A stretch of 64,000 nt of DNA, from contig NC_086097.1 of the NCBI RefSeq assembly GCF_963921235.1, positions 63,800,001 to 63,864,000 on the forward strand. Reading direction: 5' to 3'. Position 1 is the first letter of the stretch. Each line of letters begins with the position of its first letter. Below the pieces are notes generated by a model, which was not told the origin of the DNA, searched no databases, and was given only the letters and a program-made list of their open reading frames with translations. Of this stretch, positions 1-64,000 are shown piece after piece. Made by a program: the position numbers and the translations under genes. The DNA is from Mobula hypostoma (lineage: Eukaryota).

Positions 1-1566
1 AAATAATTGAGTTCTATATGTGATCGGGAAAAAACGTCGAGTTTTCTGCCAGAACACCAGAATTCCTCCAGCATTTTGTGCGTGTTGCTCTAGATTTCCA
101 GCATCTATAGTATCGTGTGTTTATGATCAAGCTGTCTTTTACATTTTGAAGTATATTGAAGAAAGGTAAGTGCAGATTTGGCATATTCTATGTATCCTTC
201 AAGGGGAAGGCATAGCTTAGATACAAGTGGGTTCCAGCAGCTTGCAGTATTAAAACATGCTCTATTAATGTAAATTTATCTCAAATTTAGTTTCAATTCT
301 GGCCCCTCTGCAAGAAGAAAACTATTCCTAGGGTTCCATTCCCTACAATAAGAGTGTCAGGGAATTGGCTGGAATTGTTCCCAAGATTTTGTCTTCTGCT
401 TAAGTTCTTATACAGTTTTAGAATTTGGTTAAGCTCAGCTTTGTGATCAGAAAGCCAAATGATCTGTTTCAGGTCCCATATGAGATGAATTTGTCACCAA
501 GATTGCATTCAGTTGGGAGGTGATTAGATGGCCAAAAGTAACCCGGCACAAGTTCAGTGCAAAGTCTTTTTTTGTACATGCAAATCATTTGAACCTTCCT
601 GAATGCGGAACAGTAATATTTCCATTTCAATTGTTATATTTTACTGTCATTGAATAGTCTCAGGAAAATTGAAATCTTGTTATTTTGCCTATCGTAATTT
701 TCATACTTTCAGGAAGCAAAATGAACAACAAAATGTTTGCCTGCTACAAAGCTGGAAATAGAGTATTTCTCTAGAATATTAATAGTATGTGCTAAGGAGC
801 TGTTACAAGGCAGCCATAAATTGGTGGGTGTTGGGATTCCCACAATGCAATCAAATGGAAATCTCAATCTTTATTTGCTTAATTTTTATCATCTTTCTAT
901 CTTACTGGTTAAGGACATGTGTAGTTGCTTGTGTTGCCTACTCTGATCCCAAATGCTGTTGCCTTCACTAACTTCTACAAAATATTGTGATCAAATGGGC
1001 AAGGCGAGCTGGAACAGGAAGTAGCTATTAGTTACCCTGCCAAAAGTTAACTTCCTTATGGGTGTTGCAACAAAAATAGATGGCTGTACTTTGGTAGCAT
1101 TTACTTCAGTATGTTGGAGAGTTTTTGTTTCAGGGTATGGGGTTAGTTTTCAGTGCCCAGACCTCTGGATAAAAATGTGGAACTAGTGACAAAATTGATC
1201 AAAACTAAAGGTAAGGAAATCTTAGTAAAAATACTTAGTTAGCATTGTGGTGAAAGTTCTATGTGGCATAAATAAGCACAGTTTTCTTGCTTTGAAAACG
1301 AAACTCGCAGACTTATCTGCAATTCCTGTATACAGATCTTGCATATGTACGCACATGATAAAACCATCATGCTACTATCACAGGAAAAAAGCAAGAAGGT
1401 TGGTGTTAATTATTTCAGGATCATTAACAAAAGAAAAAAGGAAGTATAAACACTAGACTTCCCTCGTTCATAAGATTTGCCTTATAGAAACAAATGATAT
1501 TTACTTCACTAGTTATCTACAACAATTTTTACTCAGATGAAATTGGAAAAATACATTAGAGTAATA

Positions 1567-2388
1567 CAGGTGCACATTCCTTTATCTGAAATTCTGAAAT
1601 CCAAAAAGCTCCGAAAACCAAACTTTTTTTTCACCAACAGCTGACGTCACTCAGGTGTGACGTGGCAGCACTAGCAGAGGCCGCCAGATGTCAGTTGTGG
1701 CTCAGCGCTCATACTGGTTACAAGTGCATTGGCTGTTCCCTGATATTTTGTGTTCACCGTTGACTTTATGTTTAATTTCACTGTGAAAATGTCAAAAAGA
1801 GCTGCAGATACCCCTATGGGTAACAATGAGAAAAAGAGAAGGAATCTTCTCTATCAATAACGCAGAAAGTGGAATTATTGCAGAAGCTTGATCGTGGTGT
1901 GTCTGTGGGGCGTCTTGCTGAAGAAAATAGTGTCGGAACTACCACTGTATATGATTTAAATAAACAGAAAGACAAGTTACTGAAGTTTTATAGTGACAGT
2001 GACGTTCTACATTTATTTCAATAGGTCATTCACCATGTGTTTGATTCGGTTTGTTTGAAGCTGTATATTTTTATGTTTTATTGAATGTTTTTGTTGGAAA
2101 TAAAATTTCTTATCATTCCCTAAACAATACAGTATAACAATTATTTACATAGCATTTACATTGTATTGGGTATTATAAGTAATCTAGAGATTATTTAAAG
2201 TATACGGGAGGATGTGCGTAGGTTTGGTGCGCCACTGAGTCTTAAAATCCACTGCACTGAGACAGGTTAAATAAGGGACTTGAGCATACGTGTTTTTTGG
2301 TGTGGGGGGTGTGGTCTGAAATCCGAAAAATTCTGAATTCTGAAATGCAACTGGCCCCAAGGATTTTGGATGAGGGATTGTGGACCTG
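1567..2388 (+). mobile_element. Tigger/pogo (TcMar) internally deleted DNA transposon
   Basis: TA|CAGGTGCACATTCCTTTATC...GATGAGGGATTGTGGACCTG|TA imperfect TIRs; remnant of an N-terminal CENP-B-type HTH (MSKRAADTPMG...SITQKVELLQKLDRGVSV..., 1789-2003, frameshifted). Confidence 0.85.
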
Positions 2389-4700
2389 TATATAAATTGG
2401 GCAACTCTAAGCTACATATTTAACATTAAATGATCTGAGAATGTATGCTCTTCCAATCCTCATTTCCTAGGTCAGTCATACTTGTGTGACTGATAATCAG
2501 CACACCCTATTAAAGAAGCACACTGAATTGACAACCTTTTGAACACAAGATGCACTAGGCAATGAAAAATACTGTATATTTAAAATGATTGGAATCCCAA
2601 TGAATTGCCCAAATTCTGCTCAGAACAATGTCCAGATAATTGCATCATTAAGGAACTTGTACAGCTATAAAATTCCATAAAGAAAATATCAAAATGCAAT
2701 ATTTTATCATTTGAAATAAAACCAGGGAAAATCAGACTGCGACAACCAAAAATTTGGATTTATTTAAATTAGCATGTTGGATATCAAATTTAAAATTAAC
2801 AAGTGTAAGATTTCTGTACAATTACAAAATAATTGAAGTGGAACAGTAGATGCAGGGAGAAGCCTCGGAATAATAATCAATTTGTCCTTGAAAGAACATT
2901 AAAAGAATGCTAGCATATATATAGCCCCAAACAAATCTGGAATCCATATCTGCTGAAGCTATTAAAATCTGCAATATGTTCAGGTCCGACTGCCACACTC
3001 AGAGTGAGAAGTGGTATAAGAGGTGAAGATCAAGAATAATTCAACACTGAAGGAAATGACAATTGAGGAAAAAGTTAAAAATATCCAAATTTTAAACATA
3101 GATAAAAATAAATTTAGAAAATTAAGCAGATCAGGCAGCATCTGTGGAAGGAGAAAGCTGGCATTACAGGTCTGGAATCCTTGATTAAAAAACTTCATTT
3201 CAGATTTGCAGCTTTCTTAGATATTTTTCTCCTGAGACAGTACAATATTGTCCTACCCTACTAAACTTAAATACAAGCAAGGTAAACCCAAAATGATACT
3301 TAAATCACATAACATAGATTTGACTTTTTTTAAATTAATTATTGCAATTTCAATGCCTGTAAGGAAACAAATCTGAAGGTTGTATATAGTATACATACTT
3401 TGATAATATATCAACTTTGAACAACAAGTTACTCTTGTGTTGCATGCCAAAAATCCAGGATAGTTTACAAAGATATAGTAACATAGAGAATGATAGGAAG
3501 TGTACATGAAAATTATTAGATACTGTTTAGGATCATACAAAAATAAATAACATTTGTGTATCTGAATCAGGTGTATTATCACTGACAAAATATGTTGTAT
3601 TTTGCAGCAGCAGTACTCTGCAATACATAAAAAATTACTAAGTTGCAATCATATTAAAAATTTCTTCATATCATCTGTATACTTGACCACAAAACCATCA
3701 ATTCCTTCATCGAAATTACTGATGTATAACATAAAAAGAAGTGGTCCCAACACAGACCCTGTGGAACTTCACTAGACACTGGCAGGCAACCAGAAAAGAC
3801 TCCCTTTATTCCTACTCTGCCTCCTGCTGATCAGTCAATTTGCTTCGCATGCTGGTATCTTTCCTGTAATACTATGGGCTGTTAACTTGTTAAGCAACCT
3901 CGTGTGGCATCTTGTCAAAGGCCTGAAAACCCAAGTACACAACATCCACCAATTCTCCTTTGTATATCCTGTTTGTACTTAAAAGAATTCTAATAGTTTG
4001 CCAGGCAAGATTTTCCCTTAAGGAAACCACACTGGCTATGGCCAATCTTATCATGTGCCTCCAAGTCCCCCCAAACCACATCCTTAACAATTGAATCCAA
4101 CATATTCCCAACAACTGAGGTCAGACTAACTGGCCTAATATTTCCTCCTGACTCTCTCCCTGTTTGAAAAGTTGAGTGACATTTGCAATTTTCCAGTCAT
4201 GTGGAACCATGCTAGAATCCATTGATTCTTGAAAGATCTTTACTAATGCTTCTACAATCTCTTCTGCCACCTCTTTCAGAACCCTGGGGTGTATACCATC
4301 TGGTCCAGGTGACTTATCTATCTTCAGACCGTTAAGTTTCCCAAGAACCTTCTCCTTAGAAATGGCAATTTCACACACTTCTGTCCCCTGATACTCTCGA
4401 ACTTCCGGCATACTGTTAGTATCTTCCACAATGAAGATTGATGCAAAATACTTAGTCAGTTCATTCACTATCTCCTTGCCTCCCATTACTACCTCTCCAG
4501 CATCTTCCAGCAGTCAAATATCTACACTCGCCTCTCTTTTACACTTCAATGTATCTGAAGAAACTTTTGACATCTTCTTCAATATTATTGCCTTGTTTAC
4601 CTTCGTATTCCACCTCTTCCTTCTTCATGCTTTTTTAGTTACCTTCTGTTGGTTTCTAAAAGCTTCCCAATCCTCTAACTTCCAACTAATTTTTGTTCTA

Positions 4701-4888
4701 TTCAAAGTATATTTATTATAAAGGAGTGTATAAATTATACATCTTGAGATTTATCTGCTTTACAGGCAGCGACAAAGCAAGAAACCTGAAGAACCCAATT
4801 TAAAATAAAAGAAAGACCATAACTACTGTGTAAAGAGGGAATAGCACATCATGCCAACAACTGAAGCAAATGAAACCATTCCAAACCA
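4701..4888 (-). mobile_element. Short 3'-tail fragment of a non-LTR element
   Basis: Reverse complement of the tail seen on + at 25550-25682 (…ggctgcctgtaagcagacaaatctcaagg…ctttgaa); interrupts CR1-A. Confidence 0.6.
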
Positions 4889-5475
4889 GATTATATGCCC
4901 TTTCTTTAGCTTTTATGGTGGTTTTGTCTGCCACAGTTGTGTCATTCTGCCTTTAGCGTACTACTTTCTCATTGGGATGTACAGTGGCATGCAAAAGTTT
5001 GGGCACCCCTGGTTAAAATTTCTGTTTCTGTGAATAGCTAAACGAGTAAAAGACGAACTGATTTCCAAAAGGCATAAGGTTAAAGATGACACATTTCTTT
5101 AATATCTTAAGCAAGAAACCTTTTTTTTACTTCCATCTTTTACAGTTTCAAAATAACAAAAAAGAAAAAGGGCCCGAAGCAAAAGTTTGGGCACCCTGAT
5201 TGGTCAGTACTTAGCAACACCCCCTGTGGCAAGTATCACAGCTTGTAAATGCTTTTTGTAGCCAGCTAAGAGTCTTTCATTTCTTGTTTGGGGCATTTTC
5301 GCCCATTCTTCCTTGCAAAAGGCTTCTAGTTCTGTGAGGTTCTTGGCCATCTTGCATACATTGCTCTTTGAAGGTCTATGCACAGATTTTCAATGTTGTT
5401 TAGGTCAGGGGGCTGTGAGGGCCATGATAAAACCTTCAGTTTACGCCTCCTGAGGTAGTCCATTGTAGATTTTGA

Positions 5476-5715
<240 letters not shown>

Positions 5716-6131
5716 TGATAGAGGGAAGAATGAATTCAATTAAATACCAGCTAATTCTGGAAGCAAGCATCATACAGTCTAAAAAAGCCAAAGATGAAAA
5801 GAGGATGGCTTCTACAACAGGATAATGAACCTAAACACACCTCAAAATACACAATGGACTACCTCAAGAGGCACAAGCTGAAGGTTTTGCCATGGCCCTC
5901 ACAGTCCCCTGACCTAAACATAATCGAGAATCTGTGGATAGACCTCAAAAGAGCAGTGCATGCAAGACGGCCCAAGAATCTCACAAAACTAGAAGCCTTT
6001 TGCAAGGAAGAATAGGCGAAAATCCCCCAAACAGAAATTGAACGACTCTTAGCTGGCTACAAAAAGCGTTTACAAGCCGTGATAGTTGCTGGTGAACACA
6101 GCAGGCCAGGCAGCATCTATAGGAAGAGGTA

Positions 6132-6173
6132 CAGTCGACGTTTCAGGCTGAGAACCTTCATCAGGACTAACTG
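6132..6173 (-). ncRNA. Minimal hammerhead ribozyme motif in PLE terminal repeat
   Basis: Minus strand: tagtc CTGATGA aggt-tctca-gcct GAAAC GTC gactg. Confidence 0.7.
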
Positions 6174-7264
6174 AAAAAAGAGCTAGTAGATTTGAAAGTG
6201 GGAGGGAGAGGGGGAGGGGGAATTCCAAAATGACAGGGGAAGACAGGAGGGGGAGGGATGGAGCCAAGAGCTGGACAGTTGATTGGCAAAAGGGATGTGA
6301 GAGGATCATGGGACAGGAGGCCTAAGGAGAAAGAAAGGGGGGGGAGCCCAGAGGATGGGCAATAACGGATAGGGTATGAGGGGGAGGTGGGGCATTAACA
6401 GAAGTTAGAGAAGTCAATGTTCATGCCATCAGGTTGGAGGCTACCCAGACGGAATATAAGGTGTTGTTCCTCCAACCTGAGTGTGGCTTCATCCTAACAG
6501 TAGAGAAGGCCGTGGATAGACATATCAGAATGGGAATGGGATTGGGACGTGGAATTAAAATGTGTGGCCACTGGGAGATCCTGCTTTCTCTGGTGGACAG
6601 AGCGTAGGTGTTCAGTGAAACGGTCTCCCAGTCTGTGTTGGGTCTCACCAATATATAGAAGACCACATCGGGAGCACCGGACGCAGTATATCACCCCAGC
6701 CGACTCACAGGTGAAGTGTCGCCTCACCTGGAAGGACTGTCTGGGGCCCTGACTGGTAGTGAGGGAGGAAGTGTAAGGGCATGTGCAAGGGATGTCCAGT
6801 CCCTATATACTTCCATCCACCACCAGGAAGGTCTCAAAGCTCTCCGCTTCTTTTTGGATTCTAGACCTAACCAGTTCCCCTCTACCACCACTCTGCTCCG
6901 TCCAGCGGAATTAGTCCTTACTCTTAATAATTTCTCCTTTGGCTCCTCCCACTTCCTCCAAACTAAAGGTGTAGCCATGGGCACCCGTATGGGTCCCAGC
7001 TATGCCTGCCTTTTCATTCGCTTTGTGGAACAATCCATGTTCCAAACCTATACTGGTATCTGTCCCCCACTTTTCCTTCGCTACATAGACGACTGCATTG
7101 GCCCTGCTTTCTGCACGCATGCTGAGCTCATTCACTTTATTAACTTTGCCTCCAACTTTCACCCTGCCCTTAAGTTTACCTGGTCCATTTCCGCCACCTC
7201 CCTCCCCTTTCTAGATCTTTCTGTCTCTATCTCTGGAGACAGCATATCTACGGATGTCTACTAT

Positions 7265-10200
7265 AATATCCTGGCAGGGAGATTAGCGGGGGCTACTGAG
7301 GTGACTTTAAACTAGAATGGTTGGAGGGTGGGAATCAAATTAAAGAGCCTAGGCGTGAGGAGGTTAGTTCACAACAGAGGGATGGGAACCAGTGCAGAGA
7401 GGCAGAGGGGTGTAAAGTGAGGGTAGAAGCAAAAAGTACAAAGGAGAAAAGTAAAAGTGGCAGGCCGACAAATCCAGGGCAAGCATTAAAAAGGGCCACT
7501 TTTCAACATAATTGTATAAGGGCTAAGAGAGTTGTAAAAGAGCGCCTGAAGGCTTTATGTGTCAATGCAAGGAGCATTCGTAATAAGATGGATGAATTGA
7601 AAATGCAGATTGTTATTAATGATTATGATATAGTTGGGATCACAGAGACATGGCTCCAGGGTGACCAGGGATGGGAGCTCAACATTCAGGGATATTCAAT
7701 ATTCAGGAGGGACAGACATGAAGGAAGGGGAGGTGGGGTGGCGTTGCTGGTTAAAGAAGAGATTAACGCAATAGAAAGGAAGGACATAAGCCCGGAAGAT
7801 GTGGAATCGATATGGGTAGAGCTGCGTAACACTAAGGGGCAGAAGACGCTGGTGGGAGTTGTGTACAGACCACCTAACAGTAGTAGTGAGGTCGGAGATG
7901 GTATTAAACAGGAAATTAGAAATGTGTGCAATAAAGGAACAGCAGTTATAATGGGTGACTTCAATCTACATGTAGATTGGGTGAACCAAATTGGTAAAGG
8001 TGCTGAGGAAGAGGATTTCTTGGAATGTATGCGGCATGGTTTTTTGAACCAACATGTCGAGGAACCAACTAGAGAGCAGGCTATTCTGGACTGGATTTTG
8101 AGTAATGAGGAAGGGTTAATTAGCGATCTTGTCGTGAGAGGCCCCTTGGGTAAGAGTGACCATAATATGGTGGAATTCTTCATTAAGATGGAGAGTGACA
8201 TAGTTAATTCAGAAACAAAGGTTCTGAACTTAAAGAGGGGTAACTTTGAAGGTATGAGACGTGAATTAGCTAAGATAGACTGGCAAATGACACTTAAAGG
8301 ATTGACGGTGGATATGCAATGGCAAGCATTTAAAGGTTGCATGGATGAACTACAACAATTGTTCATCCCAGTTTGGCAAAAAAATAAATCAAGGAAGGTA
8401 GTGCACCCGTGGCTGACAAGAAAAATTAGGGATAGTATCAATTCCAAAGAAGAAGCATACAAATTAGCCAGAGAAAGTGGCTCACCTGAGGACTGGGAGA
8501 AATTCAGAGTTCAGCAGAGGAGGACAAAGGGCTTAATTAGGAAGGGGAAAAAAGATTATGAGAGAAAACTGGCAGGGAACATAAAAACGGACTGTAAAAG
8601 CTTTTATAGATATGTAAAAAGGAAAAGACTGGTAAAGACAAATGTAGGTCCCCTGCAGACAGAAACAGGTGAATTGATTATGGGGAGCAAGGACATGGCA
8701 GACCAATTGAATAATTACTTTGGTTCTGTCTTCACTAAGGAGGACATAAATAATCTTCCAGAAATAGTAGGGGACAGAGGGTCCAGTGAGATGGAGGAAC
8801 TGAGCAAAATACATGTTAGTAGGGAAGTGGTGTTAGGTAAATTGAAGGGATTGAAGGCAGATAAATCCCCAGGGCCAGATGGTCTGCATCCCAGAGTGCT
8901 TAAGGAAGTAGCCGAAGAAATAGTGGATGCATTAGTGATAATTTTTCAAAACTCGTTAGATTCTGGACTAGTTCCTGAGGATTGGAGGGTGGCTAATGTA
9001 ACCCCACTTTTTAAAAAAGGAGGGAGAGAGAAACTGGGGAATTATAGACCGGTTAGCCTAACGTCGGTGGTGGGGAAACTGCTGGAGTCAGTTATCAAGG
9101 ATGTGATAACAGCACATTTGGAAAGCGGTGAAATGATCGGACAAAGTCAGCATGGATTTGTGAAAGGAAAATTATGTCTGACGAATCTCATAGAATTTTT
9201 TGAGGATGTAACTAGTAGAGTGGATAGGGGAGAACCAGTGGATGTGGTATATTTGGATTTTCAAAAGGCTTTTGACAAGGTCCCACGCAGGAGATTAGTG
9301 TGCAAACTTAAAGCACACGGTATTGGGGGTAAGGTATTGGTGTGGGTGGAGTATTGGTTAGCAGACAGGAAGCAAAGAGTGGGAAAAAACGGGACCTTTT
9401 CAGAATGGCAGGCGGTGGCTAGTGGGGTACCACAAGGCTCAGTGCTGGGACCCCAGTTGTTTATAATATATATTAATGACTTGGATGAGGGAATTAAATG
9501 CAGCATCTCCAAGTTTGCGGATGACACGAAGCTGGGTGGCAGTGTTAGCTGTGAGGAGGATGCTAAGAGGATGCAGGGTGACTTGGATAGGTTGGGTGAG
9601 TGGGCAAATTCATGGCAGATGCAATTTAATGTGGATAAATGTGAAGTTATCCACTTTGGTGGCAAAAATAGGAAAACAGATTATTATCTGAATTGTGGGC
9701 GATTAGGAAAAGGGGAGGTGCAACGAGACCTGGGTGTCATTATACACCAGTCATTGAAAGTGGGCATGCAGGTACAGCAGGCGGTGAAAAAGGCGAATGG
9801 TATGCTGGCATTTATAGCGAGAGGATTCGCGTACAGGAGCAGGGAGGTACTACTGCAGTTGTACAAGGCCTTGGTGAGACCACACCTGGAGTATTGTGTG
9901 CAGTTTTGGTCCCCTAATCTGAGGAAAGACATCCTTGCCATAGAGGGAGTACAAAGAAGGTCCACCAGATTGATTTCTGGGATGGCAGGACTTTCATATG
10001 AAGAAAGACTGGATGAACTGGGCTTGTACTCGTTGGAATTTAGAAGATTGAGGGAGGATCTGATTGAAACGTATAAGATCCTAAAGGGATTGGACAGGCT
10101 AAATGCAGGAAGATTGTTCCCGATGTTGGGGAAGTCCAGAACGAGGGGCCACAGTTTGAGGATAGAGGGGAAGCCTTTTAGGACCGAGATTAGGAGGAAC

Positions 10201-10452
10201 TTCTTCACACAGAGAGTGGTGAATCTGTGGAATTCTCTGCCACAGGAAATAGTTGAGGCCAGTTCATTGGCTATATTTAAGAGGGAGTTAGATATGGCCC
10301 TTGTGGCTACGGGGGTCAGAGGGTATGGAGGGAAGGCTGGGGCGGGGTTCTGAGTTGGATGATCAGCCATGATCATAATAAATGGCGGTGCAGGCTCGAA
10401 GGGCCGAATGGCCTACTCCTGCACCTATTTTCTATGTTTCTATGTTTCTATG
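7265..10452 (+). mobile_element. Young 5'-truncated CR1 LINE (CR1-C)
   Basis: Starts in the last codons of ORF1 (NILAGRLA..LN*), carries a complete ORF2, ends in (TTTCTATG)3; splits the PLE RT between DVYY and DSHSYL. Confidence 0.95.
7321..10353 (+). CDS. CR1 ORF2: AP endonuclease + reverse transcriptase, uninterrupted (true start uncertain)
   Basis: 1010 open codons; APE motifs NARS, GITETWL, MGDFN, SDH; RT motifs [21 protein letters not shown]. Confidence 0.93.
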   Translation: MEGGNQIKEPRREEVSSQQRDGNQCREAEGCKVRVEAKSTKEKSKSGRPTNPGQALKRATFQHNCIRAKRVVKERLKALCVNARSIRNKMDELKMQIVINDYDIVGITETWLQGDQGWELNIQGYSIFRRDRHEGRGGGVALLVKEEINAIERKDISPEDVESIWVELRNTKGQKTLVGVVYRPPNSSSEVGDGIKQEIRNVCNKGTAVIMGDFNLHVDWVNQIGKGAEEEDFLECMRHGFLNQHVEEPTREQAILDWILSNEEGLISDLVVRGPLGKSDHNMVEFFIKMESDIVNSETKVLNLKRGNFEGMRRELAKIDWQMTLKGLTVDMQWQAFKGCMDELQQLFIPVWQKNKSRKVVHPWLTRKIRDSINSKEEAYKLARESGSPEDWEKFRVQQRRTKGLIRKGKKDYERKLAGNIKTDCKSFYRYVKRKRLVKTNVGPLQTETGELIMGSKDMADQLNNYFGSVFTKEDINNLPEIVGDRGSSEMEELSKIHVSREVVLGKLKGLKADKSPGPDGLHPRVLKEVAEEIVDALVIIFQNSLDSGLVPEDWRVANVTPLFKKGGREKLGNYRPVSLTSVVGKLLESVIKDVITAHLESGEMIGQSQHGFVKGKLCLTNLIEFFEDVTSRVDRGEPVDVVYLDFQKAFDKVPRRRLVCKLKAHGIGGKVLVWVEYWLADRKQRVGKNGTFSEWQAVASGVPQGSVLGPQLFIIYINDLDEGIKCSISKFADDTKLGGSVSCEEDAKRMQGDLDRLGEWANSWQMQFNVDKCEVIHFGGKNRKTDYYLNCGRLGKGEVQRDLGVIIHQSLKVGMQVQQAVKKANGMLAFIARGFAYRSREVLLQLYKALVRPHLEYCVQFWSPNLRKDILAIEGVQRRSTRLISGMAGLSYEERLDELGLYSLEFRRLREDLIETYKILKGLDRLNAGRLFPMLGKSRTRGHSLRIEGKPFRTEIRRNFFTQRVVNLWNSLPQEIVEASSLAIFKRELDMALVATGVRGYGGKAGAGF

Positions 10453-11548
10453 ACTCTCACAGCTATCTGGGCTATTCCTCTTCTCACCCCGTCTCTTGCA
10501 AAAATGCCATCCCCTTCTCTCAATTCCTCCGTCTCCGCCGCATCTACTCTCAGGATGAGGCTTTTCATGCCAGGACGAAGGAGATGTCCTCCCTTTTTAA
10601 AGAAAGGGGCTTCCCTTCCTCCACCATCAACTCTGCTCTCAAACGCATCTCTCCCATTTCACACAAATCTGCTCTCACCCCATCCTCCCGCCACCCTACT
10701 AGGAATAGGGTTCCCCTTGTCCTCACCTACCACCCCACCAGCCTCCGGGTTCAACATATAATTCTCCGTAACCTCCGCCCACCTCCAACAGAATCCCACC
10801 ACTAATCACATCTTTCCCTCCCCACCTTCTGCTTTCCGCAGGAATCGCTCCCTACGCGACTCCCTTGTCCATTCGTCCCCCCCATCCCTCCCCACTGATC
10901 TCCCTCCCGGCACTTATCCTTGTAAGCGGAACAAGTGCTACACCTGCCCTTACACTTCCTCCCTCACCACCATTCAGGGCCCCAGACAGTCTTTCCAGGT
11001 GAGGCGACACTTCACCTGTGAGTTGGCTGGGGTGATATACTGCATCCGGTGCTCCCGATGCGGCCTTCTATATATTGGCGAGACCCGATGCAGACTGGGA
11101 GACCGTTTCGCTGAACACCTACGCTCTGTCCACCAGAGAAAGCAGGATCTCCCAGTGGCCACACATTTTAATTCCACGTCCCATTCCCATTCTGATATGT
11201 CTATCCACAGCCTCCTCTACTGTAAAGATGAAGCCACACTCAGGATGGAGGAACAACACCTTATATTCCATCTGGGTAGCCTCCAACCTGATGGCATGAA
11301 TATTGACTTCTCTAACTTCCGTTAATGCCCCACCTCCCCCTCGTACCCCATCCGTTATTGCCCATCCTCTGGGCTTCCCCCCTCCCCCTTTTTTTCTCCC
11401 TATGCCTCCTGTCCCATGATCCTCTCATATCCCTTTTGCCAATAGACTTTCCAGCTCTTGGCTCCATCCCTCCCCCTCCTGTCTTCTCCTATCATTTTGG
11501 ATCTCCTCCTCCCCCTGCCACTTTCAAATCTCTTACTAGCTCTTCTTT

Positions 11549-11590
11549 CAGTTAGTCCTGACGAAGGGTCTCGGCCCGAAAAGTCGACTG
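11549..11590 (+). ncRNA. Minimal hammerhead ribozyme motif (stem III mutated, GAAAAGTC)
   Basis: tagtc CTGACGA a gggt-ctcg-gccc GAAAA GTC gactg. Confidence 0.6.
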
Positions 11591-12448
11591 TACCTCTTCC
11601 TATAGATGCTGTCTGGCCTGCTGCATTCACCAGCAACTTTTATGTGTGTTGCTTGAAATTCCAGCATCTGCAGATTTCCTCGTGTTTACAAGCTGTGATA
11701 CTTGCCAAAGGGGGTGTTACTAAGTACTGACCATGTAGGGTGCCCAAACTTTTGCTTCGGGCCCTTTTCCTTTTTTGCTATTTTGAAACTAAATGGAAAT
11801 AATAAGGTTTTCTTGCTTAAGGTATTAAAGAACTGTGTCATCTTTCACTTTATGCCTTTTGGAAATCAGTTCATGTTTTACTCGGTTAGCTATTCACATT
11901 AACAGAAATTTTGATGAGGGGTACCCAGACTTTTGCATACCACTGTATATATCCTGTGCTCTCCAAATTTCTTCCAGAAATTCCATCTGTCGTTACGTTG
12001 CCGTCATTCCTGCCATTGTTCTGTTCCAATCAATTTTGGCCAATTCCTCTGTCATGCCTCTGTAATAACCTTCACTCCACCATAATGTTGATACATCGGA
12101 CTTTAGCTTCTCCTTCTCAAATTGCAGGGTGAATGTTATGATCACAGGGCACTAAAGGTTCATTTGCCAGAAGACCATAAGACACAGGAGTAGAATTAGG
12201 CCATTCAGCCCATCGAGTCTGTTCCACTATTACATCATGGCCGATCCCAGATCCCACTCAACCCCGTACACCTGCCTACTCACCATATCCTTTGATGCCC
12301 TGATCAATCAGGAAACTATCAACTCCACCGCAGTCTGTGGCAGAGCATTCCACAGATTCCCTACTCTCTGGCTAAGAGAATTCCTCCTTACCTTTGTTCT
12401 AAAAGGTCATCCCTTAATTTTGAGGCTGTGCCCTCTAGTTCTGGATAC

Positions 12449-13032
12449 CAGACATCCCACCTCTCCCGGAAGTTCCGGGTGTCTCCCGCATATTAATAGT
12501 GGCTCCCTGATGCCCGCAAATTATATACAATGTCCCGGAAATTGATTTTTTTGAGAGTGAGCTTGAGAGAACGCACGAGAAAGAGCGAGAGAGCAAGCAC
12601 AAGAGCAAGAAAGCAAGCACGAGAGAGTGAGAGCGACCACGAGTGAGAGAGCGCGCACGCGGGAGAGAGAGAGCGAGCGAGAGCAAGAGCGAGAGTGTTC
12701 CAAAAAAAGAAAATATGAAACGTACGTTACCCCAGACTACACTAAAGTGTACCCCTGCCTAATAGGGGTCAAAAATAATGACAGTGTTGCTCGCTGCTCT
12801 GTTTGCAACAATGACTTTTCTATTGCCCATGGTGGGTTAAATGACTGTAAAAGACATGTTGAGGTGAGTTTAACAGGTGTCATTTGTTCATTAGCACAGC
12901 TAACGTTATTTAAACTAGCTGGCTAGCTGCTAAGGAACTACTCTGTTGCAGACATCCCACCTGTCCCAGAAGTCTCCCGCAAATTGATGGTGCTACCTCC
13001 CTGAAATGAGTTTTTGCAGGGTGGGATGTCTG
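12449..13032 (+). mobile_element. Non-autonomous hAT-like DNA transposon with 6-bp TSD
   Basis: GGATAC|CAGACATCCCACC...GGTGGGATGTCTG|GGATAC; encodes a zinc-finger-like stretch KKRKYETY...CSVCNNDFSIAHGGLNDCKRH followed by a gtgagt donor. Confidence 0.8.
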
Positions 13033-13850
13033 GGATACCCCCACCATAGGAAACATTCTCTCCACTTCCACCCTAATTCATTCTTTCAACATATGGTAGT
13101 TTCAATGAGATCCCCCCTGCCCCACCGGCATTCTTCTAAATTCCAGTGAGTACAGGCCCAAAGCTGCCAAACGTTCCTCATAGTTAGCCCATTAATTCCT
13201 GGAATCATCCTTGTGAACCACCTCTGGACTCTCCAATGACAACACATCCTTTCTGATACATGGGGCCCAAAACTGTTGATAATACTCCAAGTGCGGCCTG
13301 ACTAGTAACTTATAAAGCCTCGGCATTATGTCTTTGCTTTTATCTCCTATTCCAATTGAAATAAATGCCAACATTGCATTTGCCTTCTTTACCACAGACT
13401 CAACCTGTAAATTAACCTTCCGGGAGTCTTGAACGAGGCCTCCTAAGTCCCTCTGCACCTCCGATGTTTGAACCTTCACCCTATTTAGATAATAGTCCAC
13501 ACTATTGTTCCTTTTGCCAAAATGCATTATCATACAATTCCCAACACTGTATTCCTGCTGCAATTGAATTGCTTTCTCAGCACTACCTACCCCTCCACCT
13601 ATCTCCGTATCACCACAAATTTTGTTCCAGAGCCATCAATTCCATTATCCAAATCATTAACAATGTGAATAGTAGTGATCCCAATACTGACCCCTGAGGA
13701 ACACTGCTAGTCACCAGCAGCCAACCAGAAAAGGCCCCTTTTATTCCCACTCACTGCCTACAGCCTATCAGCCATCCTCTATCCATGTCAGTATCTTTCC
13801 TGTAAAGCCATGAGATTTTATCTTTTTAAGCAGCCTCATGTGTGGCACCT

Positions 13851-14343
13851 TACTTTATACTTTATAATTTATTGTCGCCAAACAATTGATACTAGAGTGT
13901 ATAATCATCACAGCGATATTTGATTCTGCTCTTCATGCTCCCTGGAGTACAAATCGATAGTAAATATTAAAAATTTAAATTATAAATCATAAATAGAAAA
14001 TAGAAAAGGAAAAGTAAGGTAGTGCAAAAAACCCGAGAGGCAGGTCCAGATATTTGGAGGGTACGGCCCAGATCCGGGTCAGGATCCGTTCAGCAGTCTT
14101 ATCACAGTTGGAAAGAAGCTGTTCCCAAATCTGGCCATACGAGTCTTCAAGCTCCTGAATCTTCTCCCAGAGGGAAGAGGAATGAAAAGTGTGTTGGCTG
14201 GGTGGGTCGTGTCCTTGATTATCCTGGCAGCACTGCTCCGACAGCGTGCGGTGTAAAGTGAGTCCAAGAATGGAAGACTGGTTTGTGTGATGTGCTGGGC
14301 TGTGTTCACGATCTTCTGCAGCTTCTTCCAGTCTTGGACCGGA
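13851..14343 (-). mobile_element. Rex1/Babar-like LINE 3' fragment
   Basis: ORF 14079..14348 KLQKIVNTAQHIT...IIKDTTHP...LPSGRRFRS...NSFFP; interrupts CR1-B. Confidence 0.75.
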
Positions 14344-14794
14344 ATCAAATGCCTTCTGAAAATTCAAGTAAATGCCATTCACCGCCTCTCCTTTGTCCAC
14401 CCTGCTTGTTACTTCCTCAAAGAATAAGAGATTTGTCAGTCAAGATTTCCCTTTTCAGAAACCATGCTGACTTTGACTTATTCTATCATTAGTCTCCAAG
14501 TAATGATAATCACCCTTCATAATAAACTCCAATACTTTCCCAACCACTGAGGCTAGGTTAACTGGCTTGTAATTTCCTTTCTTTTGCCTTCCTCCCTTCT
14601 TAAAGAGTGGAGTGACTTTTGCAATCTTCCAGTCCTCCAGGACCATGCCAGAATCAAGTGATTCTTGAAAGGTCATGACCAATGCACCTGTTATCTCTTC
14701 AGCAACCTCTGTCGGGATTCTGGGATGTAGTCCATCTGGTCCAGGTGATTTATCCATCTTAAGACCTTTGAGTTTGCCCAGCCCTTCTTCCTAT

Positions 14795-15412
14795 ACGAAT
14801 TGACAATAAACTGGACTGGTCAAAGAACACTGAGGCTGTCTACAAGAAGGGTCAGAGCCGTCTCTATTTCCTGAAGAGACTGAGGTCCTTTAACATCTGC
14901 CGGACGATGCTGAGGATGTTCTACGAGTCTGTGGTGGCCAGTGCTATCATGTTTGCTGTTGTGTGCTGAGGCAGCAGGCTGAGGATAGCAGACACCAACA
15001 GAATCAACAAACTCATTCGAAGGCCAGTGATGTTGTGGGGATGGAACTGGACTCTCTGACGGTGGTGTCTGAAAAGAGGATGCTGTCCAAGTTGCATGCC
15101 ATCTTGGACAATGTATCCCATCCACTACATAATGTACTGGTTGGGCACAGGAGTACGTTCAGCCAGAGACTCATTCCACCGAGATGCAACACAGAGCATC
15201 ATAGGAAGTCATTCCTGCCTGTGGCCATCAAACTTTACAACTCCTCCCTGAGCCAATAGGCTGGTCCTGGACTTATTTCATAAATTACTGGCATAATTTA
15301 CATTTAACTATTTATGGTTTTATTACTATTTATTATTTATGGTGCAACTGTAATGAAAACCAATTTCCCCCGGGATCAATAAAGTATGACTATGACTATG
15401 ACTATGTCTATG
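14795..15412 (+). mobile_element. Rex1/Babar-like LINE 3' fragment with (ACTATG)n tail
   Basis: DNKLDWSKNTEAVYKKGQSRLYFLKRLRSFNIC... RT C-terminus; AATAAA followed by ACTATG repeats. Confidence 0.8.
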
Positions 15413-18400
15413 ACAATGGTACTCATTCCTGCTCCCTGACACTCACAGACCTCTGGCATACAGCTAGTGTCTTCCAGAGTGAAGACTGATGAAAAGTACC
15501 CATTTAAGATCATCTGCGATTTCTTTGTCCCCCATCTCACCAGCATCTTTTTCCCTGTGGTGCAATATCAACTCTCACCTCCTTTTTACTCTTTATATAA
15601 CTGAAAAAACCTTTAGTATCCTGCTTTAAATTATTGGCTAGTTTGTTCTCATATTTCATCTTTTCTCTTCTTATAGCTTTTTTAGTTACCTTTTGTTGGA
15701 TTTTAAAAGCTTCCCAGCCATCCAACTTGCCACTCACTTTTGCTACCTTATATGCCCTTTCTTTGGCTCTTATGCAGTCCTTAACTTGCCTTGTCAGCCA
15801 CAGTTGCCTACCCCTGGCATTTGAGAACAACTTCTTCTGTGGGACTTATCTATCCTGTGCCTTGTAAACTATTCCCAGAATCTTCAGTGATCTCTGCTCT
15901 GCCGCCATCCTCACCAGCATCCTCCTCCAATCCAACTGGGCAAGCTCCTCTCTCATGTCTCTGTAATTCCCTTTATTCCATTGCAAAACCGATGCATGTG
16001 ACTTGTGCTTTTCCCTCTCAATTTGCAATATGAATTCAATCACTGCCTCCTAAGGGTTCCTTTACATTAAGCTCCCTAATAAGATCTGGGTTATTACACA
16101 ACACCCAATCTATGATAGCCTTTCCCCAAGTAGGCTCAAACACAAACTGCTCTAAAAAACCATTTCCTAGGAACTCAACAAATTCCCTCTCTTGCGATTC
16201 GACACCAACCTGATTTTTCCAATCCCTTTGCACATTGAAGTCCCCGTCACAATTGTGACCTTACCCTTATTACATGCCTTTTGCAGCCCCCTTTGCAATC
16301 TCAACCCCACATCTTGGCTATAATTTGGAGGCCTATGTATGATTCCCATATTGGTTTTTAACCCTTGCAGTTTTTTAACTCCACTCACAAAGATTCAACA
16401 TTCTCTGAACCTATGTCACCTCTTTCTAAAGGTGTAATTCCTTCTCTTACCAACACAGCCACACCACTGTCTATGTCTTCCTGTCTGTCCTTTCGATACA
16501 AAGTATATCCTCTGTTGTTAAGCTCCCAACTATGGCCTTCTTTCAGCCATGACTCCGTGATGGCAACAACATCATACCGACCAATCTCTAATTGCGCCAT
16601 GAGTTCGTCCACCTTATTCCAAATTCTATGTGCACTTAAATATAGAACCTTCAGTCCTGCATTCTTTGCCCTTTTGAATTTTGCCTCTGTGCTACAATCT
16701 ATCTCTTTGCTTTGCATGCATTTGTACCCAATCATGGGCTTGTCCTTGCTTACATTCATATTACACCCATCACCTACTTGTAAACATGCTGGCTCCCAAC
16801 ACCTTACCTTAACCTTACACTTTACCTTAAGCTCTCCAACTAATTGTGGTTTATTGCACAACACCCAATCCAGAATATCTGATCCACTTGTGGGCTGAAC
16901 CATGAGCTGTTCTAAAAAGCAATCTCATAGGCATTCTAGAAATTCCCACTTTTTGGATCCAACACCAACCTGATTTTCCCTGTCTACCTGCAAAATAGAA
17001 TCTCCCATGACTATTGTAACATTGCCCTTTTGACATGCATTTTCTATCTCCCATTGTAATTTGTAGATCACATTTTTACTACTGTTCAGGTCTGTATATA
17101 ACTCCCATCAGGGTCTTTTTATCCTTGCCATTCCTTAGCACTACCCATAACAATTCAGCACCTTCCAACCCTATGTCACATCTTTCTAATGATTTGCTTT
17201 CATTTTTACTGACAGAACCACCCCCCCCCCGCCTATCTGTCTGTCCCTTCTATACAATGGGTATCCTTGGACATTAAGCTCCCAGCTGTAATCTTCTTTC
17301 AGACACAATTCAGTGATGCCCACAACATCATACGTGCCAATCTGTAACTGTCCTACAAGTTCATCTACTTTAATTCATACATGGTGCATATTCAAGTATC
17401 ACACCCTCAGACCTGTATTCACCCTTTTCAATTTTGTCTACCTTTTACATTGTAACTCATCCTGTTGACTGCAATTCTGTCCTATCATCAGCCTGTCCTC
17501 GCCAGCGGTCTCAGTACACACTGTCTCTGTTTGTAAGCCAACTACTAAATCCTCCAGTGTCCATCTCCCTGCCAAATTAGTTGAAGCTCTCCCAAACAGC
17601 TCTAGCAAACCTGTCTGCAAGGATATTGGTAAACCTCCCCTTTTGTATAGATCGCACTTTCACCAGAAGAGATCACAATCCAGAAACCTGAACCTCTGCC
17701 CCTGCACTAGTTCCTCAGCCACACATTCATCTGCCAAATCATCCTATTCTTACCCTCGCTGGGAAATGGCACAGGCAGCAATCCAGAGATTATTACCACG
17801 GAGGTCCTGTTTTTCAGCTTTCTACCTAGTTCCCTAAAATCTCTCTTCAGGACCTCTTCACCTTCCCTACCTCTGCCATTGGTACCAATATGTACCAAGA
17901 CTTATGGCTACTCCCCCTCCCCTTTTAGAATGCTGTGGATCCAATCCGAGACATCCCTGACTCTGACACCTGGGAGGAAACACACCATCTGGGTGTCTCT
18001 ATCATGTCTACAGAATCTCATCTCTATTCCTCTAACTATGGAATCTCCTATCAACACTGCAGTCCTCTTCACCTCTCTTCTCTTCTGAGCCACAGCCCTA
18101 GACTCAGTGCCAGAGACCCAGTTGCTGCGACTCCGCCCAGTAGTCCCCCTCAACATTATCCAAAGTGGTATACTTCTTATTGCGGGGAAGAGCCACAGGG
18201 GTACTCTGCGCTGGCTGCCCATTTCCCTTCCATCTCCTGACAGTCACCCAGTTACCTGTCCTCCTGCAACCTGGGGTAATTACCTTCCTGTAGCTCCTAT
18301 CACCTTCTCATTCTCCCGCATGAGCTGAAGGTCATCAAGCCACAGCTCCAGTTCCTTAATTCGTTCTCTGAGGAGCTGCAGCTCAGTGCACCTGGTGCAG

Positions 18401-18504
18401 ACGTGGTTATCTGAGAGGATGGAGGTCTCCCAGAATTCCCACATCTCATACAAAGTACACAAGAAAGGTCCTGGGGCCATTCTCACTGCTCTAACTGTGC
18501 CCTA

Positions 18505-19155
18505 CATGTACTAGATGGTGAGCATCTTTAATGATGGACGGATGCCTCATACTTGAGGCACTGCCCGTGCTTGATGGTGGATAGACTGGTGCCCATGATG
18601 GAGCTGGCTAAGTCTGCAGCTCTGCAGCTTTTTCTGATCCTGTGCAGTGGCCGCTCCATTCCAGACGGTGACGAAACAGTTACAATGTTCCCCGCGGTAC
18701 GTCAGTAGAAATTTGCTAGAGTCTTTGGTGACAAACTAAATCTCCTCAAATTCCTAACTAAATATAGCCACAGGCATACCTTCTTCATAATTGCATCAAT
18801 ATGTTGGGCCCTGGAGAGATCTTCAGATTGATATCCAGGAACTCGAAGCTGCTCACCTTTCTACTGATGACTCACTGACTCCTTGATGAGGACTGGTACA
18901 TGTTTTCCCGAATTCCCTTTCCTGAAGTCCACAATCAATTCCTTAGTCTTACTGACGTTGAGTGCAAAGTTGTTGCAATGTCACTCGTCTAGCTGATCCA
19001 TCCAACTCCTGAATGCCTCCTCGTCACCATCTGAGATTCTGTGAACAACAGTTCCGATATCGGCAAATTTATAGATGGCGTTTGAGCTGTGTGTAGCTAC
19101 ACAGTCATAAGTGTAGAGACAGTGGAACAGTGCACACATCCTTGAGGTGCAACTG
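18505..19155 (-). mobile_element. Decayed Rex/Babar- or L2-like LINE fragment
   Basis: Similar to 34330-34960 (KTKELIVDFR-type segment on the minus strand). Confidence 0.6.
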
Positions 19156-19360
19156 CTAAATTAAATAAATTGTTGATGCTGATAAAACTTTTACCAAATT
19201 TAACAACTCTTTAATACATGCCTTTAACTGATTATTGTGCGTGTCAATGGATTAATCTAAACAAACACAGTGTGCATAATTAATGTGAATAAAAATTTTT
19301 GGCTTCTCTAAAACTGTATTAAAATATATTTATGAAAAAAATAGCTGGGTGCTTTGTGTG

Positions 19361-19620
19361 GCATTCCACTGAGATGCAGCACAGAGCGTCATAGGAAGTC
19401 ATTCCTGCCTGTGGCCATCAAACTTTACAACTCCTCCCCTGGAGGGTCAGACACCCTGAGCCAATAGGCTGGCGCTGGACTTATTTCCTGGTGTAATTTA
19501 CATATTACTATTTAATTATTTATGGTTTTATTACTATTTAATTATTTATGGTGCAACTGTAACGAAAACGAACTTCCCCCGGGATCAATAAAGTATGACT
19601 ATGACTATGACTATGACTAT
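19361..19620 (+). mobile_element. Second 3' end of the (ACTATG)n-tailed LINE
   Basis: Near-identical to 15172-15405. Confidence 0.8.
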
Positions 19621-20914
19621 TTAATAAGGCTATTTATGTTTCATTTCCATAGGTGATTTAATAATTATTTCTCCAAGAGTTTATACATAAATGCCGCTTT
19701 GCATACACCAGAGTAAAATGAATTGAAATCACAGAAATATATTATCTCATCATAGAAAAGTGCATTCTTTCAAGACATTTATATGTTGCTGTACAAGTAC
19801 CCTGTACCATCGCGTTGAAGACTAAATAAAACTGCATCTTCATGATGCTCCAAGTACTGTTCTGGCAATTAATTATTTATAAGACAGTTATTATTGTGCT
19901 TTCCAAAAGACAGGAAGGCTCCCAGGAGTAGAGATGGAATGCCTGACAATTTTTATCTGGGTGGTCACAAACAAAATTCATGTTTTTCCCAAAAAAAACA
20001 TATTTACACTACATTAATACTTTAAGTATTAGTAAGGCAGCACTTACTTAACACTACATCTGTTCAACTGGAGCAGTGAAATAAATGTCTAGATTGAAAC
20101 TATTCCTGTCTGGATGAGATCCTAAAGCACTCAGAATTCTAAACCCAGATTTTGCAGTGCTAATGTCAGCAAAATTATCGTACTTCTCTGCAATGAAAAT
20201 AACAGTGATATTAGGATTTCTCCTGATCTATTATACACAGAAATTCCAAACGGTTGTCAATGCTTCAGTATTTTCCACAGATGACTACAGCTTTATCACT
20301 GGAACGAAAGATAAGGTAGTCCATTGAAATTTCGCAATGAAGTTCTTACAAACCAGTCTTCTGCTTTGGAAAATGGGGTTTAGTATAATTTTTATGGCCT
20401 TCAGCTGTAATTCACAATGTAGCAACCTCTCTGGATCTGAACACTAATTTCATGTCTGGGAATTATAATTTTTCTGCATAACTTATTCAGAACATAATGG
20501 ACTGAAAAATACACTTTTTTTCTTAGTCTGAAAAGCTAATCTTCCATCTCAATAAATGGCATTGTTCCTTTATTTATTTAGTTCAGTGTTCACTAAACTT
20601 CGCGTTTTTAATCTAAAAAAAAACAGAAATACGCAAGAAGAGAAACATGATTCCTAGTAATGCTACTTTGACCAATCACACTTCTCGGAGGCTGGGCATT
20701 ACCTTGGCAGTTACCACTTCAGGTATCCATAAGTTCTTATTTCTGCACAACATCGGTCATTACAATATGTATTCCCCACCCCCCCCGTATCATTTCATTA
20801 ATACTGGCCTATTAACTTAATGGTACTTTGTATTGAACCTTTGAAACCTTTAAAGACTCAAAACTGGAATTAACAATGGGAATTTGTGAAGATTCTGCAT
20901 GCCATCTAAAACTA

Positions 20915-21910
20915 ACAAACTTCCGGGTCCAACATATTATTCTCCGTAACTTCTGCCACCTCCAGCGGGATCCCACCACTAAGCACATCTTTCCCTCCTC
21001 CCCCCCTCTGCTTTCCGCAGGGATCGCTCCCTACACGACTCCTTTGTCCATTCATCCCCCCCCATCCCACCCCACTGATCTCCCTCCAGGCGCTTACCCT
21101 TGTAAGCAGAACAAGTGCTACACATGCCCTTACACTTCCTCCCGCACCACCATTCAGGGCCCCAGACAGTCCTTCCAGGTGAGGCGACACTTCACCTGTG
21201 AGTCGGCTGGGGTGATATACTGCATCCGGTGCTCCCGATGCGGCCTTCTATATATTGGCGAGACCCGACGCAGACTGGGAGATCGTTTCGCTGAACACCT
21301 ACGCTCTGTCCGCCAGAGAAAGCAGGATCTCCCAGTGGCCACACATTTTAATTCCACATCCCATGCCCATTCTGATATGTCTATCCACGGCCTCCTCTAC
21401 TGTAAAGATGAAGCCACACTCAGGTTGGGGAAACAACACCTTATATTCCGTCTGGCAGCCTCCAACCTGATGGCATGAACATTGACTTTTCTAACTTCCA
21501 CTAATGCCCCACCTCCCCCTCATACCCCATCCGTTATTTATTTATATACACACATTCTTTTTCTTTTTCCCTCTCTCCTTTTTCTCCCTCTGTCCCTCTC
21601 ACTATACCTCTTGCCCATCCTCTGGGTCACCCCCCCCCCCCGTCTTTCTCCCTAGGCCTCCTGTCCCATGATCCTCTCGTATCCCTTTTGCCAATCACCT
21701 GTCCAGCTCTTGGCTCCATCCCTCCCCCTCCTGTCTTCTCCTATCATTTTGGATCTCCCCCTCCCCCTCCCCCTCCCACTTTCAAATCTCTTACTAGCTC
21801 TTCTTTCAGTTAGTCCTGACGAAGGGTCTCGGCCCGAAACGTCGACTGTACCTCTTCCTAGAGATGCTGCCTGGCCTGCTGCGTTCACCAGCAACTTTGA
21901 TGTGTTGCTT
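20915..21910 (+). mobile_element. Penelope-like element 3' part (GIY-YIG + terminal repeat)
   Basis: ORF 20876..21478 with CKQNKCYTC linker and VIYC..LYIGET; close copy of 10742-11655. Confidence 0.9.
21807..21848 (+). ncRNA. Minimal type I hammerhead ribozyme motif, best-preserved copy
   Basis: tagtc CTGACGA a gggt-ctcg-gccc GAAAC GTC gactg: both core boxes, stem I, stem II, palindromic ACGT stem III, GUC cleavage triplet. Confidence 0.78.
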
Positions 21911-21914
21911 AAAC

Positions 21915-22480
21915 TTCTGTGTATGTGTGGTGGCTGCATCACAGCCTCGTGGAAACACCAATGGCCTTGAATGGAAAATCCTACAAAATTAGTGGATGCG
22001 GCCCAGTCCATCACCGGTAAAGCTTCCCTCATCATTGAGCACATCGACCCAAAGCGTTGTCACAGGAAAGCAGCACCCATCATTAGGGAACCCCACCACC
22101 TAGATCATGCTCTCTTATCACTGCTGCCACCAGGTCTCACACCACCAGATTCAAGAACAGTTAACCCCTCAACCCCTGAACTAAAGGGGATAACTTCACT
22201 TGCTCCATGACTGAAATGTTCTCAAAACCTATGGACTCACTTTCAAGGACCCTTCATCTCATGTTATCGATATTTATTATTATTATTTCTTTCTTTTTGT
22301 ACTTGTACAGTTTGTTGTTTTTTTGCACACTGCTTGAGCACTCAAGTTGGTGAGGTCTTTCATTGATTCTAATATGGTTGTTAATATTGATTTATTGAGT
22401 GTGCGCAAGAACGTTTATCTCAGGGTAGAAAATGGTGACATATATGTACTTTGGTAATAAATTTACTTTGAACTCTGAAT
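21915..22480 (+). mobile_element. Decayed Rex/Babar-like LINE 3' end
   Basis: VDAAQSITG...IIREPHH; tail ending actttgaac; related to 47745-48182. Confidence 0.65.
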
Positions 22481-22699
22481 CTAATTGAGCATTCAGGAAT
22501 CAATGGTAGTTCACAGTGTGATGTTTGAAAGATACTATTTAAATCAGGAAAAAAAATCAAAACCAAAGCACGGAGTCTTTATTCGTCCGTTTCCTTTCCA
22601 GCAAAAAGAACACTGCGAAGATGGGTGCCGTAGATTTCGCGGCGCTGACCTGTTAAATAATGCACTGATGGCTCGGAACTTTGCCCTGCCCTTTGACAA

Positions 22700-23869
22700 T
22701 TAGCTCCGGTGTTCCACCAGTTCTCTGATTGGCTCAGGGGCACAAAGGTGAAAGTCCAATTGAAAAATAGCATTCTCAACTGTGAAGACTGGAACTTAAC
22801 CATTAAGACGTCAATATTAAATATCCCACTGCATATTTAGATATATAGTAAGCACATCGCCGTTGTTTAAATATTGTATTCTGAATGAGAGCCTCTTTGA
22901 AATAATCCTGTTAATCAACAACTGAAAAAGGTACAAAATGTTAATGATTGAAATTAAATTAATCTTGAACGCTAGCGTTATCTAGGGGCGGGGAAGCTAC
23001 CAGAGATTCACAATTCAGCGATTAAACCAGTAGCCAGGTCAAACTTTATGCTCTGATAGACATATCGCAGACGGGTTAGACCTTGTTAGTAAGTTTAAAA
23101 CTTTCTGAAGCTCGCTAACTGTCTCCAATATCAAGTTAGAGAAACTAGCTCCGACAGTTTTCATTGGGATAACGGCTGGACAGCAAAGGAGGGCAATGAA
23201 TGACACTGAAAAAGTTGCTTTCGATGTGGTCAAGTTTTGGGTAGGGCGTAATGTCCAAGGGAGACAAGTCAACGTAAGCTTTGGACAGCTCACTAATTAG
23301 TATCTGTGCCGCGATGGGCCGTCTGGAAGTTGACTTGTTTCTTTTCTACTCTAGAAATCCTTGTTAGATCTGCAGTAGCACGATAAATCCGAATACGGCG
23401 AGAGTCACAGAAAGCTTCACCTCTTTGTCACCTTTCAACCAGCAGTCGAAATAACCTAATAAATTTAGTCACGTGAAGTGATGGAAAGTGATTAAGTATT
23501 ATAAGTCAATAATTCTGACAATTACCTTTCAGTTGTTACAACTAATCTAATTTCCTTAATGTTACTAGGCTGAGCAATTCGCAAGCAATGTTCCTCGTTA
23601 CAGATAGCTCCCAAACCGTTGAAGTTTGATGATTTACCCAGGCAAGTCACCTTTTTTTTTGTACGAAGTTAATCATTAAACGCCCCACAGTCAAAGGACA
23701 CGTCGTAGCTTTTTGTTTAAGAATAATAACTGCAGCTCTTCAAAGGAAAACGGGAAAGGGTCGGTATTTATTAGTTGGCTGTGGGAGGAAAAACAACGTT
23801 CATTCTTTATTTCCACCTCAGCATCTGACTGCCCAAACTGAAGAAGGTACGTTGGAAGTGCAGATCAAC
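22700..23869 (+). promoter_or_regulatory. MIA2 promoter region with HNF1-like and HNF4/DR1-like sites
   Basis: No recognisable repeats, CpG-enriched. GTTAATCATTAAA at 23668-23680 and GTTAATGATTGAA at 22940-22952 (HNF1 consensus GTTAATNATTAAC); CAGTCA-A-AGGACA at 23688-23700 (DR1). Confidence 0.55.
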
Positions 23870-23981
23870 ATGGCGCCCGCCGCAGCCCTTAGCACTTCAC
23901 TTCTGTTCCTGCAGCTGATCCCATGCTTCATGATTTCCAAACTGTCGGACTTTAAATTGTGCGGGGATCCTGAATGTGAAA
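23870..23981 (+). CDS. MIA2: MIA2 exon 1: signal peptide and start of SH3-like domain
   Basis: aacATGG Kozak; [37 protein letters not shown]; donor A|gtaagt (phase 1). Confidence 0.93.
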
Positions 23982-26900
23982 GTAAGTGATGTAGTACAGT
24001 TTTAAACACTAAGGAAAGCATCTTGATTTCAGGAGTGATTGAGATTAATGATATTACGTGCCCAGTTGTGACATATACCAAGACCGTTTTAAGAGCTCCA
24101 CACTATGTCACACTGTTTTCCCAAATGATTGAAGATTTCTGTCTTTAGCCCTGACATGACACTCCGTGCCAGTTGTTCACTGGACTGATATCAATCTCAG
24201 ATTTGCTCTTTTACTGTTTGAATATGTGCCTTGTCCTGCACTGGTGCTTTTGCTTGAAGTAATTGTTGTTCTGTACTGCAAGCATTTTTATTACATTTTT
24301 AATAGTCTTGTATCTTAATGTGATACTTAAATGTTTCCCTGACTCCAGAGATTAGACGCATGTTAATGCATGTCTTGCCCAGATCCTACTATTTTAATGA
24401 CCAAAATTGAACACGGTATTTATTCTCTGGGAGTTAATTTCCTTGAGAAGCCTTTCAGTGGCGGTGAAACTCCTTAGACCGTTTCTTACTGTGCTAACCC
24501 TGATTTTGTGTTTAACTAGGTTCCACTGAAGTTCCTGAACGGGGACAGAGACACACCTCATAGTGGGGGAGGAGGAAGAGTACGGGAGCATAGCCGTTAG
24601 CATAATGCCTTTAAGCACAAGCTGTTAGATTGGTATTAAATTCCCACCCCTGCCCATCGAGTCTGCTCTGCCATTTCATCACGGCTGATCCATTTCCCTC
24701 TCAGTCCCAATCTTCCACCTTCTCCCTGTATCCATTCCTGGCCTGATTAATCAACCTCTGCCTTAATCATGCCCAGTTGGCCTCCACAACTGCCTGTGAC
24801 AAAGAACTCTGCAGATTCACCACTCTCTGGCTAAAGAAATTCCTCCTCATCTCCATTCTAAATGGACGTCCCTCTATTCTGAGGCTGTGTTCTTCTGGTC
24901 TTGGACTCCCCTATCATAAGAAATATCCTCTCCAAATCTGCTCTATTGAGGCCTTTCAACATTCAATAGGTTTCGATGAGAACTCCCCTCATTTTTCTGA
25001 ATTTCGGTGAGCAGAGGCCCAGAGCCATCAAATGCTCCTCATATGACAAGTCTTTGAATCCCGGAATCATTTTTGTGGACCTCCTTTGAATTCTCTCCAC
25101 TGTTAGCGCATCATTTCTTAGATAAGGCACCCAAAACTGCTTATACTTCAAGTGAGGCCTCACCGGTGTCTTATAAAGCCCTAACATTATATTCTTGTTT
25201 TTATATTCTAATCCTCTTGTTATAAATGCTAACATTGCATTTGCCTTCCTCACTACCAACTCAACTTGTAAATTAACCTTTAGGGAATCTTGCACAAGGA
25301 CTCCTAAGTCCCTTTGCACCTCAGATTTTAGAATTCTCTTTCTGTTTAGAAAATAGTCTGCACTTTTATTTCTTCGACCAAAGTGCATGACCATATAATT
25401 CCCAACGCTGTATTCCATCTGCCACTTATTTGCCCATTCTCTTAATCTGTCTAAGTGCTTCTGTAGCCTCTCTGCTTCCCCAACACTACCTGCCCCTTCA
25501 CCTGTTTTCATATCATCCGCAAACTTGGCCACAAAGCCATCATCAGTGCGGTAGTTATGATCTTTCTCTTTTTTAATTGGGTTCTTTGGGTTTCTTGCTT
25601 TGTGGCTGCCTGTAAGCAGACAAATCTCAAGGTGTATAATTTATAATTCTTTGATAATAGATGTACTTTGAATCTTTGAATCCAAATCATTGATATATAA
25701 TGTAAAAAGTAGCGGTCCCAACGCAAATCCTTGTGGAACACCAGTAGTCACTGACAGCCAACCAGAAAAAGTCTCTTTTATTCCCACTCTTTGCCTCCTG
25801 TCAATCAGCCCATGCTCTATCCATGCTGGTATCTTTCCTGTAATGCCATGGGCTCCTGTTAAGCAGCCTCATGTGTGGTACCTTGTCAAAGGCCTTCTGA
25901 AAATCTAAGTACACAACATCCACCAGTTCTCCTTTGTCTCTCCTGCTTGTTATTTCTTCAAAAAGTTCCAACAGATTTGTCAGGGAAGATTATGAACAAG
26001 TGAAAATCTACAGATGCTGGAAATCTGAAGAGGTTCAGCCCGAAATGTCAACTGTACTTTTTTTTTCCATAGATGTTGCCTGGCCTGCTGAGTTCCTCCA
26101 GTATTTTGTGTGTATTGTCGGGGAAGATTTCCCCTTAAGGAAACAATGCTGACTTTGGCCTGTTTTATTGTGTGCCTCCAAGTAACCCAAAACCACATCC
26201 TTAACAATCGGCTCTGATACCTTCCCAACCACTGAGGTCAGACTAACTGGCCTATAATTTCCTTTCTTCTGCCTCTCTCGCTTCTTGAAGGGTAAAATGA
26301 CATCTGCAATTTTCCAGTCCTCTGAAACGATGTCAGAATCTATTGATTCTAGAAAGATAATTACTAATACCTCCAGACTCTTCTGCTACCTCTTTCAGAA
26401 CCCTGGGGTGTAGTCCATCTGGTCCAGGTGACTTATTCATCTCCAGACCTTTCAGTTTCTCAAGCACCTGTATGTTTTTGCTCTGTGTGATGTACATGTC
26501 ACAAATAAAGCTAATCTGTTTCTTTTTCTGATTTACCATCTATATATGATTTCCATGGAGAATTCTATTCTGAACTTGACCTTCTCTCAGAATTCAATAA
26601 CCTGTTTGGTTTGTGGATTGTTCAATTATTATACATATTGGATTGTCAGTATAGTGATAATTTTTGTGTTACAGTATTTTGCCAATGTTTTTATGCTATT
26701 TGCTGTAGTTTATGTCCATCAAAAATAAAAATAGCAAATGCTGGAAACAATAATTTTTTGTCTCAGGTCAAAGACCCCATCGAACTGTTCCTCTTTCCGC
26801 TGATACTGCTGACTTGATTAGTGTTTCAAGTATTTTCTGATTTTATTTCAGATGGCCAGAATCCACGGTTGTTTATTTCTCTTTGTACCCATTCCTTCAT

Positions 26901-29900
26901 GATAAACCTTGAAACATTTTAATTAATTCAATTAATGAGATTTTAGTTAATGAGATTATTGACCTACTTGTACCTTATGCAAATTATTTCAGAAATTCTG
27001 ATTGCTTTGTGGATTCAGCTGTCCTTTCTGGATTAATAAGGCAAAACAAACTGATTCTTTAGATTATGTCAAAGCGTATACAAGGACAAATTGTCCTATC
27101 TAATAACTTATAGCATTCAAAAATGCCTATTCAAATAGTTGTTTGAACGGATAGCTTATACTTTCAATATTACTTGAATTGAATCTATTTTCCTTAATTT
27201 TTTGTAAGCTTTGACCAAGTTACCCTTGATATTTATGCAGGACATCTGAGTAGAGTAACGGCTATGTCGGATTACACAGGTCGTGACTGTAGATTCCTTA
27301 CTTTTAAGCATGGAGATACCATATTTGTTTATCTTAAATTGACCGGGAAAAGAGATGACTTATGGGCTGGAAGTGTAAGTATTTTTTTTGATGTTTTTTT
27401 TCCAGAATGTATTGTGTACAATTTTTTTTGCTAATTAATATAACCAATCAAATCAATTCTGTTTTCTTTCTTGGTTGTCCACCTGATAGACGTAGGAAGT
27501 ATATCACGTTTTTTCTCTGCAACATTCTACAGATACATAATCAGCCTTTGTTCTGTCATAAATTTATGATTAACATTTCAATATATCACACAGGATTATA
27601 AATGGATGAAAATAAATATCAAGCTGAATATTAGTATGGGTCGCTAAGAGTATTGTAAAAGATGTAGAATGAGATGTAGATCGGCTTGTAAAGAAATGTC
27701 ACAGCAGAAAGCACAGCTACCAACAGTGGGGTTAGAGGGAGAGGGATGTAGGCAAGAGGCCACAATTGGGAGCAGTGTTTATAAGGCTGCACATTTTCCA
27801 GAGTATTGGTTGTTACTTACTCCTATTAATTCCCAAACAAACATTCATTTAATTCTTTTTAACATGCAATACAATGGTATGATAACTTTTTCAGTGACTT
27901 TAAAGAGAGCCAGAAGTATTCAGGCACTCTGGAATTTGGTCTGGCTGCAAACACACCCATGTTTCTGACCCGTGATATTCCAGACCTCAGTCCTGGTTCT
28001 AGCCATTCATCCTTTTCACAGTCTAGACTAGGGCTCCAGTTGTATACTGTGCTTGAACTCTGGAGCCCTGGCTCTCATTCTGGACAGGTGCCAAACCATC
28101 AGCATCTCCAAGCAATCAGATTCTGAATTATCAGATTTTACTGTGCTTAGGCTTCTATGTAAAATCTGCAATTATTGAAGAGAACAATTCCCAGCAAAAT
28201 TTATTTCTGTGATTGAGTATCTATTCAGTGGACCTAAAATGTAATTTACTGCAACGCACGCAAAATGCTGGAGCCATGCAGCATCTATGGAAAAAAGTAC
28301 AGTCGGCGTTTCGGCCAGAATCATTTTTATGAACCTTCTTTGAACGCTCTCCAATGTCAGCACAGCCTCTCTCAGATCAGGGGCCCAAAACTGCTGACAA
28401 TACTCAAAGTGCTTTATAAAGCCTCAACATTACATCTTTGCTTTTAATGAATGCTAATATCGCATTTGCTTTCCTCATCACAAACTCAACCTGCAAATTA
28501 GCCTTTAGGGAATCCTGCATGAGGACTCCCAAGTCCCTTTGCACCTCGGATTTTTTAATTTTCTCCCTGTTAGAAAATAGACTACACTTTTATTTCTTCT
28601 ACCAAAATGCATGACCGTACAATTTCCGAAATTGTATTTCATCTGCCACTTCTTTGCCCATTCTCCTAATTTAAGTTCTTCTGCAGACACCCTGCTTCCT
28701 CAGCACCTCCTCTCCACTTACCTTCGCAGCATCTCCTCTCCACTTACCTTCGCATCATCTCCTCTCCACTTACCTTCGCATCATCTCCTCTCCACTTACC
28801 TTCGCATCATCTCCTCTCCACTTACCTTCGCATCATCTCCTCTCCACTTACCTTCGCATCATCTCCTCTCCACTTACCTTCGCATCATCTGCCAAGAGCC
28901 ATCAATTCTGTCATCCAAATCATTGATATACCACGTAAAAAGATGTGGTCTCCATACGGACCCCTGTGGAACACCACTTGTCACCAGCAGCCAATCATAA
29001 AGGTTCCTCTTATTCCCACTGTTGGCCTCCTGCCAATCAGCCAATACCCTGTCCATGCTAGTATGGTTCCTGTCATACTCTGGGCTCTTATATTTTCTAA
29101 GCAGTCTCAGGTGTAGCACCTTGTTAAAGGCATTTTGAAAATCTAAGTTCAGAACATCCAATTCTTCTTTGTCTATCCTGCTTGTTATTTCCTCAAAGGA
29201 TTCCAACAGACTTGTCAGGCAAGATTTTCCCTCGCGGAAGGCTGACTTTGGCCCATTTTATCATGTGCCTCCAAGTACCCCAAAACCTCATCCTTAATAA
29301 TCAACTCCAATGACTTCCCGACCACTGAGGTCAGGCTAACTTGCCTATAATTTTCTCTCCAGTGGTCTGACATCTACTCTTGCCTCTCTTTTACTCTTTA
29401 AACTTCTGAGAAAACCTTTTGGAATCCTCTTTTATATCATTGACCAGCTTATCTTCATGGTTCGTCTTTTCACTCCTGGCTTTTTTAGTTGCCTTCTGTT
29501 CTTTTTCAAAAGCTTCCCAATCCACTAATGTCTCATTAATTTTTGTTCTATTACATGCCTTGCTTTTGCTTTTATGTTGGCTTTGACTCGTCTTGCCACA
29601 GTTGTCACATCCTCCCTTTAGAATACTTTGTCCTCTTTGGGATGTAGCTACCCTGTGCTTTCTAAGTTGCTCCCAGGAACTGCGGCTTTGCGGCTCTGTC
29701 ATCACCCCTGCTTGTGTCTCCTTCCAATCAACTTTAGCCAGCTTCTCACTCGTGCCTCTGTAAGTCCCTTTAAAGTTCAAAATTCTATGTAAATTTATTA
29801 TCAAAGTACATATATGTCAACATATACAACGCTGAGGTTCATTTTCTTGTGGGCATACCCAGTAAATCTATAGAATAATAACCGTAACAGAATCCATGAA

Positions 29901-32900
29901 TGACAGCCCAAAGTAGAATGTTCATCTGGAGTGCTGAAGACAATAAACTGCGCAAATACAACAACAGGAATTAATAATAATAAATGGCTAACCAATAGCC
30001 AATAAGTCAATCAATATTTGAATAGCTCAGACTCAGCAGAAAGCAGCTGATTGGGCAGTCGAGGTCAGGTGACCAAACATTTTGAAAAGCTCAAACAGAT
30101 AAATAGAGGGATAGCTCAAGTGCAGCGGCCAGTGCGTGAGTGGGCCAGTGAAGGAGTGGAGCTTTGAGGCTTCGACGAGAAGAGGCGGAGGACAAGCTAG
30201 CTCGCAGTTAGTTTTTACAATGTCTCCTGAGATGGTGATGTGCCTCTCATGTGAGATGTGGCAGTCTTAGGGGAACGCCCCTCTCCCGCAGAGTCACATC
30301 TGCCAGAAGTGCATACGGCTGGGCGATCTGGAAGACCGTGTAAGGAATCTAGAGCAGCAGCTGGATGACCTTTGACTCATAAGGGAGAATGAGGCGGTCA
30401 TAGATGAGAGCTACAGGGAGGTAGTCACACCTAGGCTGTCGGAAGCAGGTCGCTGGGTGACAGTCAGAGGGGGGAAAGCGAAGGTGAGCAGACAGGTAGT
30501 GCAGAGCACCCCTGTAGCCATTCCCCTGAATAATAAGTTCACCGTCCTGGATACTGTTGGCAGGGATGACCGACCAGCTGTGAGCCACGGTGGCAGGGCC
30601 TCCGGCACTGAGTCTGACCCTGTGGTGCAGAAGGGTGGGACGGAGAAGAGGAGAGCTGTCGTCATTGGAGACACTATAGTCAGGGGAGCAGACAGGAGAT
30701 TTTGTGGACGTGAGAAGGACACCCGTATGGTTTGTTGCCTCCCGGGTGCCAGGGTCCGGGATGTCTCTGACCGGGTGCACGACATCCTGGTACGAGAGGG
30801 AAAGCAACGAGAAGTCGTGATACATGTTGGGACCAACGACGTAGGCAGGAAGAGGGATGAGGTCCTGAAGTGTGAGTTTCGGGAACTAGGCAGAAGGCTG
30901 AAGAACAGGACCTCAAGGGTGGCGTTCTCAGGATTGCTGCCAGTGCTACGTGACAGTGATGGTAAGAATTGGAGGAGATGGCAGTTGAATGCGTGGCTGA
31001 GGAGTTTGTGCATGGAGCAGGGTTTTAGATTTTTAGATCATTGGGATCTCTTCTGGGGAAGGTGGGACCTGTACAGATTGGAAGGGTTGCACCTGAACTC
31101 GAGGGGGAGCAATATCCTTGCAGGTAGGTTTGCTAGCATGGTTCAGGAGGGTTTAAACGAATTTGCGAGGGGGATGGGACCCAGAGAGATAGAGCAGTGA
31201 AAGAAGTGCATGGAGTAAAGCCAGATCTAACATATAGAGAGGCTTTGAGGAAAGCGAAGCAGAATAAACGGTGTAAAGACAGTAAGGGAGAAGGGCTGAA
31301 ATGCGTATACTTCAATGCAAGAAGCATCGGGAACAAAGGTGATGAACTGAGAGCTTGGATACATACATGGAATTATGATGTAGTGGCCATTACAGAGACT
31401 TGGCTGGCACCAGGGCAGAAATGGATTCTCAATATTCCTGGATTTCAGTGCTTTAAAAGGGATAGAGAGGGCGGGAGGAGGGGTGGCATTACTGGTCAGG
31501 GATACTATTACAGCTACAGAAAGGATGGGTAATGTAGCAGGATCTCTTTTAAGTCAATATGAGTGGAAGTCAGGAACAGGAAGGGAGCAGTTACTCTAAT
31601 GGGGGTATTCTACAGGCTCCCTGGTAGCAGCAGAGATACAGAGGAGCAGATTGGGAGGCAAATTTTGGAAAGGTGCAAAAATAACAGGGTTGTTATCATG
31701 GGCGACTTTAACTTCCCTAATATTGATTGGCACCTGATTAGTTCCAAGGGTTCAGATGGGGCAGAGTTTGTTAAGTGTGTCCAGGACGGATTCCTGTCAC
31801 AGTATGTGGACAGGCCGACCGGGGGAATGCCATACTAGATCTAGTACTAGGTAATGAACCGGGTCAGGTCACAGATCTCTCAGTGGGTGAGCATCTGGGG
31901 GACAGTGACCACTGCTCCCTGGCCTTTAGCATTATCATGGAAAAGGATAGAATCAGAGAGGACAGGAAAATTTTTAACTGGGGAAAGGCAAATTATAAGG
32001 CTAGAACTTGTGGGTGTGAATTGGGATGATGTTTTTGCAGGGAAATGTACTATGGACATGTGGTCGATGTTTGGAGATCTCTTGCGGCATGTTAGGGATA
32101 AATTTGTCCCGGTGAGGAAGATAAAGAATGGTAGGGTGAAGGAACCATGGGTGACAAGTGAGGTGGAAAATCTAGTCAGTTGAAAGAAGGCAGCATACAT
32201 GAGGTTTAGGAAGCAAGGATCAGATGGGTCTGTTGAGGAATATAGGGAAGCAAGAAAGGAGCTTAAGGGGCCGAGAAGAGCAAGAAGGGGGCATGAGAAT
32301 GCCTTGGTGAGTAGGGTAAAGGAAAACCCCAAGGCATTCTTCAATTATGTGAAGAAAAAAAGGATGACAGGAGTGAAGGTAGGACCAATTAGAGATAAAG
32401 GTGGGAAGATGTGCCTGGAGGCTATGGAAGTGAGCGAGGTCCTCAATGAATACTTCTCTTCGGTATTCACCAATGAGAGGGAACTTGATGATGGTGAGGA
32501 CAATATGAGTGAGGTTGATGTTCTGGAGCATGTTGATATTAAGGGAGAGGAGATGTTGGAGTTGTTAAAATACATTAGGACAGATAAGTCCCCGGGGCCT
32601 GACGGAATATTCCCCAGGCTGCTCCACGAGGTGAGAGAAGAGATTGCTGAGCCTCTGGCTAGGATCTTTATGTCCTTGTTGTCCACGGGAATGGTACCGG
32701 AGGATTGGAGGGAGGCAAATGTTGTCCCCTTGTTCAAAAAAGGTAGTAGGGGTAGTCCAGGTAATTATAGACTAGTGAGCCTTACGTCTGTGGTGGGAAA
32801 GCTGTTGGAAAAGATTCTTAGAGATAGGATCTATAGGCATTTAGAGAATCATGGTCTGATCAGGGACAGTCAGCATGGCTTTGTGAAGGGCAGATCATGT

Positions 32901-35900
32901 CTAACAAGCCTGATAGAGTTCTTTGTCGAGGAGACCAGGCATATAGATGAGGGTAGTGCAGTGGATGTGATCTATATGGATTTTAGTAAGGCATTTGATA
33001 AGGTTCCACATGGTAGGCTTATTCAGAAAGTTAGAAGGCATGGGATCCAGGGAAGTTTGGCCAGGTGGATTCAGAATTGGCTTGCCTGCAGAAGGCAGAG
33101 GGTGGTGGTGGAGGGAGTACATTCAGATTGGAGGATTGTGACTAGTGGTGTCCCACAAGGATCGGTTCTGGGACCTCTACTTTTCGTGATTTTTATTAAC
33201 GACCTGGATGTGGGGGTAGAAGGGTGAGTTGGCAAATTTGCAGATTACACAAAGGTTGGTGGTGTTGTAGATAGTGTAGAGGATTGTCAAAGATTGCAGA
33301 GAGACATTGATAGGATGCAGAAGTGGGCTGAGAAGGGGCAGATGGAGTTCAACCCAGAGAAGTGTGAGGTGGTACACTTTGGAAGGACAAACTCCAAGGC
33401 AGAGTACAAAGTAAATGGCAGGATACTTGGTAGTGTGGAGGAGCAGAGGGATCTGGGGGTACATGTCCACAGATCCCTGAAAGTTGCCTCACAGGTGGGT
33501 AGGGTAGTTAAGAAAGCTTATGGGGTGTTAGCTTTCATAAGTCGAGGGATAGAGTTTAAGAGTCACTATGTAATGATGCAGCTCTATAAAACTCTGGTTA
33601 GGCCACACTTGGAGTACTGTGTCCAGTTCCGGTCTCCTCCCTATAGGAAGGATGTGGAAGCATTGGGAAGGGTACCAAGGAGATTTACCAGGATGCTGCC
33701 TGGTTTAGAAAGTATGCATTATGATCAGAGATTAAGGGAGCTCGGGCTTTACTCTTTGGAGAGAAGGAGGATGAGAGGAGACATGATAGAGGTGTACAAG
33801 ATAATAAGAGGAATAGATAGAGTGGATAGCCAGCGCCTCTTCCCCAGGGCACCACTGCTCAATACAAGAGGACATGGCTTTAAGGTAAGGGGTGGGAAGT
33901 TCAAGGGGGATATTAGAGGAAGGTTTTTTACTCAGAGAGTGGTTGGTGCGTGGAATGCACTGCCTGAGTCAGTGGTGGAGGCAGATACACTAGTGAAATT
34001 TAAGAGACTACTAGACAGGTATATGGAAGAATTTAAGGTGGGGGCTTATATGGGAGGCAGGGTTTGAGGGTCAGCACAACATTGTGGGCCGAAGGGCCTG
34101 TACTGTGCTGTACTATTCTATGTTCTATGTTTAATAAATATCAAGAATATGAGATGAAGAGTCCTTTAGAGTAAGTCCATTGGTTGTGGGAACATTTCAC
34201 TGATGGGGCAAGTGAAGTTGAGCGAAGTTATCCCCTTTGGTTCAAGAGCCTGATGGTTGAGGAGTAGTGACTGTTGCTGAACCTGGTGGTGTGAGTCCTG
34301 AGGCTCTTGCACATTCTGCCTGAGAAGAGGTCATGACCTGGGTGGTGGGGATCTCTGATGATGGATGCTGCTTTCCTGCTTGATGTAGATGTGCTCAGTG
34401 GTTGGGAGGGCTTTACCCTTGTTGGACTGGGCCGTATCCACTACTTTCTGTATGATTTTCCATTCAATAGTATTGGTGTTTCCATACCAGGCTGTGATGC
34501 AGCTAGTCAATATACTATACACATCTTTAGAAGTTTGTCAACATTTTAGGTGTCATGCCAAATTTCTGCAATCTTCTAAGGAAGTAAAGATGCTGCTGTG
34601 CTTTCTTCGTAATTGTGCTTGCGTGCTGGGTCCAGGACGATCCTCCAATGAGTACTGGCTCATAGGTTCCTGGTTTCCTTCTCCTGAAGTCTGTAATCAG
34701 TTCCTTAGTCTTGCTGACATTGAGTAAGAGGATGTTACGACAGCACTCAGTTAGATTTTCAATCTCCCTCCAATATGCTGATTCATCACCACCTTTGATT
34801 TGGCCTACAGCAGTGCTGTTTTCAGTAAAGTTGAATATGGCAACACACACAAAATGCTGGAGGAACTCAGCAGGCCAGGCGGCATCTATGGAAAAGAGCA
34901 CAGTCAGTGTTTTGGGCCGAGACCGCTTTGGAGTTGTGCTTAGTTACAAAGTCATAATTATAAAGCTAGAAGTTTAAAGGGCTAAGCGCACAGTCCTGTG
35001 CTGCCCTTATGCGGATGGAGATTGTAGAGGAGATATTGTTGCCAATCCCAACTGATTGGGGTCTGCAAGTGAGGAAATCCAGGATCCAATGGCACAAGGA
35101 GGTATTGAGACCATGGTCTTGAAGCTTATTGATTAGTTTTGTTGGGGATGACGGTATTGAATGCCGAACTGTAGTCAATAAATAGCATCCTGATGTATGT
35201 ACCTTTGCTGTCCAGATGTTCCAGGTTTTAGTGAAAAGCCAGTGAGATGGCATCTATTGGGAACCTGGTGCTCCGGTAGGCAAATTGGAGCAGATCTAAT
35301 TTGCTTCTCAGGCAGGAGTTGATATGTTTCATCACCAACCTGTTAAAATATTTCATCAATGTGGATGTAAATGCTAATGGGTGATAGTCATTGGGGCAGG
35401 TTACCATGTTCCTGAGCACCAGTATAATTGAAGCCTGCTTGAAGCAACTGGCTATCTCAGACTGCTGAAGTGAGAGGTTGAAGATCTCAGTGAACACTCC
35501 AGACGGTTGGTCAGCACAGGTCATTAGTACTTGGCCAGGTACTCCCATCTGGGCCGAATATTTTTGTGGGTTCACCCTCCTAAAGGCTGCTCACACATCA
35601 GCCCCAGTGACTGAAATCAAAGCATCAGTGGGGGATGTGGGAGTTTGTGATGGTTCCTCCATGTTTTGATGGTCAAAGCAAGCATCGAAGACATGGAGCT
35701 CATCTGGAAGTGAAGCTCTACTATCTCCTATATAGCTTGATTTAACTTTATAAGAGGTGAGAGTATTCAATCCCTGCCACAACTGTCAAGCATTGATTCA
35801 AGTAGGTCTAGGATTTTTACTTTGCTCATGAGATGGCTTTCTGGACCTCTTGTAAGTTTCTTGGTCACCAGACTTGAATGCCTCTGTCTCTCAGCGGATT

Positions 35901-38900
35901 TTGGATCTTGCGGTTCATCCAGGGTTCTGTTTAGGGAAGACTCTGAATGGTTTTGTGGGGACCCACTCATCTACGGCTGTTTTAGTAAAGTCCATACAAC
36001 CATGATGCATTCATTCAGATCCCTGATGAGTCCTTGAACATGGCCTAATCCACTGACTTGAGGCAATCCCATAGCCTCTCCTCTGCCTCTCACAACAACC
36101 TTTGTTGTCCTAATCTCTGGAGTTTAGAGAAGGATAGCCAAGTAATCCAATTTACCAAAATATTGTCTGGGCATGGAATAGTAGGCATTCCTTATCTTAG
36201 TATAACAGTGGTTCAGTATGTTGGGACCTCTAGTACTACAGGTTATATGCTGATATTAACTGGGCAGGGATTTCTTCAAACCAGTCTGGTTGAAGTCTCC
36301 GACGATGATTTGAAATTCATTGGAATGGACTGTTTTTTGTTTGGAGATGGCATCCTGCAGTGTCTCAAGTGCTTGATTATAGTTGGCCACTGGTGTTATG
36401 TAAACTGAGGTCAGGTTCACGGATAAGAACTCCCTAGGTAAATGGAATGGACGGTAACACACATCAAAGTTGCTGGTGAACACAGCAGGCCAGGCAGCAT
36501 CTCTAGGAAGAGGTACAGTTGACGTTTCGGGCCGAGACCCTTCGTCTGGACAGAGGATGGATGGTATTTGACTATTAGATATTCCCAGTCAGTGCAACAT
36601 GAGTTTGACAAAACTTGCATATCAGAGCACCAGCAAGTGATCATGAAACACACACCACCTCCTTTTGCCTTTTCTGAATCAGCAACTCAGTCCATTCTGT
36701 AAATCAAGAAGCCTTCAGGTCTGACCGCTGTATCTGGCGTGCGGGGAGAAATGCATGTCTCAGTCAAACATGGAACACAACAGGATCTCTGTAATACTGA
36801 CTTGAGCTTCCCCCTCTCAAATTTCAGGGTGAACTCTATGATATTATGTTCACTGTCTCCCGTGTTGCTTTACCTTAAACTCCCTAATCAAATCCAGTTA
36901 CACAACGAATTACTCAACACCCAATCTGGAATAGCTGATCCCCTTGTGGGCTCAACCACAAGCTGCTCTGAAAGGCTATCTCATAGGCAAACTACAAATT
37001 CTCTCTCTTGGTATCCAAAATTGGCACCAAACTGATTTTTCCAATCTTATCTGCCTATTGAAATCCCCCTTAAGAACTGTAACATTGTCCTTTTGACATG
37101 CATTTTCTATCTCCTCTTGTAATTCATAGCCCACATATTGGTTGCTGTTTGGATGCCTGTATATAAGTCACGTCAGGGTATTTTTACCCTTGCAGTTCCT
37201 TGAGTCTACCTACAACAATGCAATCACAAAGCATGAAGACCTTTATATGGATCCCAAGATCTCTTGTAATACTATTAATTCTGTTTCAGATAGGGAAGCA
37301 ATTTGGATATTTTCCAAAAGATGCAGTTAAAGTTGATGATGTCATAACATCAACTGAAGTAGAGCTACCAACCCAGGTAAATTTAATTGATTTAATAGTG
37401 TTTTATATATTATTTTTAAAATATTTTCAAAATTAGGAAGTATATATTTTTAAAATACTTCAGCATTGTTAATATTTATATATTGTATGTAATATACTTT
37501 GTATTAATTGTGCTATAAAGCTTTGAAAAATAAGAAATTTTGGATCTATTTATCTGTTACTAGTGAGAGAAGGTTTGATGCGGAGCAGAGTACTGGTGAG
37601 CTATTACCCATAGTTGATTGTGTGAGGTTATTCCATGGTGAGACAGTTGCTCCCAAGTAACATAATCCCCACACAAAAGCAGCTCTTGATTTAAGATAAT
37701 CTGTCACAGAATTGCTGAGTACTAAAAAGTTATCAAAGTATTCTGTATGGGAAATGCAACTAAACACTTAACATTTGTTCTTTCAGGATAATGATTTCCT
37801 TTGTCTTAATGAAGAAAATTATCTCATAGATGATGAAGAAAATGATTTTGTGATTAATGAAAATGGAGAAAATTCTTTCTCAAAGTCAGAAGAAAGAGAA
37901 GCCACATTAGAACATGGAGCTAAGTTTAATAAATACAACCAGGTTTATGAAGGTAATTCTGCCAAAACTGAACCTGTGGACAACATAATCACTCTTTATA
38001 AAAGGCAGATTCAATCAGCACACCATACTACAAAGCTAGAGATGAACTCTGGTAAAGAGCAACTTCAAAAAAGCCTAGCACCTGATGAGAATGTACAAAT
38101 AAATGAAATTCTTTCACCAGTTAATCATCAGAATCAATTAAATGATGAGAGTGGCTCCGGACACACAGATAATAATGAATTTAACTTGTTCACTTTTCCT
38201 GACTCTGTTCAGAATGAACATATTAGTACAGAAAAAGATGAACATCCAGGGCAGGAAATCAGTGAAGATAAACCTATTACAATGGAAAGTAATGAAGTCT
38301 CTGAAGTTGTGCAAGAGGAATCTGATTGGATTGGATCTAGAATTAGTGGGTGGTTTGGTTTGGAAGCTAAGAAGGATGAACAGGCAGTGGAACCAAATGA
38401 CCTGTCTATGCAGCAAAACTCTTTTAAAAGTCGGAAAATTCCATTAGACAATGATGAGGACACTGTATTGTCAGAAGGGGGAGATAAAAATATGTATTAT
38501 GAGACTAAAGGAATCCTTGATTCTGGAATGTCAGGTTGGATTGGGGGTTTGTCAAAACTGTTAACTTTCAACAGTGATTTATCAGAAGATATTTTATCTT
38601 CAAAGGAAGGTGAAAATAATAAACATGAAAATACTTACCTTGCTGATGACTCAACAGACCCAAGTAAACCTTCAGTAACTAAGTCAGGAAACAAAATATC
38701 CGAGCATTCAGTAGCAGATCATTCAAGGCCAAAACATAGTGAATCCGAAAATATTGACAAAGATGATCAGAACTTAATGAGTAATGTTCGGTCACTGTTT
38801 GGTTTAAGTGACAAGTCATGGTTTGGGCAAATCAATGATGCTCAGGATTCAGATGTGTCAGTAGAAACAAAAGTCACCAGGGAAGAAAGTAGAAATGATA

Positions 38901-41900
38901 ATGATCAGTCAGAATCTTGGTGGGTTAATTTGAATGCAGTAAGTAATGTCTTCAGCTTTGGTAGTGATAATGGGGGTCAGACATTCAGACCTTCAGAAGA
39001 AACACAAAATCTTAATGGAAATGAAAAGGCTCCAGGAGGAAAAGGAAAATCAAACTCACAATGGTCACACTCTAGTTTAAGTAAGATGTTAGGCTTTAGT
39101 CAAGGAAATGAATTTGAGATCGCTACCTTAACGGATGAAACTAAAGAAACCATTATTGAAAATAGCAAGAAAACTACATTGGATGATGATAGGTCAAAAT
39201 CACAAAAGGATACCTTTGGTTTAAAAGATATACTGATGTTTAATAAAAACAATGAAGATTGTTTTGCTTCCAATCCTCCAGAAGAGAAAAGCTTATGTAT
39301 CGTTAGAGATAAGAAAGAAAACACAATGAATACCAAATCTGAAGAGAGTTCTTCCACATTGAAATCAATTACTGATTCAGTAATAAATGGTGACACAACT
39401 CAGTCACCAAACCAATGTCTAAACAGAGTGGAGAATGATGCCAACTGTCAGTCTGATAGCTTGCCACAATCTGAGAAGGAATATAGGGAAACAAAAAGTG
39501 AACACACTCAATCAACACTTTCTATGAATGGGTTAAAAAACAGCTTTGATGGCAGAACATCAAAGTCACAAGGTGTTCAGGAACCACAAAATTTTGATTT
39601 CCTGCATCCTAATAAACCATTGACACAGGAAAGTGTCCATAAAGATCAAATTTTGCAAGAACATTTGATGCATATTTCAGAAATTAAGCAACATATTTCA
39701 GATGATACAAAGACTCTGCCATATGAAAATGTACATTCTGGAGAAAAACTACATGGTGAACGGGAGGATGCACACAACCAGGACCTAATCTCAGAAGTGC
39801 AACAGATTGCTGTCATGAGCAAACGTGACCCTTTAGCACCAGGAAGTTTGTCTGAAGAAGAACAGAGTTTAACAATGCATTCCAAATGGACATCTAATGA
39901 CAATCCACATTCAGAAACGACATTTCTTACAGAGACAGATAATGCAGATCGCTCAGTGTGGGATAAATTGCAAGTTGAACATGATCTTCCACAAGATAAT
40001 TTAGCATCCGGACTGAAATCAGAGCAATGTATTTCAAATCCCACTGATTCTACCTCAGTAAATAAGTTACAGAATGGAAAAAAGTTCTCACAAGAACAGA
40101 TAGTAAATACAGACTTAAAAGAGAATCCTGTTTCAGATGGTGATCAACATCAGTTAGAGGAAGAGTTACACCATAAGCAATTAACCTCACAAGAGAAAGA
40201 TGTTATACCAGCCTTACAATTTGAACAGCTTGATGATTCAGGTAACAACAAGCTTTTATCCCAGACACAAACTGATAATGAACAGGAAGCCTTCAGTTTA
40301 AAATTCAATGAAATTTCTTCCTCTAGTCAAGTCAGCCCATCTTCACAGAATGAATTATATAATGAAGGAGCCTCTGTACAAGTTACACATTTTACCTCAG
40401 CAGAAGAGCAAACTTCAGACCATTACAATTTGTCGTCTGAGAAGGTTAAAAAACATGAAGAAATGTCACAACTAATTAGGGATGATAAAGGGGTCATAGC
40501 TACAAATATCAACGATGAAACATGGCAATTACAATCTATGCAGCAGGCTTCATATCATACTAGGGATCTATCAAAGGAAAATCCAACTGGGGACCAAAAT
40601 GCCTTACAGTACCAATCCTTGACATTAGATTCTGAATCCAATCAGCAGACCTCAGATTACAGTGAATGCCAAAATGTAGAACAGCCTGTCATGAAGGAAC
40701 ATCAGCTTTTAAAATCAGCATCTACCGAGCTTGTTTCAGATGCTGAAAAACCCTTTTCACTGAAAGCGCATGATGAAGATAGCTTGCAAGCAACTTCTAA
40801 GTCGGAACTTAAGTGGCCTGCTACTTCAAAACATGAGGAAGATACTTCTACTGAAAATGTGCGTGTTAATGAAGACTTTGTCCAGACAGATGCTTTGATA
40901 CATGTCTCAGATGAAAGCAAAGTTCTGGTAAAGGAAAAGTTGAATGACAAAAACAGCATTCACAAAAAAGAACAAACTTTATCACATCTTTTATCAAATT
41001 CACAATCTGAAGGGAACACCCTTTCATATGATGACAAAACCCTGAACCAAGGAAAGTCTTATCAACAAAATAGCATGGAAGATAAAGGGTTATATTTAGA
41101 ATCAGAAAATCAACTTATTGCTTTAAATTCCACAGTATATTCATCAGAGGAAGAAACAACTGCAGCTGTCAACAGTGGGACCACTACAAAAACTGAAAAT
41201 AGTAACAAGTTGCATACTTCTCTGGAAACTGAAGCAATGGTAGAACTTTTCAATTCATTACCTTCTGGGAATGTGAATCCACGTACACCACACTCTAGTA
41301 AACATCAAGACACTGATACTAAAATTAAATCACAGCATGTTGTCAAAGAAACAGATTATCAAATAAATCAAGATGACACTGAAAACAATTTCCTGGGAGA
41401 TGAGAAAACAACAGAGTTACCCAGTGAATCATTTTCTGCCAACGTACAGGAGGATGAAGCACAAAGGAATTCTGAACAGCTGATAATGACCTCAGCTCAT
41501 GAAAGAAAAGACTCAAGCAAACTAATTGAAGAAGTTCGTACCAGACCAGAGGCCAGCAGTGAAAATGTGCTTGGAACCACTTCTACAAGTAAAGCTGAAA
41601 CTGGTGCTGAAGAAGAATCAGTGACATCAAAAGGTATAGAATCAGTGACTACCAGGCTAATGCTTCTGCATTCCAGTGAATAGGTCACCTCTAGCTAAGC
41701 AAAAGTTAATCTTGAGAAGTTCAGAGTCAAATATACATTTGTTGATAGTACACACCTCCATAATGATCACAAATTTTTGAGAAAACACTTGATATTTGCT
41801 TAAATGCATTGTTTGGAAAGATGCTTTCAAAAAGTCAGGCTCATGCAGTTGCAGAAGAAAAAAATTACAATAAAACTCCAATAATCTGCTACCTCTGGAT

Positions 41901-44900
41901 TTTGGTGATGACTGACCTTAATTTGATCCTTTGGGCATTTGGATATACTGCTATTAATATTCCACGCAGTAGTTTAATACTAGGTAACTTTAAAGGAGAT
42001 GCAAGAAATGGGAACCTGTTGAGTTTAAAGTGTGAGTTGAACCAGAGCCCCCTTTAGTTTATAGGGAATATGAGAAATGAGACTGTAATAAGTTCAAAGC
42101 AAGTGTAGAAATCAGGACTGTGGTGAGTTTAAAGGAGGCATGTGGAAGAGGCTCCAGTGATTTTTAGAATGATTGTAGAAAATAAAACTTGGTGAGCCAG
42201 ATTCCAAACCAGAATGATCTCTGAACAATTGGATTCCAGATTATTGGAGTTTTAGGTAAATTTTTAAATGATACTCTGCATAATATAAACAATTTTAAAG
42301 AGGTGTCTAACAAAACAAAGACCTCAAATATGACAAGAATGAAGGGTGAATATAGTGTGAATGCAGGGAAACATAGTGAAAATATAGAAATGGTACAAAA
42401 GTTACAAGATATTTCAATTTCCAAAATGAAAATGCACCTCAAATGCCTAATTAAGATGTGATTCAAAGTATTGGGAATTGACTTCATGAGAATAGTACAT
42501 TTTCTGTTTTTTTTTAAGACGAGAACAACCTCTCTTTTTAAATTTTATTTTAATTTGTATTTTGAATCCCCATTTCCGATGGCTAATCGTTTTAAGTCGA
42601 GAAGCTGTACACTATAGTGATATCAGTTCCAGATCAGGTAAAACAATGCATCTTATTTTTAATATCCCAGGATTGAAAGACCCCCTCATCACACAATAGT
42701 GATTATTTTTTTCCCAATCTTTCATATCAGGCATTATGTAATTAATTCAGTTGCCAGTTTGCTGGTAAAGAACACTGTACGTGGCTGGTGTGCAACTCTG
42801 GTGTCATTTTTTCAAGAATCATAATTAATAGAGATAATGACATTGAATTTAATGTGTTTTTTCAGTCTGACATTGTGACTCCTGCTGTCTGTGGTTCCAC
42901 ATAACACATTTAAGAACCCCAAACTATGAACGAAGGTGGTCAAATGTAAGATAATCGCAGCGAAGTATAATTCTGTTCTTGTATATCAACCACTTGTGTG
43001 ATATGTAAGTGTTGATTCAATTAAAGAGACTTGGAAAATTTCCCCTACACTACTGTGGAGGCCTAAAGACAAGAAATGCCTTCCTTGCCAACTCATTTAC
43101 ACTCTGCTAATCTGGCAAAGGCTAGCAATAGAAAATGAAGTTTTCATTTTACATCTAAACTCGGAGAAGGAGATGAACATGTAATTAAAGAATCAGAGTA
43201 TTTAGCTTTTCAAATATTCAGTAAATTTAAACTTGAGCATTGCACGTTCAGAAGAAGCTTAATGCATTGGAACAGAGATGTGCGACAGTGAGACCTGCTT
43301 CATATTCGAAGTGCACTGTTTTTGGCCATGTCTCTACAAAAGGGACAAACAGGACAATTCCTTTCCTATTGGAGCAGAAGGCAGGTCAGAAAAAGCCCCA
43401 TCGTTCTGTCGGTAGGTTGGGTAGTGAAGCTGCTGAGAATCCAGAGGTAGATTGCCCAAATGCATAATATTGCAGTTACTAGAAACTCGAAATAAAACAT
43501 TAACTACGGGTTGGGTAACGTGGTGAGAAAATCAAACGTTTCCGGTCATAACAAAGAGAAAAGTTGAGAGATCTTAAAAAACAGTGGTGGAGAAGGGAAG
43601 GATAGGCAGAGAGAAAACAGAAGATGATGTGCAATGGTCATCTTGCTTCATCTGTAGAGATCTTGCATAATCTATGTTTAGCTTGTAACTAACAGCCTTA
43701 TAGATAATATAGGATCTACAGGATATAAAGGTGGTTTCTTAATTATTTGTGTTTTGGTATCAACATGTATCCATCAGCATCATTTTATAGGCATTTAGGT
43801 AAGAGGTCACGGGCCATGTACAGTGGAAAGTCCTCTGAAGTAGCTCTCCTAACCTGGGTCAGTTACTGATAAGGGCCCATGTTTGGGAACCCCTGCTCTG
43901 AAGTCTCCAGCATTGGTGCTGAAATTCTGACCATGCAGACAAGTTGTGCACGTCATCAAGCCAGTGGTACAATTTGTATCTTATATCAACCTGGCTGACG
44001 TTGAATGGCAAAACATGCTCGTGAGGCTGAATGCCTTCTCTATCTATGTATCTCCTTACTGAACTTCCTAAGGGAGACTGTAGTAACAAAATAAATACTG
44101 CAAAGGAAAAATACAATAAACAAAAATAGAGTGAAGGCAACACACAGTAAATCTTAAAACCTCAGAAGTTGTGTTCAATTGTTCAAGATGATAAGCTGTA
44201 ACAGTTATAAGATTCGATATTATGCGTGGTGATCCACTTTCACTTTTACTTAAAAAATATATAATTGCACTTTTTAGTTATTGTTCACTTATTGGCTGTT
44301 GAATAAAAGCAGTGTTTACTTTTAATTCATCGTCATTATATCGGATTGTGTCATGTTGCACAGGAATACCGGTACAATACTTCCCAGAATTTTTGCTATC
44401 AATTTTTAGTTCAGATCCAGATAACTGTTTGACTGCATCTTTGCAAATAACTAGAGGCAATAAGCAATTTAATCTTTTATTTTGCAGATGCTTTCAGTTC
44501 AGGTGACATTTCAAACACTCAAGTTACAAACAATGAGCAAAATGCAGAAATTCTTGAAAAAACTGTTCAAACAAGCAAGCTTATGCAAGAGCAGAATGGG
44601 ACCAAGGACAACAGGGAAACTAGGAACTACCAGATTGAAGAGAAAGCAATGCCAACACATGTAAGTGAAGCTAAAGAACCATCAGTATCTGATGATCCAG
44701 AAGTTGGAACACCAACTGACAATGACATTGGTGAGTAGAAAGCGCAAAAGTATTAGTGTGCTCAGTAAAGTCTAAAAACAATATTTATCATTTCTCATTT
44801 TCTTAACAGAATATGAAACAAGTTTTGATATGGCAGCTGGCCATAAACTGAGCAGAGTCTTTGAACGCAATGTACGAAACTTCTTGATAACAGTTGATCA

Positions 44901-47900
44901 TTTCATCCAAAATGTAAGCATTATTTTACACTGTAAATGAGAAAATATATTGCAACAACTTGTACCAATGTCTCTGCTGCACTTTGTTCCAGTTAGATGA
45001 ATGTGTTTTAATGTTCTGAATGTTAACTTTTCAGTTTTGCTTCCTGTTTTCAGTTTTCTGTCTGTTCACTTCCTTCTCTCTTTTGACCTATATCTGAGTG
45101 TGTAAGTCCATTGGCGACAATGACTCAGTAACTCTCTCAGGTGGACATTTATGATATTCTAGGATAGACACTGTCAGCAGGTTCTTCAGACTGTTAATTG
45201 GCTCCAACCTTTCTGAGGGATGAGCATGCCCCTAGTAATGGACTACTATCTAACTCAAAAATAAGCTTCTGACCCCATATGCATTCTGTCACAAGAACCC
45301 CCCCACCTCACCTCTGCCTAGTTCACAATATAACCTATACCTGTATCTGCCCCTCGATTTGCTGACACATTTATGTGCCTATTTATATTTTGACTAAGCC
45401 TCTTAGCACTCTCCTGGCCTTCCATTTTTGATCTATGCACAAAATTAAGACTATCAAAAACAGACTGCACCAACTTGCTAGGCGAACAAAAGTACTTAAG
45501 GACAACATTATATTCAAGGTGAACTTGTATAAAGAATTCAAAAGAGTAGCAGTTTAGAATTAATCAAAAGTAGATTGAGAAATTGATTGACAGTATAAAA
45601 ATAGAATATGGTAGCACAATAAAGGCAAATGGTAGAAGGTTCTAAGTAAGTAAAAAGAAAAGGAGAACAACAGGAATTCTGCAGATGCTGAAAATTCAAG
45701 CAACACACATCAAAGTTGCTGGTGAACGCAGCAGGCCAGGCAGCATCTCTAGGAAGAGGTACAGTCAACGTTTCAGGCCAAGACCCTTTGTCAGGACTAA
45801 CTGAAGGAAGAGTGAGTAAGAGATTTGAGAGGGGGAGGGGGAGATCCAAAATGATAGGAGAAGACAGGAGGGGGAGGGATGGAGCCAAGAGCTGGACAGG
45901 TGATTGGCAAAGGGGATATGAGAGGATCACAGGACGGGAGGTCTGGGAAGAAAGACAAGGGGGAGGAACCCAGAGGATGGGCAAGGAGTATAGTCAGAGG
46001 GACAGAGGGAGAAGAAGGAGCGTGAGAGAAAGAATGTGTGTATAAAAATAAATAATGGATGGGGTACGAGGGGGAGGTGGGGCATTAACGGAAGTTAGAG
46101 AAGTGGATGTTCATGCCATCAGGTTGGAGGCTACCGAGACGGAATATAAGGTGTTGTTCCTCCAACCTGAGTGTGGCTTCATCTTTTCATCTAAAAAGAA
46201 AAGGAGGGTATGTTTGAACCCCACCCTGTCCGCGTCCCTCGCTGCACGTGCGAACCCCACCCTGTCCGCGTCCCTTGCCCTAGGTGCGAACCCCACCCTG
46301 TCCGCGTCCCTCGCCCTACGTGCGAACCCCACCCTGTCCGTGTTCCTCACTGTACATATGAACTCCACCCTGCCTGTGTCCCTCAGAGGTCCACATTAGA
46401 TTTGCCCTGCCCATGTGCCTTGCAGGTCAGCATCCAGTGTGCCAGATCTCCTGCAGTTCAGCTTGCTGTCTGCAGCTATGGTGCTCTCGTAGTTCTTTGT
46501 CCTCGGCATCCTTACTCAGCCTGTTCACACTCTACCGGTGTGTTGGCTTGACAATCTGCACCTCTTCACATTTTCGCGGCCCACTTTTTATCATCCTTCT
46601 CTTCCTACTCTTTTTTATCATTGTGCTCATTTTCTGTCAGTATTCCTGGGTTAATTGCCCCTTTTATTTGCTACTCTTTACTCCATTTACCATGCCTCAA
46701 GTGGTATACCAATGTTGAGACCAATTCAGCTCTTGTTTTCACCTTCATTTCTGAAAGGTTAACATTTCACAGGTTCTTGTCTATCTTCAGTTCCACAGAC
46801 CTACTTCCGAAAGTTTTCCCCATGACATCGTTCTACTCTCTTCATTCTTGTCAAAATTTAATACAGAAGTACAGTAATGTGGCTGAGAGTATTGCAGGCT
46901 TGGAGCCTCTCTAGTTGTAGCCATAGCCATGAATGGTGACGCTATTAAAACTGGTTTCGTACAAAAATGTAGGAAGAGTGCAGAGATTTCAGAGGATAGT
47001 AAAGTTGAACAAACCTCCCCTCTTTGGCTTAGTGTCTGCGTTGATAATTGTGCATTCAACATACTGCTCCAGGCACAGTGCTAGAATAATAGTCCATTAC
47101 AGAACTCAGGAAATCACTGTCCTTTGAGATGAAATGTGAAGCTGAGACGAGGCCACGTGCCTTCTCATCTGGACATAATATTAAGCATATTAAGCTTGGC
47201 ACTTTTTCCAAGAAGAGCACAGAAATTAACCCCATATGTACAAGTGTACACACACACACACACACACACGTTTGTGGTCTAAGGTAGAAGATGAGTTATT
47301 AACTTCAAATTTTCTGCATTATCACTCAAAGAGTTGAACTGCACGTGCATGTAATAAGAGCGTCTTAGACCTCCAGATGGTCGTAGCCTTGGGTAGAATG
47401 AGGTGAGTTATACAGCTCTTGTTATGTGCACGTGCAGTTCAACTCTGAGTGAAAATGCAGAAAGTTTGAAGTTAATAACTCATCTCATTCTACCCTAGGT
47501 CACGAACTTCTCAATCATACCTCTTGCGTGCACGCGTGCGTATTGTGTGTCTGTCTCTCTCTATCTCGTATATGTGTGTGCACACACACTCTATATAGGA
47601 GTTTATTGTTTGCAATTTGGCTGCAATATTTCTCATGCTACATTACTAAAAACATTTTAAAAGGGTTCTCGACTAGCTTTGACATCTCCGAGTTAAGCAA
47701 TGTACTAAAAAGATGCAGAAGATTATTTCCTTAAGAATCGATGGCTCAGCATGCATCATTGAGGATCCTCACCATCCACAACATGTTCTCTTCTCGCGGC
47801 TGCCGTCACTCAGAAAGTACAGGAGCCTCAGGGCTCTCACCACCAGGTTCAGGCACAGTTATTACCCCTCAACCATCAGGCTCATGAACCAGAGGGGTTA

Positions 47901-50900
47901 ACTTCACTCGCCCCATTACTGAACTGTTCCCCACAACGTATAACTCACTTTCAAGGATTCCTCATTTTATGTTCACGATGTTTCTCGCTTATTTATTATT
48001 ATTTTTTCTTTTTATATTTGCAGTCTGGTGTCTTTTGCACACTGGTTGTCTGTCCTGTTGGATGCGGTCTTTCATTGATTATATTGTGTTTCTTTTACTT
48101 ACTGTGATTGCCCGCAAGAAAATTAATCTCAGGGTTTTATATGGAACATATATGTACTTCGATAAATTTACTTTGAACTTAAGTAGGTACTGTCTGAACT
48201 GAAGTGCTTGTGTTACTGTAGGATAAACATGGCAACACACTTGATTTAACCGAAATGTTCCGGGTTCAAGTTCCGCTCCAGACACTTGAGAATATGATCT
48301 GGGCATGAGAGGCACTCACACCGTTGCTGTTTGTATGCTCTGTCCGTGCTCGACAGTTTCTCCACAGCTTTGAACGCATTTGTTTCTCACTGGCTGCGGG
48401 AGAGGTTGTGAAAGGGGCAGTGCTACTATTGGCTTTGTTTCACTTCGTTGACAGTAGAAATGAGGTTAAAGGTAGCAGAGTAACAACATTAGTTCTCCAC
48501 AGAAAGTGGTGATTTCCCTTCGCCCAATCCCCGTCCCCTACTTCTCCAAACTCTGTACGCCGGCAGCGCCGGTGACCAACCCATTCGTCCCCGATGCCCA
48601 CTCCATGCTACTCGGCACAATGCACGTCCTTGCACCGTTTCTACCCGGCCAGCTGGTGTTGCCCCCCCGGGCTCTGGCAACTCCCCCTCCCTGGGTGACC
48701 GGAAGGCAGTGACTGTGGACCGTGCCTTTCGACCCGGAAGCACAGCCTGCGCTGTGAAGATGGCGGTGGGCCCGACGCACCGGTAGCTCCACGTCGTCCC
48801 GACTAAGCCTCGGGAGTCCGGAGAGGGGCGGACGGTTCAGGTTCCTCTGCGATTTGCCGCAGGGTGTTGACTGTCCGTGGCTACTGAAGAGGCAATTGCC
48901 GGTGATGGCCCAGGATTTCTTAACAACATCGCTCTCCCGGCCGGCAAGTAGTTGATAGCACCAACCACTCACCCTTCACCTCCGTCCCGGTCCTGTCTCT
49001 CCCCATCCTCCTCTTCCTCTACTCAATCATCTCTTCCACGTCCTCTTGTCACCGACCTCCCCCTCTCCTTACCCACATCCTCCTGCACTTGTCTCACTTA
49101 TTTATTACCAAGTCGGACAGTTTTGTCTGTTGACATCTCTTCTGCTCCTGTTGACTGTCCCATTTCTTCTAGCTCTGGAATGCGCCCCCATTACCATGGT
49201 AATGTTGCGTTAGGTTGTATCACAGCAGGGAAATTAATAATCTGGTCTAAAAGATCCACCATTATTCGTTGACCAGTCTCCAAATTTAAAATGGATATGT
49301 TTCTAGAGAAGAAATAAATGTTGTTTCCAGCATGATACCAGTTCTAAGAAGTTATACCTATCAGCAGACTCCTTTCCTTATCTAACTTCGCCAACATATG
49401 CTTCTATTTAACATAACTGCACTTTCAGCATTGCAACTCACCCAGAGGTGTTTTACCTGACTGTTAGCAAACGGAGGATTTGAGGATAGCTAACGTTGTT
49501 CTGCTGTTTAAGAAAGACTCTAAAAATAAACCATGAAATCGTAGGCTGGTGAGCCTATGAGTAGTGGGAAAGTTCCTGGAAGGCATTCTTAGGGACCAAA
49601 TATATGAATATTTGGATTGATCTTGACTAATTATGGATAGTCAGCATGGCTTTGTGCATGGTAGGTTTTGTTCAACCAATCATATAGAGTTTTTTTTGAG
49701 GAAGTTATCTGGAAAGTTGATGAAGGCAGGGCAGTGGATGTTGTCTACACAGACTTGAGCGAGGCATTTGACAAGGTCCCACATGGGCAGTTGCTCAAGA
49801 AGGTTCAGTCGCTTGACTTTCAAGATGAAGTAGTAAATTGAATTAGACATTGGTTTGGAGGCCTGTGACTAGTCGAGTGCAGCAGGGATCGGTGCTGAGT
49901 CCATTGTCGTTTGTCCATCTGTATCAATGATCTGGATGATAATGTGGTTAATTGGATCAGCAGATTTGCAGATGAAACCAGGATTGTGGGAGCGGTGGAC
50001 AGCAAGGAAGTCTAACTGAGCTTGCAGTGGGATCTGGACCAGCTGTAAAGATGGGCTGAGAAATGGCAGATGGAATTTAATGCAGACAAGTGTGAGGTTT
50101 TGCACTTCAGTAGGACCAACCAGGGCAGGTCTTACACAATGAATGGTAGGACACGGAGGAATGCGGTAGAGAAAAGGGATCTGGGAATACAGGTCCATAA
50201 TTCATTAAAAGTGGTGTCACAGGTACATAGGGTTGTGAAGAAAGCATTTGACACATTGGCCTTCGTAGATCAAATATTTACAGGAGTTGGGATGTTATGT
50301 TGAAGTTGTATAAGACGTTGGTGAGGCCTAATTTGGAGCACCGTGTGCAGTTTTGGTCACCTACCTACAGGAAAGGTATAAATAAGGTTGAATGAATGCA
50401 GGGAAAATTTACAAGTAGGTTGCTGGCACTGGAGGACCTGAGTTATAAGTAAAGATTGAATAGATTACGACTGTATTCCTTGGAACTTAGAAGATTGATG
50501 TGAGATTTGATAGAGGTTTGCAAAATTGAAGGGTATACATAGGGTAAATGCGAGTAGGTTTTTTCCACTGAGGTTGGGCGGGAATACAACCAGAGGTCAT
50601 AGGTTAGGGGTGAAAGTTGAAAAGTTTAAGGGGAACAAGAAGGGAAACTCCTTCACTCAGAGGATCGTGAGAGTGTGAAACGAGCTGCCAGCAACAAGTG
50701 CTGCATGTGAGTTCGCTTTCAATGTTTAAGCAAAGTTTGGATAGGTACATGGGTGGTGTGGAGGGCTATGGTCCCGGTGCAGGTTGATAGGAGAAGATAG
50801 TTTAAGTGGTTCAACATGGACTAGATGGGCAGAAGGGCCTACTTCTGTGCTGCTCTTTACTATGACCCCAAGTCCACATCTGACATGTGGAGGGTGTTTA

Positions 50901-53900
50901 AGGACCAATTGCACAGAGTACAGGAAAGGTATGTTCCAGTCAGATGCAAGGACAAGGATTGCAATGTAAGAGAACCTTGGATGTTGAGAGAGATGATAAA
51001 TGTAGTCAATAAGAAAAAGGAAATGTAAAGTTTAGGAAGCTAGAATCAAACAGAGCCTGTGAGGAGTATAAACAAGCCAGAAAAGCACTCAAAGAAGGGA
51101 ATTAGGAAAGCCAGGAGGGGCCATGGAAAGTCCTTGGCAAGTAGGATTAAAGAGAATCCCAAGCTTTCTATACATACATCAAGAGGAAGGGGATAACTAG
51201 GGAGAAGGTAGGACCACTCAAAAATAAAGGGAGGATCATTTGATTATAGGTGGTGGATGTGGGTGAACTCTTTAATAAGTATTCTACATCAGTATTTATC
51301 AATGAGACCATGCCGATGATAGGGAGATCAGTGCTGAGTGTACTGATGTGCTAGGGCATTTTGAGATAAAGGAGGAGGTAGTGTTAGGTCTCTTTAAGAG
51401 CATTAAAGTGGACGAGTCCCCAGGGCCAAATGAGATATACCCCAGGTTTTGAGAGAGGAAAGAGAAAAGATTGTTGGAGCCTTGATCAATATCTTCGTGC
51501 CCTCTAGCCACGTGCGAGATCCTGGAGGACTAATGAGGACCAGGGATAATTCTGGAAATTAGAGGGTGGTAAGTCTCATATTAGTAGTAGGGAAGTTACT
51601 GAAGAGAATTCTTAGGGAAAGGATTTATGAGCTTTGGAAAACCATGCTCTAATTAGGGAGAACTAACATGGCTTTGTGCGGGGCAAGTCATGTCTTACCA
51701 ACTTGATTAAGTTTTTTGACGAGGTGACAAGGGTGAAGTTAGAGCTGTGGATGTTGTTTGTATGGATTTCAGTAAGATATTTTACAAGGTCCCTCACGGG
51801 AGCCTCATCCAGAAGATTAAGGAGCATGGAATCCATGGGGAATTGGCTGCTTGAATTCAGATCTGGGTTGCCCACAGAAGACAGAGGGTGGTGATTGAAG
51901 GGAATTATTCGAACTGGAGGTTTGTGATTCGTGGTGTTCTGCAGGGATATGTACTAGGACCTCTGCTGTTTGTGATGTATATGAATGGCCTGGATGAAAA
52001 TGTGGATGGGCGAGTTGGTAAGTTTGTAGATGATACGAAGATTGGTGTTCTGGACGGTGTAGATGACAGGCAAAGAATACTTTGGGATGTAGATTGGTTG
52101 CAGATATGGATGGAGAAATGGCAGATGGAGTTTAACCCAGCCAAATGTGAAGTATTGCACCTTGGTTGGTGAAATGTGGAGGGACAGTACACTGTTAAGG
52201 ACAGAGCCTTTAACAGTGTTGACGAGCAGAGGACTCTTGAGCAGGTGGCAAATGGCATGCTTGCCGTTATTAGTCGAGGCATTGAGGTCAAAAGTCAGGA
52301 AGTTATGTTGCAGCTTTATAAAACTAGTTAGGCCACATCTGGAATATTGTGTACAGTTCTGGTCGCTCCATTATAGGAAGGATGTTGAGGTTTTGGAGAG
52401 GGTCCAGAGAGGTTTACCAGAATGTTGCCTGGATTAGCTGGTTTGTGCTATCATGAGAGGTGACAAACGTGGGTTGTTTTCTCCGAGGCTGAGTGGAGAT
52501 CTGAGAGGTTTATAAGACTATGAGAGGCATAGATATAGTAAACAAACAATATTATCATTAAAACATATAATAGATGTTTTTTTCAGCAGTGCAGTGCAAG
52601 ACACAAAAACTCTTATAAAATAAATTGTGCAAAAGATGGGTTCATGAGCAGATCAGAGAAGTGTTGGCAGAAGGAAGAAGCTTTTCTTAAAACGCTGAGT
52701 GTTGGTCTTCAGGCTCCTGTACCTCCTCCCACTGGTAGTAACACACAGAGGGCAGGTGAGGCTCTTCAATGATGGATGTGACCTTCTAGAGGCACTGGCT
52801 CTTGAAGATGTCTGTGATAACAGAGAGGTTGTGTCTGTGATGGAGCCGGCTGAACCCTCTGCAGCCTCTTGTAATCCTGTCAGTGTAAGCCTCCACACCA
52901 AACTGATGCAACCAGTCAGAATGCTCTCCACTATAACATCAGCGGAAATTTGCAGATATGTGTGCTGATGTGAATGAAGGTGGTGGTGGATGGAGAAAGG
53001 TAGGACTGCTTTCATTCTTGAGTGACTAGAACTGGGGCTTTAGGATGGGAGGAGAGTAGGTATATAGGGAAATGTGAGACCATAATAGGATTTTAAAACA
53101 AGGAAAGTACTTTTCAATGAAGACATTGTTTAACCTGAAATCACGTGGGAACATAGATGACCAAAAGATCAACAAAACTGTAGTAATAGTAACAGGCATG
53201 TGTGAGGGTTCAGCAGTAGAGGACAGGTACTGAAATAGTTAATCTTATGGCACTAACATGTGTTCCAAACTTCTTCAATAAAATACGTACTTTTTCCCTT
53301 TATTCTGTTATTTCCCCTTATTACATATTCTTGTTAGCCTAGCTGCATCTTGTAGTAGCAATTTCCACCAATGTAAAGAAGATAGAAAATCTCTTTTTCT
53401 TCCTCACACACTCATTATTGCTAGATATATCAGTACACATGGTGTTGACCCTGCTATGATGATGATGGCAATATTTTACTTGCAGTCATATCAGACAGTG
53501 ATGGATACGTTACTTGAAGATCTAGGAGCTTCATCAAACTTGCATGGTCCCTGCACTGAGTTGTTCCTGATTTCAGTTCTGCTGGGGATTATCACTGCAT
53601 TGCTATTCATCTACAGGACTTGCCAGGCAGTAGGTATATTTGTATTTCACAATAGTTGGATTGTTAAATATAACATTAAGTATCATGAACCTGTAGAGTC
53701 CTTAATGTTTTTTTTAAACGGACATTCATATGATAAAATAACTGCTTCTATACTGCTTGCTCTTTAGGTGAAAAGCAGAAGATACATGGGTAAGTCACTG
53801 ACTGTTTGCAAGCAATATCTGTAACCAGATAATTTACACAGTAATCTAATCAGTCCATTCTTTAAGTTTTCCAAATTTTAATCTTTTAGGGAGAGAGAAA

Positions 53901-56900
53901 CAACTTGCAGAAAAAGTTTCCCAACTGTTTGATGAGAAATGCAAAATTCTTGAAACACTGAGTAGTTGTAAACAAAAGGTAAGTGCAACTATTGCTCTTG
54001 TGTTTTGCTCTTATGTTATTCATTACAATAATTGAATTGTCACTCTTGTGATATGGTATAGCTTCAGTGTATGTTTGATGAGACTATTAGCAGCTAAATT
54101 AACAAATGTAGCGTTTTTACGTTTGCGTTTGCTGCTTATACTCTCAGAACAGAGTGCACATCCCATGCTCACTTGAAAATTAATTAGGGAAATCCCATGT
54201 TAGTCATCATCTTTGGAAATTGAATTATGTCAATCAGACCAAGCAGTCTTCAAAAGTGACAATTGAAGTTAATTCACATAGTCATTTGCACAGAGAAGAT
54301 AATTAATAATAAATCAGGCAAGAACTAATCAAGCAAGCAGTCAGAAAATATTTTAATGCTCATTTTTTTTGGAGAAAAAGTTTGATATTGAAAGCAGCAA
54401 CTATGAATCAGCGATTCCAGAGATAGAACCAGAGACTTGTACAGTATGGACACAGGCATTTTGGCCCATAGTGTCCACATCCACATTTTTGACCGTTCAC
54501 CTGCTTTCACCTTACCTGTTTAAGCGTCTTGTCCAAATGTTGTATAAGTGTTGTATATGACTACACCTTCCAGCTGGCCAAAATTGATTGGAAGGGGAAG
54601 CTATCAGGGATAAATGCAGAACAGCGAAGGCTGGAATTTCTGGGATCAGTTTGGAAGGTGCAGGATAGATATATCCCAAAGATGAGGTATTCTAAAAGGA
54701 AGATGAGGCAACCTTGGCTGATGAAGGAAATCAGAGACAGCGTCAATGCAAAAGAGAGGGCATGTAGTATAGCAGGAATTAGTGGAAAGTTAGAGGATTG
54801 GGAAGTTTTAAAAACCAACAGAAGGCATCTAAAAAAGCCACCAGGAGAGAAAAGATTAAATATGAAGGTTAGACTAGCTAATAATAGAAAAGAGAAAACA
54901 AAAAGTTATTTTGGATATATAAAGAGTAAGAGGGAAGTGAGAGTAGATATCGGACTGCTGGAAAATGACATTGGTGAGGTACTAATGGGAAACAAAGAAA
55001 TGGTGGATGTACTTAGTAAACGTTTTGCATCACTCTTCACTGTGGAATACACTAGCAGTATATCAGGAATTTGAGAGTGTCGGCAGAAGCGAGTGTAGTT
55101 ACTATTACTAAGGAGAAGCTGCTAGGGAAACTGAAAGGTCTGAAGTTAGGTAAGTCACATGGGCAAGATGGACTACACCCCAGGGTTCTGAAAGAGGTAA
55201 CTGAAGAGATTGTGGAGGTATTAGTAATGATCTTTCAAGAATCAATAGATTCTGGAATGGTTACAGAGGACTGGAAAATTGCAAATGTCGCTCCACTCTT
55301 TAAGAAGGGAGGACAGCAGAAGAAGGGAAATTATAGACCAGTTAGCCTGACCTCATTGGTTGGAATTGGTTGGTTGTTAAGGATGTGATTTTGGGGTACT
55401 TGGAGGCAAATCAGGCTGAAGTCAGCATACTGTCCTTAAGGGAAAATCTTACCTGACAAATCTGTTTGAATTCTGTGAAGAAATAACAAGGATAGACAAA
55501 AGAGAATCAGCGGATGCTGTGTGTAAAAAGAAAACTTGAATCTTCTTTAAATCTCCTACCTCATCTTAAAATTGTGCCCCCTTCTTTATATTACCCTGAC
55601 CATCAGATAATGATATTTTGCTCTGTATTGCACACTACATGCACAATGCAACACTAAAGCATACTGCTTTACTGAATGTGCATTTAGGGCCCTAGTAGAA
55701 TTGGTACCAACTATGAAAAGGCAGGATAAGCCCTATTATAGTACCCCATCTGTGCCTATCACAATCTTGCATACTTCAATCAGATCACCCTTCAATTTCC
55801 TTCACTCCCAAGGAAAACAAGCCTAGCCTTATCAGATTGCTCCCCATAAATCTGCAAGGAATATATTAGAATAACTTAGTAGGTCAAGGAGTCCCGTGCA
55901 ATACCTGTCATAGGAATATAGTGCTTCATTGAATGTGTATTCAGAGCCATAGTAGAATTGGATCAACTATGAAATTGCAGGTTAGGTCCTGTAACGGTAT
56001 AAACACAGTTAAAACTGTTTTATCTTTATTTAAAAGTAGTATTACAGCAGTACTAATGACAAAGAAAATTATGAGGCATCCTTTTAAAGTTTATATATAA
56101 CAAGTATTTCTGCAACTTGACCTCAATTAGCTTATTGAGTTTATCCAATTTTTATTTATAGTTATAATAAATTAAGATCAACCTAAATAATTTATTTGCC
56201 CTTAATTTACATAATTGGCCTTCTGTTTTTAGTACAATGAATTTGAAGTTTCTGTGAAAGATGCTGCCAGCTTAAAACAATCAACAGAAACAAAGACTTT
56301 GCATCTTCAGGTAAAAGTACTGTTAAATAAGCTCCAATCTGTTTTAAGATTGCCAGAAGGTTGTGTTTTTGGCTGTGACCCAAATATTTATGGAAGTGGA
56401 TTTTTTAAGGGAGTACTTTTATGATCTTTAATGATTACATTTTCTGTTATTAATAATATAGAATTATTATCATTATGAAACTGGCAGGTCCTCAAATTAC
56501 AAGTGGATAGATGTTTCTGACAGAGCTACAACACACACACAAATATTTTTATTTATTTATTGAGATAAAGTGCGGAATAAGCCCTTCCAGCCCTTCGAAC
56601 TGCACTGCCTGATTTAACCCTAGCCTGATCATAGGACAATTTACAAAGACAAATTAAGTTACCAGCTGGTACACCTGTGGACTATGGGAAGAAACCATGG
56701 CATCAGGAGGAAATCTATGCGGAAGTAGGGAGAATGTACAAACTCTTTGCAGACAGCCGTGGGAGTTGAACCCAGGTCGCTGATACTGAAAAGCATTGTG
56801 CTAACCACCACACTACCGTGCTGCCCCATGCCTTTAAAATTGTATTTTAAAGCTCATTGTGTTGTTTGGACTCTAGTGAATTGGACTGGGTGAGATGGGT

Positions 56901-59900
56901 TCAAGTCTATGAAAAAGACAGAAGTCCAGGTAGATTGATTAGGATGGGTTTATCTGACAGGGAATAAGGAAGCTAGCATTGTTATAACCTTTACACTGAT
57001 ATAATGAGTTTAGACCAGTCTTATGGATGTAAAAACAAAATACTTGTAAAACTTAGCAGGTCAGGCAGTATTTGGAAAACGATACAGTATTAACATTTCA
57101 GGTTTATTGTTTCCAGTATTTTCTGTACTATTTGTGATTTCTAGTTTCTGCATTTTTCAAATTATAAAGTCAATTGTATTTCAAGAAACTTAGTATAAAT
57201 TGCATAATAGATGAGTGACTATCTTAAAAATCTGTAATTATCCATATTGTATTGATAATTAATGTAAGTGTACCATTTGCGGTAGATGCTGTAGCATGAT
57301 ACTGTAGATACTGTAGGAGGTGTAAGGTGCCCCTTGCCACCACTAACCTGCGGGTCTCCTTGGGCATGGTGTAGCACCTGCTTAGCACCCCCCCCCCCCC
57401 ACCACCACCACCACCCCGATCAGGGTCACGTGAAGCCATGGGATCAGGTGATCAGGTGGTGGATGGTCGTATGAGCAGCTGGTGCATATCACAAGTCCTG
57501 GTTATGTGACCACTGCTGCTAGGCAGACAATCTCTGGGTTCACCTGTCTTATAAAGACACTGCCCAGAAAAAAGCAATGGCAGCCCACTTCTGTAGAAAA
57601 ATTTCCCAAGAAAATTTATGGTCATGGAAAGACCATGATTGTCTATGTCATACGACACAGCATATAAAGTATAAACTGTAGCATGAGCACTTTGATTTAC
57701 GTACAGCTTTGTAAGCCGTATCTTTTGGAATCACCAATCCAAGTTGAGTTTTCTCACCACAGATCTGCCATCTTCAGTGTACATCATAAAAGAATTTATT
57801 CAAGATAGTTTGAGATCTCCCATTCGCCATTTAATTTTGAGCATTTTCACATTTTAAAAACTAAAGTTTCCTTTAATTTGCTTTGTTATTTAACTATTGA
57901 TGAACCAAGTTTCTTCCTTTATTTCTTAAATTGATCTCTTATTAATATTCAGAGGAAAGGATGTTAAGAGAGCTTACTATGAGAAGTTTATGATTTAAAT
58001 AATTTAAAGAGAAGCACAAATATCATATTTGTTGAAATTTAACTTGTAATTCTTAAGATCACTGCTTCCTGTTGGTGATTTTAAATGTTTGTCTTGTTCA
58101 TTGTATAAACTAGAATTTGACCAGGTTTGTGTACTGCTTATTTATATTAACAAATAACAAATTGAAATAACCAAAATTGTTTAATATTGATTCAGAATTC
58201 TTTTAGACCATATGGTCATAAAACATAGGAGCAGAATTAGGCCAGTCGGACGATTGAATCTGCTCCACCATTCCATCATAGCTGATTTATTATCCCTCTC
58301 AACCCCATTCTCCCACCTTCTTCCTATAACCTTTGACTCCCTGACTAATCAAGAACCCATCATCCTCCGCTTTAAATATGCTGAATGACATGGCCTCCAC
58401 AGCTGTCTGTGGCAAGGAATTCCGCAGATTCCTCACTCTTTGGTTAAAGAAATTCCTTCTCATCTCTGTTCTAAATGGGTGTCCCTCTATTCTGAGGCTG
58501 TGCCCTCTGGTCCTAGTCTCACCCACTACAGGAAACATCCTCTCCACATGCATTTTATCTAGGTCTTTAAATATTTGATAGTTTCAGTGTGATTCCCCCT
58601 AATTCTTCTAAACTCCAGCAAGTACAGACCCACAGCCATCAAACACTCTTCATACATTAACCCCTTCATTCCCGCAATCGTTCTTGTGAACCTCCTCTCG
58701 ACCCTCTCCATTGCCATTTTATTAGATGGGCCCAAAAGCTGTTCACAAAACTCCGTTTGGTCTGACCAATGCCTTATAAAGCCTTAGCATTACATCCTTG
58801 CTTTTGTATTCTAGTCCTCTTGAAATGAATGTTAACATTGCATTTGCCTTCCTTAACACAGGCTCAACTTGGAAATTAACCTTTAGTGAATCCTGCATGA
58901 GGATTCCCAAGTCCCTTTGCACCCCTGATTTCTTGAACTTTTTCCCATTTAGAAAATAGTCTACGCTTTATTCCTTCTACTGAAGTGCTTGACCGTACAC
59001 TTTTCTATGCTGTATTCCATCTGTCACTTCTTTGCCCATTCTCCTAATCTGTCCAAGTTCTCCTGCAGACTCTGTTTCCTCAACGCTACCAGCCCCTCCA
59101 CCTATCTTTGTATCATCTAAAAACTTGGCAACAAAGCCATCAATTCTGTAATCCAAATCATTGACATATAACATGAAAAGAAGCGATCCCAAAACCAGCT
59201 CTTGCAATACACCACTAGTCACTGGCAGCCAACCAGAATGTGCTCCCTTTATTCCCATGCTTTGCCTCCTGTCAGTCTACCAACCTATTATCCATGATAA
59301 TATCTTATCACAGGCTCTTATTTTAAGTAACTTCATGTGTAGCACCTTGTCAAGGCCTTCTGAAAATCCAAATAAACAATGTCTACTGACATCTACTGTC
59401 GTCTACTGACGTCTACTGTCTATCCAGTCTGTTATTTCCTCAAAGAATTCCAACAGATTTGTCAGGTAAGATTTCCTCTTGAGAAAACACTACTGACTTT
59501 GTCCTCCAAGCACCCCAAAACCCCATCCTTAATTATGGACTTCAACATCTTCCCAATCATTGAAGTCAGGCAACCTGACTGTGATTTCCTTTCTTCTACC
59601 CCCCCCCCCCCCCCCGGGTTCAGGTGTAACCCATCCATTTCTCCCCCCAGAAGACATCCCAATTATCCAGAAATCTGAAACCTTGCTCCATGCACCACAT
59701 CCTCATTTAACTGTGTAATCATCCTATTCCTGCCCTAACCAGCACATGGTGCTGGGAGTAATCCAGAGGTCCTGCTCTTCAGTCTCTTCTCTAACTAACT
59801 CCTTGCACTTATTGCACAGGACCTCTTCCCCCTTTCTACCCATGTCATTGGTGCCAATGTGCCCCAGGACATCTGGCTGCTCACCCTCCCTCTTGAGAAT

Positions 59901-62152
59901 CTTTTGTTACCACTCTGAGACATACTGGACTCTAGTACCTGTCTCCTCTTTCGTGGCCACAGAATCTGCCGTCTGTGCCCCTAATTACAAGTCTCCTATC
60001 GCTATCACTCTGCCTGATTTACCCTTCCCTGCTGAGCCTCAGAGCCGGTCACAGTGCCACTAGCCTGGCTGCTGTTGCTGTGCCCTGATATATAATCCCC
60101 CCTAGCAGTATCCAAAGGAGCTTTCTTGCTTATGAGGGAAATGGCCACAGGGGAATCCTGCACTAACTACTTACTTCCATTGCTTCTCCTGTTAGTCATC
60201 CATCTACTATCTGAAGCTTGCACTCTGGGTGTGACCATCTCAGTAGAATTTTCAGCCTCCCAGATGGCCCTGAGTACATCCAACTCCATTTCCTTGACCT
60301 TGTTAGTCAGGAGTGGAAGTTGGGTGTACTTCTTGCCAATGTAGTCATCAGGAAGATCATTAGGTAAACATCTCTCAGGAGGAGTATTCCTCTTTTTAAA
60401 TTTTGCGCAGCCTCACCAATGAATGACCTCTCGCAATTATTGCAACCTGCCGAATAGTGTTTTGAGCTAGATTCAATTGAAAGACATTCTTTGTTTTTGG
60501 TAGAGACAAACGGCAATCAAATAGAGTTTTAGGATTAAATATTTTTGATGTGCTGTGCTTGTATTTAATGGTAATGTATTTGAGATCAATTTCATAATTT
60601 TTTTTGCTTAGGACTCTTATGCTAAATTGGATAAATCAAATAATACTCTTAGACAAACGATTGATCAGTTCACACAGGATTTAGAAGGAGAAAAGCAAAC
60701 AAGATCTCAACAAAGTAATCTGGTATGTGATAATAAAACTGTTGTTTTAACTGAGTATTGGTTAATCTTGTGTTTAAAATGATAAACATATAACAAACAA
60801 TACAAATGTCGATTCTGTGCAGACTTGGTTGTACTTTTCCTCCATCCAGATTATAGAACTTCAAGAAAATTTAAATGCGCTTGAAAATGAAGCTCAAAGT
60901 CTCAAGATGCAAATTGAAGAGGTGAGGATACAAGAAGTGATAGAACACTACTGTAGTGTGGCAGAAGAAACACTTAAAATTCCTCTTTGTATTTTAAGGC
61001 TAAAAAGGAATTAAAAGGAATTCAGACTAAAGATGCAAAACACCAGGAATCTTTTCAAGCTGCAAAAGAAGAGAATTATCATCTCATACAAAGCCAAGAG
61101 CAGGTATGACTGATATTTTTCACCAAACCTTTATATCAAATCCTTCACTGAATCAAAGCTACCTTTTGAGCTCTTTTCCTCTGAATGATGCTTGAAGATG
61201 TATGTGCATAGTAGCATTGAGAAATTGCAAATGACAGTCTAATGACTATGAAATGTTAATGAGTTTAAGGAAACTAAAGAATTACTTTATTTTGATTTGA
61301 TTGAAATCTTTTCATTGTCTTCCCATTCAGGATTTTTCATCATTTTTGTGCCATCTAGAACTATAAGTGGTACTATCCGCAGACTAGCAACCAATTCAGC
61401 CTTTACCTTTCCTAATTTGGCAACAGTTAACGCCTTAAAGACGCTGAGAATATATTTGGTAACATCCCTTCCTCTCCATCCTTCAAGCCACAAGTCCTCC
61501 TATATCTTAATTTATGTAGATCATGGGCACTAACCTGTGACTTATTAACCCACTGCACCTGTCTTTGAATTTAAAAAAAATCAGTTTACTTGTTTCACTA
61601 CTTTCCTGAACAGCCTCCATTTATTTTGCACACTGTTGCATGGTCAAATTTTACACACTTGCAGGGTCTCTCAGCTGATCTCAGAATTTATTGAGGAAAT
61701 GTGTTGGATTAGTGAATCAACCTAAGCTTGTGTATATTTTAACTACATTGACATTTTACTTTTTAAAATAGTCTTAGTAATTTTAATGAGAAGACATGCT
61801 TTGAATGTAATCTTAGTGTTTCGGTCAAGATAATACTTGTTCAATTCATTATCCTAATTGTGACTTCTCTGTTTGTAGCTGTTGCAAGAATCCGAAGGGT
61901 GGAACGAACGTTATAATGAGCTTACAGAGCATATTAAATTAGGTATAAAGTCGCAGAATGATATAAGGGAAGTTCTTAAATGTAAAGAAGACGAAGCAAA
62001 GGTGAGATTTATTCCAGTGAAATCAAATGATACTGCAGATCTATCCATGCGCTAAAATATTCACATTAAAACCCTTTTCTCTCAGTCTCTGACAGATTGC
62101 CTTCTAAAGATGAAATTGTGGAATGTAGCTGAAGAGGATAATCTTGCAGAAG
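23870..62152 (+). CDS. MIA2: MIA2 / TALI (MIA SH3 domain ER export factor 2, MIA2-cTAGE5), 15 exons in window, 3'-partial
   Basis: Manually spliced join(23870-23981,27241-27374,37290-37376,37787-41633,44488-44730,44810-44913,53486-53629,53768-53789,53890-53978,56233-56310,60612-60722,60850-60921,60999-61103,61879-62001,62086-62152). All introns are GT-AG with compatible phases; about 1779 codons with no stop. The domain order matches MIA2. The post-[16 protein letters not shown] resembles MIA2/cTAGE5 (VRSRLYVGREKKLA, from memory) rather than MIA3. Confidence 0.93.
24645..26468 (-). mobile_element. Decayed CR1 RT fragment in MIA2 intron 1
   Basis: ORF 24963..25532 KFADD..., [15 protein letters not shown]. 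Confidence 0.85.
25992..26114 (+). mobile_element. Miniature (123-bp) Penelope terminal-repeat-derived insertion
   Basis: 15-bp TSD TTGTC(A/G)GGGAAGATT at 25977-25991 and 26115-26129; inverted pLTR tip, degenerate hammerhead, then pLTR 3' part. Confidence 0.75.
27241..27374 (+). CDS. MIA2: MIA2 exon 2 (MIA SH3-like domain)
   Basis: tgcag| (R)[44 protein letters not shown] |gtaagt; typical MIA-family DY..DC and DLWAGS motifs. Confidence 0.95.
28701..28890. repeat. Minisatellite, 7 x 26 bp CATCTCCTCTCCACTTACCTTCGCAT
   Basis: Counted directly; derived from the CR1 RT ADD motif region. Confidence 0.95.
30009..34131 (+). mobile_element. Near full-length CR1 LINE, frameshifted
   Basis: 5' UTR; ORF1 from ATG 30220 (CxxC zinc finger/zipper with an early stop; SGNH esterase VIGDT, HVGTND, LHLN); ORF2 pieces 31197-34067; (TTCTATG)2 tail. 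Confidence 0.92.
36457..36551 (-). mobile_element. Short Penelope terminal-repeat fragment with mutated hammerhead
   Basis: Minus strand gtc CAGACGA agggtctcggccc GAAAC GTC; flanked by similar ATGGA(C/T)GGTA, a possible TSD. Related fragments at 34840-34924 and 28251-28316. Confidence 0.75.
37290..37376 (+). CDS. MIA2: MIA2 exon 3
   Basis: tttcag| [29 protein letters not shown] |gtaaat; GYFP motif. Confidence 0.95.
37787..41633 (+). CDS. MIA2: MIA2 exon 4, giant (3847 nt) acidic/Ser-rich luminal region
   Basis: tttcag|DNDFLCL completes the SH3-like domain; lies inside ORF 37775..41683; donor AAAG|gtatag (phase 1) fits the next exon. Confidence 0.88.
44488..44730 (+). CDS. MIA2: MIA2 exon 5
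   Basis: ttttattttgcag| (D)[11 protein letters not shown]...[11 protein letters not shown](G) |gtgagt; open in phase 1-1. Confidence 0.8.
44810..44913 (+). CDS. MIA2: MIA2 exon 6
   Basis: ttttcttaacag| (E)[34 protein letters not shown] |gtaagc; phase 1 to 0, links to exon 7. Confidence 0.78.
45665..46187 (-). mobile_element. Penelope-like element 3' end with mutated hammerhead (CTGACAA)
   Basis: Reverse complement of 21405-21910 and 11230-11685. Confidence 0.88.
46215..46384. repeat. GC-rich minisatellite, about 5 x 36 bp GAACCCCACCCTGTCCGCGTCCCTCGCYNNACGTGC
   Basis: Read directly; gives the 12-aa periodicity seen in the ORF track. Confidence 0.9.
47270..47507. repeat. Fold-back inverted repeat (about 92-bp arms), MITE-like
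   Basis: 47270-47361 is the reverse complement of 47415-47507; preceded by (CA)n. Confidence 0.85.
47745..48182 (+). mobile_element. Rex/Babar-like LINE 3' end
   Basis: IIEDPHHP...[10 protein letters not shown]...SYYPSTIRL; tail actttgaac. Confidence 0.7.
48500..48990 (+). promoter_or_regulatory. Intronic CpG island, probable cTAGE5-isoform promoter
   Basis: Strong local CpG/GC enrichment. ETS-type CCGGAAG motifs at about 48699 and 48734; YY1-type AAGATGGCGG at 48757-48766. Lies between luminal exon 6 and TM exon 7. Confidence 0.75.
48905..48943 (+). CDS. MIA2: Candidate alternative first coding exon (cTAGE5-type isoform), GC-AG intron
   Basis: gtgATGG Kozak; [13 protein letters not shown], then CCG|gcaagt, phase 0 matching exon 7. 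Confidence 0.5.
49470..52545 (+). mobile_element. Two tandem decayed CR1 RT fragments (about 49470-50862 and 50870-52545)
   Basis: RT motifs with many stops; CR1 3' end at about 50830-50862. Confidence 0.85.
52550..52970 (-). mobile_element. Rex/Babar-like LINE 3' remnant
   Basis: [27 protein letters not shown] in ORF 52653..53015. Confidence 0.65.
53486..53629 (+). CDS. MIA2: MIA2 exon 7 (first cTAGE5-shared exon, TM helix)
   Basis: ttttacttgcag| [48 protein letters not shown] |gtaggt; an alternative in-frame AG lies 9 nt downstream. Confidence 0.9.
53768..53789 (+). CDS. MIA2: MIA2 exon 8 (22-nt microexon)
   Basis: tctttag| VKSRRYM(G) |gtaagt. Confidence 0.9.
53890..53978 (+). CDS. MIA2: MIA2 exon 9 (coiled coil)
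   Basis: cttttag| (G)[29 protein letters not shown] |gtaagt. Confidence 0.92.
54570..55525 (+). mobile_element. CR1 ORF2 internal fragment
   Basis: ORFs 54529..55074 and 55071..55388 ([19 protein letters not shown]). Confidence 0.85.
56233..56310 (+). CDS. MIA2: MIA2 exon 10
   Basis: tttttag| [26 protein letters not shown] |gtaaaa. Confidence 0.88.
56547..56826 (-). mobile_element. tRNA-derived V-SINE (HE1-like)
   Basis: Minus strand: GGGCAGCACGGTAGTGTGGTGGTTAGC A-box region, GGTTCAACTCC B box, V-domain-like GAGTTTGTACATTCTCCC...GGTTTCTTCCCATAGTCCA, (AATA)n tail. Confidence 0.75.
57335..57667 (+). mobile_element. Possible RTE-related SINE/LINE end
   Basis: AGAAAAAAGCAATGGCAGCCCACTTCTG resembles the RTE/BovB-type AGAAGGCAATGGCAACCCACTCCAG motif (from memory). 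Confidence 0.4.
58205..60375 (-). mobile_element. Decayed, internally deleted CR1
   Basis: 3' tail at 58205; RT 58300-59600; ORF1 esterase remnants (GLHLNP) 59615-60370. Confidence 0.85.
60612..60722 (+). CDS. MIA2: MIA2 exon 11
   Basis: tgcttag| [37 protein letters not shown] |gtatgt. Confidence 0.9.
60850..60921 (+). CDS. MIA2: MIA2 exon 12
   Basis: ccatccag| [24 protein letters not shown] |gtgagg. Confidence 0.9.
60999..61103 (+). CDS. MIA2: MIA2 exon 13
   Basis: ttttaag| [35 protein letters not shown] |gtatga; upstream intron is 77 nt. Confidence 0.9.
61879..62001 (+). CDS. MIA2: MIA2 exon 14
   Basis: tttgtag| [41 protein letters not shown] |gtgaga. Confidence 0.92.
62086..62152 (+). 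CDS. MIA2: MIA2 exon 15 (3' boundary uncertain)
   Basis: ttttctctcag| [22 protein letters not shown](G) |gtaata. Confidence 0.78.
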
Positions 62153-62564
62153 GTAATAACTTAGATAAATTAAACGTAAAAACTAAACAAGAAGCATTAA
62201 AGAAGTGAATCAATGTCTTATGATTTAAAAAAAAAATGTTTTTGAACTTTTTTACTCAGACCTCACCAGAGTAGCTTTGGTGAATGTTTGGTAATGTAAA
62301 TAAGGTATAGCAGGTGATCAGATCCTGGGCATAATTCTAGATCTGTGCATCACAGAATCAGGTTTGTAGAGTATGTCCAGCAGCCCATTAAGGAAGGAAA
62401 AAGAAGCACACATGCTGGAGGTGCATATTTCTTGTGGAATCATTTGCGTGCAGAATAATATTTAATTTAAATCGAGAGGTTGATGGACATTCTGAAATTA
62501 ACAGATACACATACTCGTTCCATAATACTTACTGCAAGCAGCATTTAGTCAGTACGTGCCAATG

Positions 62565-63737
62565 TCCTGAAAGGTGAGTTTAGGGAGTTAGGCGCCAAGT
62601 TAAAGGACAGGACCTCCAGGATAGCAATCTCAGGATTGCTATCAGTGCCACATGCAGGCGAGTTTAGAAATAGTGAGATAAAGCAGATCAACACGTGGCT
62701 GAAGACATGGTGCAGGAGGGAGGGCTTCAGATTTATAGATAATTGAGCAGTTTTCCAAGGAAGGTGGGACCTGTTCTGGCGGGATGGTTTACATCTGAAC
62801 TGGAGGGGGACAAATATTCTTGCAGGTAGGTTTGCTAGAGAGGCTCCAGTGGATTTAAACTAGATACAAGGGGGGATGGGAACCAGAGTGTAGGAACAGA
62901 TGTAGGGGAGAAGGAAGAAAAAGAAGATAGTAAAGTTGTTTGCACTGTTAGTGATATACAGAGAGTAGGAGGTGGAGAATTTCTTAAATGCATCCATTTT
63001 AATGCTAGGAGCATTTTAAGAAAGGTGGATGAGCTTAGAGCATGGATTGATACCTGTACATATGATGTTGTAGCTATTAGTGAAACATGGTTGCAGGAGG
63101 GCTGTGATTGGCAACTAAATATTCCTGGATTTCGTTGCTTCAGGTGTGATAGAATCGGAGGGATAAGAGGGGGGAGGTGTTGCATTGCTTGTCAGAGAAA
63201 ATATTACAGCAGTGCTCTGGCAGGATAGATTAGAATGCTCGTCTAGGGAGGCTATTTGGGTGGAATTGAGGAATGGGAAAGGTGTAGTAACACGTATAGG
63301 GGTGTATTATAGACCACCTAATGGGGAGTGAGAATTGGAGGAGCAAATCTGTAAGGAGATAGCAGATATTTGTAGTAAGCACAAGGTTGTGATTGTGGGA
63401 AATTTTAATTTTCCCCACATAGACTGGGAAGCCCATACTGTAAAAGGCTGGATGGTTTGGAGTTTGTATAATGTGTGCAGGATAGTTTTTTGTAGCAATA
63501 CATAGAGGTACCAACTAGAGAAGGGGCAGTGTTGGATCTCCTGTTGGGGAATGAGATAGGTCAGGTGACGGAAGTATGTGTTGGGGAGCACAAGCACAAA
63601 TGCTCAACGCGCATTGGCCACTTGTGTAGGTTACGGTGTCCATTTGACGCACAAATATAAATCAGCCTTAAGCGTTCGGCACGGACTAGAAGGGCCGAGA
63701 TGGCCTTTTTCTGTGCTGTAATTGTTATATGGTTATG
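62565..63737 (+). mobile_element. Internally deleted CR1 (ORF1 end + APE, then 3' tail)
   Basis: GLHLNW..NILAGRF; NARS, AISETWL; tail gaagggccgagatggcc...ttatatggttatg. Confidence 0.8.
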
Positions 63738-64000
63738 ATACCCAACTTGAGTATTTATATTGATTTGTTTTTCAATTATTAGAAAAATATTGGTTACATC
63801 ATGAAAAGTACTTTCTGATCTTTAATGCTTGTTGATCCATTAATGAAGCTTTAATTTATCATCTTTCTTCCAAAGGAATGTCAGTCTGGATTATCAGCTC
63901 TAACCTTTCAGCCCTGTGTTTTAGTTTTTACAATTCTGGGGCACTATAATGTAGATACTATGCCAAGTCTTTGCAGATGATCATCTCAGTACAAGTATTT

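What the first reader, a model, noticed from the sequence alone, without database searches (positions are those of the whole stretch)
21807..21848. Minimal hammerhead ribozyme in the terminal repeat of a Penelope-like retroelement family
Seen in sequence: tagtc-CTGACGA-a-gggt(ctcg)gccc-GAAAC-GTC-gactg. This has both catalytic boxes, a 4-5 bp stem I, a 4-bp stem II, one extra A after the CUGANGA box, and a loop-less palindromic ACGT stem III. Copies occur at 6132 (-), 11549 (+), 26025 (+), 36516 (-) and 45762 (-). Established: Penelope-like elements carry minimal type I hammerheads in their pLTRs, thought to cleave as dimers. Inference: this family processes its RNA by self-cleavage after GUC (21843). 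It is invisible to ORF-based annotation.
Basis: partly seen in the sequence, partly recalled or inferred. Interest (0 to 1): 0.8.

Follow-up and report, generated by a model that had tools for sequence, protein, structure and literature searches.

The report
Penelope jumping-gene minimal hammerhead ribozyme
The motif is really there, at the end of a cut-short copy of a very abundant Penelope-like jumping gene; it is a known kind of small, likely weakly self-cutting RNA, and the genomic copies run through the predicted cut site unbroken, while short copies tend to begin at the motif's outer edge.

Summary
It ends a 1-kb, 5'-truncated copy of a Penelope-like element: RT, CX5CxxC linker and GIY-YIG endonuclease, 1014-aa ORF, hammerhead-ORF-hammerhead units of 3.51 kb. 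The host is likely a cartilaginous fish, with at least 81,445 copies. The kind was described in 2014 (PMC4209133), and this scan noted it before in this genome. The five other window copies named are real but each has lost core or stem bases. Four repeat subfamilies share the block from stem I to stem I while the flanks diverge, but no pair shows a compensatory change. All 138 tail-selected copies end 54-114 nt past the cut site, 125 span it, and 2 start at it. Instead 47 start at -35..-23, the 5' arm of the motif. Cleavage is untested. Ordinary in kind; the pile-up of 5' ends is the only lead.

The parts
20922..21910 (+). 5'-truncated solo copy of the Penelope-like element (endonuclease end, 3' UTR, hammerhead, short tail)
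20915..21498 (+). frameshifted fragment of the ORF end (aa 821-1014 of the intact ORF in L095): CX5CxxC linker and GIY-YIG endonuclease
   Evidence: Pfam GIY-YIG E 1.4e-4, just under cut-off; tblastn 80% identity
21790..21809 (+). branch-point-like word, pyrimidine tract and CAG just before the motif; resembles a 3' splice site (resemblance recalled, untested)
   Evidence: sequence
21811..21815 (+). stem I 5' strand; 21810-21816 also fits a recalled initiator consensus; many short copies begin here
21816..21823 (+). CUGANGA box plus the extra A between positions 9 and 10.1
   Evidence: PMC4209133
21824..21835 (+). stem II (4 bp) and loop 2; G10.1-C11.1 here, G10.1-U11.1 in 77 of 123 sampled copies
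21836..21843 (+). GAAA box, loop-less palindromic ACGU (stem III only between two copies), C17; predicted cut after 21843
21844..21848 (+). stem I 3' strand (21844 = position 0 in this report)
21849..21910 (+). sequence past the cut site up to the nearer of two preferred 3' ends (about +65; the other is about +103)
6084..11687 (.). one two-armed insertion of the same family: inverted arm 6084-6785 (-), main arm 6791-11687 (+) with RT and EN, split by a LINE at about 7270-10450; 16-bp target-site duplication with one mismatch; decayed motifs at 6132-6169 (-) and 11553-11590 (+)
36459..36551 (-). 93-bp mini copy starting at position -31 (G of stem I); decayed motif
45666..46189 (-). 5'-truncated copy; decayed motif at 45762-45799
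26025..26095 (+). decayed motif and tail of an older subfamily

Best explanation
This is a minimal hammerhead motif in the end repeat of a Penelope-like retrotransposon, likely of the Neptune clade, which would cut weakly after GUC only when two motifs pair through ACGU, likely with help from the element's protein, while new genomic copies are likely made from RNA that is continuous across that site. Steps: (1) tandem or read-through transcripts carry hammerhead-ORF-hammerhead units of 3.51 kb (structure shown, transcription inferred). (2) One motif alone is predicted to fold into an inactive hairpin; two copies can form the double hammerhead (predicted; cleavage inferred from related elements). 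(3) The element's protein likely nicks both DNA strands and starts reverse transcription inside the RNA about 65 and 103 nt past the cut site (end positions shown; mechanism inferred from Anolis Poseidon). This gives solo or two-armed insertions. (4) Synthesis often ends on the motif's 5' arm (shown; cause open). Cleavage is therefore likely a side branch that trims multimeric RNA or limits it, not the step that makes the template. The copy at 21811 is a solo, truncated insertion and is likely inert.
For: Motif and numbering. Intact ORF with DKG, YIDD, CX5CxxC and GIY-YIG. Two same-strand motifs about 3.5 kb apart in 5 of 20 long-ORF regions (L094, L095, L102, L104, L109). Family A against subfamilies B-D: motif block 87-90% identical, upstream 30 nt 46-57%, linker 53-65%. 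In contigs of four other runs, loose ends fall at 21812 and 21849, the two ends of stem I. 3' ends cluster at +55..+74 (80 of 138) and +100..+109 (45 of 138); the shortest is +54. In 49 of 54 inverted arms one arm has the short end and its partner the long end (counted by hand; both arms of one insertion may be counted). Monomer hairpin -12.9 against hammerhead-like fold -8.9 kcal/mol. PMC4209133: a single min-HHR did not cleave, dimers and trimers cleaved weakly. PMC11167929: cleavage needs the protein, core mutants do not affect insertion, and reverse transcription starts at two internal sites.
Against: No cleavage was measured for this family. No compensatory change: 0 of 10 pairs in 18 distinct sequences, no better than shuffles. 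The subfamily comparison is partly circular: copies were found by a core match (at most 6 changes in 32 nt) and 16 of 79 non-main rows were hand-picked; only the AGTC at -32..-29 lay outside the filter. The tail is also conserved (72-81%), so conservation is not unique to the motif. The double hammerhead (-16.7 kcal/mol, no tertiary terms) lies far above the best competing dimer (-34.1). In longer context stem I has a probability of 0.01-0.03. Most sampled copies carry G10.1-U11.1 instead of the conserved G-C. 8 of 30 copies picked for a 5' end in -4..+8 start exactly at the cut site, which could record cleaved templates.
Confidence: 0.62

Rival explanations
1. Cleavage is on the main path: both hammerheads cut, the unit RNA is ligated into a circle that restores the site, and reverse transcription around the circle gives more-than-unit copies.
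For: Proposed in PMC4209133. 16 of 25 ORF-start copies that reach -20 extend beyond -60, up to 1.4 kb into the previous unit. The two repeats of L094, L095 and L104 agree at subfamily-marking sites. 8 of 30 junctions lie at position 0.
Against: Tandem read-through explains the same copies without cleavage. The two repeats of L109 differ at subfamily-marking sites. 6 of those 8 junctions overlap an inverted arm by 3-5 nt (stem I is itself an inverted repeat), and 6 of 30 lie at -4 on another 4-nt microhomology. In the tail-selected sample 2 of 138 start at -1..+1, at a background rate of 0.3% per nt. In Anolis, catalytic mutants insert normally.
Confidence: 0.2
2. The motif no longer cleaves in this family. 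The block is kept as a promoter element (initiator at -32) or as a protein-binding or RT-stop structure, and the hammerhead letters ride along.
For: 5' ends pile up at -35..-30: 25 of 84 ends in -65..+24, binomial p 1e-10; 13 of 31 without inverted arms, p 3e-8. No covariation. G10.1-U11.1 is common in young copies. An inactive hairpin is the favoured fold. Penelope has an internal promoter in its repeat (PMC2377424 passages).
Against: All catalytic bases are the majority state in four subfamilies, although four CpG sites overlap core or closing pairs and decay at 5-16% per site in inserted copies. That suggests purifying selection in the active lineages. The related Anolis motif cleaves with protein.
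Confidence: 0.15
3. This particular copy has a host role, acting on transcripts of the MIA2/cTAGE5-like gene whose first coding exon lies 2.0 kb downstream on the same strand.
For: It is the only intact motif of six in the window and lies near the gene start at 23870.
Against: 52 of 93 sampled copies that span the motif are intact too, so intactness is common. It has no partner motif nearby. Copies decay at neutral-looking rates.
Confidence: 0.03

Closest known systems
Minimal hammerheads (min-HHR) in the pLTRs of metazoan Penelope-like elements, including fish Xena, Poseidon and Neptune (Cervera and De la Pena 2014, PMC4209133; parts 1-2 of 4 read, supplements searched by term, file 1 not searchable)
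   Same: Type I, short helix I (4-5 bp), extra base between 9 and 10.1, G10.1-C11.1, palindromic 15.2-16.2 with no loop 3, one motif in each flanking repeat, mostly single motifs from truncated copies.
   Different: Helix II is 4 bp (7-8 bp in the Schistosoma families). At least 81,445 family copies against about 4,000 and 9,000 motifs reported for coelacanth and Xenopus. Copies are near-uniform. G10.1-U11.1 is common. No cartilaginous fish is named in the text I read.
Poseidon of Anolis carolinensis, PAc (Frangieh et al. 2024, PMC11167929; parts 1-2 of 4 read plus a term search)
   Same: Hammerhead in the pLTR; genomic 3' ends at two sites a tail-length apart downstream of the cut site; unprocessed RNA as template.
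   Different: Other clade (ours has the CX2-5CxxC linker). The ORF here starts 138 nt after the cut site, not inside the ribozyme. The preferred ends lie before the ORF start.
Canonical EN+ Penelope-like elements, Neptune/Nematis type (Craig et al. 2021, PMC8557442; passages read)
   Same: RT then C-terminal GIY-YIG, CX2-5CxxC linker, CCHH motif, partial tandems, inverted 5'-truncated partner, 30-40 bp tail at one end only.
   Different: The pile-up of 5' ends on the hammerhead's 5' arm is not mentioned in the passages seen.
Non-LTR retrozymes (bioRxiv 10.64898/2026.07.22.740005; part 1 of 5 and passages read, supplements closed)
   Same: Type I hammerheads derived from PLE pLTRs; reported in one chondrichthyan.
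   Different: Retrozymes are short tandem repeats; these are dispersed solo or two-armed insertions of a coding element.

Membership tests
min-HHR of metazoan PLEs | CUGANGA and GAAA boxes with NUH cut site, type I topology | tested here: met
min-HHR of metazoan PLEs | no helix III loop; palindromic 15.2-16.2 | tested here: met
   ACGU at 21839-21842
min-HHR of metazoan PLEs | extra base between 9 and 10.1; G10.1-C11.1 | tested here: met
   A 21823; G 21824 pairs with C 21835 in this copy; U11.1 in 77 of 123 family copies
min-HHR of metazoan PLEs | one motif in each repeat flanking an RT-EN ORF | tested here: met
   5 of 20 long-ORF regions
min-HHR of metazoan PLEs | covariation in the stems | tested here: inconclusive
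   0 of 10 pairs change on both sides in 18 sequences, but the stems hardly vary; no family with a swapped stem I closing pair among 41 genome-wide hits for a 12-nt stem II arm
min-HHR of metazoan PLEs | self-cleavage as a dimer | not testable with these tools
   needs a bench assay; only contigs, no raw RNA reads, were listed
EN+ Penelope-like element | single ORF, RT with DKG motif followed by GIY-YIG endonuclease with CCHH | tested here: met
   L095, 1014 aa; Pfam RVT_1 and GIY-YIG hits, both under cut-off; motifs; 459 homologues with the same Pfam set
EN+ Penelope-like element | partial tandems, inverted partner, tail at one end, target-site duplication | tested here: met
   TSD of 8 bp or more in 12 of 18 non-inverted minis
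Neptune clade | CX2-5CxxC linker between RT and EN (shared with Nematis) | tested here: met
   CKRNKCYTC at aa 882; definition from PMC8557442
Neptune clade | placement in the RT tree with named Neptune elements | not tested
   no named reference sequences were held; Neptune is inferred from the linker and a vertebrate host
Non-LTR retrozyme | non-coding tandem repeat with a hammerhead in each unit | tested here: not met
   the copy is solo and carries an endonuclease fragment

The most novel reading that the evidence does not exclude
The element's RNA starts at the first base of the hammerhead: an initiator overlapping stem I (A-32/G-31) lets solo end-repeats make 95-135 nt hammerhead-plus-tail RNAs that the element's protein mobilises. 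About a third of all copies would then be complete mini-transcripts, not random truncations, and the genome would record the RNA's 5' end at single-base resolution, 31 nt before the cut site.
Probability: 0.3. Interest if true: 0.5.

Novelty: new member of a known kind. Interest (0 to 1): 0.22.

Why it matters
The motif itself adds one more family to a class known since 2014. What hammerheads do in Penelope elements is still open, and a family of some 10^5 young copies is a large fossil record of the RNA templates. It shows templates continuous across the cut site, two preferred priming points, and 5' ends gathered on the motif's 5' arm. That makes a start-site versus structure-stop test cheap (one CAGE or 5' RACE experiment) and argues against reading such motifs as proof of RNA processing.

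Tried and rejected
Rfam scan: no hammerhead model matches; not informative, since the motif lacks stem III. Sequencing runs: no RNA holder listed, contigs only, so no RNA ends could be read; no evidence either way. Genomic record of cleavage: an apparent spike at the cut site among 1,689 copies with 5' ends in -4..+8 is mostly explained by microhomology with an inverted arm and is absent from the tail-selected sample. Snap-back of one cDNA as the source of two-armed copies: does not fit cases where the 5'-shorter arm has the longer tail (e.g. L128-L132). Minis as a separate SINE-like subfamily: their marker bases match those of long copies. A cap-derived extra G: no clear excess by eye among starts at -32. 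Spliced templates at the CAG before -34: no precise intron-loss junction among the short-start copies listed. cDNA hairpin as the cause of the stop: the predicted DNA fold is weak (-4.9 kcal/mol). A family with a swapped stem I closing pair: 41 scattered hits, none forming a family. Thermodynamic support for the fold: z -1.27 and -0.37, none. A fixed 5' end at 20922, first suspected: it is just this copy's truncation. Lunse et al. 2017 on dimer cleavage could not be read; I saw only its title in a reference list.

Full report
Observation. In this report position 0 is 21844. The motif is not chance: 0 matches in 100 shuffles, and a descriptor finds 175 hits in 1.30 Mb of family-enriched DNA against 0 in three shuffles. 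The five other copies lie where stated, but only 21811-21848 passes the descriptor; the others have lost a core base or a pair. Rfam does not see the motif.

What carries it. The copy spans about 20922-21910 and begins inside a GIY-YIG endonuclease reading frame that is now frameshifted. A second insertion in the window (6084-11687) has RT and endonuclease, an inverted short arm, a 16-bp target-site duplication and a LINE inserted in it. The genome (3.48 Gb) has 7,645 exact matches to the 28-nt core, 81,445 to a 32-nt word of the tail and 46,643 RT candidates. I fetched 20 regions with long open frames, picked from the 150 listed. Five have a motif on each side of the ORF about 3.5 kb apart. 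L095 encodes 1014 aa with DKG, YIDD, a CX5CxxC linker and a GIY-YIG domain, starting 138 nt after the first cut site. By the definitions in PMC8557442 (passages) this is a Neptune- or Nematis-type element; Neptune is inferred and no tree was built. The best named homologue is from a bamboo shark (70%) and the neighbouring host gene is closest to a ray's (55%), so the host is likely a cartilaginous fish.

Is the motif conserved? Among 138 inserted copies, non-CpG core positions differ at 1.6%, stems at 2.3% and the downstream flank at 2.1% (biased low, since copies were chosen on the tail), while CpG positions differ at 5-16% apart from the subfamily site at -9. So copies decay alike after insertion. 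52 of 93 copies that span the motif keep core and stems. Between subfamilies the block -32..+3 is 87-90% identical while the 30 nt upstream are 46-57% and the linker 53-65% identical; the tail is 72-81%. The caveat is that these copies were found by a core match and 16 of 79 non-main rows were hand-picked, and subfamilies B-D were not tied to an ORF. The AGTC of stem I lay outside the filter and is still shared. Contigs of four other runs diverge from the window at 21812 and 21849, the ends of stem I. No pair shows a compensatory change (0 of 10). G10.1-U11.1 occurs in 77 of 123 copies and at the 3' motif of all 20 long-ORF regions.

Folding. One motif prefers an inactive hairpin (-12.9 against -8.9 kcal/mol). 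In longer context stem I is rarely formed. The double hammerhead scores -16.7 against -34.1 for the best two-strand fold, without tertiary terms. This agrees with the weak, dimer-only cleavage reported in PMC4209133 and the protein-dependent cleavage in PMC11167929, but shows nothing by itself.

What the ends record. The sample was chosen on the tail only: 153 copies from 91 stretches plus 18 incidental ones, of which 138 remained after dropping those under 86% identity or at a locus edge. All end at +54 or beyond, 80 at +55..+74 and 45 at +100..+109. In 49 of 54 inverted arms one arm has the short end and its partner the long one (hand count). This matches the published tail and the two internal priming sites of Anolis Poseidon. 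125 of 138 span the cut site and 2 start within 1 nt of it. Of 30 copies carrying the ORF start, none begins there and 16 reach beyond -60. A targeted search found 1,689 copies with a 5' end in -4..+8. Of the first 30, 8 start at 0, 6 at -4, 9 at +6..+8, 5 at -3..-1 and 2 are other cases; 6 of the 8 overlap an inverted arm by 3-5 nt. I read this as microhomology supplied by stem I, but cleaved templates are not excluded for a small fraction.

The unexpected pattern is upstream. The rate of 5' ends per nucleotide is 0.3% at -15..+24, 2.7% at -29..-23, 4.4% at -35..-30, 1.0% at -45..-36 and 0.10-0.14% beyond -66; the mode is -31 (13 of 138). Against a uniform spread over -65..+24, 25 of 84 ends fall in -35..-30 (p 1e-10), and 13 of 31 without inverted arms (p 3e-8). 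12 of 18 non-inverted minis have a target-site duplication, and they share marker bases with long copies. A search aimed at -40..-28 (3,426 hits) gave a broader spread among 33 non-inverted copies: 7 at -29, 6 each at -31 and -32, 5 at -35. The edge is therefore a zone, not one base. A start site at an initiator-like word (consensus recalled) would explain it, and Penelope has an internal promoter (PMC2377424, passages). Against that, ORF-start copies end there less often (5 of 25 against 50 of 117, p 0.04), and no cap-derived G stands out. A structure-linked stop is the rival. I found no paper describing this pile-up, and none on Penelope hammerheads in sharks or cartilaginous fish; subscription papers, Lunse et al. 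2017 and unseen supplements may hold either.

Mechanism and verdict. Most likely this is a dimer- and protein-dependent, weak ribozyme kept by selection in active lineages, acting on multimeric RNA as a side branch, while insertions are primed past the site on continuous RNA. This copy is solo, truncated, 2.0 kb upstream of a MIA2/cTAGE5-like gene, and likely inert. Papers also seen in passages: PMC3846280 and PMC6765202. Earlier notes of this scan reach the same class and also mention the pile-up; I had the pile-up before seeing those notes, and they are not counted as support. New member of a known kind; interest 0.22.

Noticed in passing
window 23870-62154 (+): Exons of a MIA2/cTAGE5-like gene, with a 3.9-kb exon at 37772-41683; the first coding exon is 2.0 kb downstream of the motif.
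   Followed up: partly
window 7270-10450 (+): LINE with endonuclease and RT (1017-aa open frame) inserted into the RT of the two-armed Penelope copy.
   Followed up: partly
window 30376-34067 (+): LINE relic with an esterase-like ORF1 (GDSL/OSK hits) and RT fragments.
   Followed up: no
window 21790-21809 and the same place in family copies: Branch-point-like word, pyrimidine tract and CAG end 2 nt before stem I; in D. virilis Penelope an intron ends at the 5' end of helix I. No spliced copy was seen.
   Followed up: partly
L201, L202, L207, L209, L210, L228: A third cluster of 3' ends at about +247..+267, inside the start of the ORF, in 6 of 30 copies; possibly a third priming site.
   Followed up: no
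L101-L102 (G000:C40:570000-589999): Two full units in tandem with three motifs, plus an inverted unit.
   Followed up: no
G000:C2:157816717-157817680 (one search list): Four matches at a 310-bp period: a short tandem array that includes the tail-to-ORF junction and may be retrozyme-like; not fetched.
   Followed up: no
one search list: A few copies read TTAGTC directly into GACTG, i.e. the core between the two stem I strands is missing at a GTC microhomology; at least one (L136) is an inverted junction instead.
   Followed up: partly
window 22600-22800: CpG-rich stretch with CCAAT-like words between the element and the host gene; possibly the host promoter.
   Followed up: no
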